A stretch of 64,000 nt of DNA from Raillietiella orientalis (GCA_036172245.1 JAYWIR010000009.1:372001-436000); one strand, 5' to 3'; shown: positions 1 through 64,000, counted from the first letter of the stretch. Numbers and translations: made by a program. The notes: generated by a model not told the origin, from the letters alone.

Positions 1-902
1 AAGAAGGACCCGCCTGGACCTTTTAACAAAACCTCAGGAGAAACTGAGGTTGGTGTAACCCACCGCACCTAATTGCGTTGCTTTTGGAGGATCACCAGTA
101 GATATTCCGCCTCCCATTTAATGGAAACGCATGACGGCAAAAGTTCCCAGGAAACTTGAAAAATCCTATCTTTTCCTACCAGCTAGTTAGGAGGAATGCT
201 CTCTCGAAGAGATAATCAACAACTCTCACCAGCTTTGCAGAACGTAGTGAGAGACCTTCCAGGACTCCACGAGTCCTTTATTGCGTCGAGAGAAGAGGGA
301 GAGGTGAGTTAGGTCATTGGTGATCTGCCGGCTAACCAGGGCTGGAAGGCGCAGCGAGTTCATAGTGGGCGTCTCGGTCAGCGGTCAGAAGTCCCCAATA
401 ATGACATTTGGTTCGTCTCTGCATGCAGACTGTTCCTCCTTGGAAGTCGTCGACGCAATGCTGCAGGCCTTGAGCATTTCTGGTCCCTTAAATCGCATCC
501 CAACCTCCTCCCCAGTCGAGGTGCAGTCGCTTGTTGACGGAGCCTAACAACGAGAAGCAGAACTTGGCCGAAAGAGTCACGAAGGCAGAGAAGGCACTTT
601 GATAGCTTGCCATTTCAGAAGAGAAGAGGAATCAGCCTATTGAGGGAAACTCACCGTTTCCGAGATCCGGCGAGGGATCACTCAGGACGCGACGCTCCCG
701 ATACTGCGTCTCTAGGACGAAGAAGAGTTTCTTTCTCGCTCAGAGAGGAAGACGCTCTCTTGTATCAGACTGTGCAGGATACCAAGCTCACCGCAAAATG
801 TAGACGGATTCCGAGATGAATCAGAAAGCGGCGCCAAAAATCTCCTCAAGGCTGCAGATCGGCTTTTCTGGCAACTCGCGCAAAAGCATTCAAATCTTGG
901 AC

Positions 903-3048
903 TCCCGCTTGCAACCTCCCCAGCTGCCAGCACACAGCCATCACCGTGGTGACTCACCTGAAACCAGAAATGCAAGCAATCTCAGCGCATCATGGCATCG
1001 AGCAACTCGCTCACATGAGCTTCCGAATGGACCGCTCTGTAACAACTGCACGAGCATCCCAGGGGCACTCCAACTGCCCGAAGCCTGCACTGCAGCCACT
1101 CCATATTTTCGGAAACGCCGATCACTTCTTCGCGGAGGAATGGAGAGAAGAAATGGAAGAGGGTGTGGTCCCCATTCCTTGGAGCCGCTCGGACCGCCGT
1201 GATCTCCATGCGGAACGATTTTACCACGGTCGCCCATTGAAAATGAGCAAGCAGATTAAGAGTCCAGTCCCCAAGGAAGGGAAACCGAGACAAGTCCGTG
1301 GGGAGGAATCGCCGACACGCAAATCGGTCACTGACCAAGTCTTCAGCGGGAGCCAGTGGGCAAGGAACCGACGAAAAGGGGGAAGGAGCGTGGAACGGCC
1401 CTTTCGTCCTCCTCGGAGCCGGCGCAGGGAAAGGACGAGCGCCCTCACGACTTCTTCAGCCAAATGCGGCCACCTCTCCCCCACCCCCATGTAGGTGAGC
1501 GACCTTTCGTCGCCGCGACCGACACTCCAGCCAACGGAGAGCAGTCGGAGTGGGACGAAACGCCGCCGGCACGCAGACTTCGTGGGAAGGTCCTTCGCTC
1601 AAGAAGAATCGGCAGTGTCCTGCATCTGGCCTGCGACACAGTCCAGCCGCAGGTGCGGGAACCTTTCCATAGCCACCTTGCACCTTCAACAAGGCTTCGG
1701 GGACGCGATCCACTGGGAAGGGAATGCCGGGCGCTGCTCGCACCGGAGGCGCGGCTACACGGTCCCAGTAGACCTAACGCCACCTCAGGGCGGATGCGGT
1801 CAGACCAGCTCCAAGCCAGCGGTCGGTGCGCTCGCTCTCTCCCCCCGTCCCTGTCCGGTGCGCACCTTCAGGGATCATCCTCATCGCCTCCATCCCGGTC
1901 TGCATCTCGGCCGGGACGCTTCTCTCGATGCTGAACTCTCGTCCACTTCCAAGAATTGGTCCGGACACGTGGAGATCACGCCAGCGCCCTCTCAATGCAA
2001 GACTGAGAGGACGAACACGCACGAGCTGCAGCCCCTCGTAAGTCCGAAGTGAGTCCCGCACGCTTTCCAGAGAGTGGGAAGGGGGAGATCGGCGAGTCGT
2101 CTGCGTGCAAAGACCAAGCGACGAGGCAGAGGGAGGCAAGAGGAGAGCTGCGCCGGGTGCAGGGCGTGGGGTCGCGGAGACGACCGGTCCGAACCTGCTG
2201 CACCAAGCGCGCAAGATGCTGGAGACCTCGCTGCTCAGGCGAGAGATCCGGCGTTCCCGGGCGAGCACCCTCGGTCGGAGGAGCCCAGGACGCGCTCAGA
2301 GGCAGCGAGGCAGACGTGGATGTCGTGCGCAAAAAGTTCCTGTGTGCCTCCCATGCCACTTCGGCTGGAGGCCCTCGAGCTCGTCTCGCGAATCCATCTG
2401 GTTCGGGGTGACGTCTGCTTCTCTTGCAGCGACCTGGACTCTGGACGAAAAGCGGATGAGAAGCTCTTCAGGAACGACGACGGTCCGAGTGCACGAAAGG
2501 CCACACCGTTTCTGGGAAGCTGGTTGCCAAGCAAATGCATCGGAAGTGACGGAATGTGACAGCCAGTCGAGTGGCGGTGGATCTCTCTACTCCTCTCACG
2601 ACGATGATAATGCGGCGTCGAGTTGCTTCGCGGGCAACCGTGGGGACCGAAGAACCATGCCAGGTCGGACAGGGTGTTGGAGCCCTTTCGTGCGCCGTCA
2701 CCGCCCGCGCATTCGGCGTAGCGTGGAAACCACGAAGAACCTTTGCTGGCTGGGCGCACCGTCCGCTTTGAACGGACAGCGCCAAGCCGGGTCTGCCGCC
2801 GCGCTCTTTTTCGGGAAAGAAGTGGTAGAAGTGGAAGAGGCAAGCGCATTTTCCTGCTTGTCTGCTACTAGAAGTGTCGGTGGTGAGGCGGTGAATATGA
2901 GCCTAGATGCAGTCTTCTTGGAGGAAATGGTCCTCGCCGCTTCTGGGGTCCTCGGATGCACCTTCCCTCTCCGCGAGAATGCAAGGGGATGGTGCGATGG
3001 TGTCGCGGGAGACGAAGAATCCGTGCCTCTGGAGGAGGCTGAACAGCA
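903..3048. repeat. Arm 1 of a 2146-bp near-identical inverted repeat (partner 37541-39686)
   Basis: Direct reverse-complement match. Coordinate sums are constant at 40589 at both ends and at internal ORF boundaries, so there is no net indel. I counted about 9 substitutions by eye. Confidence 0.97.
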
Positions 3049-5150
3049 AGTCTGGAAGGGGGCGTAGTCCTGACAGAAAAACACTGTCATCTGTTAAGTG
3101 TAACAGGGCGTAAAACTTTACGGGCAGAGTTTCCGAAAGGATTCGGGCGGTCCGTGTTTTCGTGACGTAGAGCTGGCTCAGGATGCCACTTGAGGGGGGC
3201 AAATGAAGGCGCGCTCGAGAGGAAAGGGAAGTAAGACGATTGATTTTGGACCTTTGCTCCGTCAATCAGTGTTCCTATGTTGTGCTCACGTGACAACAGG
3301 ATGCAATTCGTGGATGGCTGATAGGCGTTTCGGAACGCGTTTGCAAATGATTTGGGATGGCTGCTGGACAGTTTTGCCACTCTGGATTGCAAAGAAGAGG
3401 TCTCTCCACTCCATTGCTGACGTGAACTCGTGTCTTGAAAGATGAATGAACTTTTGGAGCCACCATCTTATCGTCCAGATCAGCAAGAGTTTCATTTCTT
3501 TTTTTGTCAAAGATTGCTTGCTTGAAAAGAAGGAATTGGGTTTAACCGCTGAAAAGTTCGGGCCAACATTGGTGTTGGGACGGGTGAAGGGCACTATGCT
3601 CCCTGAGCCCATTATGCAATCATTCTCAAGGCAGTAGCTTTCTCCACTGAATTGGAATGCAGGGTTTGCAGAATCTTCTCCGGAAGAGCCTCAGGCATCA
3701 CGGGCATCCGTGTACTCTCGTCCAGGATTTCTAGCCACTTCTGGTGCTCACAGAGCCAGAAGTGGCTAGAAGGGATCACTTGCTTGTCCTCACCAATTAT
3801 TAAAAGATAAAACCACATATGTGATCCAGTAACTACTGCCGTTTGCTTCCGAAGTCCCCGAGGACACAAGTCCGAGATCATAGACCTCTGAAAACTTCAA
3901 CACCGCCAACAAAGCAGATTTTCCGAGCTTTGGGCCCACGATGTGTATGAATAGGGACAGAAGGTAAGCTGCAAAGCGCGGACAGTCTGTACTCTAGCCC
4001 ATGGATTCTCAGCTCGTCTGATCATTCGTGATTGCCTGGGAACGTCAGGACGAAGCACCATCAACATCCCTGGAGTGCGATCAACGACCGAGCATTAAAG
4101 TGAGTGCAGCAGTGCGTTGAAGAAGATTGGTGATCCTTAAACCATCAGAAACCGCAAGGGACCGAATTATCAACTCCATGCGTGCCTCGTGGCAATCTTT
4201 TTACAGGATCGCAGGATTGCGCTTCAGCGTCCCGTTACCCATGGTGTCATCTCGCAGAATCGATCAGACTTGGCTCGGCAAGGGGCTGGAGAGAAGGCAC
4301 GCCAAACGCAAATGGCTCCAGATGTTCCGCTCTTTCCTGATTCCATCGGAAGCTCCCACTGTACCCTCGGCTCTCGGTGCAAGAGGTCACGGGATTCTTT
4401 CCGTTGTTTTCATGACGCTCGTGACAGGAAGTAGGAAATTTGGTATTGAAGAGAAGCTACATCTCCCGAGAGCTGCAAATTCCAATGCCGTACGCGAATC
4501 AGATCAAGGGGACAATAAGTGTGCCCCAGTGTCGACCATAGCAAAGAGGTTCACTTAACACTACGTTTTTCTGCGTCCTGGTTCCTGCATAAGGATGCTG
4601 ATTTTCCGGAAGGGTTTGTGGTCATAAAAATCCAAAATAGCAGACAGCAATGGAGACATCTGCTTGGATGAGTCGCTGCAGCAGTGTCTTCACTGGAGCA
4701 GCGCTTGTGAGGCTGCATGCTGATGCAACGAGGGATGGGAGATGCTGGCAATGAGGACAGCCAGGCAGCGTTCCAGGCAGTCCCTTCCAGTCGAAATCCG
4801 TGAACTCGAGCTCCTGCCTTCGTTCCAACTTTATCCTTAGATCACAGGACAGGTTGATGGCATTTCCGACTGATGCACCCGGGGGTGACCCAACTCCTGG
4901 ATGACTGGAAGATGTGAATGCTGCCACTCCTCCAAGGCTCGGTCTCCGGCAAAGGGATTGCTCCAGCAGAGAGAACTTTCGAATACCCCCGAACTTTCGA
5001 AACTCCATCGAAGAACTCATTGTCCCTCTTTTGTGTCCGGCCACTTCTAAAACAGGATGTGCTTCTGCTTCTGCACTGGGGTCTCTAGTGCAATCAGCTA
5101 CGATGTTTCGCCTCTGAGGGAGCTGCTGCATCCCCACTCTGTTTGGAGTA
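903..5150 (-). mobile_element. Degenerate Ty3/Gypsy LTR retrotransposon internal region (protease?-RT-RNaseH-integrase)
   Basis: Minus-strand frames give Gypsy pol motifs in the expected order. RT: SAVKPNSFFSS..TKK (PS.SP.SSP..V.KK), RNAYQ (L..AYHQ), RILSETLPVKFY...TDDSVFLS (YxDD box), LFSLLQRHG...EGASEDP, LFHFYHFFP (NFYxRFxP). RNaseH: LAVTFRHFR...VHSDR, SPRTRWI..ELFAHDI. Integrase: GLLGP, VDRVPEA, GERWPHL (NG.VER), DLRVGDSSPRTCLGFP. Many frameshifts. No LTRs identified. Confidence 0.65.
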
Positions 5151-5670
5151 TGTAAACAGAGTGGACTGCTGTGCCCTCCAGGAATTGCGGTGGAGGCAGT
5201 CATCAGCGCTCCTGAACCAGAAGGGCACCGTCAAGAACTTACTGCAAAGATTCTTCGCAATGGCGGACTTCTGGTAGACGCCGCGATGTTGTATCCGCGT
5301 CATCTTCGCAGCCTGCCATGTGCTGGAATCCCACGCTCAGCGAAGGGAGGCCGCCCGCATGGAAGCCGCCAACATGAGGACGGCTGCCAGGTGAAACCAC
5401 CAGCAGGAAGAAGTCGAGCTGAAGATCGTTGGGATTCTGCTCCGGTACTGATTCAGATGGAGCGTCCGATGTCAAAGATCCTTACCCCCATTCTCCTTTT
5501 ATTTATTTATTTATTTATTGTTCTTTTCCCTTCCGCTCCACACTGCTCCAGACAATCTGGGTACCGGCGAACTTCTTTTTGTTGTTTCTGGGAACGGCGC
5601 TCCCAACTTGCCTGCTTATGTTTTCTTTTTTTTTTCATAAACAAATGCTTCAACGTGACAGAGTGAGAAA
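5110..5670 (+). mobile_element. L1/Tx1-like LINE 3' fragment
   Basis: The ORF2 end (ccggtactgattcagatggagcgtccgatg) matches the copy near 22230. It is followed by a T-rich 3'UTR and a decayed family terminus (ataaacaaatgcttcaacgtgacagagtgagaaa). Confidence 0.5.
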
Positions 5671-6129
5671 CTGACGCGCGTGGGAGTCGCCTGTGGTTCT
5701 TTCATGGTTTCTCAGTCGCAACTTCCAGGTTCGCAGCGGCGGGTCCCGAAATATAGATTCCTCCTGCTCTCCTCCACCCTCTGAACTCTGATTTTTGACA
5801 TGCTTTCTCATGTGCATCGATTTTAGGGGGGCGCGGCCTCCAGTGGGCTGCGAGCCGCGAGTCACCCATGAAACAACAAGCTGCTTCTTTTCTGCGTGTT
5901 GTGCAATTCAATACTTTTATATAACTGTGCTAAACAGAGAAAAAGCGAGTTCCTTACGTGATATGCTGATTCAGAAGAACATGCGCTGCTGAAGACACTC
6001 CGTCAAGCCTGCTTGTTTTGTGACATGGATCTTCCATGGCTCAAAAGAACCTCTACTCCTGCAAGTTCCAGAGGAGCCCTCTTAAAAGCGATCCCCGAAA
6101 GAGGTCCACCCCCCCAAAAAAGTAATAAA

Positions 6130-6775
6130 CATTAAACCAAAAAGAGTACCAAGATGTTTGGGGTAGAAAGAGAAGAGATCACGGATTGCTTCCTGGTGGA
6201 CTTTGCATCCTCTCAAGAATGCCAGCAAGTTCCTCCCAGTTGAGCCTCAAAGTGTCATCTCTCTGGAGTCCTTAGAACGAGAAGACGAAGAAGGAAGGTG
6301 GCTTCTCTGGTGTTCCGGCCTCTGTGTCGGGGCTTCCAGCCGCCACGCTTCTAAGGAGGAATAAGCGCAAAGACTGCAATCGTCACGGCAGGTGATATCC
6401 CGCCACGCGTGAGGCGTCTGAATGATGCCCTCGGGTGGTCTTCTGGGAAGTTCAGGGAGGTGGAGAGACATCCCCACACACGTCAGAGGGCCATACACAC
6501 TCCGAAAGTAGGTGCGGCAAGGTTTCCCTTTCGCCACACCGGTCACACTCTGGAGCCACACTCCTCTTTGCTCAGTGGCGAAGGCGTGCGCTGCATGGGA
6601 TGGCCCAATGCAGCAGTCGCAACGCCGAGTCCTGCCAATCCAGAGAAAGGAAAAAACTGCCGAAGAACACCGCGGGAATCTCCACTTCCTCCGATGGGAT
6701 TCCAAGGAGTTCTTTGGGGAAGGCGACAGGATGGAAGAGTCAGCCAGTTGAGGCGCCGTCCAGCATCCCAATAGC
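6130..6775 (-). mobile_element. L1/Tx1-like LINE ORF2 C-terminal (Cys/His) fragment
   Basis: The minus frame has PHLLSEC, matching LPHLLVDC of the intact copy near 47600. It aligns with 19180-19435. Confidence 0.55.
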
Positions 6776-6778
6776 TTC

Positions 6779-7180
6779 TTTTTTTTTTTTTGTCTCCGAA
6801 GAGGAACCCAGAAGGGTATCTCCTTCCTCATCTCTCCGGAGGGTACACCCCGGAAGGAAAGTAGTCCTCTCCATTTCATCTACTCCGGAGGGAGCCCGCC
6901 AGGGAACCGCTCCTGTTCACTCCTCTGAAGAGACACCCGGAGGGAGGCTTCCGAAATTCAGAAGGGACGCTGCAGCTTCCCGCAGGGGGATTCCTTGCAC
7001 TCTTCTGGAGTTCTGGCCTTCTTCATGGGCCTCCCGGCTTAAATCACCCCCGGTGCTTCGCCCGAATGACTCGGCCAACCAGCGGCACTGCAGGAGAAAC
7101 CCGGAACCCAACGACGCAGTGGCATCAGTTTCTGTCGGAGTATTTGAACCCGCGACGCATGGTGGCACGCGCGGAAGCCT
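6779..7180 (-). mobile_element. tRNA-headed SINE, partial copy
   Basis: The reverse complement has the head gcgtcgcgggttcaaatac (B-box-like), the family body and minisatellite units. It ends in a poly(T) run on the plus strand. Confidence 0.65.
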
Positions 7181-9099
7181 TAACCACAAAGTCTCCACGC
7201 GGAATAGCTTCTTTTTACCTGCAAACTTATTGCTTACTTAACTTAAGTTTATTTCCCATCTTGAGGGCTGATGGCTTCCCTGGCTATCCATCAGGGATAG
7301 CCAGGGCAGCCGGCGGGGACCAATGCAGGGCACTGATGCCTGGACGCGCTTCCGGGTAAACCACCTTCGAGTTTGCCTCCTGTGAAGTCGGAAGGTAAAG
7401 ACAGAAAAGACAAAACTAAGTCTCTTCTGCATACGAACTGTCATCCAAAAAACCACTCACAGATTCTTGCACCTTAGGAGGAAAAAAGAAGGAAGAGATG
7501 GAGATTTTCTATGTGCGTTTGCTACCTTAGCTACAACTGAATACGACAACAAAAAAAAAAGAAAACAGCCAATGAAGCAGCAAGGCTTCTGCCCAAAATG
7601 CAAAGAGATCTTTGACGATTCGTATGACCGGAGTTGCAGATTACTGCTTCTTGGAATCGCTGTTTATTTCAAGAGGCGAAATTCCTGTAGAGCGCTCTTG
7701 GAATCTGCGTGCGACGGCTGCCGTAGAATCGGCAGGTGAGAGGCCGTGCGCTTCGAAAGATACTCAACGCTGGGAAATGGAGAAAAGAACAGCAACTTCC
7801 AAGAGAAAATTTTGTATAAAACACCAAAAACAAATTGCAGGTGCAAAGACAGAGGAGTCTAGCAGCTTCACAGGATTCTACGAGGCTCATTTCAAAAGTA
7901 AGGGCGGATGGATGTAAAGAAAGAACGAATAAGAGAAACGAAAATGCATCGGTGGTTCGAAACGCATACAACCCCATTTCATTTTGCCGCGTAGTCACCG
8001 CATTTTTTTTTTTCCAAACACTTCTGATGCCTCAGAACAAGTTTTTTGAAACCCTCTGAATCAAATTTCTCCGCCTGGGGTTTCAGCCAGTTCAGCACTG
8101 CAGTTTCCAACTCCTCCTCCCTTTCCTCGAATCGCTGAGCCACTTCTGGAGGTGCAGGAAGACGTGGTAGTCACTGGGAGCGAGGTCAGGACCGGGTGAT
8201 CAAAAAGTTCCCATTTCAATTTCCGAATTGTCCGGAATGTGCGGACAGCATGTGTTGCCAAGGCGCGCGCTGTCGTGAAGGAGAAGAACAATTCCTGACC
8301 TCAGCACTCCACGTCGTCGGTTCGGAATGAGACGCCGCAGTTTTGAAAGTGTTCCACAGTAGACTTGCGAAGTGTTGGTTGTTCTGGGCTCCATAAATTC
8401 CACCAAAGGCACACCCTTTTGGTCTCAGGACACGGATGCCACGATCCGTCTTTGAGATTGGGTTTGCTTCAATTTTTTCAACTTGGGTGAACTTGGATGA
8501 CGCCACTGCATGGAAATTTTATTCTGACTCGACATGGACGTAAGGAATCCACGTTTCTTCCCCGAGGAAAGCGAAGCGAGAAAAGCGTCTTCCACGGTAT
8601 CGAAAAAGTCTTTGAGGAAAAATGGTGACTGCGTAGGAAAATGACGTGGGGATGCGTGTGTTCAGAGCCACTCATACATTTTGGTTTCCCTCATTTGTTC
8701 TTTCTTTATATACGATCCGCTCCTGCTTTTGCGATGCGTCTCGTATTTGCGTTGGAATCTTCAGGGTGTGGAGATGCAAATTAGTCTTAAAAAGACGAAG
8801 CAGTACAAGCAAATATTAATTTGCACATCTTTTTGAACAAAAGGTGCTATCAAGGAAGGTGCCTCAGGCTTCTCTGACAAAGAATCTAGCTCTAGTGACT
8901 ACCATGACGAGAAATACTCTATTCGGCCGATGCTACTTGGCTACACGACCTCACCAAAGCCCAAAAGGTGTTGGAAGAAACGAGTTCTTGTCAAGTTGCA
9001 TGCGTGAGGCCGTCAGTCACGTATCAGTTGATTCGTTCCAAAATGTACAATTCAGTTGGGTATAAACAGAGTTGACACGTTGGAACGCTCCTCACAGCC

Positions 9100-10500
9100 A
9101 TGGCTACCATCATTCCTGCCTTTGTTACTGCTACCATTATTCAAGTCCTCTTCTCCTTCAGCCCTCCCCCTATTCCTTCTCCTCACTGTCGTCATCTCCT
9201 GTTCCGTGCCATCGACATACTCATCATCGTCCTTCTTGTCGCTGTTGCCGTCATCACCTTCGTCAACATCAACTATTAAATGGCATCAAGATGTCCAGGG
9301 GACTTCCAATAGCGAGGCCGGTTCAGGAACCAGAGGAAGCTCCAAGGCAGCCATATTTTACGGGACGAGGTGTGTCGATAGCAAGCTTCTCCGATGGTTA
9401 CCTTTTAGGATTGATAGTCGGACGCTCTCTGAGATGACAAAGAGATGCGGAGGTTAACACACCGAGGGATGCAACAGTTCAACCTCGCTTACCGGTATGC
9501 CGGCAAGCCTCGGAGACACGAAGTTTCTCGACGGGGTTGACGGAATCGAGTTTGTGATCAGCTTCGTGCAAAGGAGACTTCAGCAGTCCTCTCGAGAAAG
9601 AGTTGCGACGGAGCAAATACTGAATAAGGGCGTCTGCAGCCCCCTGCATCCAGCAAAACTGGTTGAGAAAGGACCTGGAGGTTCCGGACACAGCACTGGT
9701 TCCCGAACAGACAGATGATTCAGTGGTTCCTTTTAGAATGAAAGCTGCTGCAGTGAGGAAGACGCCAAACTGCTTAAGGCTTCTAGGGAACCGGAACATG
9801 TGCAGCAGGCTGAGCAAGCAAGGAAGTGCAGGACTGTTGTCCTGAATTGCAGCCAAGTGTGGAGACTTCGAGCCTAACTGCAGTGAGCTGGAGAGTCTTT
9901 CTGTGGCTTACCAGCGAGGAACGACCAGCGCCGAGGTGTGCGGTGTGCTTCAAAGAATTTGCAGATGGAGTTCTAGAAACTTCTGTATGAGAATTCCAAT
10001 GGAGACGCGATGCCAATTCGCGCATTGCAATCAAACGGGGGGGCTTGGAATCGCTCGGTTTGCTTCCGGGCAGCTTTTTGTTCCCGATCATCGCAGGACT
10101 GCACGATTCTAAATCGGCCTCAAGTCCTTGTGTGAAAAGCCCGTGGCTGCGTATCGCATGAAACGGGGGATGACTTGATCCTTTTCTACTTCTGGACCCA
10201 TTTTCAGCTCCTTGAGATTGAGATTTGCAACGATTTGCAAGTGATTTGCTCCAGTCATTTGAAGAGCACTATAGGGAGCGTCAATCATCTTGACGATACA
10301 GCGGCATCTTTGACGCGCTTATTGACATCAATTCAAATTTGACTAGGCTTTCCTACCTCTGGATCCCATTTCCAGCTCTAACTGTTATTCCCCAAACCTT
10401 CCGCATGTTTCCTGTGCCTCCCCAACTTTCTGAATCTTCGTTTCTGAAGAGCTGCCTTATCTTAGCCGAAGGTCGAGATCGAACTTGCGTCGCCCGCTAT
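9100..10500 (-). mobile_element. Highly degenerate LINE (RTE-like?) RT/C-terminal relic with a low-complexity 3' tail
   Basis: Weak motifs only (ERVRLSILKG resembles RLPK.IL.G). A decayed (GAT)n-like tail lies at 9100-9270. Confidence 0.25.
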
Positions 10501-11394
10501 CGAAAGAAGACATTGGCATCCAAGACATCGCATACGCCGTCGTCAAAACCCAGGATTTACGGCACCTGACCAGGCACACAAGCGCTTGAGGCTATCGGCC
10601 ACGCGTGTTCCACCGAGCCTACGCAAGATGACTCAGCGGACCCGCCGGCCTTACGCCGAATGGTGGCAGACGATATCAACCCGACAGGGCCGATGCAGCA
10701 ACTTCTAAAAACCTGACACATGGGGATCGTTAAGAAGAGCAGAGAACTCTGGCCCAATAGGCTGGCCGTGGTGATTCCACTTTTTTCAAGAGTTCCATGG
10801 GACACCAAAAGAATGGTGCTAAAGGAAAAGACGACTGACCATCGGGGAGCGTGAGCAATTCTTCACTGGTGCGGACATCCATGAAGTGCGAGTGCTCCGG
10901 CGCAAATGCCAGATGCGCAAGGATGCAAGGATGGACGCCCACCCTTTGGGGCCCGCAAACTCTGGAAAGCTCATAACTAGCAGTGGATCAAGGGCAGCTT
11001 TCGGGCTCTGAAGAACCAGCAGAATCGATGGAAGCGACGTGGGCACGGTTCGGACAACTTGTTCAAGACCCATAGGGACTGTCCTGTAGACTGCCTAGGG
11101 ACATCCAGGAATGCCTCCTGATGTTTCATCACGGAGGGATCCTCGCGGCGCGAGGTTCAATGCTGGATGGGGAATCCTGATGATGGACGATGATCGATAT
11201 GTCAGGGAAATGTACGATAGGGATGCTCCGATGATAGAATGATATGATAAATATCAAGGAACACCGAGTGCAAACGAGTTTTTGCCCTTTTTTTTTTTTT
11301 TCTTCTCTCCCTGGAGCCTACGAAACCATGGATTTCCCTACAAACCACAGCGAAAAACTGAGAAAATTTGGATTTCTGATGGGCTCCTGGGAAT

Positions 11395-11536
11395 CGCCTG
11401 TGATTAATCTTCGTTTCTTTTGCGTCGAACTCTGGTTCCCTTAGTACTCAGGCAGGTGCTTCGCCCAGGAGCTCACGAAACTCTTTGACACTGTCCACGC
11501 CACACGAAGGTGCGTGTTATTCGTCAAGTTATAGGG
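11395..11536 (-). mobile_element. 3' part of a SINE split by the SK pseudogene (5' part at 13539-14152)
   Basis: The reverse complement ccctataacttgacgaataacacgcaccttcgtgtggcgtggacagtgtcaaagagtttcgtgagctcc matches the SINE 3' region seen at 17620-17690, 33020-33080 and 54500-54570. Confidence 0.8.
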
Positions 11537-13540
11537 CTGCACGAGGGACAGCACGAGCAGCAGCCCCCGCCTCCCACGGAGCACCAGGAGCAGCACGCCG
11601 TCGCCCGCGACAGGGAGCAGGCAGAGTCCATCGCGGACGCCGCCGCCGATTCCCAGCGGGTGAATGGAGTCATCCTGTTCTTCAGAAAGCTGAGGAATCC
11701 GGTATCCATCCCGTCAATCCCCACATCTATGAAGGAGAGGAAGCGGGAGAGGCAGCAGAAGCGGGTGAAGGAGACCAATCCAAACGCCTGGTACCGCCTG
11801 GGAATGCTCAAGAACCTCTTCGAGAAGCGAAAGGGAATCCGCGACTACACCCTGGTGATGGGCATGTTCGGCATCGTCGTCATGGCCGTTGAGGACGAGC
11901 TATCGAGCGCGGACGTCTGCAGCAAGGCCTCCTGCTACTCCATGACCCTGAAGGCTCTCATCACGCTGCTGCGCTTTATCGTGGCCTACCACACCCTGGA
12001 GGCCCAGCTCTTCATGATGGACAAATGGAGGGTCGCCATCACATGGAGGAGGATCGAACTTATCTCCCTGGAGCTGGCTGTGTTCTCGGAGCATCCCATC
12101 CCCGAGGAGCACAAATCGCCGTGGATCACGAAGCTGGCCAACCACAGCAACGTCATCGGCTCCCAATGGGCGCCGGTGGACGTGACTCATCCTGTCCATG
12201 TTCCTCCTGTTGTGCCTGATCTGCCGCTGATGCTGTTATACAGCATGCTCTTTACCGGCTCCTCCTCGCTCCTTCCTAAACGATGGAAATCCTTTTGGGT
12301 TCTTTTCTGTCTTTGCTGTTTTCCTTTCAGCTTCTTTTTTGGTTCGCTGAGTACCTCAAGAACCGTCGCGCGCCTGGCAGCTGACTCAGCTCTTTGACAC
12401 TGTTCCACGCCGCCACCTGAGGGCGCATGTAATTCTCCAAGATAGGAGGTATCCCGTGAGGGAGCCACCCTATGAATACAGGAAGGACTCCGTTGAAGGA
12501 AGCCCGTTCCTCTCATGCTTGGGGAGGGATCTTCGAAGTGAAGCCTCCACCCTGGTTGTCTCTAAAGAGAATCTTGAAAAGAATCTCCTTCCTTATTCTC
12601 TCTGGAGGGATCCCAGGAAGCGTCCGTTCCATTTTTTTTCTTCTCCGAAAGAAACCGGGAAAAGAACCGCTATTAGGAATTTCTTCTCCGGAGGGAACCC
12701 GCAAAGGAACCGCTCTCTGTATTCTCCTCCTCCGAAGAAAACCCCGAACGGACGCTTCCGAAGTTTCTCAGAAGGACGCTCCCCGAAGGGAGAGGCACGC
12801 TTATCTGCACTCTGGAGAGGTACGACACCAGCTCCATGGTACGAGACGGAGGGTCCTCCCCAAAGGAGGGCCGCTTCTTTGCACAACCGGAGGGGAACTG
12901 TTTCTGATTCTGTTTCCTGGAAGGACCCTGTAGGCTAGACTCCCAATTCCTGCCACTCGTTGGGGACATCCGTTTTAACGGCTACCAGTGCCGCACGCGG
13001 ATGCATGTAAGGATGCACGTAAGCAGACCAGCGTCATCTTGCAGGAGGAACACGAACTTACGACGCATCCCCCATCTCTCGGCGTCGATTCATGCCGGCA
13101 GAACCATCCATCTTGAAGCCGCGATGCTTGGTGCCACGCGCGGAGACCATGACCACATGAACTCCGACGCGCACTCATCCGCATCAGTTTCAACAGGCGC
13201 TTCGTGCTGAAGACGCTCGCGACCATCTACACCTGCACCGTCCTCCTCGTCTTCATGGTGTCCCTGTGGATCATCCCGACGTGGATGCTCAGGAAGTGCG
13301 AGAGGTACCGCGACGCGCATACGTACGTACATACGCATGGTACTGAAGGCCGCGTGGCTAGTGGCCATCACCTTTCTGAGCGTGGGATACGGCAGTGGGT
13401 GCTCGGTATCGTCCCGAGCACCTACTGCTGCAATGGGATAGAAGTGACCTCGGGCATCATGGGCACTGGTCGTACGGATGATTGCCGCGGTGTCACGGAA
13501 GCTAGAACTGTCCCAGCTTGGGAAGCATAACTTGACACCA
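11537..13540 (+). pseudogene. SK: Processed pseudogene fragment of the small-conductance Ca2+-activated K+ channel (SK/KCNN), interrupted by a SINE at about 12275-13170
   Basis: The first segment reads NAWYRLGMLKNLFEKRKGIRDYTLVMGMFGIVVMAVEDELSSA...YHTLEAQLFM..WRVAITW...HPIP...WITKLANH...LMLLYSMLFT. It resumes at 13171 with ALIRISFNRRFVLKTL..CTVLLVFMVSLWII..WMLRKCER, the pore AITFLSVGYG (GYG about 13385-13393), IVPSTYC, GIMG and AVSRKLEL. It carries several frameshifts and deletions. Confidence 0.93.
12275..13170 (-). mobile_element. Full-length tRNA-headed SINE inserted into the SK pseudogene
   Basis: The head is at 13170 (rc gcgtcggag..tggtctccgcgcgtggcaccaagcatcgcgg). The minisatellite body spans 12570-12770 and the A-rich 3' tail runs to about 12275. 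The SK reading frame resumes immediately at 13171. Confidence 0.88.
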
Positions 13541-14152
13541 GGAAGGCTCCGAAGGAGGGAGTCCGTTCCTCTTGAGAATGGGAGGGAACCGTTCGACCTC
13601 GTTGTCTCCGAAAGGAACCCAGTAGGAAATTTCTTGCTTGTTCTCCCCGGAGGGGCGACCAGGAGGGTACCGCTCCTCGTTTCTTCTCCGGAAAGAACCC
13701 GGAAAGAATCTGCTCCTGAATTCCTGCTCCGGAGAGAACTTGCAAGGGATCCGCTGTTGGTTTCCTCCTCTGAAGAGGACACTGAAGGAACGCTTCCCGA
13801 TTTCTCTGAAGGGTTCTTCTGATACCCTGGGGAGGCGACTCCCTGAGGGCTCCATTGTGCGGCTTCATTTTCACATCCAGAGGGAACCTCCGAGGGGAAC
13901 CGAATTCCTGGTTCCCGGAAGCACCCCGGAGGGTCGACTTTCAATCCTAGTCAACGGGGAGATCCGGGGGGTTTCCGGTTTCCACCAGTGCCGCACCCGA
14001 ATGTAGGCCAACCGGCGTCACCCTGCGGAGGGGAGGGACTCGAAACTCAGGACGCAGCCCCTCTTCTCGGAGTCGATCCTTCCCCGTGCGGGATTCGAAC
14101 CCGCGACGCTCGGTGTCACGCGCGGGCGACCGCAGCCGCACGGCCGCCAACG
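13539..14152 (-). mobile_element. 5' part of the split SINE (tRNA-like head plus minisatellite body)
   Basis: The rc head is cgttggcggccgtgcggctgcggtcgcc...gcgggttcgaatcccgca (canonical B box). The body ends abruptly at ggagccttcctgg. Confidence 0.88.
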
Positions 14153-14399
14153 AGGGTCGAACTCCGAATTTCGTTTGATGGATTGCTTGATGTCAGTTGA
14201 CTGATCCGAAGAATATGTCGATGGCTTGTAGTCACCTGGTCATCAAGACAGGTGCCTCAAGACAGAACTTTGTGTTCTTTCTGGAAATTAACTTAATCGA
14301 CAAGACTTTATTATGAAATTGTATATGCAAAATTTTAATGATAAAAGCCACGGCTTACTAGGGTGAAAAACTTGGTCATCATTCCTCAAAATTGACGGA

Positions 14400-15830
14400 T
14401 TCAACAGACTGCCACGCTGTCGAGCCAAGGTCTCGAAGACCTTTCACCATTGAAGAGGCTTCCTCCTCATTTGTGTCATCCTTTTCGTTTCTACGCGTGC
14501 ACATCCATGGTGCACTCTCCATGGGAAACCTTTTAGAGCATCTCAACTCGGAGGATACTCTTTCTTGCGACGACTACTTTCCGAGAGGGGTGGACGGTTC
14601 CGGGGCTTCGAAAATCCGCACGAACAGCCCTTTCTATACGAACAGCTGAGCAGCTTGATTTTCGAGTACGTCACTTCCTCCCAGCGAAGCCCACTTTGCA
14701 GATGCTCGTGATCTTAAATACCTTCCAGCTGGCTGCCACCGATTCTCCCAGTGCTGTTCGTCTTCATCGAAAATTGGAGCCCATGTCCTTTGGTGTTCTC
14801 CTTTACGAGCCCCCGTGGTCCATAACGGGCTCATCGCAATTTGTGGGAGCTTCCTTTCAAGGTACACTGCTTGGAAGGAAGGTTTCCTTCCTTCTGGCTG
14901 GTTGCTTTCTTTGAGCCGGAGGAAGGAGCAAAGTGGACTACCAAGGGAAGTTCCATCTGATGGACTGGCTCACTCGCTCTTGCATGACTCGGGCATCTCT
15001 TGCATAAACAACGCGAGGCAAACAAGCCATAAATTTCGTGTCCTCTTCATGTGAGAGCAAATTTTATGCCGAGGACACGTTCCTGTGCTCCAATCTCGAC
15101 GTTCCTCGAAAATGTGGATCTCTGAAAATGCACTTCTTGGAGTGGAAGGAAGAGTGGATACATTTCCTTCCTCGCTTAGTCTTTCCTCAATGGGCGAAGA
15201 CAACATTTCAAAAGTGCCCCAATTTCGCTCCTAATGATCTGCAGAGTTTAAGTAATGGCGCTGATGAGTCTGCTTTGGCTCGCGAGTGGCACTCGGAGAA
15301 CATCATGTCCTCGCTTAAAGACATCAGTCTGGTCACAATGGTCCTTAGACTTTTTATGGGGCCCCGCGCTCGAATGTAGATGAAAGCAGCATTTTTCGTT
15401 GGAGCTTTATTGCTCTTGTAATGGGAGGGTCGCTCGATCGTAGGGCCGCTCTGCTGCCAAAGATTTTTCAGTCTTCCATTGGTTGACGGTGCTGAAAGCA
15501 AATGAACGGCCATCGGACGGCTGCAGTTTAATGGATCGAAGCTGAATCGACCGAATGCAGCTTCTGGTAAGGATGATCAATCAAAGAAACGTTGACACGG
15601 CTCATCCTTCGCATTTTCTGGAGATTAATTTGAACGCCCTTCAATTTAAATTTACGGCTGGACCAGTCAACATCATGGGGCCGCGCCTTCATAGAAAACC
15701 TCTCTTCGGATACTTGGATGTGGGGTTTCGTGGAGAGGAACCGTCCCAATGAGCCCAAGAGAGAGTTGCGGACTCCTCTTAAAGGGCTCAGCGTCTTCGG
15801 TTCCACATCCTCTGTCTCTAGCACGATCAA
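14400..15830 (-). mobile_element. Degenerate Ty3/Gypsy RT-end/RNaseH/integrase relic
   Basis: LGRFL (LR.FLG), GPIKSLRTI (TDHKPL..I) and LFVRIFEAPE...SSQE...SAPW (F.R.G.P...S.EF...SSP) occur in the expected order. The similarity is weak. Confidence 0.35.
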
Positions 15831-16049
15831 GCTGCGTTTGTGTCAAAGGAGACGCAGGTGTTTCTCACGGTGGACAAGGGAATGGGAGGTAGGGTGAACG
15901 GAAAAAAAAAACCGAGCGAATCCGCCATCCGGTTCTCGCGAGACTTCCGAGGTCGACACAGGTTGGGAAGGAGGGAACATCGGCAAGTCCTTCGTTTCGC
16001 AGCGACCGCCCCGAGGTGCGCCTTGCGCCTCGCTGGGGGGTAGGAGATC

Positions 16050-18780
16050 TCGTCTTCCTGCGCACGAGAGCAACGCCCTCCGCCTCCAGCATTCACGAAA
16101 CCGCGGATGTCCAGGTGGCAGAAGCTGGGCAGCGACCGTAAGCCGCTGACGGTATCGACCTCACCCATCCTTTTGCGCGGCGAGGCATCATCGGAGGAGC
16201 AGTGGCAGCAGCGGGCGCGTGGGAAGGAGGACGCAGGTGTGCAGCACCAAACCCAAGGTATCTCCGAGGGCTCCTGAGGGATTCCAAGGAATTCTTTCTA
16301 CCTCCGGGCAGCTCGTACTGATTTATCAGGCGGAAGTCCGTGGCGCAGGTTGTACAGTCACAGAGCATTCAATGGCTTTGGCGGCATAGACGCTGCAGCA
16401 GGTCGTGCCATCGGCGAAACTCGGTCTGCCTTGCCTAAGAGACACTAGGGAAGCACCGACAAAGATACGGCGGGTGAGGAGGGACACGAGGAAAAAGACA
16501 GGCGTCTTGGAACCCGTCCAGGGAACCACCGCAGGCGAATCGTGGCACTCCTGCTGGTAACACGTGTCCATCCGGAGGAGTCTTCGCTCCCACAGCTTTT
16601 CCGACTCGAAGCGTGGCGGTCAGGCAGGGACGTGGCACCCCTGCTCCAGAAGCTCCCCAGTTCTCTGTAGAGCAGCCCCCCACTGCGCGGTTCCGGAGGG
16701 CGGACAAGCAGGAAGCGCGAGGCAATCAGGATCCGAAGTGCAGAGGTCGGTGGGGGCTTCTCGCGGGAAAAGGACTTTGGCAACGTCGGCGTCTTTCCAG
16801 CGGGATTCAGGCAATCCCAAGTCCTTTACCCTCGCCGTGACGTTGCCGCAACCGCACGACCTGCCTTCTCATCAAGACGCGCACGCGGGAGAGACCGGAA
16901 AAGGGACGAGCGCAGCGCACGCAGGAAACCTCCCCTCCCGCCTCCCCTTCAGAAAGAACAACGCGGTTGCGCGGGGACCAACCAAGACCAGTGCGAACCT
17001 TCTCGTCGCGAGACGTCCCTCCAGCTTCAGAAACAGGTTGGAGGCCGTGCGGCTGCAATCTCTTGGCACGTGGTGCCAAGCGCTGCGGGTTCGAATGCCG
17101 CCCGGGGAAGGATTGACGCCGAGAACGGGCAGTGCGTTGTGGGTTTCGAGTTCATCCTGCAGGATGACTCTGGTTGGCCTGTAGGCCTCGGGTGTAGCAC
17201 TGGTGGAAACAGGAACAGGATGGAAACAGGATGCCTCCGTCGACCGATCGGGATTAGAGATTGGCCCTCCAGGTCCTTCCAGGAATCAAGGACTCAGTTC
17301 CTTGAGGAGGTTCTTCTCCGGTTGTAAAAATTGAGACGTCTTCCCCCTGAGGTGGGGACTCTCCATCGGGTATCATGAAGCTGCTGGATTGATGCCTCTC
17401 CAGAGTTCAAGAAGCGCGATGCTCCCTTACGGAAGCATCCTTCAGTTAAATTTGGGATTGTTCCTCCGGGGTTCTTTCCAGAGGAGGAAACGAGGAGAGG
17501 ATCCTTTCAGGGTTTCCTTCGGAGACAAACAGGGCGAGAAATTCCTCCCAAGAGTAGGAGAAAAGGACTTTTTCCTCAGGAGCCTTCCTGGATTCATAGG
17601 GTGGTCCCCTTCCCGGGTACACCCTAACTTACAGAGTTACACCCATCCCCCATGACGTGGAGCAGTGCAAAAGATCTCCGTGAGCTCCTAGAGGAGCGGG
17701 TCTTTAGTACTTAGCGAGCCAAAAAAAACAGGAAAAAGGGAGCACCTGACCGCAGAATGGGCTTCCGGCGGAAGTGCTCGGTCGCCTTCCCGAGTCGGAT
17801 TTCTCGTCCTCTGCTTGCTGTCGCGCCTTCCCTGGACGCAGACTGCCCTCCTTGAAGGGGAAGTATCTACCCACCCTTTGCTCGAGTGGGACTGGAAGTG
17901 CACCGCCGTTGAGCAAGCTGGCATTCGGGATTCGTCGCAGATGCGAAAAGCCCGAGTCCGCTCCAGGCTCGCAAGGAACACACTCAGAGGCCCGTCCCAG
18001 CGCCGAGTACCGCTCATTTGCAGGAAACGTGTCGTTGGAGAGCCCGGAGGGACGCCAGTTGCCCTGGTGCCGCAGGGCTCGTCCTTCGGGCACGAGAGGC
18101 GGACCTGGAGGATGCAGACATCTGGCCAGCCTGTGCGCCGATTGGGGTGTCCTCGACGGGACCACAGGCGGCACACTGCTTCCTGCTCACCGAGGCAGCT
18201 GCAGGTCCCATCGGAAGGCTTGCGGAAGGTGGCATCGGCAAGCTGCGTGGCTGGACGGGTGGGTGCCTCCGCTCGAGGAGGTGTTTCGCGGGCTCCGGCC
18301 GAGTGGGCGCTGCTGCGAGCGCCCAGCGGGCTGAGCCGAGCTTCGCAGGGGCGCCAAAGTCGTGAGTCGCCTCCATGCGACGCACGCGAGCGGTGCTGCA
18401 GGCTTGAAGAAGGAAAGCCTTCCTGGGCGCCTTCCCTGCGGAAGGGCCTTGCAGGAGCGGCAGAGCAGCCGTACGGAATCTTTGAAGAGATTGTAGCGCC
18501 TGTCCGTGGGGCCGGGGCAGCCTGCGAAGAAGGTTCCGATTGCCACTCCGTGTGGCTGATCCGATCCTGCGGCGTCCTCCGGAACCGCATCGGAGGACAT
18601 CTTCCGATGGGGTGAGCTCCTTTTCGATCCTGAAATGGTGCGGCAAGTTCCACCTGATTCTTCCCCGTCCTCTCCAAGGTCGTGGCCGTCGAGGAAACGT
18701 GCCCGATCTAGTGGGACGCAGGGGTGCCGTAGCCAGCAGGCAAGGTGACGAGCATTGCTACACGTAAACCTGGGCACACG
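16050..18780 (+). mobile_element. Degenerate Ty3/Gypsy gag-protease-RT relic, GC-rich, interrupted by the SINE at 17036-17760
   Basis: Gag-like PPPAF..RW and EFFLP..RRK...Q..S. Protease-like KTSANLL. RT: PRQLQVP..LRKV...GV..PAEW, LKKESLP, GLAGA, KVPIATPCG, GTASEDIFR (compare G.SSA.EIFQR). Confidence 0.5.
17036..17760 (+). mobile_element. tRNA-headed SINE
   Basis: The head is gttggaggccgtgcggctgc...gcgggttcgaatgccgcccgggg. The family body and 3' A-rich region follow. Confidence 0.88.
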
Positions 18781-18842
18781 CGATCAGAGATCTGCTAGTG
18801 TCGCTTCCCAGGAGACGGAATTTTTAATCTCTGTGAGTGGGG

Positions 18843-19600
18843 TTTTCATCCGATCACGCCGGGGCGTTTGTTCTAAAAATAAGGTTCAACGATGACAGTC
18901 AAATGAAGTTTTCGTATGTCGCGGAAGTTTAGTCCCGCTAATGCGAGAGAAGTCTCGGAGGCAATGGCTGCTCGGAACATCTAAAGTGTTGAAAAGTGTC
19001 CTTTTAGGGAGTTAAGAGGAATGGAAATAAGCCAAAAAGCACTTAAATGTTCGGGGAGAGGGAGAGAAGCGATCACGAATCGCTCCTTGGTGCAATCCTT
19101 TGCATCCGCTCGCATTCCGTTTGCATCCTCTCAAGGATTCCGGCAAGTTCCTCCCGGTTGTGTCTCAGGCGCGGCCATCTCTCCGTGGTCCTTAGGAACG
19201 AGGAGACGGAGGAAGTGATTTCTCTGGTGTTCCGGCCTCTGTGTCGGGGCTTCCAGCCGCCACGCTTCTAAGGAGGAATAAGCGCAAAGACTGCTATCGT
19301 CGCGGCAGGCGATATCCCGCCACGCGTGAAGAGGCGTACGAATGAGGCTGTCAGTTGGTCTTTTCGGAAGTTCAAGAACGTGACGGAACGTCCCCACACA
19401 TACCTGTGGGCAACACACTCTAAAAGCAGGTGCGTGTGGTCTCTTGTGGTCAGGTTAGTAGCTTCTTGATGCGGCGTACCTTGCCGGTTCCACCGTAGTG
19501 CCACCTTGGTCATCGTGAGGCGAATGGCACCTGCTATTGCGGGCATATGGTCGTTTGGAACGGCGAGGTTGAGGAGATAATTTGTTAGCCTAGTGGTACA
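18843..19600 (-). mobile_element. L1/Tx1-like LINE 3' fragment
   Basis: The minus ORF reads HTHLLLECVAHRYVW...ISPAATIAVF. The family terminus is rc acaaacgccccggcgtgatcggatgaaaa at about 18843-18872. Confidence 0.65.
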
Positions 19601-21689
19601 GAAACGTTTCGTATAATCTCAGCAGAAACGCAGCTCCGGCTCAGGTGAAGACGATGCCTCGTGTAAACTGCGCACTGGCACTGTCTTTCTTGCGAATGCA
19701 TGAGATGGAGTCCTGTCAGGGATAGGAGAGTCACTGCTTGTGCTTAGTTAGGCCGTCATGACCTCAACAAGTGAGGCTCTTTGGAGATGACACCAACTTT
19801 ACTTGCGGGAGGTGTGTGACATAGAGGAGTTGTCAACAGTTTCAACGGCAACGAGAAAACGAGTACCAAGATATGCGAAGGAGACTTGAGAAGAGCAAAG
19901 GTCGATTACCTATGAGCAGTTCATTTCCATAACAAAATCTCAACTTAAACGCAAATTCTTAATGAGATTCTAGGAGACAAAGGGATGCAGCCTTCAAAGG
20001 CCACAAGACTGAAGGACTCTGCTATAATTTCCATCTCCCCGTTCTCTCCAGCTTGAGAGCTCATGCTCGCGAATCGGCGTCAAAACGGATCCAAAATGGC
20101 CGACTCTCATTTTCGTCCCCCTCCCCAAACTTCAGACTCGTCTTCATTTGTCAACGTATCACCTCGTGAATCCCGCGGTGCACCGCACCTTTTTTTGAGA
20201 GCGTTGAGCTTCTTTACTCCTTAGCCCTTTAAACACATCGTTGTGCAACCCTCACTTCTTGGAGCGGAGAGTGCTGCGTACTGGCGAAGAACTCCCGTGT
20301 TACGGGAACACGTTCCCGAAGATTTCTTTCATGGATGGCATGGCGGGAATTTTATCCCGTGGCTGTAACATTTACTTCTCATTCCTTCGACATGGAAACC
20401 CCTGAAGCCCATCCAATCCCTTGCTCCTGATCTTTCCCGACTAGAGTCCTCGGAATTCAGCAGTAGCGGTGCAGTCCGGTACTTGTTTGTGTCCTCTCAG
20501 TCATCCTGTCACTCTCCGCTGTCCCATACCGCCTACCGACGAGGTCCGGCATCAAGCAAAGTCACGCGGATAAGCAACAACTACTCGCTGTATCTTAGTA
20601 TGAAGATGCTTCGGAGGCCAGTTTTGGCTTCCACAACTTTCCAATTGCGGAGCTTAACTTGAGGATGTAGGAGAACGAGGAGAACATGACGCCAGGCCCA
20701 CGCATGATGCAGCACAGGGAAGCAAGAAAGTTCCTAATCACCAGACTAAGCACGGGTCATGATCTGAGTGGGAAAGAACGCGCGTGGGAGCATCTCTTTC
20801 ATACGGAAGAGACTACGTCGTACCATCTGTACCGACTGAACGTGCGCCCTGGAACACTTTTGCTGCTCCCTCCTCGATCCCTTGTTTGCTTGCCCGCTAC
20901 CCCATTCGGCGAAGATCCGAACGCAGCATCTCCTGAGGATAACTCTGTGGGGAGCTTCAAGGTCCCAGATCCACCTGGAAGACTTGATAGCGTCACGTCA
21001 GGACGCTGGGCAACCTGGCGCTGCAAAAAGAAAGATCGGGTTGCCTGTACAGATCCCTATAGAACCGCTGACACTATGAGCCAAATTGTGAACTTCGCGT
21101 TGGTTTGTTCCTGTAGGATTCATCCTTCGGCGCGCGTCAGCCGCGACGGACTGTTATTTTGGCTGCTGCGCTACGGACACAGGATGCGGGCTTCGGCTTT
21201 CCGCTGCGGCAACTGGACTCGCTTTTCGAATCCCACTCTCGGATCTCCTGCCGTTCCAGCAGCCGCAATCCGTGACGACAAGAGGCGGTTGCGAGCTGGG
21301 TTCCCACTCTGGAAATGCACTCAGAGGAACCTTATGTCGTTTGATATCTAGTAAACCTTGCACTGGGATATGTCGCGCAGGACTCGACGAAATAGGCCGT
21401 CCTGATTGGCAGTCATCTTCCTTGTCACAGCGCTATATGTCCTAGAGGCAACCAAGGTCAGTAGTAGCCTACCGGCGGGGAGTTCTTTCGAACCATTCTG
21501 GTAGCGAACAAACTCCTTGACGACCGGAAGGAGAGCGAGATAATGTCTGCCTCCACTTCACGTTGTCGGGTCAAGGGACCACCGGAAGAGCTGTTGAGTG
21601 TGTTCTTTGATGAACTGATGGTCTCTCGGTTTTTGGACATTTGAGTGTTCCTCTTGAGGTAGAAACCGAATGTGCTGCTGTTTCTCTAA

Positions 21690-22410
21690 CCAGCGAAGAT
21701 ATTTCGTGTCCAGGGGAGTTGCATCCATGTTCTGTTTGAGGTCATGCGAACAGAGTGCTCTCCGAGAACTGTGTCAGAGGGTGTCTTCAGCGCTCCTGCA
21801 CCGCTGTGGAATATACCGCTGTGGACTTGCTGCAGAAATTCTTTGTGCATGGCAGATCTTCAACAGGCTCCCTGATAGAAAGCAGATGCTGCACACGCGC
21901 CTTCGAGCGCCATGTGATGTAGTCTCGACTGCAGCGAAGGGTCACCTGTATGGCAGGAGTCTACGTGAGGAAGGCTGCGATGTGACCTCGCCTTCAAGAA
22001 GTTTTTTTTGTGTGTGTGTGCCTGTGTGTGTATGTGTTTTTTGCATGTTTTTCAGTGCGGCATGCGCGGCACTGAACAAGGAGCAGAGGGCAACGTGAGG
22101 GAGGTGGTCGAGGGAGTCCTGCTTCCCAATCCTGCCGTCTAATGGCCCAAGAAGAGAGACGTGCCCGCTGCCAGGAGCGAAAAAAGACTCAACTTCAAGA
22201 AGAAGTCGAGTCAGCAATCGTCGGTATTCTGTGCCGGTACTGATCCAGAAGAAGCGTCCAATGACAAAATATCCCCTTCAGCTCTGGACCGCCCAACTAA
22301 CTCGCCCGCTTATCGGTAAACTTTGTTTTGGTGTTTCTGTAAACGACGTTTCCGTCTTGTCTGCTCATATTTTTCATAAATAAAGGACCCGGAGTGACCG
22401 GGTGAAAAAA
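21690..22410 (+). mobile_element. L1/Tx1-like LINE 3' fragment containing a short (TG)n patch
   Basis: A decayed Cys/His region (ALRELCQRVSSAL) is present, and the ORF end matches 5440-5480. The terminus is aataaaggacccggagtgaccgggtgaaaaaa. Confidence 0.6.
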
Positions 22411-22449
22411 TGAAGACTCGTACTGCCTAAACGTGCACCACCTACCAGA

Positions 22450-24000
22450 AACGGGACAGGACGAACATGCCAAAGAAGAAATCTCTACATCACATAGTCA
22501 ACCACTGATCTGCCATCAAGGCATGAAGACCCCTTGGAAGGCCCAAAGCAGCGATGGGACCTGGGGCTCCAACCAATCCATTCCAGGCTGAAACCAGACT
22601 CGGTTCTCCAGGAAGAAGACATGGTATCCATCTTGGACATAGTACTCCATAAGAGCACTTCACCACATCATTAGAAGGCTCGCGGCAGAAGGCGAAGAGC
22701 AGATATCAGTGGATTGGCCTCTCCACTTTGCCTTGAAGGGCGTCCTGGCGATCGTCGTCAAATCCCTGATACCATGGGATCCTGACAACGCAGAAGTACT
22801 GAGGACTCTGTTCACTCCAAAGAAGGTAGGGCACTTATCAAGGAAATGAGCCATCCAAAATTTGGTTGGAATGGTGGCAGACTGTCCCTCTGAAAAGAGG
22901 ACGATGTGGCCGGTTGTTGGTGCACAGAGGCTATTGCATCCTTCTTTGGTCAGTGGGATCAGGTTATTCTTTGATGATAGAAAGAGTGACAGGAAGTTAG
23001 TGGCTCGCTTTCGCAGTCTTTCAGGGACATAGAGGAACTTCTAAGCGCTGGTATGTGGTGTCTCTAGTGGAAAGCGGACATCGAAATCGTTTTTCATCTC
23101 TAATGACGAAGGCAGAAGGTCTCTGGATAGAAAGCTAGCAAGAGAGATCCAATTGGTGCTGCGTCGCCGCTCGTCGATCCATTCGCTTCAGAGTAGATCG
23201 GCAAACGGTGCGAACATGTGGCGAGTTCTTTTCTGGTCTGAATTGGGAAATGCTCGGGAGCATCTTTGTCTCACAGCCTTCCTACACGCATCATCCAGGA
23301 TTCTTCCAAGTTTCCATGAAGACTTGTCGATGGTCCCGTTTAGGAATCCAGCAGCACGTTGGTAAAGGCATGCAGATTCTCAAGGGATGTGATGAAACCA
23401 GCAGGCAGAATGCATCTTCGAAAAGGTAGCTTCCATTGATCTAGGATGCCATGCATGACCAAGGTCATGACCCCCCTCCCCAATAAAAAATCCTTCTGCT
23501 GTAAGCTGACTCCCCGTTGCATTGTTGTCAAAAGAGGGCGTCTTTCCTGGGAGCTGTTGGTCGTGTGGAAAAGTGTCGATCTGGAGATATGTGAAGGTCC
23601 CGTGTTAATCGACGTGCCGATCGCTTTGCGGCCAAGCAAGATGGAACGGGAGCTTCCGGTATGACAGCTGAGTAACGACCGCCTCGTGCCTGAGCCATGC
23701 GAAGCGACGTCATGAGCGCTGCGTGTGCTGCGGGAAGCGACGTGAAAGCAGGCCGCATCCCTTTGTGCTGCTGCCTTATTCGTAGACGAACACGATGTTG
23801 CAGCCATTTCCGATGTTCCAGATCATCGCAAGTCCCGGACTTCGCTTCTTCCGTTCTGACGACTCGGCCGTGATTCAGAGGTCAACTCCGGATCAGCGTT
23901 TTCAAGACCAGCTTGGCTCAGGTGCAGCCCGAGCGCAGGAGACCACGACTACTTGAGTGGAAGAAGCGTGCGAGGTTCGCGAGCTGGCAGCCCCGTTCAG
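22450..24000 (-). mobile_element. Degenerate LINE ORF2 (AP-endonuclease plus RT) relic
   Basis: Endonuclease-like NIVFVY and INTGPSH, then WMAHFL...GVN..S...SGSHG (WI..FL...VNG..S...SGVPQG). Confidence 0.35.
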
Positions 24001-25386
24001 CGCTCACAAGAGAACGGCCAGAACAAGAGAGCTGCAGTAGCGTCCATCTCTATCTCTTGTCGACTGGTCAGGCCCGAACGTTTATTTAGGAGGCATGGGA
24101 TGTGTCCGCTGGAACCAGTCGACAAGGAAACGATGGCTTCCTACTGAGTCCAGGCTGCTGCCGAGTCCAGCCCAATCACTCACCCGCTTGAGAGGGCTGG
24201 AAAAGATGGTCAATGCATGGAAAACGACTTGAGAGATATTTGAAGATGTGAGAGAGATTTGATGGGGTCATCTCCTGATCGGTCTTTGCGGAGCTATGGA
24301 TGAGGAGATTTCGGTTCCTTGATCGTGGCGGCAGGTGATATCATTTGTACACTCCCCGTAGCCGAGCGACTAGCAAGATCTCACCGTTTTTCTTCCCACC
24401 TTGCAGCTGCTAGACGATTCTGAGGAAGTAGCAAAAAATGGCCGTAGTCAGCTCCTTCGGGTGAGAAAACGTTTTTGACGAGCTTCTCACATCCTGAGCA
24501 TAGTCTGGAGCTGTCCTATGCAACCAGCAACAGCAACTCATAATCAAGAAACAGCAGTGTTTACCGCTCAGGATGGAACTATCCAACAGGATAGAAGGGC
24601 GCTAAAGCCCAACAGCAGGTGCGGATAGGGTTCTATGCCTACGGGCACCTGGAACGGTTTGGGCAAACGCCGCTATCCTGGCCATGAGGCGTTGACGTCT
24701 GCTGCACAGGATAGATGAGAACTGATTTGCGTGATAGCTCGAAAGGAAAAAGGAGCTGCTCATGCACATTGGGGAACCGGCAATTTGTTCTGTAAGAACT
24801 CTCCGGAACCTTCATCACTGGAACAGAGTCTTCTCTTGAATTCTTGGAGTCTCTGCAGCAGCCAGATCACTTGGCAACCATCCTCCGGGTAACTTCGCCG
24901 CTACCATGATGGAGTGAAGGTGAACTCTTTCCCTACCGACAAGAAGTAATCCCTTCTCTGGATCAGGTGCCACACTGCTGCAGCAAGGAGTGTGGGGATC
25001 TTCTTCTCCCGTTTGTCGAGCGTCCCCTGAGGCATCAAGACTGGAGAAACAGACAGAATTTCCATGTTCCACCAGGAGGAAGCTTCCCACCGAAGTGGAG
25101 ATCCGAAAATTTCCATTCCCTTTCGGCTCGGAGGCAACAGCACCGGTGCCGACCGCCCGCGGCTGTCCAGGGCAATGCGACCGCCGATGTCGACCACAGC
25201 ACGCCTCAGAGTCTCTAGGAAGCGGCAGTGCACCGTGTTTTCTTCACAGCTTATCCCTCAGGAGCGATCTCAATGAGAGGGGTTCTTTCCGACACTGCAG
25301 AGCTCAAGGAGACGGGAAACACCTCAGCGCTTCGCGGCAAAGGCCGCTCCTCTGGTGCTCAGCCCCTCGGCGCTGATGAGATTCGT

Positions 25387-26100
25387 ACCCGGTTTCGCCG
25401 GGATGTTTATCTTTAAAAAAAAAAAAAAACTACAAGTAAGAGGGAAAGAAGAATACCCCCTTTAAAAACGAGAAATGCCAAAAAAAAAAGGTTCATAAGG
25501 TTGATCATCGACACGCAAGCCGGCTTCCAAAAAGTAAGAAACGGAGGGAGGGAGCAATAAATGAACAAAAAAGACGAGAGGGTAGGAGCAGGGGTCTTTT
25601 TTATGGGACGTTACTCCATTTATAAGAGCAGCTGTGGATAGTGGCGATCTTCCTGGAGAATTCTTGTGGAAGATGAGGTCACCTTGCTGCTGTCCGCTGA
25701 GGGCTGCTGCCATTCTGGTGGCTATGTTCGTCACGAACCTGACTCCAACACGTAACAAGCTGTTACTATGGCGCAGATGAAACAGATTGCTGCGATTACA
25801 GCTCCCTTTTTAGCCCACTTTCTGTGAAGAATTGTCGCAGCAAGTCCGTAGCGATGCTCTGCGGCTGACGGAGAGCAGAGGCGAGTCCCCCTATACAAGT
25901 CCTCGAGGGCACTGCATCTCATCAAAAGGTGCGGGAGCGATTCCATCGCCCCTGGTCTCAAGCAGTTCGAGGAGGCAATTCCCCCAGAAACGAGATGTCT
26001 GCACTGATTGTACTGGAATGCTCGTTGCAGAAACAGCATAACATCCTGTTTTACTGGAGCTGATGAGGGAGGCCTGCCTCCTTCCGCTCAGCAAAGGTGC
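25387..26100 (-). mobile_element. L1/Tx1-like LINE 3' fragment
   Basis: CLRPGAMESLPHLLMRCSAL matches CVRCGEWESLPHLLVDCVAL. The terminus is rc ataaacatcccggcgaaaccgggt at 25387-25410. Confidence 0.75.
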
Positions 26101-26199
26101 GTCTCCTGACTAAAGGCGGAGACCTCCGATGCTTAGACAGTTGGAATCCGATCGCCTTGGTAAAATATCAGATTTCAGGTTCTGGAAGCTCTGGACTGC

Positions 26200-26560
26200 G
26201 TAGGTAGGAAGTGTTGCCACATTCTTGGTAAGCCCCAGGGAAGACTTCTGCTGTTATCGGGCGATCCATGGATGAGAACCTCTTCTTCGCGAAGGCTTTA
26301 GTTGCAAGATCACGTTGCCCTAGACAGCAGCACAGAGACGAGAGGAGCAGTAGGCTGCGCGCGTAGGTTTCGATAGCGGAAGGAAACAACAAAAACCTTT
26401 ACAGTCCAGGTCGATATGCATAAAGCGTTCAGCTGCGCCAAACAGGAACTCCTCCTGGAGCTCTTGGAACACCTCGGTCTCCCGGCTCACTTGCTTGCGC
26501 TTTTGCTGACGTCTCCATGATCCTCTCCTACGCGTCCAGTGTGTCTCCGGCCTCCGGCAC
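26200..26560 (+). mobile_element. L1/Tx1-like RT fragment
   Basis: VDMHKAFSCAKQELLLELLEHLGLP matches LSRALDCVYQELLLELLERMGFP (33230) and DMEKAFNRIKQEHLLE (40950). Confidence 0.65.
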
Positions 26561-26579
26561 TGAACGGAACGGAAAGGCC

Positions 26580-29500
26580 GAGTGGTGGAAAACGGTGGAG
26601 AAGTCGGTGGAGAACAGAAAGGCTTCGTTTCCACACGAGATGGAAGCATTGATACTGATCGCACGCAGCCGATAGGGCTCCTCAGCGCCTCCGGGGCACC
26701 GTGTGCTCCCCACAATTTGTCCTCCATAGGTAGCCTCCTCATCTGCACTTACAACTCCATCTTCAGAGCGCTTGGAGAGGCGAACGAGCCTTCCAAGGAA
26801 GCCCTGGAACTCCAATGTGTCTGCACTCCTGTAGGTGGGACCTCTAGACTGTGCAGCAACAGAAGCGGGAATCACTTTCAGAAAGACGATGACGGGATAA
26901 AGGCGAGACGAGTTTGATTTCGCACTGGGAGTAGGCGGGCAGATCAAGGCAGATGTCCTCCCGGAGAGCGCTCGGGGACACAGCAGATTGTTGGCGCTCA
27001 CATGGGCGGAAGAGGCACTTCCCACCCAGTGCGCACGCTTCGCGACAGCTGGATAGCAGCCAGGGACCCCAGCCTCCTCCCTTTCCTTGGCCTGGCGGGC
27101 ATGCACTCCTGGATGCCTTAGCGTGATCTTCAATATCTCTGGATGATCTTTCGCCAGACTCGGTGGAAGAGCGATCGTCCCTAGGGCAACGCGCTGAGAG
27201 CCGCGCCCTGTCTCCGTGCAGACTGCGCTCTTTGCCTCGGAAAGTCCAGGATCTCGGGTCCCGATTTTCCCGATCATTTAATTAGCCATGCGTCCTTACC
27301 CGGCACAGGAAAAGACGCTTCCTCCAGATCATTTATCCCGAGCTCTGCTTGCTCACGGTGCATTGGTCGTGTCGCTCACTTCGGCGGGAGCGCGTCGGGA
27401 TATCCCGGTTCATTCCCTCCGCTCTTCCCTGCCTTCCATTGTCTTCTCGGATAATATACTCCTCCCTCTCGATCTTCCATGAATCAGGAAAAGAGCGCTT
27501 GGCTTCAAGGTTCCTTTGTAATCTCCGGGAGATACGGGGTCGGCTAACGGGCTCCTAGCAAGGGATAGAAGCAAAAAAAACAGGTGAACAAACAGGAAGC
27601 GCACAATGGGAGTCAGGGAAAAGAAGTTCTTTGATTGTGCCTGTTTGTTTTTTCTTCCTTTCTCAGCTAATCATCTTCCTGCTCTGGGGACCGTATTTTC
27701 CTCCGGAAGTGGATCGTAGTTGCATCGCGTCACGGGGGCATCCCTGCTGGCGAGTTCCGTGAGAGCCGCGGCAGGATTTCCTGCTCAGCGTAAGTGTGAC
27801 GTCTTCCTCATCCAGGATGCTGGGTCGCCTCTCCATCCCCGCCTTCTCCTCTGCTTCTTTTGAACGCTTTCCACCCGCTCTTTCCGGCTTCTTCCCTTCC
27901 TGCTTTTCGGAAGGAGGGTGTCTTCAAGCCGACCCGCTGTTCAGTCTCTGTAAGGAAGGCGGCGCCTGCGAGCAGGTCCGGAGGTTGTGCTACCGGGATC
28001 GGAGAATGTGGGAAAATTTACAGGGGATAGTGGATGTTCGCTGGATGCGGGAACGAAAACGTGCCAGGAAGGAGGCAGTGGTTGCATGAAACGCTCTTCA
28101 TCACTTCCAGTGGAACTTTGCTGACGTCTCTGATGAGTCGATGACGTCAATCGGCGCGACAAATCAAGGAGAGAAGGGATGGGGTGGGGGTTCGTGTTTA
28201 TGTGTATCTTCTTGGCACGAAGGACGCTCGCCACAATGATTCACGAGCTCGTAGTACAGAAACTGCAACAGTACAGAAGTTTTTTTAAAAAACAAAAGCA
28301 AAATGTCATTTGGAGCTTAGCGAACAAAGGTTGCACGGATGTCGAAGATCGTAGCTAGGGAGACTTTCCGATTCAGAGTGGTCCATCTGGATGCCTTTTT
28401 TTTCAAAGAAAGCAGCCGTTCAGGTCCTCACCCGCAGCTGCCAGCGCAGCTACAGTGAGTGTCAGGTCCGCGGATGCAACACGACGCTGAGGTCGGACGG
28501 AGATGAACCGACGCAGCGTGTCTCAAGGGCGTGTCTACCGGATGCAGGAACGCTGGTTCTACACGCAGAGAAGAGCGTTGCAGCCCATCAGTGGGCGTTG
28601 GAGTGATTCGATCTCCATGCAGCTGGTCCTGTATTTTTCAAGGAAGACTCCAGCGTAGGGGGAGCATCGTGGGCTGGCGGAGGAGCGTCCCGGTGGAGGG
28701 GAAGAGCTCGAGTTCTTCCAGGGGCGCGCCGAGTGCATCAGCACACTGAAGCGTCCGTTCTCCTAAATTCTAGATGTAGGGGCGTTGAGTTGCACCCTCG
28801 ACGAGCTCTCGATGGCCGTTATGCAAGAGTACAGAGCTCCATCTTTGACGGTGGATCTTCATTGGCAGCGTAACATCTGACGGAGGCTGCTTACAGCTGG
28901 AGCTTGCTCGTTGTCCAATGCTACTTTCTTCGAAGGAGAAACTCCCCGACCAGGGCATGGCCACGTCATGCATTAGTCATCATGACTCTCTCATTCAACT
29001 GGGACCTTGTGACCTTCGTGCATGCGCGCTGAACTGAACCTACTTCCGGTACGAGCCACATCCTTACAGGCAGTGATGTCCATCGCACGTACAGGAGTTC
29101 GCTCCAGCGGATTTCCCAATCCACTCAGTGTTCAGCTTCCTCGCCACCACTCTTTGTTACGGTGAGCTAGTATGCAAGCCAGAAAGGCTGAGAACGAATA
29201 GACTCGATTGCTAATGAAGCCATTGCCGGAGCGGATGCAGATAGCAGCCTCTGGCCGGAGTCGCCTTTGCCAGGCGACGACGGATTCACCATGCTCGATG
29301 TTGCCTGCTCCTTCAAAAGCAATCTCTAGGCCCTAGGGGACACCTGTGGGATGAGGAAACATTGGAGTCTGTCTGAGCACTTCTCCAGCAAAGGAGCGTC
29401 CGCATCAGTGCGAGACTCACGCATGTTCTGTTGATGATGGAGAGTTACGGGGTTGGAGCAAGAACAACTTCCCTGCAGCTTCAGGATCCGGCTGCTAAGC

Positions 29501-30950
29501 AGCACCATTCCGGCTTCTATAGAGAGCGGTCAGATAAGCATGGGGTCCCTCCTGTCCATGGCTTCCGTTTTCTATTCGAGAAACCCAGAATCCTTAGTAG
29601 ACCGGAAATTTAGTTCGCTGGGTGCTGTTCTATAGCTTTGAAAAGGCTTCGTGTCTTTCTCTTGGAGATTTCTGGCTTATGGCTTCATCCGGAGAGAAGG
29701 CCGCAAAGCTCTCTTGGAGCGCCAAGTTAGGAGAAGCTCTAGAAGTAGCTGGATCCCTGTTTCAATACAGCCTCTTGTATTACGTGGTTGCGCCTCCGAG
29801 GCCACAAACTTAGAAATCCAGGAACAATCGAGAATCCCCTGCTTGGTGCCACGGACGACGAATGTGGGGTTGGCGCCAGAATAAAGCGTTATTCCTACAT
29901 CAAAAGAAGATGAAAGAAGCCCCTATTCTGGCGATATTCATCGCCCTGGCACCAAGCAGGGATTTCCTCGCCTGAGGATGCTGTTTTCGAGTATAAGCTC
30001 TCCTGAATCGGAAGCAGCTAAATCGGCTTGCGAGAGCCCTCGAAGATCGCTTGTGAAATGATGCTTCGTTAGAGTGCTGTAAGGAAGGGGTTAGGAAGGA
30101 ATGAGGGTCGGACGGGATGGAGAGTCTGTTAAGGTCTCGGGAGTTGGAAATGTGCCAGGAATGCGCCATTTTTCAGGATTCTTCTTCCAAAGAGGCTACG
30201 AAGTGAGGGAGGAAAAAAGTTTCTGTCCCGGTTCATCTGCGCTGGAAAGAAGGCACGTATATTGGGGACATTCTGCGTTGGCATTCGGATCTCAGGAAGC
30301 AGTCAGCTGAAGGCAAGATCCACTCACTGATCCATCGCGGAATGTGTCTGAGAGGGTAAGCGGGACGATGGCAGCAGTCCCGAAGAACCAACATTCCTGT
30401 GAAGCTGCACGTGCTGCGAAATCGAGATGCGGGATACGGGATCACGGTATCCAAACTGCAGATAACATCCGACCGGGTAGGGATGCCTCAACATGTTAAC
30501 GACCCGCGCGTGCCCAGGCTGCGACAAAAAGCATTTCGAGCGAGGCGGCAGAAAGACTGGCTTGCGCGGAATAAGCTGGGACCGGATGGATCTAGAAGCT
30601 CGAGGAAAAAGGCTCAGCTGGAATGAAATGGAAGCGGAAGCCTGCTCAGGCAGGGTACCAGCGGTCCATGCGTAGAAGGGAAGACTCTCCATTTCTTCCG
30701 ATGCTTCGTCCTTCTCGGCAGAGTCTTGAAACCGCCAGAGCTGACTTTGGAGACAACCGACGCGAGCACCGATATCCGGACCAAGTTCTGCGAAAAGAAC
30801 GCGGTCTTCGAGCGTTCCCGAAGGAAGCAAACCGCGTTGGCTCCGGTCACTCGGGGCTGCACCACCACGGGCAGAGGAACAATTCCCCCGAGCGTTTCCT
30901 CGTGCATCCCTAGGCAACGGATGGCCTCTCTCAGTCTACTACGATTTCAC
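26580..30950 (-). mobile_element. Degenerate Ty3/Gypsy internal region (gag zinc knuckle, RT, RNaseH, integrase), with unexplained sequence at about 27300-28400
   Basis: The integrase part reads ALPPSL...ILK...HPGVHARQAKER...VPG (IP.SLR..IL..H.GHPG...AR...WPG), GVVSADE and ASISCGNEA. RNaseH-like EKYRT...QRPL and knuckle-like RFRSTCSF..CC lie upstream. The integrase part (26580-27280) is the best supported. Confidence 0.45.
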
Positions 30951-32408
30951 GCGTGCTCACGAGATATCCTCCGGCTTTATGGATTTCTCTACAATTCGCT
31001 GCGTTTTCCGTTTCCTTGATCCTCTTCAAAGCATCTTGGAGGACTCGCCTGAACTCCCATAAAACCCGCTCCGAGGCTTGCGCAAATTTGTATCCACATG
31101 TCTTTCTTTTGCTTATGTACTTGGAGGTGGCTCGTGATACACCCACTTAAAACATGGCTGCCGACATCCATGGCTGCATTGGAAATCTCATTCTGCTTCC
31201 CTACAGTGAACCATCATGGGCATTCCAAACATGCTCTAGACCTAGAATGCTCTCATCTGTTGCATTCTCCAGTTAAAGCTCGGACAGTAGTTTTAGCAAA
31301 GATTCTTCCTTCTTCCATGGCCAGGATCAAATGGAGTCGATCGCTAAGGGGCACTTGTCTTGGAAGGACACAAAGGAAGCAACCATCAGCAATTCCTTAA
31401 GATGAAATGCTTGCGCGCCTTTGGGTAAACGTTGAGTTATAATAATATAGTGGATATAGAATCTGCGCTTAACATAGTTTCTGAGTTTCAAGAACCACGG
31501 TCGAAAACGTCTCTGTACTTCTCATAGATGGAACGATGCACTCTTGGAATGATCAGTCGGATGGCAGGTTCTTAGCTGCATGATCGGATATCTCCGCTGT
31601 CAGCACAGTTTGCTGCTCGGTTTCAGGAAATAGGTGGCTTTCGAAGGGATTTCACCCTTTCTAAGAAACAGGGAAAAGGCTCGTTTGCTCCACGATGAAG
31701 CTGCTTTTTCCTGACCAGCTCAATTTCCTAGAGGCTGGCCGAGAAGGGAAGCACACTCTCCAAATAGAAGAAGAATCCAAATAGAGGCTAATCGCCTGCT
31801 TCCGCATTGGCAAGGCGCCGATTCAAAATGCTCCATCACGAGAGTCTCATTGAAAGGATTAAATGGGCCTCATCTAAGAGATTGACTCAGTCGGCAAGAA
31901 GGAAAGCAATCACTTGGGAGAGCTGCAGGGCTGCAGCAGAAGGAGGCTTTGTGATGGTGCAAATGAAGCGGATCAGAGTCTTGAAGTTCGAAGGGCAAAC
32001 TGAACGGGAATGTAAAGCTCCCTTTATCTTAACTCGCCCTAAGTGACGAAAATGGATCCCTTCACACTGTGCCCAAAGAAAGTGGAAACAGGCTCAATTT
32101 CTTTTTTGTACAACTCTGAAAGGAAGGACACTAAAAACAGAAAGGTAGAGAAAACCCATAACAGATGATTCCGACGGCCAGGAGTTGATATGATCAACCC
32201 CTGGCGACTCAGATCACAATGGTCTCTTGACGCATCGGGGAGTGCATCTGCATGGAGATTCTTGTTTGGGATTTCTTCATTGCTGAGCTTGTATTCTGAG
32301 GAGTCCATGAAATTTGCCATTTATGTTTCTTTTACTATTAGCTGCTTCAGTCCTTCACCCCTACTATCGAGAGCCCACTCCAGCCTGAACTGGTCGATCC
32401 AAAGAATC

Positions 32409-33200
32409 GCGTTGGCGGCCGCGTGGCTGCGGTCTCCGTGCGTGGTGCCAAGCATTGGGTTATGGTTGAGGGTTCAAATCCCGCCCGGGGAACAATCGAC
32501 GCTGAGAAATGGGTGCGTCGTGGGTTTCGAGTCCTCCCCGCAGGATGAACGCTGGTTAGCTTCAGGTGCGGCACCGGTGGAAACTGGATGCTCCCGTTGA
32601 CTGATGGGGATTGTCCACTAGGGTGCTTCCAGAAATTAAGAAGCCGATTCCCTTCTCAATTGCTACATTGGTTGTGAAACTGGAACCATCCCATCCCCTA
32701 AAAGAAAGACCTTCCATTGCGTACCATGGATCTGATTGATGCCCCCTCGAAGTGCTGCCTCTCCATAATTTCAGAAGCGCGCTGCTTCCTTCGGGAAGCG
32801 CCCATTCTGGGAAATTGGGAAGCGTCCCTTCGGGATTCTCTTCAGAGGAGGAAACCAGGAGCGGTTTCCTTGAGAAGAAGAAATGGGGAGCGGTTGCCTT
32901 CGGACAGAATAAGGAAGAGGTTCATTTCGAGGTTCTCTCTCAAGCGTGAGAGGGAACGGACTTCCTTCCAAGTCTTCCTAAATTCGAAGGGTGGTCTCCG
33001 GAAATTTTCCTTATCACTCGAAGAGTTACACACACCCTCGGGTGGCGTGGTCAGTGTCAAAGAGCTTCATGAGCTCCTTCCAAGGAGGCGAACGGTTCTG
33101 CAGTACTTAGCAACTCCCCCCTTCTTCCACAAAAAAAAAACAGAAAAAAAAAAAAAGCTGGAGGGCAGCGAAAACAGAAGAACTCAATAAGATTTCCAAC
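32409..33200 (+). mobile_element. tRNA-headed SINE
   Basis: The head is gcgttggcggccgcgtggctgcggtctccgtgcgtggtgccaagc...ggttcaaatcccgcccgggg, followed by the family body and A-rich tail. Confidence 0.88.
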
Positions 33201-33204
33201 ATTC

Positions 33205-35262
33205 TCACTCTTGCAGTCGCATTCCATCTGAGCAGAGCTTTGGACTGCGTGTACCAGGAACTCCTCCTGGAGCTCCTGGAACGCATGGGATTTCCGGTCG
33301 TCTTCCTGGCCTATCTGAGCTCCCACTGGCACAACACGATCATTAACGTCTTTTTAAGCGGCCGGCACGTGTACGGTGTGCCCGTTTCGCCACGGCATAA
33401 GGCAAGGCAACAGCTTGAGCCTCCTGATCTTCAGCATCTACTTCGAGTTAATGCTAAGAACATACAGAGACTCTGGTAACCCTGCCGAGCTTGTGTGCTT
33501 GCCGTGTCCGCCTATGCAAACCACCTTTTTCTGCGGTTTCCTATGTCCAATCCAGCCCCAGCACCAGAAGCTTGCTTCCAGCTGCTCAGCGGTGGTACGG
33601 ACCTGGCAGTGATCAAAGCGGAATCGTCACTGGTGCCGGTTGGTGAGACGTGGACTGAACTCTGGGACTGTATCTGCTTGAGGATTCATACAAGCAGGTA
33701 CTTCAAGTACCTTGACTTTCCGTTGGGGGGCTTCTGCGTAGCAGAGCTCTGGTCTGACCTTCTCCAAAAAGTAGAGATGGCGCTCGTCCCGTTCCAGAAC
33801 GACAAGTTTTGCTTGCTGGAACGGACTGCAGTGTGGAACTCTTTCGTGGTTTCCCTCCTCCTTTCCCTGCTTTTTGTTTTTCCCATCCCACTTGATATCA
33901 AGAAAAGGACCGAGGAAGTCCCTGTGGGGTACAGTGGAGTCCAGACTTCGACTCAAAATCTTGTACTTGTCACTCATGTACTCTAAGTAAGGAGTGGATT
34001 GGACTTCCATACGATGGAGAGTATGGAGCGTCAGCTTCAATTCAGAAGACTTACCCTCGCGGCGAGATGATGGATCACACCCTAGTGCACACCAGCACGC
34101 CTCCTTGCGAAGACAGCAGCCGGCTGCGAGGAACTCACATCTATCCTCATCGCTCGCGAGAGATGTCTGAGAAGGTGGAGATATCAACCTTGCCATATGG
34201 TTGTCTTGATGAAGGATATATCTGCATCTCCTGCCTCCCCGCGAACTGCACTTCCTGGCTTCAGGAACCGGTGTTCGCCTGGGAAAAGATCCACGACACG
34301 AGCGAGGCAAAATGCGACTGCCTGGAGCAAGGCATCGACTCTCGCAAGTCATTGGAAGAGATCACGAGCGATACGCTCAAGATGCGGTGAGTCTCGCCCA
34401 GCCCCTTGCTCCAGTGCTACCCTCCTTGAAGGTCAGAAGGGACAGCGTAATCCCAACAAGGTGAGAACTGACTTGTTGCATTGCAGCCTATACACAACTT
34501 CTGGGGGTCTGGACAACTCGGGAGGTGACGGATGCCGTGATCTCAAGTGTCATACCCCAAGGTGTATGCTGTGCAGAGCTGCTCGGAATCCCTCCGGAGG
34601 AGATGGAGTGGCGTCCTGCCTGCTGAAACAGCAGCACCCTCCCCCTCGAGTGTCAGGAGTTGGCATTGCTGGTGGTGCATGGGAGAATCTGGACTGGACA
34701 CGGCAGAGCGTGGACGCTCAGCGCGACCGGTGAGGGAAAAAGGCGACCCTCCCTCAGCTGCTGTTGGACTGTGTTTCCATCCTACCCATTTGGGATCGCC
34801 TCGCGACGGCCCTAGGATCGCCGGTGGGCTCCCCAAGGGACATTATCAGACGCCTCTTCGTGCGTGCAGCCATGTGTGTAGCAGCTCTCTACTGTCTCCG
34901 CAGGATCGTGACGGCCTGGAACGCCTGAAGAAGAGCCGAAATAGCAGCGACGCCATTCACTGGGAGTGGATCTTCCTGAAGACCGCCTCGAGATGGCCCC
35001 ACGTGTGCAAGATACGGACGGAACTTGACCAGCATCCTGAACAGGATGCAGAGGACGCCGGGCAGCACACTTGGTCCGTTGAACCCTGCCCGTGTAAAAC
35101 TTTCCATTCCTGTTTTGTTTGTTTATTTCCGCTTTTGTTCTTCCCCCCAGGCTACCGAAGAGGACCTCGCCGGTCTGCGCACCGCTTTTCGGCAGGCTCA
35201 CCACACAAATGTCATTTTATTATTTTGTATAGTAAATGCCTCGGCCTAAGCGGGTGATGAAT
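33205..35262 (+). mobile_element. L1/Tx1-like LINE, 5'-truncated (RT to 3' end), frameshifted
   Basis: Motifs in order: ALDCVYQELLLELLERMGF, HGIRQGNSLSLLIFSIYFE, SAYANH (YADD box), YFKYLDFP, GCLDEG..SCLPANCTSWLQE (matches 47040-47110). The terminus is agtaaatgcctcggcctaagcgggtga. Confidence 0.85.
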
Positions 35263-37149
35263 CTTTTTCTCTCTTCCACTCAGCCACAACCGAAATGTTT
35301 GGCACTTTGTTTCCTTCCATTACAGAGCTATTCTGCAAAGATGGAGCGGTGATTTTTATTGACAAGTGTCTCATTACATTCAGTGATCATGACTGATGGC
35401 AGGTGCAACAGCTGACGATGTCACGTAGCGATTTCTTCGATGATTCTGTATCTGCACATCTTGTCAGCTCCATCCCTAGTTTGTGCTGATCGAACGAGCA
35501 TGCGGTTCAGTGGAACCTCATCGATAAAGCTATGCTCTGGAAACCTCAGGTCATCCTCTTTACAGGAAGTGCTTAGACGCAAGAGGCTGTTTTATGCGAG
35601 TCGTGGTTTCACTTGATGTAGGTCCACAGAAGTCTGGAAAAATTTGCATGTTTCCTCCCACTGTTTCATTCTTAGGCCAGAGATGATGTCTCTCTTAATG
35701 TGGACATCAGCATCAGAGCCTTCGAACGTGAGATTCGAAGGTTTGGTTTAAAACAAAAACTACGTTACTGTTTGTCTTTTCTCTACCCATTTTCTGCAAA
35801 CACTTACACTATTTAAGAAAAAAAAAGAAAACAAGAAATCCACTCTACAGCTTTAGTGTGTTCAATTTTCCTTACCAAGATGTCTACAACACCCAGAGAA
35901 TCACCATTCTTCTTTGGCATTGAAGTCTCAAGAGCAGTGCCTCGTTTGCTTTCCTTTTTGGCCTCCAGTACTTCCGGGGTATCCATGTCAGATGTAACTC
36001 TTTCGGTCACCTCTCGGAGCCAACTGATGGAGAGTGATCCTTGCACCGGAGAAGAGCTCTATGGGAAAAGTGTGGCTACTGCAACAACCTCTTGCAAGAT
36101 CTCCTTGCGTGTAGTCTGAACTTGAAGGACGATACCATTCAGTTGAAGTCCAGCAGCAAAGACGGAGGCAGAGACAGCGTGAAGAATTCCATGGTCATTC
36201 CATTCGCACGGGGTTTTGTTCTCGTGGGAATGGAATCTGGACTCCTGAAAAAGCAGTCAGAGAAGACTCAAGAATTCCTACTTTCCCCCGAGAAGTCTCC
36301 AGACGCTTTCGATTCACTTTCTGCTCACTGAGTCATCACCAGTTGACATCCAGATGCAAATGAAAGACATGAAAATTCACGTAAGCTTGAATCAATAATC
36401 TGGAACACTCTAGTGAACAGACTAAACAATAGACCATTTCATCACTTTGCTATCCTATGAAGGGCACACAGAAAGCTGTGCATCCTGAACACTGAGTCAG
36501 AATGAGTACCAGCACATGTTTTAGCTGTACTGGATGTTGGTGCACACCATCCATCATTCTCTTCATGTTTTCGGTCTCTGGACGGGAAATCCGTATCACT
36601 AGTGCTCCCAAGAAAGCTGCTTCTCCTTTGTCAGAGAGCGAAAGGGAAAGTTTCCTGTAGTTGGTCCCCCTTGCACTGCCGTACTTCTTCAGGCACCACC
36701 GCTGAGTTCTTAACAGGGAGAGGTGGAATCGAATGCTACAGTGACTCTATTTTCTGGAACACAAGGATCACTCTGAGTTTCAAGTGCTCTCCTGAAATCA
36801 ACCCTTTCGAAGCTACCAAAATCATTCTCTTTGTTTCGCTTCCTTAATCAATTTGAGCGGATGGTCCTGTCTCTTGCTAATGAGATCGTAAATTCGAACG
36901 CGACTACTGAGGATCAGTGATCATTGTGAGTCAACTGAGCATCTGCACGTTCGGTACTTAGCGCTTCGTGTCAGTGCTGTCCTTGCACTGGCAGTAGTTC
37001 TAATTATGGACCATCCACAAAGGGATAAATGATAGAAACACAGGGATCCAATTTATCACTGTGAAACCAGTCCACTTCATTTTCCATTATTCATCTATCT
37101 TCCTGAATCTTTCAACGCCTCTCCTATGGTACTGTTCCCAATGAGGATT

Positions 37150-39690
37150 GGTCTTTCCTTTCCAGGTAAGTGGCCTCGTAACAGAAACGAGAAGATAGTC
37201 AATAGCTAATGCAGGTGAACAGCTCACATTGCATTGATGCTGGAAGATGTCCACCGTGTGTGCCAGCGAGGAAGTCCACACAAAGTATCCTGGCTAAGGG
37301 ACAGTCTTGCTGAATTCAACAATCAAAATTACCTCTAGGAGAAACAGCGACCCCAGATCCAGATCCCCCTGCTTGCACATTTCCATACTCTCTTTCAACA
37401 GGCGGCGCACAATGGTGTAGCCTCTGCACACTACGCATCTCCATGAACACCATGTACTGAGAGAGGAAGTGTTCCCAAGCACGGAACAATCCAATCACAT
37501 TCGCAGTTGCTGTTGAACTGCGGGACGACACCTCCGAACATGCTGTTCAGCCTCCTCCAGAGGCACGGATTCTTCGTCTCCCGCGACACCATCGCACCAT
37601 CCCCTTGCATTCTCGCGGAGAGGGAAGGTGCATCCGAGGACCCCAGAAGCGGCGAGGACCATTTCCTCCAAGAAGACTGCATCTAGGCTCATATTCACCG
37701 CCTCACCACCGACACTTCTAGTAGCAGACAAGCAGGAAAATGCGCTTGCCTCTTCCACTTCTACCACTTCTTTCCCGAAAAAGAGCGCGGCGGCAGACCC
37801 GGCTTGGCGCTGTCCGTTCAAAGCGGACGGTGCGCCCAGCCAGCAAAGGTTCTTCGTGGTTTCCACGCTACGCCGAATGCGCGGGCGGTGACGGCGCACG
37901 AAAGGGCTCCAACACCCTGTCCGACCTGGCATGGTTCTTCGGTCCCCACGGTTGCCCGCGAAGCAACTCGACGCCGCATTATCATCGTCGTGAGAGGAGT
38001 AGAGAGATCCACCGCCACTCGACTGGCTGTCACATTCCGTCACTTCCGACGCATTTGCTTGGAAACCAGCTTCCCAGAAACGGTGTGGCCTTTCGTGCAC
38101 TCGGACCGTCGTCGTTCCTGAAGAGCTTCCCATCCGCTTTTCGTCCAGAGTCCAGGTCGCTGCAAGAGAAGCAGACGTCACCCCGAACCAGATGGATTCG
38201 CGAGACGAGCTCGAGGGCCTCCAGCCGAAGTGGCATGGGAGGCACACAGGAACTTTTTGCGCACGACATCCACGTCTGCCTCGCTGCCTCTGAGCGCGTC
38301 CTGGGCTCCTCCGACCGAGGGTGCTCGCCCGGGAACGCCGGATCTCTCGCCTGAGCAGCGAGGTCTCCAGCATCTTGCGCGCTTGGTGCAGCAGGTTCGG
38401 ACCGGTCGTCTCCGCGACCCCACGCCCTGCACCCGGCGCAGCTCTCCTCTTGCCTCCCTCTGCCTCGTCGCTTGGTCTTTGCACGCAGACGACTCGCCGA
38501 TCTCCCCCTTCCCACTCTCTGGAAAGCGTGCGGGACTCACTTCGGACTTACGAGGGGCTGCAGCTCGTGCGTGTTCGTCCTCTCAGTCTTGCATTGAGAG
38601 GGCGCTGGCGTGATCTCCACGTGTCCGGACCAATTCTTGGAAGTGGACGAGAGTTCAGCATCGAGAGAAGCGTCCCGGCCGAGATGCAGACCGGGATGGA
38701 GGCGATGAGGATGATCCCTGAAGGTGCGCACCGGACAGGGACGGGGGGAGAGAGCGAGCGCACCGACCGCTGGCTTGGAGCTGGTCTGACCGCATCCGCC
38801 CTGAGGTGGCGTTAGGTCTACTGGGACCGTGTAGCCGCGCCTCCGGTGCGAGCAGCGCCCGGCATTCCCTTCCCAGTGGATCGCGTCCCCGAAGCCTTGT
38901 TGAAGGTGCAAGGTGGCTATGGAAAGGTTCCCGCACCTGCGGCTGGACTGTGTCGCAGGCCAGATGCAGGACACTGCCGATTCTTCTTGAGCGAAGGACC
39001 TTCCCACGAAGTCTGCGTGCCGGCGGCGTTTCGTCCCACTCCGACTGCCCTCCGTTGGCTGGAGTGTCAGTCGCGGCGACGAAAGGTCGCTCACCTACAT
39101 GGGGGTGGGGGAGAGGTGGCCGCATTTGGCTGAAGAAGTCGTGAGGGCGCTCGTCCTTTCCCTGCGCCGGCTCCGAGGAGGACGAAAGGGCCGTTCCACG
39201 CTCCTTCCCCCTTTTCGTCGGTTCCTTGCCCACTGGCTCCCGCTGAAGACTTGGTCAGTGACCGATTTGCGTGTCGGCGATTCCTCCCCACGGACTTGTC
39301 TCGGTTTCCCTTCCTTGGGGACTGGACTCTTAATCTGCTTGCTCATTTTCAATGGGCGACCGTGGTAAAATCGTTCCGCATGGAGATCACGGCGGTCCGA
39401 GCGGCTCCAAGGAATGGGGACCACACCCTCTTCCATTTCTTCTCTCCATTCCTCCGCGAAGAAGTGATCGGCGTTTCCGAAAATATGGAGTGGTTGCAGT
39501 GCAGGCTTCGGGAAGTTGGAGTGCCCCTGGGATGCTCGTGCAGTTGTTACAGAGCGGTCCATTCGGAAGCTCATGTGAGCGAGTTGCTCGATGCCATGAT
39601 GCGCTGAGATTGCTTGCATTTCTGGTTTCAGGTGAGTCACCATGGTGATGGCTGTGTGCTGGCAGCTGGGGAGGGTGCAAGCGGGATCGT
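37150..39690 (+). mobile_element. Second degenerate Ty3/Gypsy pol relic (RT-RNaseH-integrase)
   Basis: It contains inverted-repeat arm 2. The upstream flank independently gives RT-like PYSLSTGGA (PFGL.NAGA) and RHLRT, leading into LFSLLQRHG. Confidence 0.6.
37541..39686. repeat. Arm 2 of the 2146-bp near-identical inverted repeat (partner 903-3048)
   Basis: Reverse complement of 903-3048. The ORF track shows mirrored, near-identical translations. Confidence 0.97.
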
Positions 39691-40639
39691 GATGCTTTGG
39701 TTCTGTCACTTTCTCCTTTTTTATTCATTTCTTTAGTATGTTCTGCTTTACAGCCTCTTTGCCCCTTTGTAGAGCCCGGTGGTTTTGTTTTTGCTTTACT
39801 CCCTGAAGTTTTTGTAAACCAGTAGGTTTACTAATCTAGGTGGTCTGTTAATTTGTTTATTTGTTTGGAAATTGAACACCCCAGCTCAATGGACTGAAGA
39901 GAGAATTCTCCTCAACATCAGAACTTCAGGGCTCTTTCCGGAAAATTCGATACGAAAACCGAGATCTGTGTTGACGGAGGCTACATGTGAGGTCCCTTCC
40001 AAACCATTCTGTTTGGGTTCTGAGCAAGCTGCCATTCTCCGACAGGGGAACGCTCTGTTCGGGTATTTGGGTGGATGCTCCACACTTAAGCTCCACCATG
40101 AACGACTGCTTCTGCGAACCACTCGTTGCTCCTTCCCTAGAGTATCATGACTCCATTGACTACCGTTCTGCTATCAAGAGCAACTTTCGGGTGCTGACGG
40201 GAGTTCCATCGGGTACACTCCAGCCAAAGTGCGATTTACCCTGAAGAGCCAGTTCTGCTGACCGAATTTGTTCCATCAGACCGCTCGTGGATCCGACATC
40301 CGTGCTTCAGCGTTCAAGCAAATCGGACTTACCCATTCAGAGTTTGAGAACAGAATGAGATTATTTGGACCCCAAAGCTCTATTTGCTTTACCAGACAGG
40401 TCTCCTTTTGCCTTTCCCTTCAACCCGAGACAGCTATCCTTCGAGAATGGTGAAGGCGATAGTAGTGGTCCATATGATGATAATAATGGCAAAGAGAAAG
40501 AGGAGGAGAAGATAGTGGGATCCTCAAGAGGAAGTAGTCCGGCTGCTATACCAACGCCATATCCACAGAGATGACCTTCGACCTCAGCGCAGCTGTCGAA
40601 CCCGCTCGCCGGCGTAACAGCTCGAAGAATTCCTCAAAC

Positions 40640-42150
40640 GATGCCGCCAAAGTTGATATGAGGAGCAGAAGAAACTCGCCGGCGTACCATAGCAGGGGGA
40701 AGGCAGAGTCTTTATAGAGTTTTTTTGTATGAATTCAGCAACAACTCGAAGTAGGTGCTGAAGTAAGGATCAAACTATCACCTGCCAATGCATCTCTGCA
40801 CTGATACGGCGTACACGTGTCGACCGTTGTAGGGACTATTCTTGAGAGCACTGAATCAGAGAAAGTGCATGTGGAGGAGAAGAGCCTTTCCGAGATCTAA
40901 GCTTTCCAGGATCTAAGCTTCCAGAAGGTGTTCCTGTTTTATGCGGTTGAACGCCTTTTCCATATCGCCTGCGACCGCCAAGGTCCCAGGCGTTTCCCCC
41001 GCTTCCATCGGACGCCCGGTGTTTCCCATTCCCCAGTGTTTCCTCCTGCTGTCCTGATGTCTTTCTGAGCTCTTGTAGCCTCGAAGCACTCGATCGCGAC
41101 GCTCTTCCGAAGACGAAACCAGGTCGCTCTCCATACTTCTCACCGGAGCACTAAATGACTGCTCTGGACTGATAACGAGCAGTTCGCAAACTGCTCTTGG
41201 CACACTACCTCGAGGGCAGCTTCAAGTCCCGGGTTCACCAAGGTGATCAAACGCTTGTTTCTGGAGCTGCATGTGTCTCCTCCTTTAGAGGGAAGGAGAA
41301 CTTGAGATAACGGAAAAGAGGCAGGCACCTCTCTCTCGGATCAGCATTGTCAGTTGATGCCCCAGGGGGCATGACTCCACAGTTGAAAGTTGGGAAAATT
41401 AGGAGATCGGATGGGTGGTTGTCAATTCGGGAAGGAATTGCATTTTTGCACGGAATTTTCCTCCCTTTTGATGATTTCCTTGCAGCGGTAGAAGGGGAAA
41501 CAAATGGCGAGGAGTCGACAAAAGTCCTTGTGCGGAATCTTGCGATCTCAGACTTCCCGTTGTCACCACAGATGAGCCGAAAGCAAGCAACTGATGGCAC
41601 CATAGCCTAGTACATACGAAAGGCAAACATTCGGCAAAAGATTCTGCGACAAAGAAGTCATCCATACCTTCACTTGAGTATTTTGAAGATAAACGAGCTA
41701 CAGATCACTGCTGGGAAACAAGTGGATGGCGCGGATTCAGATGCGAGTCCATGGAACGTTGATATCCTGAGAATCCACTGAGAGAACTGACTAAACGCAC
41801 AGCAAGCAAAGGAGTTCTACGGATTCACAGGGATTGATCCAGAACACGTTCATCTCTCCAGGCTGGATGCTGTTCCGAGATCCACTTGATGTCATTTCCT
41901 GTTCCTTGTACCGTCTGATATTGAGCACTCGCTGTTTTGCATCACCGGTTTGGGTACCAGATGCGCCCTGATCTTATCCAAAAGGTCGAGAAGCGGCACG
42001 AGATGCGTGGAAGCGAGGAGAGGCCTTGAATTTCCATAGAACATATTCTTCCAAGAAAGGTACTTTTTTTTTGCCAATGCGAAATCTTCCATCCTGCGCA
42101 TCAACCAAATTCTAGCAAAAGTGATAAGAGAAAAGTCGATCCCTGCATCT
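40640..42150 (-). mobile_element. L1/Tx1-like LINE RT relic
   Basis: PASF..VLLPSKGGD...NKRLITLVN, VISPEQSF, GDMEKAFNRIKQEHLL, FSTYFELLL and LWYAGE (YADD box) occur in order. Confidence 0.75.
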
Positions 42151-42699
42151 GCGTTCCGAACTTCTCCCAGGAAATGCTACAATCTTAGCACGTTTTAGGA
42201 AGGCTAAGATAAATGAAGGGACGCTTTCTGTTCCCAAACCGATGGAATAGGGATTAAGTGCAGACTAAGCAGCTGAGCCGAGGAATCAGTTAGAAGGAAA
42301 CAAAGTGGATTTTCTCTCTCTTTTTATTTTCTTCTTCTGGACCCAAAAGTAGGCATGGCGATATGGAAGTGCTCTGCTTGCAATGTCGGTCGTGGGGAAC
42401 ATCTCGTGAGGGCAACAGAGATTTCTTTCATGGTGTCCGCGTTGCCAGGGCCATGTACGATTCTGAACAAATCGTTACCGAGAGATCCGAAAGTAAGCAG
42501 AAAGGAGCACGTTCATGCTCCGTACCTATTTGCTCAGTGCGGAGAAGAGCAGAAAAAAGTCAAGAATTCCCACAAGCCCAGTTTTACAAAGTTCTCTCCC
42601 CTGCGTCACCACGAGGAGAAAAGAAGTGAGCCATCAGCGGAGTCGTCGTCTGACTAAATGAAAAAAACAAGCAAAAAAAATTAAGGAAACCGAAGCCGA

Positions 42700-43200
42700 T
42701 CGAAAAGACATCCACAGCAATCCTCTAGAATTGTATCGAAATTCGAAGTATCCATCTCTTCGAAATGGTATCAGCAATTTTGCATCCCTGGTCCTTGAGA
42801 ACGAAGAATCAGACCCACTGAAAGCAGCTTCGCATGAGAGTTTCATCCGAAGCATACTTTGGGCTTCAGGATGTGGGATGCGTTGCTTTCACAGACGATA
42901 CACACAATGAGAAATGACTCCAGGGCAAGGCAGCAACCGGCAAAAAACTCTGTCAACGTTCTTAACCGTTTGAAGATGCAAATGCCAATCATCGCGCTCC
43001 CTGGATACCCGAGCGAACATCAAATCATCTCCTCATGTCCGAGAAATTTCGTCTTTTTCCTTGCTAGCGAAATGCACGATCATTTTTCACCATCCGCCTA
43101 ACCTACGGCAATTTCTGGCAATTCCGCATCCCATAATTCATCACGCAATTTACATCATTCGCCTCAGTTCGAATAGGGGTGCAGTATTTTATCCACAGTC
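42700..43200 (-). mobile_element. Possible hAT (Buster/ZBED5-like) transposase relic
   Basis: One minus frame reads HEEMI*CSL...IGICIF...FF...L.L...VC.SNAS. This resembles the EE.L.C..L...TG..IF...W..VCTDGA segment of Buster-type hATs. Weak. Confidence 0.25.
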
Positions 43201-43714
43201 GCGTCTCCAAGGCGAATACGACGAGGAATCAAGTCAAAACCGACCGGAGTGAAATCCACACAAGGCCACATTGAAAGTCATTTTCTTGCACAGGGCACTG
43301 CCCCTGTTCCCTGCCCCCGAGTTCGGATCAGACTTGGGATCAGCCTGCATGCAGGTGAGTGACTTGAACCTCCCTTTCTCTGACTGGCTTCCCAGCTTCC
43401 CACTCTGCACGTCCTCTTACCACACAGCCCGGAGGTTTCTGACCTGCCTTCCGGCTCCTGGTTCCCTGAGACGATGGCTGAGCATCGTCCAGTGTCCCCA
43501 TTTCCCCAGCATGGTCCCGAAGGAGCTTTGTTGCCTTGGGCGGCGCTCCCTTTCTCTCTGCATTTACGAATTGCCTTGTCGTCTCCGCGTTCCAGAGAAC
43601 CGAGCTTGACCACCTTCTGCTTCAGGGAAAGGGTGTGTGCTCCTGTGCATCTTTTTGGCAGATACCGGTATGGCCTTCGTTTCCTGAATTTCCCCGTGTG
43701 CAAGTGGGGCGTTT

Positions 43715-43967
43715 CTTTAGTGGCAAATTGGATAAAATACACGACATACTAGTAAAAGAGGTAAGAAAAATGGTTGGTAGGAATGAAGCACCAACGGTTG
43801 GAATAATTGATAGTCAGTCTGTGAAAATGATTCAAAAAGGGGGTCTAGAAGATATGATGCTGGCAAGAAAAAAAAAAAAAAGGGAGAAAACGCCATATTG
43901 TAGTATAGATACGATAGATAACAGCCTATGTTCATAGTGCAAGCATTCAAGATCGCGATGGTGCTCT
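43715..43967 (+). pseudogene. Bacterial IS5-family (IS1031-like) transposase, central DDE fragment
   Basis: GKLDKIHDILVKEVRKMVGRNEAPTVGIIDSQSVK...QKGG, then a frame change at aaaaaggggg, then RYDAGKK..GRKRHIVV..VHSASIQDRDGA. The DNA is strongly AT-rich relative to its flanks. Confidence 0.9.
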
Positions 43968-44053
43968 AAGAGCATGTCTGCAAACTTAAAAATGAGCTAA
44001 TTTGTGAAGCATAATGGTGATCATATTAAAGAAAATATTAGTTTTCGAAGTAA

Positions 44054-44230
44054 GAACCTGTCTTGAAAAGGAATGAGGAAGAGAGTGCAATGAGGTCAGC
44101 AAAAAAAAATAGGAGATAAAATGTATCCAAGTGCTGTAAGTGCCAAGGAATGGACAATTTTAGAGCCACATGTTGCACAAGGGGTAATAGGACGACCAAG
44201 GAAGCATAACATTAGAACGGTGATTCATGG
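44054..44230 (+). mobile_element. Left end of a second IS5-family element: IR-like end, Shine-Dalgarno and transposase N-terminus
   Basis: taa|gaacctgtcttgaaaag is followed by aggaga (44111-44116) and an ATG at 44121. The ORF reads MYPSAVSAKEWTILEPHV...GRPRKHNIRTVI, the typical YPS(D)...EW..L...GRP motif. Confidence 0.85.
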
Positions 44231-44699
44231 TCATAAGCCAGATTGGATGATTTTGGATTTTCTAGCTAATGGTACTCTAGTAGACTACTCTCACTCTTGC
44301 TGCCAAAAATATTGATCAAGCTACAGAGGTAGCAAATAGCATTGCAAGTCGTTGTTTTAGCTCTGAATGTGTTTTTGTAGGATAAGAACTTTGCAGAGCA
44401 AGTATATAAATTCATTAAAGTCTGTATTGATGGCTCTGATTCGAATATTTTCACGTTTGAGTTAAAATTTCAGTCAAATCGTTTTAAATGTAGCAACACT
44501 TCCATGATTTTGGCCTCGGTCCTTCGGGATCCAACTCTTCCGTTCATGTTCAGGCTTATCTTCCTGCCTCGTGGTTTTCCGTTTCCGCTCATACTTCTGG
44601 ACGTTTTCCTCCAGTGTCCAAGCGGGCAGCTGCAAGGCCGTGGCCGCGCTGCTGACATTCCCATTTCAGGAGTCATTCTCTGAAGTCGCACCTGTGGGT

Positions 44700-47600
44700 T
44701 ATCGGGTATGTGTGTGCTTGTCCCATTTGTTCCAGACATCCTTTGGGTCAGGCGGCTTTTTACGGCGACCATTTTTCTGCGACGACGAGGCAAGAGGTTT
44801 TGGCGCTTCTGCCGTGAGTACGGCCCCCAGGAGAACTAACCTGAAGCTTGTTGGCGCCAGAGCTCCTTACACATTCCTACTTCTCTCTCCACTGGGCAAA
44901 GTACTTTCAGAAAGTCTTCTTGTAAGTGATGGAATTCGACCATGGAGATGCGCAGCAATGGCGAAGTTCTCCTTCAATATCCATTCGTGTTGACGAGGGC
45001 ATCAACCAGGGAGTGACCGTAGAACGTAGAATAAGATGCTTTTGCTCTTTGTAAGCCAACAGTCCGCTGGTATGGTGAGAGACTCTCTTCCACGGCACTG
45101 TCAAATTGACTCATTTGGAAGGCCGTCTGAACCTGGGAGCTGCTCTTCCATCTGCATTCAATTTAGGAAAGGTTCTGTTACGAAATATTGATCTGGAGGC
45201 CCTACATTATTTCAAAGTCAATCAATCCATCCTCTTAGTGGTTTCATGATCCGTGAATATACGAAGAGATGGTCATTCTTAAGGAAACGTCTGTAATTTC
45301 CTGTTTGAATAAATCATCTTCCTCCGCTGCATAGAATTCTAAGATCTGCTTCATCAAGAACTGGTTGAGGGATGGATGTACCGTGAGCCAGATTGATGCA
45401 CCGGGTGTCCTATTCGGTGGCTTTAATGACGATTACGTCGACTATTGTATGCAACCATCAGCTGCCTCGTTTTTTTCCAAATACAATCACGCAGCATCAA
45501 GATCCTTCAGAACTGCATCATTAATTAGATCCCGGGATCCCAGTGAGCCAACAGCAAAAGCATGAATCGTCTGGAAACTCCATGTGAGAGCAGATTGGCA
45601 AGATCTTCTTCATGCTTCCGTTCTTTTCCAGTACGAGCTGTACTGGATGCTTCTTCACCATTCCCAACTCGATATGAGACGTCCAGCACAACCACCTTGT
45701 TGCCTTGCTGCGGGACCAAATCCGGTCGCGAGGAATCCAAGCCAGGGACTCTTTGATCTCAACCAAGAGACTGGGAAAAGATAAAGTGGTCTTCTTCTTC
45801 ATCAAAGAGAATTCGTGTGAGGCAACACTGCACGTCATTGCGGACAATCCTCATCACCCCGCAGGATGCCTCCTGTCTTGCCATGAGTGCGCACTCAGAT
45901 TTGGAGACTTCCACCGTGGCTTGACGATCCTACTGCATTCTTTCCATCTTCCGAGAACTGCACTGATCAGCCCATGAAGAAGGTTTGTAGTCCTATCGGC
46001 TGTAAACATCCCCATAATTCTTGCCATTTGGTTCCATATCCGAATGATGATTATTGCTTGTGCCCCTCAACCTCATTATGGGACTCTCTTGAGAGATGAA
46101 AAAGCCAGTGACTGCACAACTTCGATGACTACCAACTAGATCTGGTTCAGTGCTCACTCCATCGGTCGATCATGCGTTCCACGAAAGTTCTGCTTCAGAG
46201 AAGGAGTTTGCTTCAGCCTTGGGGTTTCTCTGATTTCCGCACCATCTGCGTTGTTCTAGGATGGGGATGAGGCTCATCTCATGAAGTGATATCAGAAATA
46301 AAGAAGACACGCACGCGCTTTCTCCTTGACATTCACAGGGCTTTTCTCCAGGGAGTTCGAGGAAAGCTGGTCCAAGCTGGACAGAAAGTTAAACTTGCTG
46401 TGGCCAGTGACGACTGCAAATACTTCCACTAGTGTGAGAAGATAAGTTCAGCATCCAGAGATCCTGAGAGATGCGAGATAAAAACAAGCCAAATTCTGCT
46501 GCGACCATAATGTAGAAAAGGCTGAAGACAAGGCGTGCCAGACTCGAGTTGACTTGGTCGATCGTAGGTGGCTAACGATGATGCTACGAACTCAAAATTT
46601 GTGTCTTTGTTCCTTCCTACGATGCAGAGAGGGCAGGGAATTTAAACCTGACCGTTCGCACATGTAGGAGTTTCATGCAAGATTTTTGTTGTACGGCCTG
46701 AGTGTTGGGAGGAGAATTCTAAGCGATTTCCACATCCTCGTCATGCAGTGAAGGGAACGATACGGCATTGAGGACATTGTGAGCACCGTTCATCCTGGTC
46801 GTTGGTCCAGGATGTGCGTTCGATCCATGCTCCCCTTGTGAGTTATATTGACAAAGCATACCGGTTTTCCGGTTGTCCGTCCTTACGAGAGAGGATTCGA
46901 GTCCTGCCATGCTTCTTTCAGCGCTGCCGCAAAGTGCACACCGAGGGCAAACGCAGTCGAGAGCGACGAGTCGGGACTCACGTCCTTTCTTGCTCTCCAT
47001 CGCAGCCGCATCAACCGATGTGGGCTCCAACTACGGAGGGTGGCTGCCTTGATTCGGGAAAGAATTCCTGTCTCCCCGCGAACGGTAGTACCTGGTTGCA
47101 GGAAACCGTTCGAACGTGGGGACAGTTCGGCATGCAACGCTCCCAACAGGAACGAAGGTTCCTGTTTGGGTGTTACAGAAGTTGCACGCTCCGAGAGATC
47201 CTGGAGGATCCAAGGAAGAGAGCGTGGGCAGGAAGAACCCCCCTTGCTGCTGCGCTGGCCTCCCTAATGGAAGATCAGGACAGCGATGTTGCGGCGAAGT
47301 GGGAGGTTAAAGTAACCATCTCCGGAAAGGATAAGAAGCAGGGAGAGTGGAAGACGGGTCAGCTGACTGACGCTGCCACCCCGAGTACGCCTCCCCATGG
47401 ACTTCTGCGCTGGGGCGCGCTGCTCGATGTTCCCATTGAACATCTGAAGTGGCCCCCGGTGCTCATGAACACTTCCACCCTCCCCTTAAAATGGCAGGAG
47501 TCGGCTCTCCTGTTGCAGCACTGGGGACCCCCCTGCAACGCCTGCCGACACCACTTGACCTGGGGGGCGGTGAACCCCAATTGCGTTAGGTGTGGGGAAT

Positions 47601-49600
47601 GGGAGTCCCTCCCCCACCTACTTGTGGATTGTGTTGCCCTCCGGCCCCTTTGGTCCCGCTTTGCCGCGGCCATCGGAATCCCCTGCGGCAACCCCAGGGA
47701 CTCTCTAAAAGCCCTCTTCGTTGCCGACGCCCTTCGGCCAGCAGCCTCATTAGCAGCTCTGTGCTGCCTACGCGGGATCGTTGCCGCTTGGAGCAAGGCT
47801 ACGGGGGGACCTCGCGATAAGGGTGCCATCCAGCACGCCTCCGAATTTTTGAGGAGGGCTTCGAGATGGTCCCACCTCGATCCTGGAATGCAGAAAGAGC
47901 TTGCCGGCATCCTGCGAAGGATGCAGCGGCCCCAGCAGCAATTGTGATCCCTTCCCGTACCCTCCCACTTTTTTTTTTCTTTTTGTTTAGTTTTTTTTGT
48001 TTATCCCCCTTCCCCCTGCTGCCGTGGTGGACCGTACCGGTCTGCGAACCGGTGACCCGGCAGGCTCTGTGTTTCCTCGTGCGTGGCTGGAGCACTGGTC
48101 CAGTCACAGCACGTCTCTGTTGAAGTTTATTTCTTAATAAATGCCCCGGCGAAACCCGGGTGAAAATCGAGAGCGACGAGTCTTCGAGTCTGGGTGGCAT
48201 CTTGAATGGACCACTTGTATTGGTTCGCTGGAGGCCACCCGACTCGCGTTCTTTTGCTTCGCTTCATTGGTTGAATGGAAGTCCAGAAATTAGAGGTCAT
48301 TGGACTGATCTAAGAGAAAGCAGTCCGCTACCTATTCGTCTGAGAAACCCACTTTCGTTAGACGTAATTGGACTCTTAATTGTAATTAGGTTTTCATCTA
48401 TAGACTCGAGAATTTCCAGTAATAGAATTGGTGTCTCGTGTAGATGGTTTTTTCGGTGTTTTGAAGTGCCATGGATTCTTTTGTCGGTTCATTCAGACTG
48501 AAGGACATCCCAACGGGAAACCTTTCAGGTACGCGAGTTCGACGCCAGCAGAAGTTGAGCACGAAGCACGCAATTTGTTGCATGGAAGCCCAATCAAAGG
48601 ACTTCTTTGGAACTGTTTAAAAATCGGAATGTACATTGAAGGAGCAATGCAACTCGCATCCAAAATTTGGAAAAGCCTATTGGATAAAAAAAAGAAAAAA
48701 ATTATTAGGCTTGTGAAAAGAATACATGCACAAAAGAAGTTGATGTCACCACCACTGGAGGAACAGGATGTTTGTAAACACGGGACTTACGCACAGCCAC
48801 TGATGGTATCTTCCAACAGGTGCGTCAGTCTCCACAAAAGAGGAGCCTGAATTAATATAACAAAACGTACCGTGAGAGCACCTCAGCCTGTTAAGAATTG
48901 CTAAAACGATGGGTTCCTGATGCAACATTCTATAACCTCTACTAAGGATGATTTTCATTGCTGAATAGTCAAAAGATGCTTTTTATTATGCGACTGACTC
49001 ATCACTTTAATGGCTGGCCACCTCTTCCAGCCAGCCTCCAGATTTCATACATCACTCTCTCTATTTATAGGTCTCTCCGGTCTCTGTTTATAGGATTGTG
49101 CATCACTCTTAGAATGAAGGTGATGAACAATCCTATGAATATTCTCAGTGCACTCTCAATGATGGAATCCTTTTGGATTCCTCTGCTATCGCTGCTTCCC
49201 TTGCAGTTGTCTTGTTTCCGGGTTTTCCTTTTTTTGGTTCTCTAAGTGCTGAAGAACTGTTCGCCTCCTCGGAAGGGGATCTCTTTGACTCTATCCACGC
49301 CATCCAAGGGTGCATGTAACTCTTCAAGTTACGGGGTACCTGGGGAGGGACCACGCTATGAATCCAGAAAAAGCTCCTTATTCCTGGTTGTCTCCAAACC
49401 CGTTAATTCAAAGGAGATCTTCACCGTATCTGGTACTAGCAGACCTTCTCTTGGAAATCAAGCTGAAGCATGGAAACTCTGTAATCTAGGCTGATGGAAA
49501 AGTATCTCCTGGAAAAGCATAGAGTGCCCTAAATCCTGGAAATGCAGCTTGTAAATCCAGGTAGGAAGACGCTTTCTTGAAGACTGATGACTTTGTAGCC
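44700..49600 (-). mobile_element. Degenerate Ty3/Gypsy pol relic, interrupted by the young LINE at 46973-48166
   Basis: RT-like SEPIQVV...SRLRL runs across the TSD junction, then YNSQGEH (FNTP.GRY). RNaseH *DYKP (TDHKP) and integrase WIP...TSHIELGMVK follow. Confidence 0.4.
46973..48166 (+). mobile_element. Young 5'-truncated L1/Tx1-like LINE with an open ORF2 C-terminus and a 16-bp TSD
   Basis: The direct repeat tcgagagcgacgagtc lies at 46957-46972 and 48167-48182. The frame is open to 47947 and includes CVRCGEWESLPHLLVDC. A T-rich 3'UTR ends in aataaatgccccggcgaaacccgggtgaaaa. Confidence 0.92.
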
Positions 49601-51449
49601 CGCATCCTGACATCAAGTCGAGGATGGCCATGAATCATCTCTATTTATTATGATGAATTCTGCAGCTCGCCTCACACCAACGTCGAAGAGCAGCATCCCA
49701 AGATTGCTGCTCTCCAATTTATTCTTACAATTCTTGAAATCCGCAGACTTCTCCAGAATTTCCAGTTGCAATCTCTCCTTGTTTTTTTTTTTTTTTTTTT
49801 GGCTCTTCAGATTCCCTTTGCTACCCATCGTCTCAATCGGTTTCCTATCTCTTTAAATAATGCATCAGAAAAACTTCGCATCTGTTTGCATCCTCCCAGG
49901 GAATCGATTAGAGCCGCGTTTCTTCTCAGCAGCCTCTTCGGACCATTACGATAGAGCCGCATCGAAAGTTTCTTATTCTTGTGGCACTTTGCTAGCAGGT
50001 GCAGGAGGAATCTGTCGGCATGCACGCACACAGAGGCAGGGTGGGTAGGCACTGGAGAAAACCTACTGGTACCATCTTTCCTGAATTCGGAAGAGTCAGA
50101 AGATCATTGTCTTCACGAATTTTCGGAAGCTGCCTACCTGGAAGAGCCGCTACCACTTGGCTTTCTCTTCCTAGAAATCAAACGCCCGTTGATCCATCCA
50201 TCGAACACCTCTGTCTGCCTCAGCAGGGTGGAAGCTCGTCGAAGGGTTTTTTCCCTTAGGCGTTCCTTCAAGGAGGGGCAGGCATCCATGCTGGCAACCT
50301 GATCGCTCGTCAACGGAAGGGGTCCAGGACCGCGGATCTCTCTCTATTTTCCATCTGCCGGTGGCAGCCGCCTTCGTGAGTGAGTATCTGGACCAGTGCA
50401 TCGGGAACTATCAGCTTACCGACGATAGTGCCGCAGGCAGCGTTTGCAGGTGTGCAGCAAGGTCTCCTACACTCCCACTCCAGTCTTCAGGTAAGAGGCT
50501 ACGGTGTGTCTATGGCAAGACTCCTACTTATGGTGGCATCTTGTAGACTGTTTTGGGGTATCCATGGATTTCGAGGACCGCTGGCTTCCCTATGGCACGC
50601 ATTTGAATTCGGCAAATCTTGATCTTCCGGTTTGAAGCTTTGGAAATGGAAAAAGAAAAAAAGAAAATCAGGGGAGTGACAAAGAGATTTACTCTGAGAT
50701 GGATATCCACCTAGGGCATCATGTCGTGTCTTGTCGTTGATGGAATTGTAAACTGCAAAGAACTGGAGTGCGTTCGCGCTAAACCGCTTAAAGAAGTTTG
50801 GGATGTTCTTGAAATTCATGTAAAGTCCATGCGACTGCCAAAGAGACACAATGTGTACTTCCTGGGATGTGATAATGTGAATGGTCATCCGTTCAAGTCA
50901 CAGGGTACTGCCATAGCGCCATTTACCTACCTAAAACGAAAACAAACAAACAAACGAAACAAACCAAGAGGAGGAAGGAGGAAATCAATTTTCGCTTTCA
51001 CTCTACCTAGAAATATCGCGCTCATAGCCATTGTCCCTCTAGAAGTTCGCTCTTCCAGCTCCCGCCCTCAGTGATCGGTAAGCTTTCACGAAAAAGGAAG
51101 ACTGAGCACCTTCAGCCAGCGGATGATCCAGCTCAAGCAGGCACGGCCTTGTCTCATCTCATAGCACCCTGACCACGGGAGGGACACGCCCAGTGCTTGA
51201 TAGAATCACGCGCCGACTCATTTCACGCTCGATACCGGAAGCGTCTGGGTTCGGTTCGGGAATTGGCATCTATCGGACGACTGGTTTTCCGACAAGGGAG
51301 TCACTGATTCGTCTGCTCGGTGCTGCTTAATCTGCTGTCCGTGTACGTAGTGCTCACAGCCTGCCGCATGCTCAGGAGACGTGTGATCCAGGAGGAATCT
51401 GCGAACCGCATCCAACTGGATGGTCATCGAGAAGCATGACGAGCTGCCG

Positions 51450-52750
51450 GAGAGAACTCCGGATGAAGAGGGCTGCTTGCGGAGACTGCGAGTTCCAGAG
51501 CAGTAGAAGAGTCGTCATAGTGGCTCTAGGGAGCCCCGGGATACGTGAAGAAAGCAACTATCGACGAGTGACTCCCCATTTTTCTGTAGAAGGCGTTCCT
51601 GCATCAGTAAGAGCGAGCGCCATTTCCCGCCAAAGTAAAGGGAAAACTCAAGACGCCTAAGAGACGAATGGAGCTCACGAGGAGAGAAATGGCACGCTCA
51701 AACATATCCTCACGAAGAATACTGGAGGCGCACTATGGATCATAGGCCAGGATAAAGATGCTCTCAAAAAAAAAACAGCCTCTCCAGTAGGAGGTCAGGT
51801 GAATTGCTTAGGATTTGAAGTACTTTGTTAGATCTAAGCAAGTAGCACCACGGCTTCATCATTGGTATAGAAAAGAGATCCTTGAATGTGCGCGTTTAAG
51901 ACACAAACGTGCCATTCGAATAAAGGATTGGCCAACGGGAGCTTCCTCGAGTCCCGTGTTCTGGAAATAAAATTCATCCTGCCGTCCCACTGCTGAAAGC
52001 TGAAGAGTCAGTTACTGCAGTTCGATATCTCGAGATGGATGAGTGACGGATTCCTCCAGCAGCTGCTCGAAGAAAAATAGGCCGAAACCTTGTTCAAGTA
52101 GTGAGAGTCTGGAGAGATCGATATCGATAGGCAGTTCGTACGCATTAGACAGTTTTCCTTCTGACACGAACGGATGCTCTTTTCACCTAAGATACTGACA
52201 TGTTTCCTCGGGTCATCTCGTTGCCAGCGCTCTTCGCCTCCGAGACTTGACTTTTTGCAAGCAGAGGGCTGAGGAAGACACTTCTGACTTTACCAAGGAA
52301 GCAGTGAAGAGGACATGAACTGTCATTTCTTGCTCTTGTTGCTTGTGCTATTTGAGTAGAAGAGACCTACTTCTCTTCATTTCAGATCGCTCAGCAGCAT
52401 TGACGGCAAAGCAAAACCGAAGACGCTGCCGATTGCTGCATGAACAGTGAGATCTTCTTTGGTGAAGAAAGGTTAAGGATAGTTTGTGGAGGAAGAACAG
52501 GAAAAAAGGTGTCTTTATTGTGGAGACAAAGGAAAGACAAGAGTTGGTCGGTCATTGTCATTTGCCAGGGATCCTCTGAGTTCTTTCGAGAATGTTCTTC
52601 CTTTGCATCCGCCAGATGGCATCACCTCGTCTCTCTTTTAGAGACGAAGGTCGTCATAGGGAAGGCATTCCCTTTGTATGGAGCTCTTGCATGTGTGCCT
52701 CATGCCGCGGAGGTAGGACAGAATAGAAAGGTGCGCAGTTAACGGCTCTG
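51450..52750 (+). mobile_element. Degenerate LINE RT relic (RTE-like?)
   Basis: ESNYRRV (NYR.I), tactttgttagatctaagcaag (F.DL.KA-like) and a G..G..SPVF-like region. Confidence 0.3.
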
Positions 52751-54167
52751 AGCTGAGCACCAAGGCGCTCTGCGCAGGGGGTAGGAAAACTGTTGCGAGG
52801 CGCCCTCACACGTGTTGAAGGGCGATAAAGTCGTCTGGCGCGTGCAGGGAGGACCGAAGCTGTCTCCGCATTTGCCCCGGTAGGTGGTCACAGTCGCCCC
52901 GGCCCACTGTTGCCGCCTGCGTGCGTTGCACGAAAAACTTCAATACGGCGGCAGAATCTCTGGGCGTTGCCACTTCAGCGGGAGTTTGCAGCCTCTCGCC
53001 AACTTGGATTGGATCTTCGCGGGGCATTTCAAGGAGAATGGGATTCTAGTTGATCGTCGCCGTCGGCGAGTTGTCGCTCCTGGCAACCAGCAAGGTTGCT
53101 ACGCGATTTTACAGGACACTGTCCCCCACTCTTCCCGCAGGCCACAGTCGTTACCCTCCCGTGCGGAGAGTTGTGTTCGAATGTATCGCGAGCAGCATCC
53201 CAAAGGATGAGCGTTACGATGCAATCGGCACTGCTGGAGGAAAGTTTGATCACCTCTCCATTTTACACGTTGCCTTCGACCTTGAGCATCATTCTCATTA
53301 TCAGCAAATGATGAACGCAGTCCAGGTTGAAGATAGGGAGTGCATAGCGGAGTAGCAGTGACCAGAAACTCCTCCAGAGTCTTCCCTCATCTTCCTTTCC
53401 TTTCCAAGGAAGCTCCGGATACGCTTGCGATGGATGCCCTCGCCAGGCTTCTCAGGAAGGATTTTCGGTAGAGCAGGAGGATGCCAAACTATGGCACCTT
53501 GTGTTCACTGGGTGGACTTGGGCAAGGATTTGTCCCGCTGCCGGGTACATCGAAGACGCATCGAAATCTCTTTGGTACCGAAGACCAATCTGAGACTGCA
53601 TTCCATATCTAATTTCTAAATTAGCTTTTCCAACTGCAACTGTGACGCAACGCTGGTGGACTCAGTGAGGTCTCGGAATTTCTTGTCGCTCTCCAGATTC
53701 GAAATCGATGGCACTCCGAGTTCGTCTTCACCTGAGATTGCCGGCGAAATTTTTCGCGTGTGACCTCGGAGGTCAGCGAGCACCTAACTCTTGTTGATCG
53801 TGGTTGACAACTAGCTTTATGTGCACGCGAGTGGCTGTGCCAAGAGGAAGAGTTCGAAAGCTTTTCTTGCAGCAGTTCTTGTGCGCAGCCACGGATCGAT
53901 TAACGTGGAAATCACGGGCAAAACTTGAATGCGGAAGGCTATGCCCATGGGTGGAGTTAGGAACCAACGTCATGAGCAAGCGGCATCGGGACTCAGATTC
54001 TGGGAAGGCAGAAGGAGCTTGCTCGCCCACCTTTTAAAGACAAGCAGATAAGAATTTCTTTCTTGATGCCAAACTCTAATTTATGAAATATAGGATTCGT
54101 CCTGCTCCCATAGATGCAAAGACAAACTTCTCAAGAGTTCAAGAGATCAGAAAAAAAGGAATCGTCC

Positions 54168-54610
54168 GCGTTGGCAGCCGTGTGGCTGCGGTCTCCGCGC
54201 GCGTGGTGCCAAGCGTTGCGGAATCGAATCCCCACTCCTAGAGTGAGTGCGTCGTGGGTCTCAATTCCCCTCCGCAGGATGACTCTGGCTGGTCCACGGA
54301 CTTCGGGTGTGGCATCAGTGGAAGTGGGAAACCGGATGCCCCGTTGGCTGGACGAGATTGGAAGTTGACCTCCGTGGAGTCGAGTCGAGGAGTCGAGGAT
54401 TCAGTTCCCCCCAGAAATTTCCTTCAAAGACAACCAGGGCGAGGATTCCAGGAACGGACTCTTTTCCCCGAAGCCTGCCCGGGTCCATGGAGTGGCTTCT
54501 TCCTAACTTGAAGAGTTAACACGCCCCCTTGGGTAGCCTGGAGTAGTGTTAAAAGAGCTTCGTGAACCCCTAGGCGAACGGTTCTTAGCGAACAAAAAAA
54601 AGAAAAGGAA
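54168..54610 (+). mobile_element. tRNA-headed SINE with internal deletion
   Basis: The head is gcgttggcagccgtgtggctgcggtctccgcgcgcgtggtgccaagcgttgcggaatcgaatcccc. The minisatellite is largely missing but the 3' region is present. Confidence 0.85.
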
Positions 54611-55809
54611 TCAAGGGCTGCTCTTTCAACAAAGCTGTCCAATCTTTTCTTGGTAAGTCCGAGAACAGAGCCGGGTTTCATGATGCAGATCTGTGCAGAC
54701 GAAAGATGTGAGCGTGAAGATAAAAGATGTGTGCAGAAGAAAACACACGTGTTTCAAGCAACTCTTGTAAACAGAGAATAAAGTGCTGATTGTACATCAG
54801 CGTGGGAAGGCTTGAACCATTCACTGCGACTTGCATGATGCTCAACCGCACTGGCATCCACCATCACTCGAAAACATGAAGCATGGACGTCCTACATCAA
54901 CGATGACCAGCAAAATTTCAGGATCCCTGTGCTCCTGACGTCATGATGAACACAAGCACATCGTGGTGAAGGTAATGTGTGACTGTTGATCACCCGGTTC
55001 ATTGGTGACGGAGGTCTTTCCTTCCATCCATGACTGGGCTTCGAGTGAGCAACTGAAGTCTAGAGCTACTGAAACGAGAGTCCCCGAAAGGGACCCAAGG
55101 AAAATGCGAGCGAGCGCCGGTGCAAACTCACAGGGGGAAAGATTGTTTCGGGAACAGTCTTCAGGGCGAGCGCTATTGAAAATTTAGTCCAATCGGAAAG
55201 ACTTTGGCCTTGGACAGGAAGCCTGAACAGGTGTTTCCATATCTTCGATCCGACCAGCTGAAGTACACCTTGGTACGAGGGACGGCAAAATGAAGTGGAA
55301 TGGGCTCAAGACTTGTGAGCCCATAGCCCCCAAGAGTGATAGGAAAACTGGTTTTCAAAATCTGAGCACGAAGATCCACTTGGAAAACGCAGATGAAATC
55401 ATGAAGATAGTGCGGCAGTGTGCATCTGCTGTTTGAGTTTTGCTGCTCCATGATATTCACAAGAAGTTCCCAAGCAAAGCAGAAGAAGCACCAGTGATCA
55501 TTCGGTACTAAACACGGGCTACTTCAGATATCCCGTTAACATCCCAGGGTGGTTTCTAACTCAAGGGACACGGCAGTGAAAAGAGATGGATATTTCCATT
55601 GACAACCCGGCAATTCCATTGAGCAGTTCTGACGTATCGCAGTATCCGGGCATTTCTTCCCGAGATTGCATGCCTGCTCTGCATTCCATTCCAGTTGAAA
55701 CTTATGGGATTTGGCAAGTTACTTTGCAATTCGAAGAGTTTCGATCTCTCTCATTCTAGAAAGCAGTTTATTGGCAATGCGATGTGTTGGCATCGTTTTG
55801 TTTGCGCGA

Positions 55810-56370
55810 TGGGAATCCTCTTGGGTTGTTTTCGCTGCTTTCTTAGCATCCTTTTTTTCTTTTGCTCTCCCTTCTTATTGGTTCGTCCAGTGCTAAAGAA
55901 CCGTTTGCCTCCTTACAGGGTCACTCATAAAGCTCTCTGACACTGTCCAGGCCAGCCGAGGGTTCGTGTAACCCTTAGTCACCAGGTAACCCTGGAAGGA
56001 CCACCTTATGAATCCAGGAAGACTATGGAGGAAGGAGTCCGTTCCTCTTAAGCTGGGTAAGGAACCTAGAAGGAACCTCTTCCTTATTCTCTTCGGAGGG
56101 ATCCCCCGGTTTGTGAGGCCGCTCTTCATTTCTTCTCCAGGGGGAATCCAGAAAGGATCCTCTCCGTGTTTTCACTCCTCTGAAGAGAACCCCGAAGGAA
56201 CCCCAACGGCCGCTTCCAAATTCTTTCTGAGAGATCGCTCCTGGCAGGGAGCAGCGCGCTCCGCGCTCTGGAGAGGTGTCAGTCCACCAGCTCCACGGTA
56301 CGAGATGGACGATTCCAATTGCGCAACCAAAGGTCGACTGTCAATCCCAGCCGCGTGGTCAGTCGTGTGA
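55810..56370 (-). mobile_element. SINE, 5'-truncated (body and tail)
   Basis: ccaccttatgaatccaggaag, the minisatellite units and ccagctccacggtacgagatggac match other copies. Confidence 0.8.
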
Positions 56371-56419
56371 CTCCGATTTCCTCGAGTAATAGAGTATTTG
56401 AAGGAACATTCTTATGAGG

Positions 56420-59100
56420 TTCTATTGTAAAGATTCATTCCCGTGCCATCTCGCGCATTGCGAATGACCTTCCTGGAGCCACGTTCTGTGCCGTCTCCAC
56501 CGGGATCGCCCACCCACCTGCCGTCAGCGAGGAGAGACGAAACCCCTGGGGAATGGTTCAATCCGTCCTCCCCCCTGAGGAGAAGGAAGGAAAGCCGTCT
56601 GTAAAGGGGTATCTTCCAAGTAGGGATAACGAGCACCCTTCCAGGAGCTCTCCCCAGGTGCAGAAGCAGGAGTCTTGCACGCGATGAGTAGGCTCTTCCA
56701 GAGCCTGGTAGTTGGACTTCCGCGCACTCTCGGAGAATCGCATCCTTCATCACTCTGCAGAAGCACTTCATCTTCGTCCCCTCGTTCTAGAAATTTAGCT
56801 CCATGAAAAAATCTCTGTCTGCAGGATTCATGCTTTTAGACTCCAGGTTAGTCCTTTAGGGAACACTGCAAATGAGATTCGGATTCGAATAGCATTTGCA
56901 GATGAGGACAACACATGCTATCGGCAGCCTCGAAGAAACACACGAAAGTTGTTTCACAGGAGGCAGTATGCAGAATTCCACAGTGTGTTCGCAGATTTTT
57001 GCATTCTCCAAGATAGAAATGAGAAGAGAAAGCATCCTTCAAGATGACGGGAATGTTTTTTGCTTCCCTGACAAGGCATGCATTTGCATTTTGATGCAGT
57101 GGAAGAGTCAAGGAAGGACAAGGGTTTCATGTCGTGCTCTCGAGCTATTAGTTCATTACCGACGTATGCCCTGTCGTTATTCTCAGGATTGATGAGGACC
57201 CGTGTGTGGAAGCTTCGTAATGCATGATGTCCAAAAGAAGCTGATGAACAATGTTCCATTCACTTACGTTCCTGAAACGTCATATCCAGCAGTAATGGAA
57301 ACAGGAAGACGGACCAATCCAAGATTCCCATATTATGGACAGCATTTCACGTGATCGTGTCATTCACTTCCAGCCAGTAGCTGATGTTTCTGCACTTCCT
57401 TCCTGCTCTTCCGTTGAGTCTTCAGACCTTACGAATCGTTTATAGAGGGAATAATGCGACCACTGGAGTAATGTGCTGATTCCCTCTTTGACTGTGAAGC
57501 CTACAGAGAGAATCTCCGATTTCGCTTCCTTCCAGTAAAGTCACTTCAGTCACTTTCCACCCTCCACAAGGAGCTCACAAGTTTGCAACACTCCACGGCA
57601 GCCACTTGAATTAGTCTGCATGTAAGATGCTCGGCGTTCTCTCCCTGAACTCTGATCGTTCTCGAGGAATTCTCCTATGAAGTGTGGACGCACAAGAACT
57701 CAAATCTCTTTTCCAGCAGGATCGTTTTCTGAAGCTTTTGAAATCTCCCTTGGTAGCTTCCCGGACTAACAGCATCCTTGGTCACTTGGAGAAGACGAAA
57801 GCCCACGTGATGAGGACCACTGAAGCTGACCTCATATCTCAAGTGTTCAGGGACCCCACCAAGAACCCAGACTGCTCTCAAAGAACCAGAATAGTGACCT
57901 AAGAGTTCTTTTCTCTCTCTCGGTAAAGATGACTGCACCAATCGGAAAAACGCGACTTGTGGGAACGCATCACTTTTCGTTGTCTTTGACCTTCTGAAAT
58001 TAATGTCGCCGAGTCCCGGCTGCAGAGGGTGAAGTTTGGGCTTCATGAAAATCCACGGCAACGGATGGCTGGCGAAAAATTTGCGCCAACAGAATCAACA
58101 AGTAATTCAGCAGCGATCAAGAAGAATCAAAAGGAACTCTGGAAACCACTCTGAGACTTTAGCTCGGATCTGTATTCTCCAGATTGCAGCAGCACTTAAG
58201 AGTGGGCCTCCCAATATGCTATCGATTTCTTCCTCTGGAGGATACTTAAAGTATTGATGATCGAGAGCAGCTTGATGGTTTTCGGAAGTTGGTTCCGTTC
58301 CCTATGCGACCGCTTTACTGAAACCCCTCCTATTTATGCATCCTTTCCTGTCAAACGTGGTTTACCTATTCTGCCCTCTTCCACAATGTTGATTTGCTTG
58401 ATGCAGCTTTACTTTTCGCATCTCTTGGGCCCACCATGTTTCACCGAGGGAGAAAACCTTTATTTGTTTCGGACCGAGGCTTTCATCTTTATTGACACAT
58501 CATCTGTGTGCATTCAATATGGAGGGATGAATTTACTTCTCGCTAATCTAGTTTGCATTCTACATTTGTGATTTCTCCAGTGTTCCGTGGAATGCTTACC
58601 ATTCATGGTTTCTGGACTCTTACATTTCCCTAATCAGATCTGCTCGTGCCTTTCCTAGTGGTCGCAGCATTTTCCAGAATTCATCCCTAATTCCATGGGA
58701 AAAGCATGCCTATTTCTGTTTCTCCTTGTATCTTTGAAGTCTGGAATACCTAATGCAATTCGGGAAGAGTTTCGCGAACGCTCCAAAGGAAGATGGATGG
58801 AGGTCCAGGTGGATGAAAGCAGAACCGCGTAATTTATGCTGGATTATTAAATCAGAAAGGAAATGAAAATGCGATTCCTTATGATTCCCACTAGGAGACA
58901 CAGAATCACGAGGCAGAGGAGATGCAATCTCCTCGCATTCGCGATGAAGGGAGCACTGATTTTAGGAGCCAATTCTTTGTCCAGTTCGTCGCTGATGCAG
59001 TGTTTGCAGGCTCCAGCCCTCTGGTCCACCAGTGCGCTGCCTACTTCTCTCTCTGGAAGCATTATTCCTTGATGGGCTTCATTCTCAAACGTGACTTTTC
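56420..59100 (-). mobile_element. Degenerate L1-like ORF2 relic
   Basis: LHPLQPG (IH..Q.GF), a YR-like motif near 58170 and a decayed C-terminal Cys/His region. Weak. Confidence 0.3.
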
Positions 59101-60599
59101 CTTTTGAGGCAACGGGATAGGGAAGCTGGAATTAATTCTAGGAATGTCACTCTCATCCTTATTCCGGCAAAATACCCAAGCATAGATTTTCTTTTCCGGT
59201 GCCCACGCAGCTCAGAGCTCTCCCACCCATCCCGTACAACAAATTTCCTGCGCATGATGGCAACCACCGGAAGCGATGCGATTCCATAGAAAATGGCAAC
59301 TCCGCCAGAAATTCCACCCCGGGGAGTTTCGAAAGAAAGGGGAGAGGGGGGGGGGGAATGGCCGAAAAAAAAAAAAATTCCAGAATTTGAGGTCCGTGTT
59401 CCTTTTGTTTTTCTGTGTCCGACGCCATCTGATTTTATTTCCCATCAGTACCGTAGATACGCGCAATTCCGTGCCGCCGCGCCAGCACAGTCCGCAGCTC
59501 CCTCTTTAAGTAAGAAAGGGCTCGATAAGCGACCTGGCGACGAAGCTGAGGCTATTGGAAGAAAGTCGCCAGCAGTCACGTTTTCTGATGTCTGGGGATC
59601 ATGCAGAGAAGGAAGAGGATGCAACATCCCATTCGGAAAGTCACGACGGCAACCAGTCCCCGGAGGATAGAGCTTGTCGGTGAACGTAAAACATTATCGA
59701 ATACATTCCAGTCTTCTGCTTCCTCTCTTGTAAGAAAGAAGGGGAAGATATTCCTTCGCAAACAGCTCACATTTTCATCTGCTCTAATGAGGTAGTCCCG
59801 CAACTCTCCAGTGGCTTCCGCGCCAGCTTCAGCACGTGTACATATCCTTTCCTGGACTTCTGGTTCAGCGTCAACGGGCAACGCTCCACTGACTCTCGCA
59901 AGAATTCAACTGTAGAGGTGGCGCCGTAGGGAGCACTTTAGTGAAAGAATTGAGTGTGCACATATTGCAAATCTTGGATGACCTCAGGACTCACATAGTA
60001 CTTGCAGGTCATGGAATCAACCATGCCTTTTGCTGGTAGTCAAGATCCTCATATGAGGGTGAACATCTCCGGCAAAAGTTCAGCCTATCGCAGTTTGCTA
60101 CAGAGAATGGGGGGAAGAGACGACAAAGAAAAGGGAGTTCCAATAAAAATAAGCTGCAGGTGCAGCAACAGCACCTCCTCGGTGGTTGCCGGTCATCCAG
60201 CAGAAGCAGAGAATTGAATAAGTTGGAAAGATCAGTTTTGGTGAAGGAAGACTGAAAGGAAAGTCCGCAAGAAACAGTTCGGCATGGAACGCTGACGAAA
60301 TGCCATCATTCGAAAGAAGAAAACGGGAAAGATCCAGCCATGCGTGGATGAAGACGAAGCATTGCAAAGCCGCACACCAGCTCCCGCGATCAGTCACGCA
60401 ACTGGAAAGTTCTAGACTCCAAAGCAATGCAGAAACTGCTTCTCGAAGATCCAAGAGGTAGGGTAGCGTTCCAGAAATTCCCTGCATGCTCAGCAGACAT
60501 TGGCGAGAGACACACCAGGCCCATGGAGATCACGAAGAGCGAGATAGGTATGAGACTGGTTGCTGAGAAGGGAACCTAGAATGCTCACCATCTCGCTCG

Positions 60600-61233
60600 G
60601 AGGCGGTTCGTTCCTCTTACGCTTAGTGGAAAACCCCGAAGGCAACCCTAGCCCTGGTTGTCTCCGATGGGAACCCAGAAGGAAACCACTTCCTTATTCT
60701 CTCCGGAGGAGTCGGAACCCATTTCTTCTCTGAAGGGAACCCGGAAACGATCCGCTCTTAAATTTCTTCTCCGAAGAGCACCCACAAGGAAACCTCTCCT
60801 TGTTTTTTTTTTCTGAAGAGAACCCCGAAAGGACGCTCCAAATGTCTCTGGAGGGGATTCCCTGAAGGAGCGGAGCGCTTCTTAGACAATTTGGAGAGGC
60901 AAACCCCCCACAGGGTATAACCAGCTCCATGGTACGCAATGGAGAGTCCCCTTGAGGGCAAGATAGCTCCCTTTTCACAATCCGAGGGGAACCTTGAAGA
61001 GAACGGCCTCCTTGATTCCTGGAAGGACCACGGTCCAATCCCGGCCAGTCAATAAAGGTTGTCTGCGGCTCCCATCAGTGCCGCGTTCGGAGCCTATAGG
61101 CCAACCAACATTATCCTGCAGGGGGACTTGAAACCCATGATGCACCCATTCCTCGTCGTTCGATTGTACAGGTGGGGTTCGAACCCGAAACGCTTGGTAC
61201 CTGACTAGAGACCGCCGCAACGGCTGCCAGCGC
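60600..61233 (-). mobile_element. tRNA-headed SINE
   Basis: The rc head is gcgctggcagccgttgcggcggtctc...gtttcgggttcgaacccc. The minisatellite body spans 60630-60860. Confidence 0.85.
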
Positions 61234-61239
61234 GAGCCT

Positions 61240-63150
61240 GATCGCATGACGCGCCACATCCGAGCTCCTACAGACGTCACTCGCAGAGCAGCAAACACCT
61301 CGATGTGTGTATCCGTGTTCCCCTCCATTGATCTCGATGGACTAGCATCCTGGAAAGGTCCGTTTCTCCGTCCCTTCAGAGGACAGCTCAATCCCCCGTC
61401 CTTCCGTGGAACCACGTTTCAGAAGCTCTGCTTGGTTCTCCCGGCAACCCTTGCGCAGGAGCGCTCCCATCTCCTCGTGGAACAAGGACCCTTCCTCTCT
61501 TCAAGTCAGCAGTCAGTTTGCTGTCATTCCTGACAGAACCTCTCCTCTTCCTCCTCCACCGTCCGAGATCTTTCGGCTCTGATTCCTTTTCGCGCCGCAC
61601 CTTACAAGAACACTGCTACGGAGGGAGAGTTCCCTTTCTTCACATCCTCGGCGGGAGCCACGCCCACCCTGTATGATGATGATTATAAGGTGGTGGCTGT
61701 CTTCGGCCGCTCTGCTTGAAGTTTAGACCACCCAGTCGGATCTTCGGCGGACGCGCAGGCCTGCTGGGAACCCAACGATGCGTTGTCGTCGTTCCTTTTT
61801 CCTCCAGCCGCCAGAGGTCCAGGGATCAGGACAGGCTCATGTGGGAGCGCCTCAGTCCTCATAAGAAAGGCATCCCTCTTTGAATTCCTTCATCCCTCCT
61901 CTTCCTGCATTACTCGCAGCCCTGCGAGGAGTTCCCAGCAGATCGTCTTGCCTATCGGAGGAAGACCGAGACACTCATCTGCTGTTCCATCTCTCGACTC
62001 CCCTGGATCCTCTTCCTTTTCCCTCTCTTCCTTCTCCTGATGCTGCTTCCATCTTTCCTTTTTTTTTGTTTTTTTTTCCCACTCTCCGCAGGAAGCGGCT
62101 GACGCTCCGATTCCTTCCTTCCGGAACTCGCCGGCTCCGTAAGAGGGTCCGCGCGGCACGCGCGACCACTGGCGTCCCTCTTCTGCCCTTCCTGTTTGCC
62201 TCCCTGCCTCCTCTTTGGCTCAGAGGTTTTTGCGGAGAATCGATTCGACTTCTGCGTCGTAACGGGTGCAACGACTGGCGAATCTCCAGCGCCATCTCCG
62301 ATAAATGCGGACCGAGGCTTTTCCTTCTATCTGAAGGAGCGAAGGGAAAAACGAGAATGGAGAAATCCTTCCTTCCTTCCGCGTCCTACCCTTCTCTCTA
62401 GTACCCCATTCTGCTTCCATCCGAGCACAAACGCACCAGCCCTGAATTCCAGCGGAATTAACATAGATGTTACTCGTGGGCTGAGCAGTGCCGTGCACCG
62501 CCTCCTTCTGGCGGATGGCGAGATGGAAAGAAAATCCACTCCCCAGTGATAGCCGACGCTTCCTGTCCTCCACCACCTCCTCGTTCCCTCTTTCTTTCAT
62601 ATCATCCTGCTCTCTACCTCTGGAAGGAAACGCGCGGAGGAAGCATAGAAAGGGGGCGAGTGGATGACCTTCCCTTCCCGCGTGCAGAATGCCCGCTTCG
62701 TCATGAACTCGCTCCGACACTCGGAAGCTCTGTGGAGTCCCCTGAGAAAACCCAATACTCTGGCTCCACGACATCTAGCTCTACTCTGCGTTTTTCCACA
62801 AACTTCGCTGGTTTTGAGTATTTGTCTCCCGGGAACTCTCGTCCCTGAGTGGCTTCGGAGAAGGAGGCGTCTCTCGTTCCTTTGGTCAGGCGGAGATTGC
62901 CACCGTGGTCGTTCGGCACCCCTGTGGGCATTGTTCCTCCCACAATTTTGAAAACGGCAATGATTACAGCAATAAATCGTTAAGAAGGAACCTCCACGAG
63001 GAGGATGGCCTTTCCACAGAGGAGAGACAAGTGCTCCCACTGATCGAAGGAACAGTCCCGGGAGCTGGCCCTTGCCATCCTTCTCCTTGTCCTCCGCTGA
63101 AGACAAGCTCAAAAAGCAAAGCCTTTTCTCAGAGGCTCCAGGAGTCCTAG
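61240..63150 (-). mobile_element. Degenerate L1/Tx1-like 5' region (ORF1 plus start of the AP endonuclease)
   Basis: KIRLGGLNF (I..LN..G), GRTGD* (GDFN) and HGYTH follow a purine-rich, low-complexity ORF1-like tail. Weak. Confidence 0.3.
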
Positions 63151-63346
63151 AAGAAGGCGGAACAGATTAGGTCACATGAGCAGCGGACTTTAGCAGAGAT
63201 TGTTCAGCCAGTCATGCCGAGAACTTTCTTCAAAAAAGGATGAACAAGCCAGAGAGAACCAACAATTTTCTGGAAAACAACGACAAGTTTAAAGAAAGGG
63301 TGCACCGACACTCAGATCGTCAACTCCAGAATTCCGAAAGGGGCAC

Positions 63347-64000
63347 GCGTTGGTAGCCGTGTGGCGGCAGTCTAAGCGCGTGGTACCAGGCGTTGCGGGT
63401 TCGAATCCCATCCGGGAAAGGATTGACTCCGAGAAATAGGCGCGTCGTAGGTTTTCGAATGCTCTCGCGCAGAATAATGTTGGTTGGCCTGTAGGTTTCG
63501 GATGCGGCATTGAAGGAAGCCGGAAACAGGATGCCCTCGTTGACTGGCAGGGGCTGGAAGTTGACCCTGTGGGGCCCTTCTAGGAACCAGGGAGCCGGTT
63601 CCTCTCGGGGTTCCCTTCCGTCCGTGAAAACGAAGCTGTTTCTCTCCTCGGTGAGAGACTCTTCCTCGCGCACAATGAAGATGAGTGTCCAAGAAGCAAG
63701 CCGCTCCCTTCGGGGAGCTCCCTTCAGAAAAATCTGGAAGCGTCCCTACGGGGTTCACTTCAGAGGAGGAAACAAAGAGCGGATTTTTTCTTGGGATTCC
63801 TATCAAAAAAAAAACGAGGAGTGGCCCTTCCGGGGATCCTCTGGAAATAATAAGAAGGACGTTTCCGTCGGAGCTCCCTCTAGAGACAACCAGGGTGAGA
63901 GTTTCCCGAGAGTACGAGGAGCGGACTCCTTCCTCCTAAGCCTTCCTGGATTCATAGGGTGGTCCCTCCGAGGTTACCCCTAATCTGAAGAATGATGAGC
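63347..64000 (+). mobile_element. tRNA-headed SINE, reaching the window edge
   Basis: gcgttggtagccgtgtggcggcagtctaagcgcgtgg...gcgggttcgaatcccatcc is followed by the family body to ccttcctggattcatagggtggtcc. Confidence 0.88.

What the first reader, a model, noticed from the sequence alone, without database searches (positions are those of the whole stretch)
43715..44470. Bacterial IS5-family DNA embedded in animal transposon-relic DNA (probable endosymbiont transfer)
Seen: a sharply AT-rich patch of about 0.75 kb encodes two IS5-type transposase pieces (IIDSQSVK..KGG / YDAGKK..GRKRHIVV / HSASIQDRDGA, and MYPS..EW..GRPRK), with an AGGAGA Shine-Dalgarno 4 nt before the ATG. Both flanks look like eukaryotic TE relics. 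Established: these motifs define IS1031-like IS5 elements, which are abundant in AT-rich arthropod endosymbionts such as Wolbachia. Inference: this is lateral transfer from an intracellular bacterium. The expanded poly(A) run and extra indels suggest decay in the host genome, which argues against fresh contamination.
Basis: partly seen in the sequence, partly recalled or inferred. Interest (0 to 1): 0.7.

Follow-up and report, generated by a model that had tools for sequence, protein, structure and literature searches.

The report
Dead Wolbachia DNA in animal genome
A 0.8-kb AT-rich patch in otherwise animal-like DNA is a broken mosaic of Wolbachia-type insertion-sequence pieces plus a fragment of a Wolbachia phage gene, an ordinary example of symbiont DNA captured in a host chromosome.

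Summary
Window 43718-44511 (794 bp, GC 0.36; flanks 0.48-0.51) is bacterial-type DNA.

It is not one IS5 element. It consists of four pieces:
- A, 43718-43969 (+): IS nt 274-526.
- B, 43970-44055 (inverted): the last 86 nt of a second IS copy.
- C, 44056-44229 (+): the first ~173 nt of a third copy, with its ribosome-binding site and ATG.
- A fragment at 44219-44511: the 3' end of a phage WO "gp10"-like gene.

B and C each begin at an exact IS terminus that follows TAA. TAA is this IS's target duplication, so the nesting arose by transposition inside a bacterium.

The closest relatives are all Wolbachia or other Anaplasmataceae. DNA identity is 80-81% for A and C, 97% for B, and 94% at aligned bases for the phage piece. 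Other phyla reach at most 48% amino-acid identity.

A second fragment, a 66-bp purH piece at 31431-31496, is 66/66 identical to an Anaplasmataceae genome.

The two host junctions lie inside the IS body and inside the phage gene. This fits end-joining capture, not transposition into the host.

No reads could be laid, so physical integration rests on the assembly alone. The "TE-relic flanks" claim found no support.

Verdict: a new member of a known kind (Wolbachia-to-host transfer). Interest is low to moderate.

The parts
43718..43969 (+). Fragment A. It corresponds to nt 274-526 of the ~850-bp Wolbachia-type IS5-family element and encodes transposase residues ~71-160, which include two DDE aspartate motifs (IIDSQSVK and DRDGA). 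It is broken by the A14 run (net +5 nt), several small indels and two in-frame stops. It ends in ...GCTCTAA.
   Evidence: blastn gave 79-80% identity over 260 columns, E 8e-59 to 3e-64. tblastn gave 64% identity to P0005 residues 71-134 and 65% to residues 120-159.
43868..43881 (+). A14 homopolymer inside fragment A. Wolbachia copies have A7-T-A3 at this place, so the frame is lost here.
   Evidence: Sequence read; alignment to L003.
43970..44055 (-). Fragment B. It is the last 86 nt (nt 850 to 765) of a second IS copy, inverted. Its outer terminus (GAGCATGTCT...) abuts the TAA that ends fragment A. On the minus strand it encodes the transposase C-terminus ...LTSKTNIFFNMITIMLHKLA.
   Evidence: 84/87 identical (97%) to G077:C62 and 92% to G030. 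tblastn matched P0005 residues 216-253 on the minus strand, E 6.5e-5, with the convincing part at residues 234-253. The termini were defined from 41 Wolbachia copies.
44056..44229 (+). Fragment C. It is the first ~173 nt of a third IS copy. It holds the left terminus (GAACCTGTCTTGAAAAGG...) directly after TAA, the ribosome-binding site AGGAGA at 44111-44116, the ATG at 44121, and 36 intact codons (MYPS...GRPRKHNIRTVI).
   Evidence: blastn gave 78-81% identity (Mesenet L051 81%, E 2e-41). tblastn gave 75% identity to P0007 residues 1-36. Alignment.
44219..44511 (+). The 3' end (about the last 90 codons) of a phage WO 'gp10'-like gene of unknown function. It is joined to fragment C at a point that is not an IS end. 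Relative to an intact copy it carries a 10-bp insertion and an 8-bp deletion, and both shift the frame.
   Evidence: 88% identity including gaps, with 17 mismatches in about 283 aligned bases, to G050 (L092) and G083, E 1e-110. The gene is homologous to the Mesenet ORF P0125. That ORF matches Wolbachia phage WO records AB036666 (gp10, hypothetical), HQ906663 and KY695239 at 49-53% aa identity.
31431..31496 (+). A separate 66-bp fragment of a Wolbachia-type purH gene (reads LSYNNIVDIESALNIVSEFQEP), 12.2 kb upstream of the main patch. It is AT-rich and sits in GC-rich surroundings.
   Evidence: 66/66 identical to G068 and 98% to G077, G048 and G097. 65 of 98 Anaplasmataceae genomes match, at 77-100% identity. 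In G077 it lies in a 510-aa ORF that I read as purH from its sequence; that name is recalled and was not checked against a family library.

Best explanation
The patch is a dead piece of Wolbachia-type (Anaplasmataceae) chromosome lodged in an animal genome, i.e. a nuclear Wolbachia transfer.

What is shown:
- In the donor bacterium, an ~850-bp IS5-family element (copy A) had been hit by a second copy (B) at a TAA site.
- B had in turn been hit by a third copy (C) at a TAA/TTA site.

What is inferred:
- A stretch of this nested IS cluster and a piece of a phage WO gene were joined at a point that is not an IS end. This happened either by deletion in the bacterium or by ligation of two fragments during capture.
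- The product was built into a host chromosome break by end joining, the way mitochondrial DNA fragments are captured.
- The IS transposase played no part in entry into the host. Both host junctions cut through the inside of an IS and the inside of the phage gene.
- Nothing in the patch can work any more: no complete transposase, no paired IS ends, and frameshifts and stops throughout. It is a molecular fossil recording present or past infection of this host lineage.

A 66-bp purH fragment 12 kb away shows that the region holds more than one such capture, or the remains of a larger one.
For: Origin:
- The closest full-length proteins to the shared IS family are three Wolbachia IS5-family transposases, at 67-68% identity to P0001. 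The next best is 57% (582 of 652 candidates had E <= 0.001).
- In species-representative genomes, 43 of the 79 loci kept are from one Wolbachia genome and 1 is from Ca. Mesenet longicola, at 82-90% aa identity to P0005. The other 35 loci, from other phyla, reach only 37-48%.
- 43 of 98 Anaplasmataceae genomes match the patch at E <= 1e-5.
- Three unrelated kinds of Wolbachia sequence are present: IS DNA, a phage WO gene, and a purH piece that is 66/66 identical.

Nesting made in a bacterium:
- IS ends and the TNA duplication were defined from 41 Wolbachia copies.
- In the window, both B and C start exactly at an IS terminus that follows TAA.
- A similar terminus-into-IS-3'-end junction, offset by 4 bp, exists in genome G082.

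Host context:
- There is no other Wolbachia match in the rest of the window apart from the purH piece.
- 1 of 12 long ORFs is an SK potassium-channel piece (Pfam E 3.9e-28). It is most like an insect SK protein, 53% over 173 aa.
- The window holds old interspersed repeats.
- 0 of 128 ORFs have a Pfam hit.

Not transposition into the host:
- Junction J1 falls at IS nt 274, and junction J5 falls inside the phage gene.

Broken state:
- Frame loss at A14, two in-frame stops, a 10-bp insertion and an 8-bp deletion.
Against: - No reads or host genome were available. Integration therefore rests on one assembled contig.
- Wolbachia genomes themselves hold nested and decayed IS copies and pseudogenes, so the internal damage does not prove residence in the host.
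- The patch GC (0.358) equals that of the Wolbachia IS (0.361), so no drift towards host composition is visible.
- The excess of AT-to-GC over GC-to-AT changes is only 40 to 24, p = 0.06.
- Fragments A and C are 19-20% from every reference, while B, the phage piece and the purH piece are 0-6% away. Most of the A and C divergence must therefore predate transfer, or reflect an unsampled IS variant.
- The host taxon is not identified. The SK match to an insect is only 53%.
Confidence: 0.8

Rival explanations
1. Assembly artefact. DNA of a live Wolbachia in the sequenced animal was wrongly stitched into a host contig.
For: No read evidence could be obtained. Some fragments are nearly or fully identical to extant genomes: purH 66/66 and fragment B 84/87. 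Patch GC equals the Wolbachia IS GC. Nested and broken IS copies also occur in live Wolbachia genomes.
Against: It would need four false joins in one contig: two around a 794-bp piece and two around a 66-bp piece. Each would enclose a fragment far shorter than a read or a bacterial gene. No intact bacterial gene is present, and there is no further bacterial DNA in the remaining ~63 kb.
Confidence: 0.1
2. The IS itself carried the DNA in. Transposase-mediated transposition from the symbiont into the host chromosome took flanking Wolbachia DNA along, as proposed for a Wolbachia segment in a butterfly chromosome (PMC10083226; whole text read).
For: IS DNA makes up about two thirds of the patch. 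The published proposal shows that the idea is current.
Against: Neither host junction is at an IS terminus. J1 is at IS nt 274 and J5 is inside the phage gene. The two IS termini that are present (B and C) face other IS DNA, not host DNA. No complete transposase and no paired ends are present. I saw no TNA duplication at the host junctions when reading the sequence.
Confidence: 0.03
3. A eukaryotic IS5-like transposon family (PIF/Harbinger, ISL2EU, or a domesticated IS5-like element) resident in the animal. On this reading it is not symbiont DNA.
For: IS5-related DDE transposases do exist in eukaryotes (recalled, not tested here). P0001 and P0003, from unnamed assemblies, carry related broken reading frames.
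Against: All best matches are to Wolbachia/Anaplasmataceae at the DNA level, 80-97%. The patch keeps a bacterial ribosome-binding site. It is joined to a phage WO gene fragment. A purH fragment identical to a bacterial genome lies nearby. There is no other copy in the window.
Confidence: 0.02
4. Remnant of one large ancient Wolbachia insertion. On this reading the purH piece and the IS/WO mosaic are what is left after deletion and invasion by host repeats, not small separate captures.
For: Two Wolbachia-type fragments lie 12.2 kb apart. Host interspersed repeats and a 2.1-kb inverted duplicate lie between them. The junction between fragment C and the phage piece looks like a deletion join.
Against: The purH piece is 66/66 identical to an extant genome and fragment B is 97% identical. 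This leaves little time for near-total erosion. The 12 kb between the fragments has no further Wolbachia match.
Confidence: 0.05

Closest known systems
Nuclear Wolbachia transfers ('nuwts') in arthropod and nematode genomes. Examples: Drosophila ananassae (PMC4299567), Brugia malayi (PMC3849323), and fossils in Dictyocaulus viviparus (PMC4046930). For all three papers I saw only the search listing and the start of the abstract.
   Same: Wolbachia-type DNA flanked by host DNA. It is AT-rich against its surroundings, fragmented, rearranged and pseudogenised. It includes mobile-element and prophage sequence.
   Different: This one is very small (794 bp and 66 bp) compared with the large transfers highlighted in those papers. 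The host here is unidentified and relatively GC-rich (0.52 over the window). Integration is not yet backed by reads.
'Sequence X' on Aphantopus hyperantus chromosome 7: a Wolbachia ISWpi4 with Wolbachia flanks inside a butterfly chromosome (PMC10083226; whole text read).
   Same: An IS-bearing piece of Wolbachia DNA in an animal chromosome, recognised by its AT excess and by its nearest relatives being Wolbachia.
   Different: That case involves an IS481-family element said to be bounded by its preferred target sequence, read as IS-mediated entry. Here the IS is IS5-family and present only as three truncated nested pieces, and the host junctions are not at IS ends.
ISWpi1, the Wolbachia-restricted IS5-family group (PMC2515875; passages read).
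   Same: IS5-family, Wolbachia-associated and multi-copy.
   Different: The published ISWpi1 primers do not match. 0 of 106 fetched loci have either primer at <= 2 mismatches, and the window patch has none at <= 5. ISWpi1 is described with two overlapping reading frames, whereas the relatives here are single ORFs of 254-255 aa. It is a different IS5-family lineage.
NUMT-type capture of organelle DNA at chromosome breaks by end joining (recalled general knowledge).
   Same: Short pieces of foreign DNA, sometimes several joined together, inserted without terminal repeats or target duplications and left to decay.
   Different: The source is an endosymbiotic bacterium, not the mitochondrion. The repair mechanism is inferred, not shown.

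Membership tests
IS5 family insertion sequence (NCBIfam NF033580 type; Pfam DUF4096 + DDE_Tnp_1 + DDE_Tnp_1_2) | Transposase homology | tested here: met
   The window pieces are 53-75% identical at the aa level to Wolbachia transposases P0005 and P0007. P0005 scores 209.8 bits on NF033580, whose cut-off is 110. The pieces on their own give only DUF4096 at E 0.035, below cut-off.
IS5 family insertion sequence (NCBIfam NF033580 type; Pfam DUF4096 + DDE_Tnp_1 + DDE_Tnp_1_2) | One complete transposase frame with the full DDE triad | tested here: not met
   Only residues ~1-36, ~71-160 and ~234-253 are present. They come from three different copies and lie in two orientations. Residues ~161-233 are absent, and there are stops and frame loss.
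IS5 family insertion sequence (NCBIfam NF033580 type; Pfam DUF4096 + DDE_Tnp_1 + DDE_Tnp_1_2) | Paired terminal inverted repeats flanked by a target duplication (TNA in the Wolbachia copies) | tested here: not met
   Single termini of B and C are present, each next to TAA. No element has both of its ends. The DNA derives from IS5-family elements but is not itself an element.
As I recall it: ~0.85-0.95 kb, GAG termini, 3-bp TNA duplication. | not testable with these tools
   The Wolbachia relatives are 850 bp, start with GAG/GAA and are flanked by TNA, which fits what I recall. ISfinder was not available.
ISWpi1 | Match to the published internal ISWpi1 primers | tested here: not met
   0 of 106 loci match at <= 2 mismatches, and the window patch has no match at <= 5 mismatches. 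The primers come from PMC2515875. This is a weak test, because the window lacks much of the element.
Nuclear Wolbachia transfer (nuwt) | Nearest relatives are Wolbachia/Anaplasmataceae and not the host or other bacteria | tested here: met
Nuclear Wolbachia transfer (nuwt) | Flanked on both sides by host DNA in one molecule | tested here: inconclusive
   This holds in the assembled window: there are GC steps at 43717/43718 and 44511/44512, an animal SK-channel piece lies in the same window, and there is no other bacterial match. No reads could be laid and no genome is held.
Nuclear Wolbachia transfer (nuwt) | Present at host copy number and independent of live infection (read depth, PCR in cured animals) | not testable with these tools
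   No sequencing run was listed.
Eukaryotic PIF/Harbinger or ISL2EU transposons | Best matches to eukaryotic DDE_Tnp_4-type transposases, with dispersed host copies | tested here: not met
   No such Pfam hit on the pieces. All best protein and DNA matches are bacterial. There is no second copy in the window. The host genome was not available for a copy count.

The most novel reading that the evidence does not exclude
The window samples a host region, or a whole host genome, that is peppered with very small and very recent captures of Wolbachia DNA: 66 bp identical to a living lineage, plus a 794-bp mosaic. The host has an unusually GC-rich genome and is not closely related to any annotated insect. 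The micro-fragments would then be a fine-grained record of ongoing germ-line bombardment by symbiont DNA. They could be used to date infection and identify the donor strain in a lineage where infection may be unknown.
Probability: 0.3. Interest if true: 0.5.

Novelty: new member of a known kind. Interest (0 to 1): 0.3.

Why it matters
Wolbachia-to-host DNA transfer is well documented, so one more small dead insert changes no concept. Its practical value is threefold.

- **A marker of infection.** It records present or past Wolbachia-type infection of this host lineage.
- **A warning for annotation and contamination screens.** A bacterial IS hit inside a eukaryotic contig is not necessarily contamination, and PCR for multi-copy Wolbachia IS sequences can give false positives from such inserts.
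- **Evidence on the route of entry.** The structure separates two layers of history: precise IS-into-IS transposition in the bacterium, then entry into the host that did not use the IS ends. This bears on the published suggestion that IS elements themselves ferry Wolbachia DNA into hosts. In this case they did not.

Tried and rejected
- **Pfam on the separate pieces.** Only a sub-threshold DUF4096 hit. The pieces are too short, so I moved to homologue searches.
- **blastn of the patch against plasmids.** No match. tblastn of the WO-gene homologue against plasmids also gave no match.
- **Whole-genome search of the window's own assembly.** No genome is held.
- **Sequencing runs for 43300-44900.** None was listed, so no reads could be laid and junction support stays untested.
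- **Earlier findings of this scan.** Nothing by place, by sequence or by words.
- **Self-comparison of the flanks within the window, to find an 'empty site' or a repeat family at the junctions.** No other copy of either flank was found.
- **Pfam on window ORFs, to test 'TE-relic flanks'.** 0 of 128 ORFs hit. In the earlier set, 1 of 12 hit, and that was the SK channel.
- **Rfam, tRNA and tandem-repeat scans of the window.** Nothing found.
- **Host identification from the SK-channel ORF.** The best match is one insect protein at 43% (53% by tblastn over 173 aa). The other 119 listed proteins that carry a species name are vertebrate, at 36-50%. This is too distant to name a host group.
- **Direction-of-substitution test for drift towards host GC.** 40 AT-to-GC against 24 GC-to-AT, p = 0.06. 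Not significant.
- **Pfam and NCBIfam on the WO-gene homologue P0125.** No family.
- **ISWpi1 identity by published primers.** No match.
- **Family-wide search of window 1-20000.** 0 of 98 genomes matched, though only 3 candidates per genome were scored.
- **Not run.** The family-wide search was not repeated for 20001-43700 or for 44520-64000. Those parts were searched against only 2 to 5 genomes.

Full report

Yes. GC falls to 0.34-0.39 over about 43700-44600, in a window that averages 0.52. The patch has GC 0.358. The 1 kb on each side has 0.506 and 0.478.

AGGAGA lies at 44111-44116, four bases before the ATG at 44121. An A14 run lies at 43868-43881.

Pfam on the isolated pieces was nearly silent: DUF4096 at E 0.035, below the cut-off. 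The case therefore rests on homologues.

**2. What the IS pieces are**

A word-indexed protein search with the 73-aa middle piece gave 4 proteins with E <= 1 among 17 candidates. One was P0001, a 133-aa open frame from an unnamed assembly that carries both of the window's pieces in the normal order.

Searching onward with P0001 gave 582 of 652 candidates at E <= 0.001. The top three are Wolbachia 'IS5 family transposase' proteins of 254-255 aa, at 67-68% identity and 186-191 bits. The next best reaches 57% and 148 bits.

P0005 scores 209.8 bits on NCBIfam NF033580 (IS5 family transposase), whose cut-off is 110.

A scan of one genome per prokaryote species kept 79 loci:
- 43 from one Wolbachia genome (endosymbiont of Psylliodes chrysocephala), at 82-90% aa identity to P0005.
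- 1 from Candidatus Mesenet longicola, at 90% aa identity to P0005.
- 35 from other phyla, at only 37-48%.

Above about 50% identity, then, this IS lineage is confined to Wolbachia-type bacteria in the collections searched.

**3. Anatomy**

I compared 41 Wolbachia copies. The element is 850 bp, GC 0.361. Its termini read GAGCATGTCTTGAAAAGG... and ...CCTTTCAAGACAGGTTC, and it is flanked by a 3-bp T-N-A duplication.

The window maps onto it as follows:
- **Fragment A, 43718-43969 (+)**: IS nt 274-526, 79-80% DNA identity, E down to 3e-64.
- **Fragment B, 43970-44055 (inverted)**: IS nt 850 down to 765.
- **Fragment C, 44056-44229 (+)**: IS nt 1 to about 173, 78-81% identity.

Fragment A ends ...GCTCTAA, and B's outer terminus follows at once. 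B's interior ends ...GAAGTAA, and C's outer terminus follows at once. Two exact IS termini, each following TAA, are the signature of transposition of one copy into another. That requires an active transposase in a bacterium.

A comparable join exists in genome G082: an IS left terminus set against inverted IS 3' coding sequence, offset by 4 bp. This is supportive, but it does not prove common descent of the junction.

**4. The last 290 bp are not IS DNA**

Window 44219-44511 matches the 3' end of a 346-aa ORF in Mesenet (P0125). It matches two unnamed Anaplasmataceae genomes far better: G050 and G083, at 88% with gaps counted, 17 mismatches in about 283 aligned bases, E about 1e-110.

P0125 matches three Wolbachia phage WO records at 49-53% aa identity over at least 88% of its length. 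In AB036666 the gene is annotated 'gp10, hypothetical protein'. It has no Pfam or NCBIfam family.

Against the intact G050 gene, the window copy has a 10-bp insertion and an 8-bp deletion. Both shift the frame.

The join between C and this gene (about 44219-44229) is not at an IS end. The two sources read alike over a few bases there, so the exact point is ambiguous.

**5. How broken, and where did the damage occur?**

Fragment A loses its frame at the A14 run. Wolbachia copies have A7-T-A3 there, so the net change is +5 nt. A also carries several small indels and two in-frame stops.

Many Wolbachia copies (P0005, P0006, L003) read KGD.EDMM in the same frame as the window. P0007 keeps the ancestral GYDAGKK.

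Divergence from the nearest reference differs strongly between fragments:

| Fragment | Distance from nearest reference |
|---|---|
| purH piece | 0/66 |
| B | 3/87 |
| Phage WO piece | 17/~283 |
| A and C | 19-20% |

Uniform decay in the host cannot produce that spread. Most of the A and C distance must predate transfer, or reflect an IS variant that the 98 family genomes do not sample. A and B were already disabled in the donor by the nested insertions.

A polarised count at sites where all references agree gave 40 AT-to-GC against 24 GC-to-AT changes (p = 0.06). That is a hint of drift towards host composition and no more.

**6. Is it in an animal genome?**

No genome is held for the window, and no sequencing run was listed.

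The indirect evidence is as follows:
- The window has an SK potassium-channel-like stretch at 11780-12268 and 13171-13528 (Pfam PF03530, E 3.9e-28). It is most like one insect SK protein, at 53% over 173 aa. The vertebrate proteins I compared by tblastn reached 42-44%.
- That stretch has frame breaks. It may be a pseudogene, or it may reflect indel errors in the assembly.
- The window holds an old interspersed repeat family (copies 65-82% alike) and a 2149-bp inverted pair at 99.5% identity.
- 0 of 128 further ORFs of at least 105 aa hit Pfam.
- There is no tRNA, Rfam family or tandem repeat.

This is eukaryote-like non-coding DNA. It is not shown to be 'transposon relic' at the junctions, because the immediate flanks have no second copy in the window.

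**7. A second fragment**

I searched the rest of the window against Wolbachia-type genomes. There was one more hit, at 31431-31496.

This piece reads as purH sequence (LSYNNIVDIESALNIVSEFQEP). I recognised the gene by eye in a 510-aa ORF of G077. It is 66/66 identical to genome G068 and 98% identical to three others. 65 of 98 family genomes match it, at 77-100%, and the boundaries are the same sharp ones in the best hits.

A second AT-rich island at 35567-35967 has no such match. It serves as a control against composition-driven hits.

**8. Mechanism**

Shown:
- The donor type.
- The nested IS transpositions at TAA.
- The truncations.
- That neither host junction (IS nt 274 at 43718; inside the phage gene at 44511) is an IS end.

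Inferred:
- Fragments of symbiont DNA were captured at chromosome breaks by end joining, as happens with mitochondrial DNA.
- The C-to-phage-gene join arose either as a deletion in the bacterium or as a ligation of two fragments during capture.

The published idea that an IS carried flanking Wolbachia DNA into a butterfly chromosome (PMC10083226, whole text read) does not fit this locus.

An assembly chimera is unlikely. It would need four false joins around fragments of 794 and 66 bp. It cannot be excluded without reads.

**9. Comparison with what is known, and novelty**

Wolbachia-to-host transfers are common. [quoted passage not shown] Fossil and IS-bearing examples are also in print (PMC4046930 and PMC3849323, listings only; PMC10083226, whole text).

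The IS is not ISWpi1 by the published primers. 0 of 106 loci match at <= 2 mismatches. Its ISfinder name and group could not be checked.

The finding is a new member of a known kind. Its modest points of interest are:
- the clean two-layer history, with IS-in-IS-in-IS in the bacterium followed by end-independent capture in the host;
- the second, identical micro-fragment nearby;
- the unidentified, rather GC-rich host.

Supplements of the cited papers were not opened. They could hold the ISWpi19 and ISWpi4 sequences that would allow the IS here to be named.

**10. Verdict**

The origin is right, while the structure, the extent and the description of the flanks needed correction, and integration remains unverified.
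- Confidence that this is a genuine nuclear insert of Wolbachia-type DNA: about 0.8.
- Interest: 0.3.

Noticed in passing
window 31431-31496: A 66-bp AT-rich fragment that reads as Wolbachia-type purH. It is 66/66 identical to one Anaplasmataceae genome and lies 12.2 kb upstream of the main patch. Two such fragments so close together suggest either a genome rich in micro-inserts or one eroded larger insert.
   Followed up: yes
window 903-3051 and 37538-39686: A 2149-bp inverted repeat pair at 99.5% identity, GC about 0.6-0.66, with no Pfam hit on its ORFs. The arms lie 34.5 kb apart and enclose the SK-channel-like stretch and the purH fragment.
   Followed up: partly
window 11780-12268 and 13171-13528: An SK potassium-channel-like coding stretch, most like an insect SK protein (53%). 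It has internal deletions, stops and three frame switches around the pore (GYG) region. It is either a pseudogene or a sign of indel errors in the assembly.
   Followed up: partly
window 12505-14152, 17029-17608, 32410-33110, 55889-56309, 60609-61238, 63342-63966: Copies of an old interspersed repeat family, 65-82% alike, in both orientations and with no recognisable protein domain.
   Followed up: no
window 35567-35967: A second AT-rich island (GC down to 0.37) with no match to Wolbachia-type genomes. Its nature is unknown.
   Followed up: partly
P0005/P0006 versus P0007 (Wolbachia transposases); L003:1437-2286: Many Wolbachia copies of this IS read KGD.EDMM.(G/A)KK where a sister variant keeps the conserved G(S)RGYDAGKK. 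This looks like a compensated double frame change inside the catalytic domain, yet such copies are numerous (43 loci in one genome). Are they still active?
   Followed up: no
P0001 (133 aa) and P0003 (148 aa), unnamed assemblies: Open frames elsewhere carry the same IS lineage with the window-like reading KGGLE.MML. P0003 runs on into unrelated lysine- and glutamate-rich sequence. These may be further transferred or decayed copies.
   Followed up: no
L111 (G082:C55:1-400): An extant Anaplasmataceae contig in which an IS left terminus abuts inverted IS 3' coding sequence, 4 bp from the position of the window's B-to-C junction. It may be a shared nested insertion or an insertion hot spot.
   Followed up: partly
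L082/L088 (Mesenet G002:C47), L090, L091: The phage WO gp10-like gene has at least three copies or part-copies in Ca. Mesenet longicola, two of them at contig ends. In C47 it lies beside an ORF that I took for a phage baseplate-type protein by eye only.
   Followed up: no
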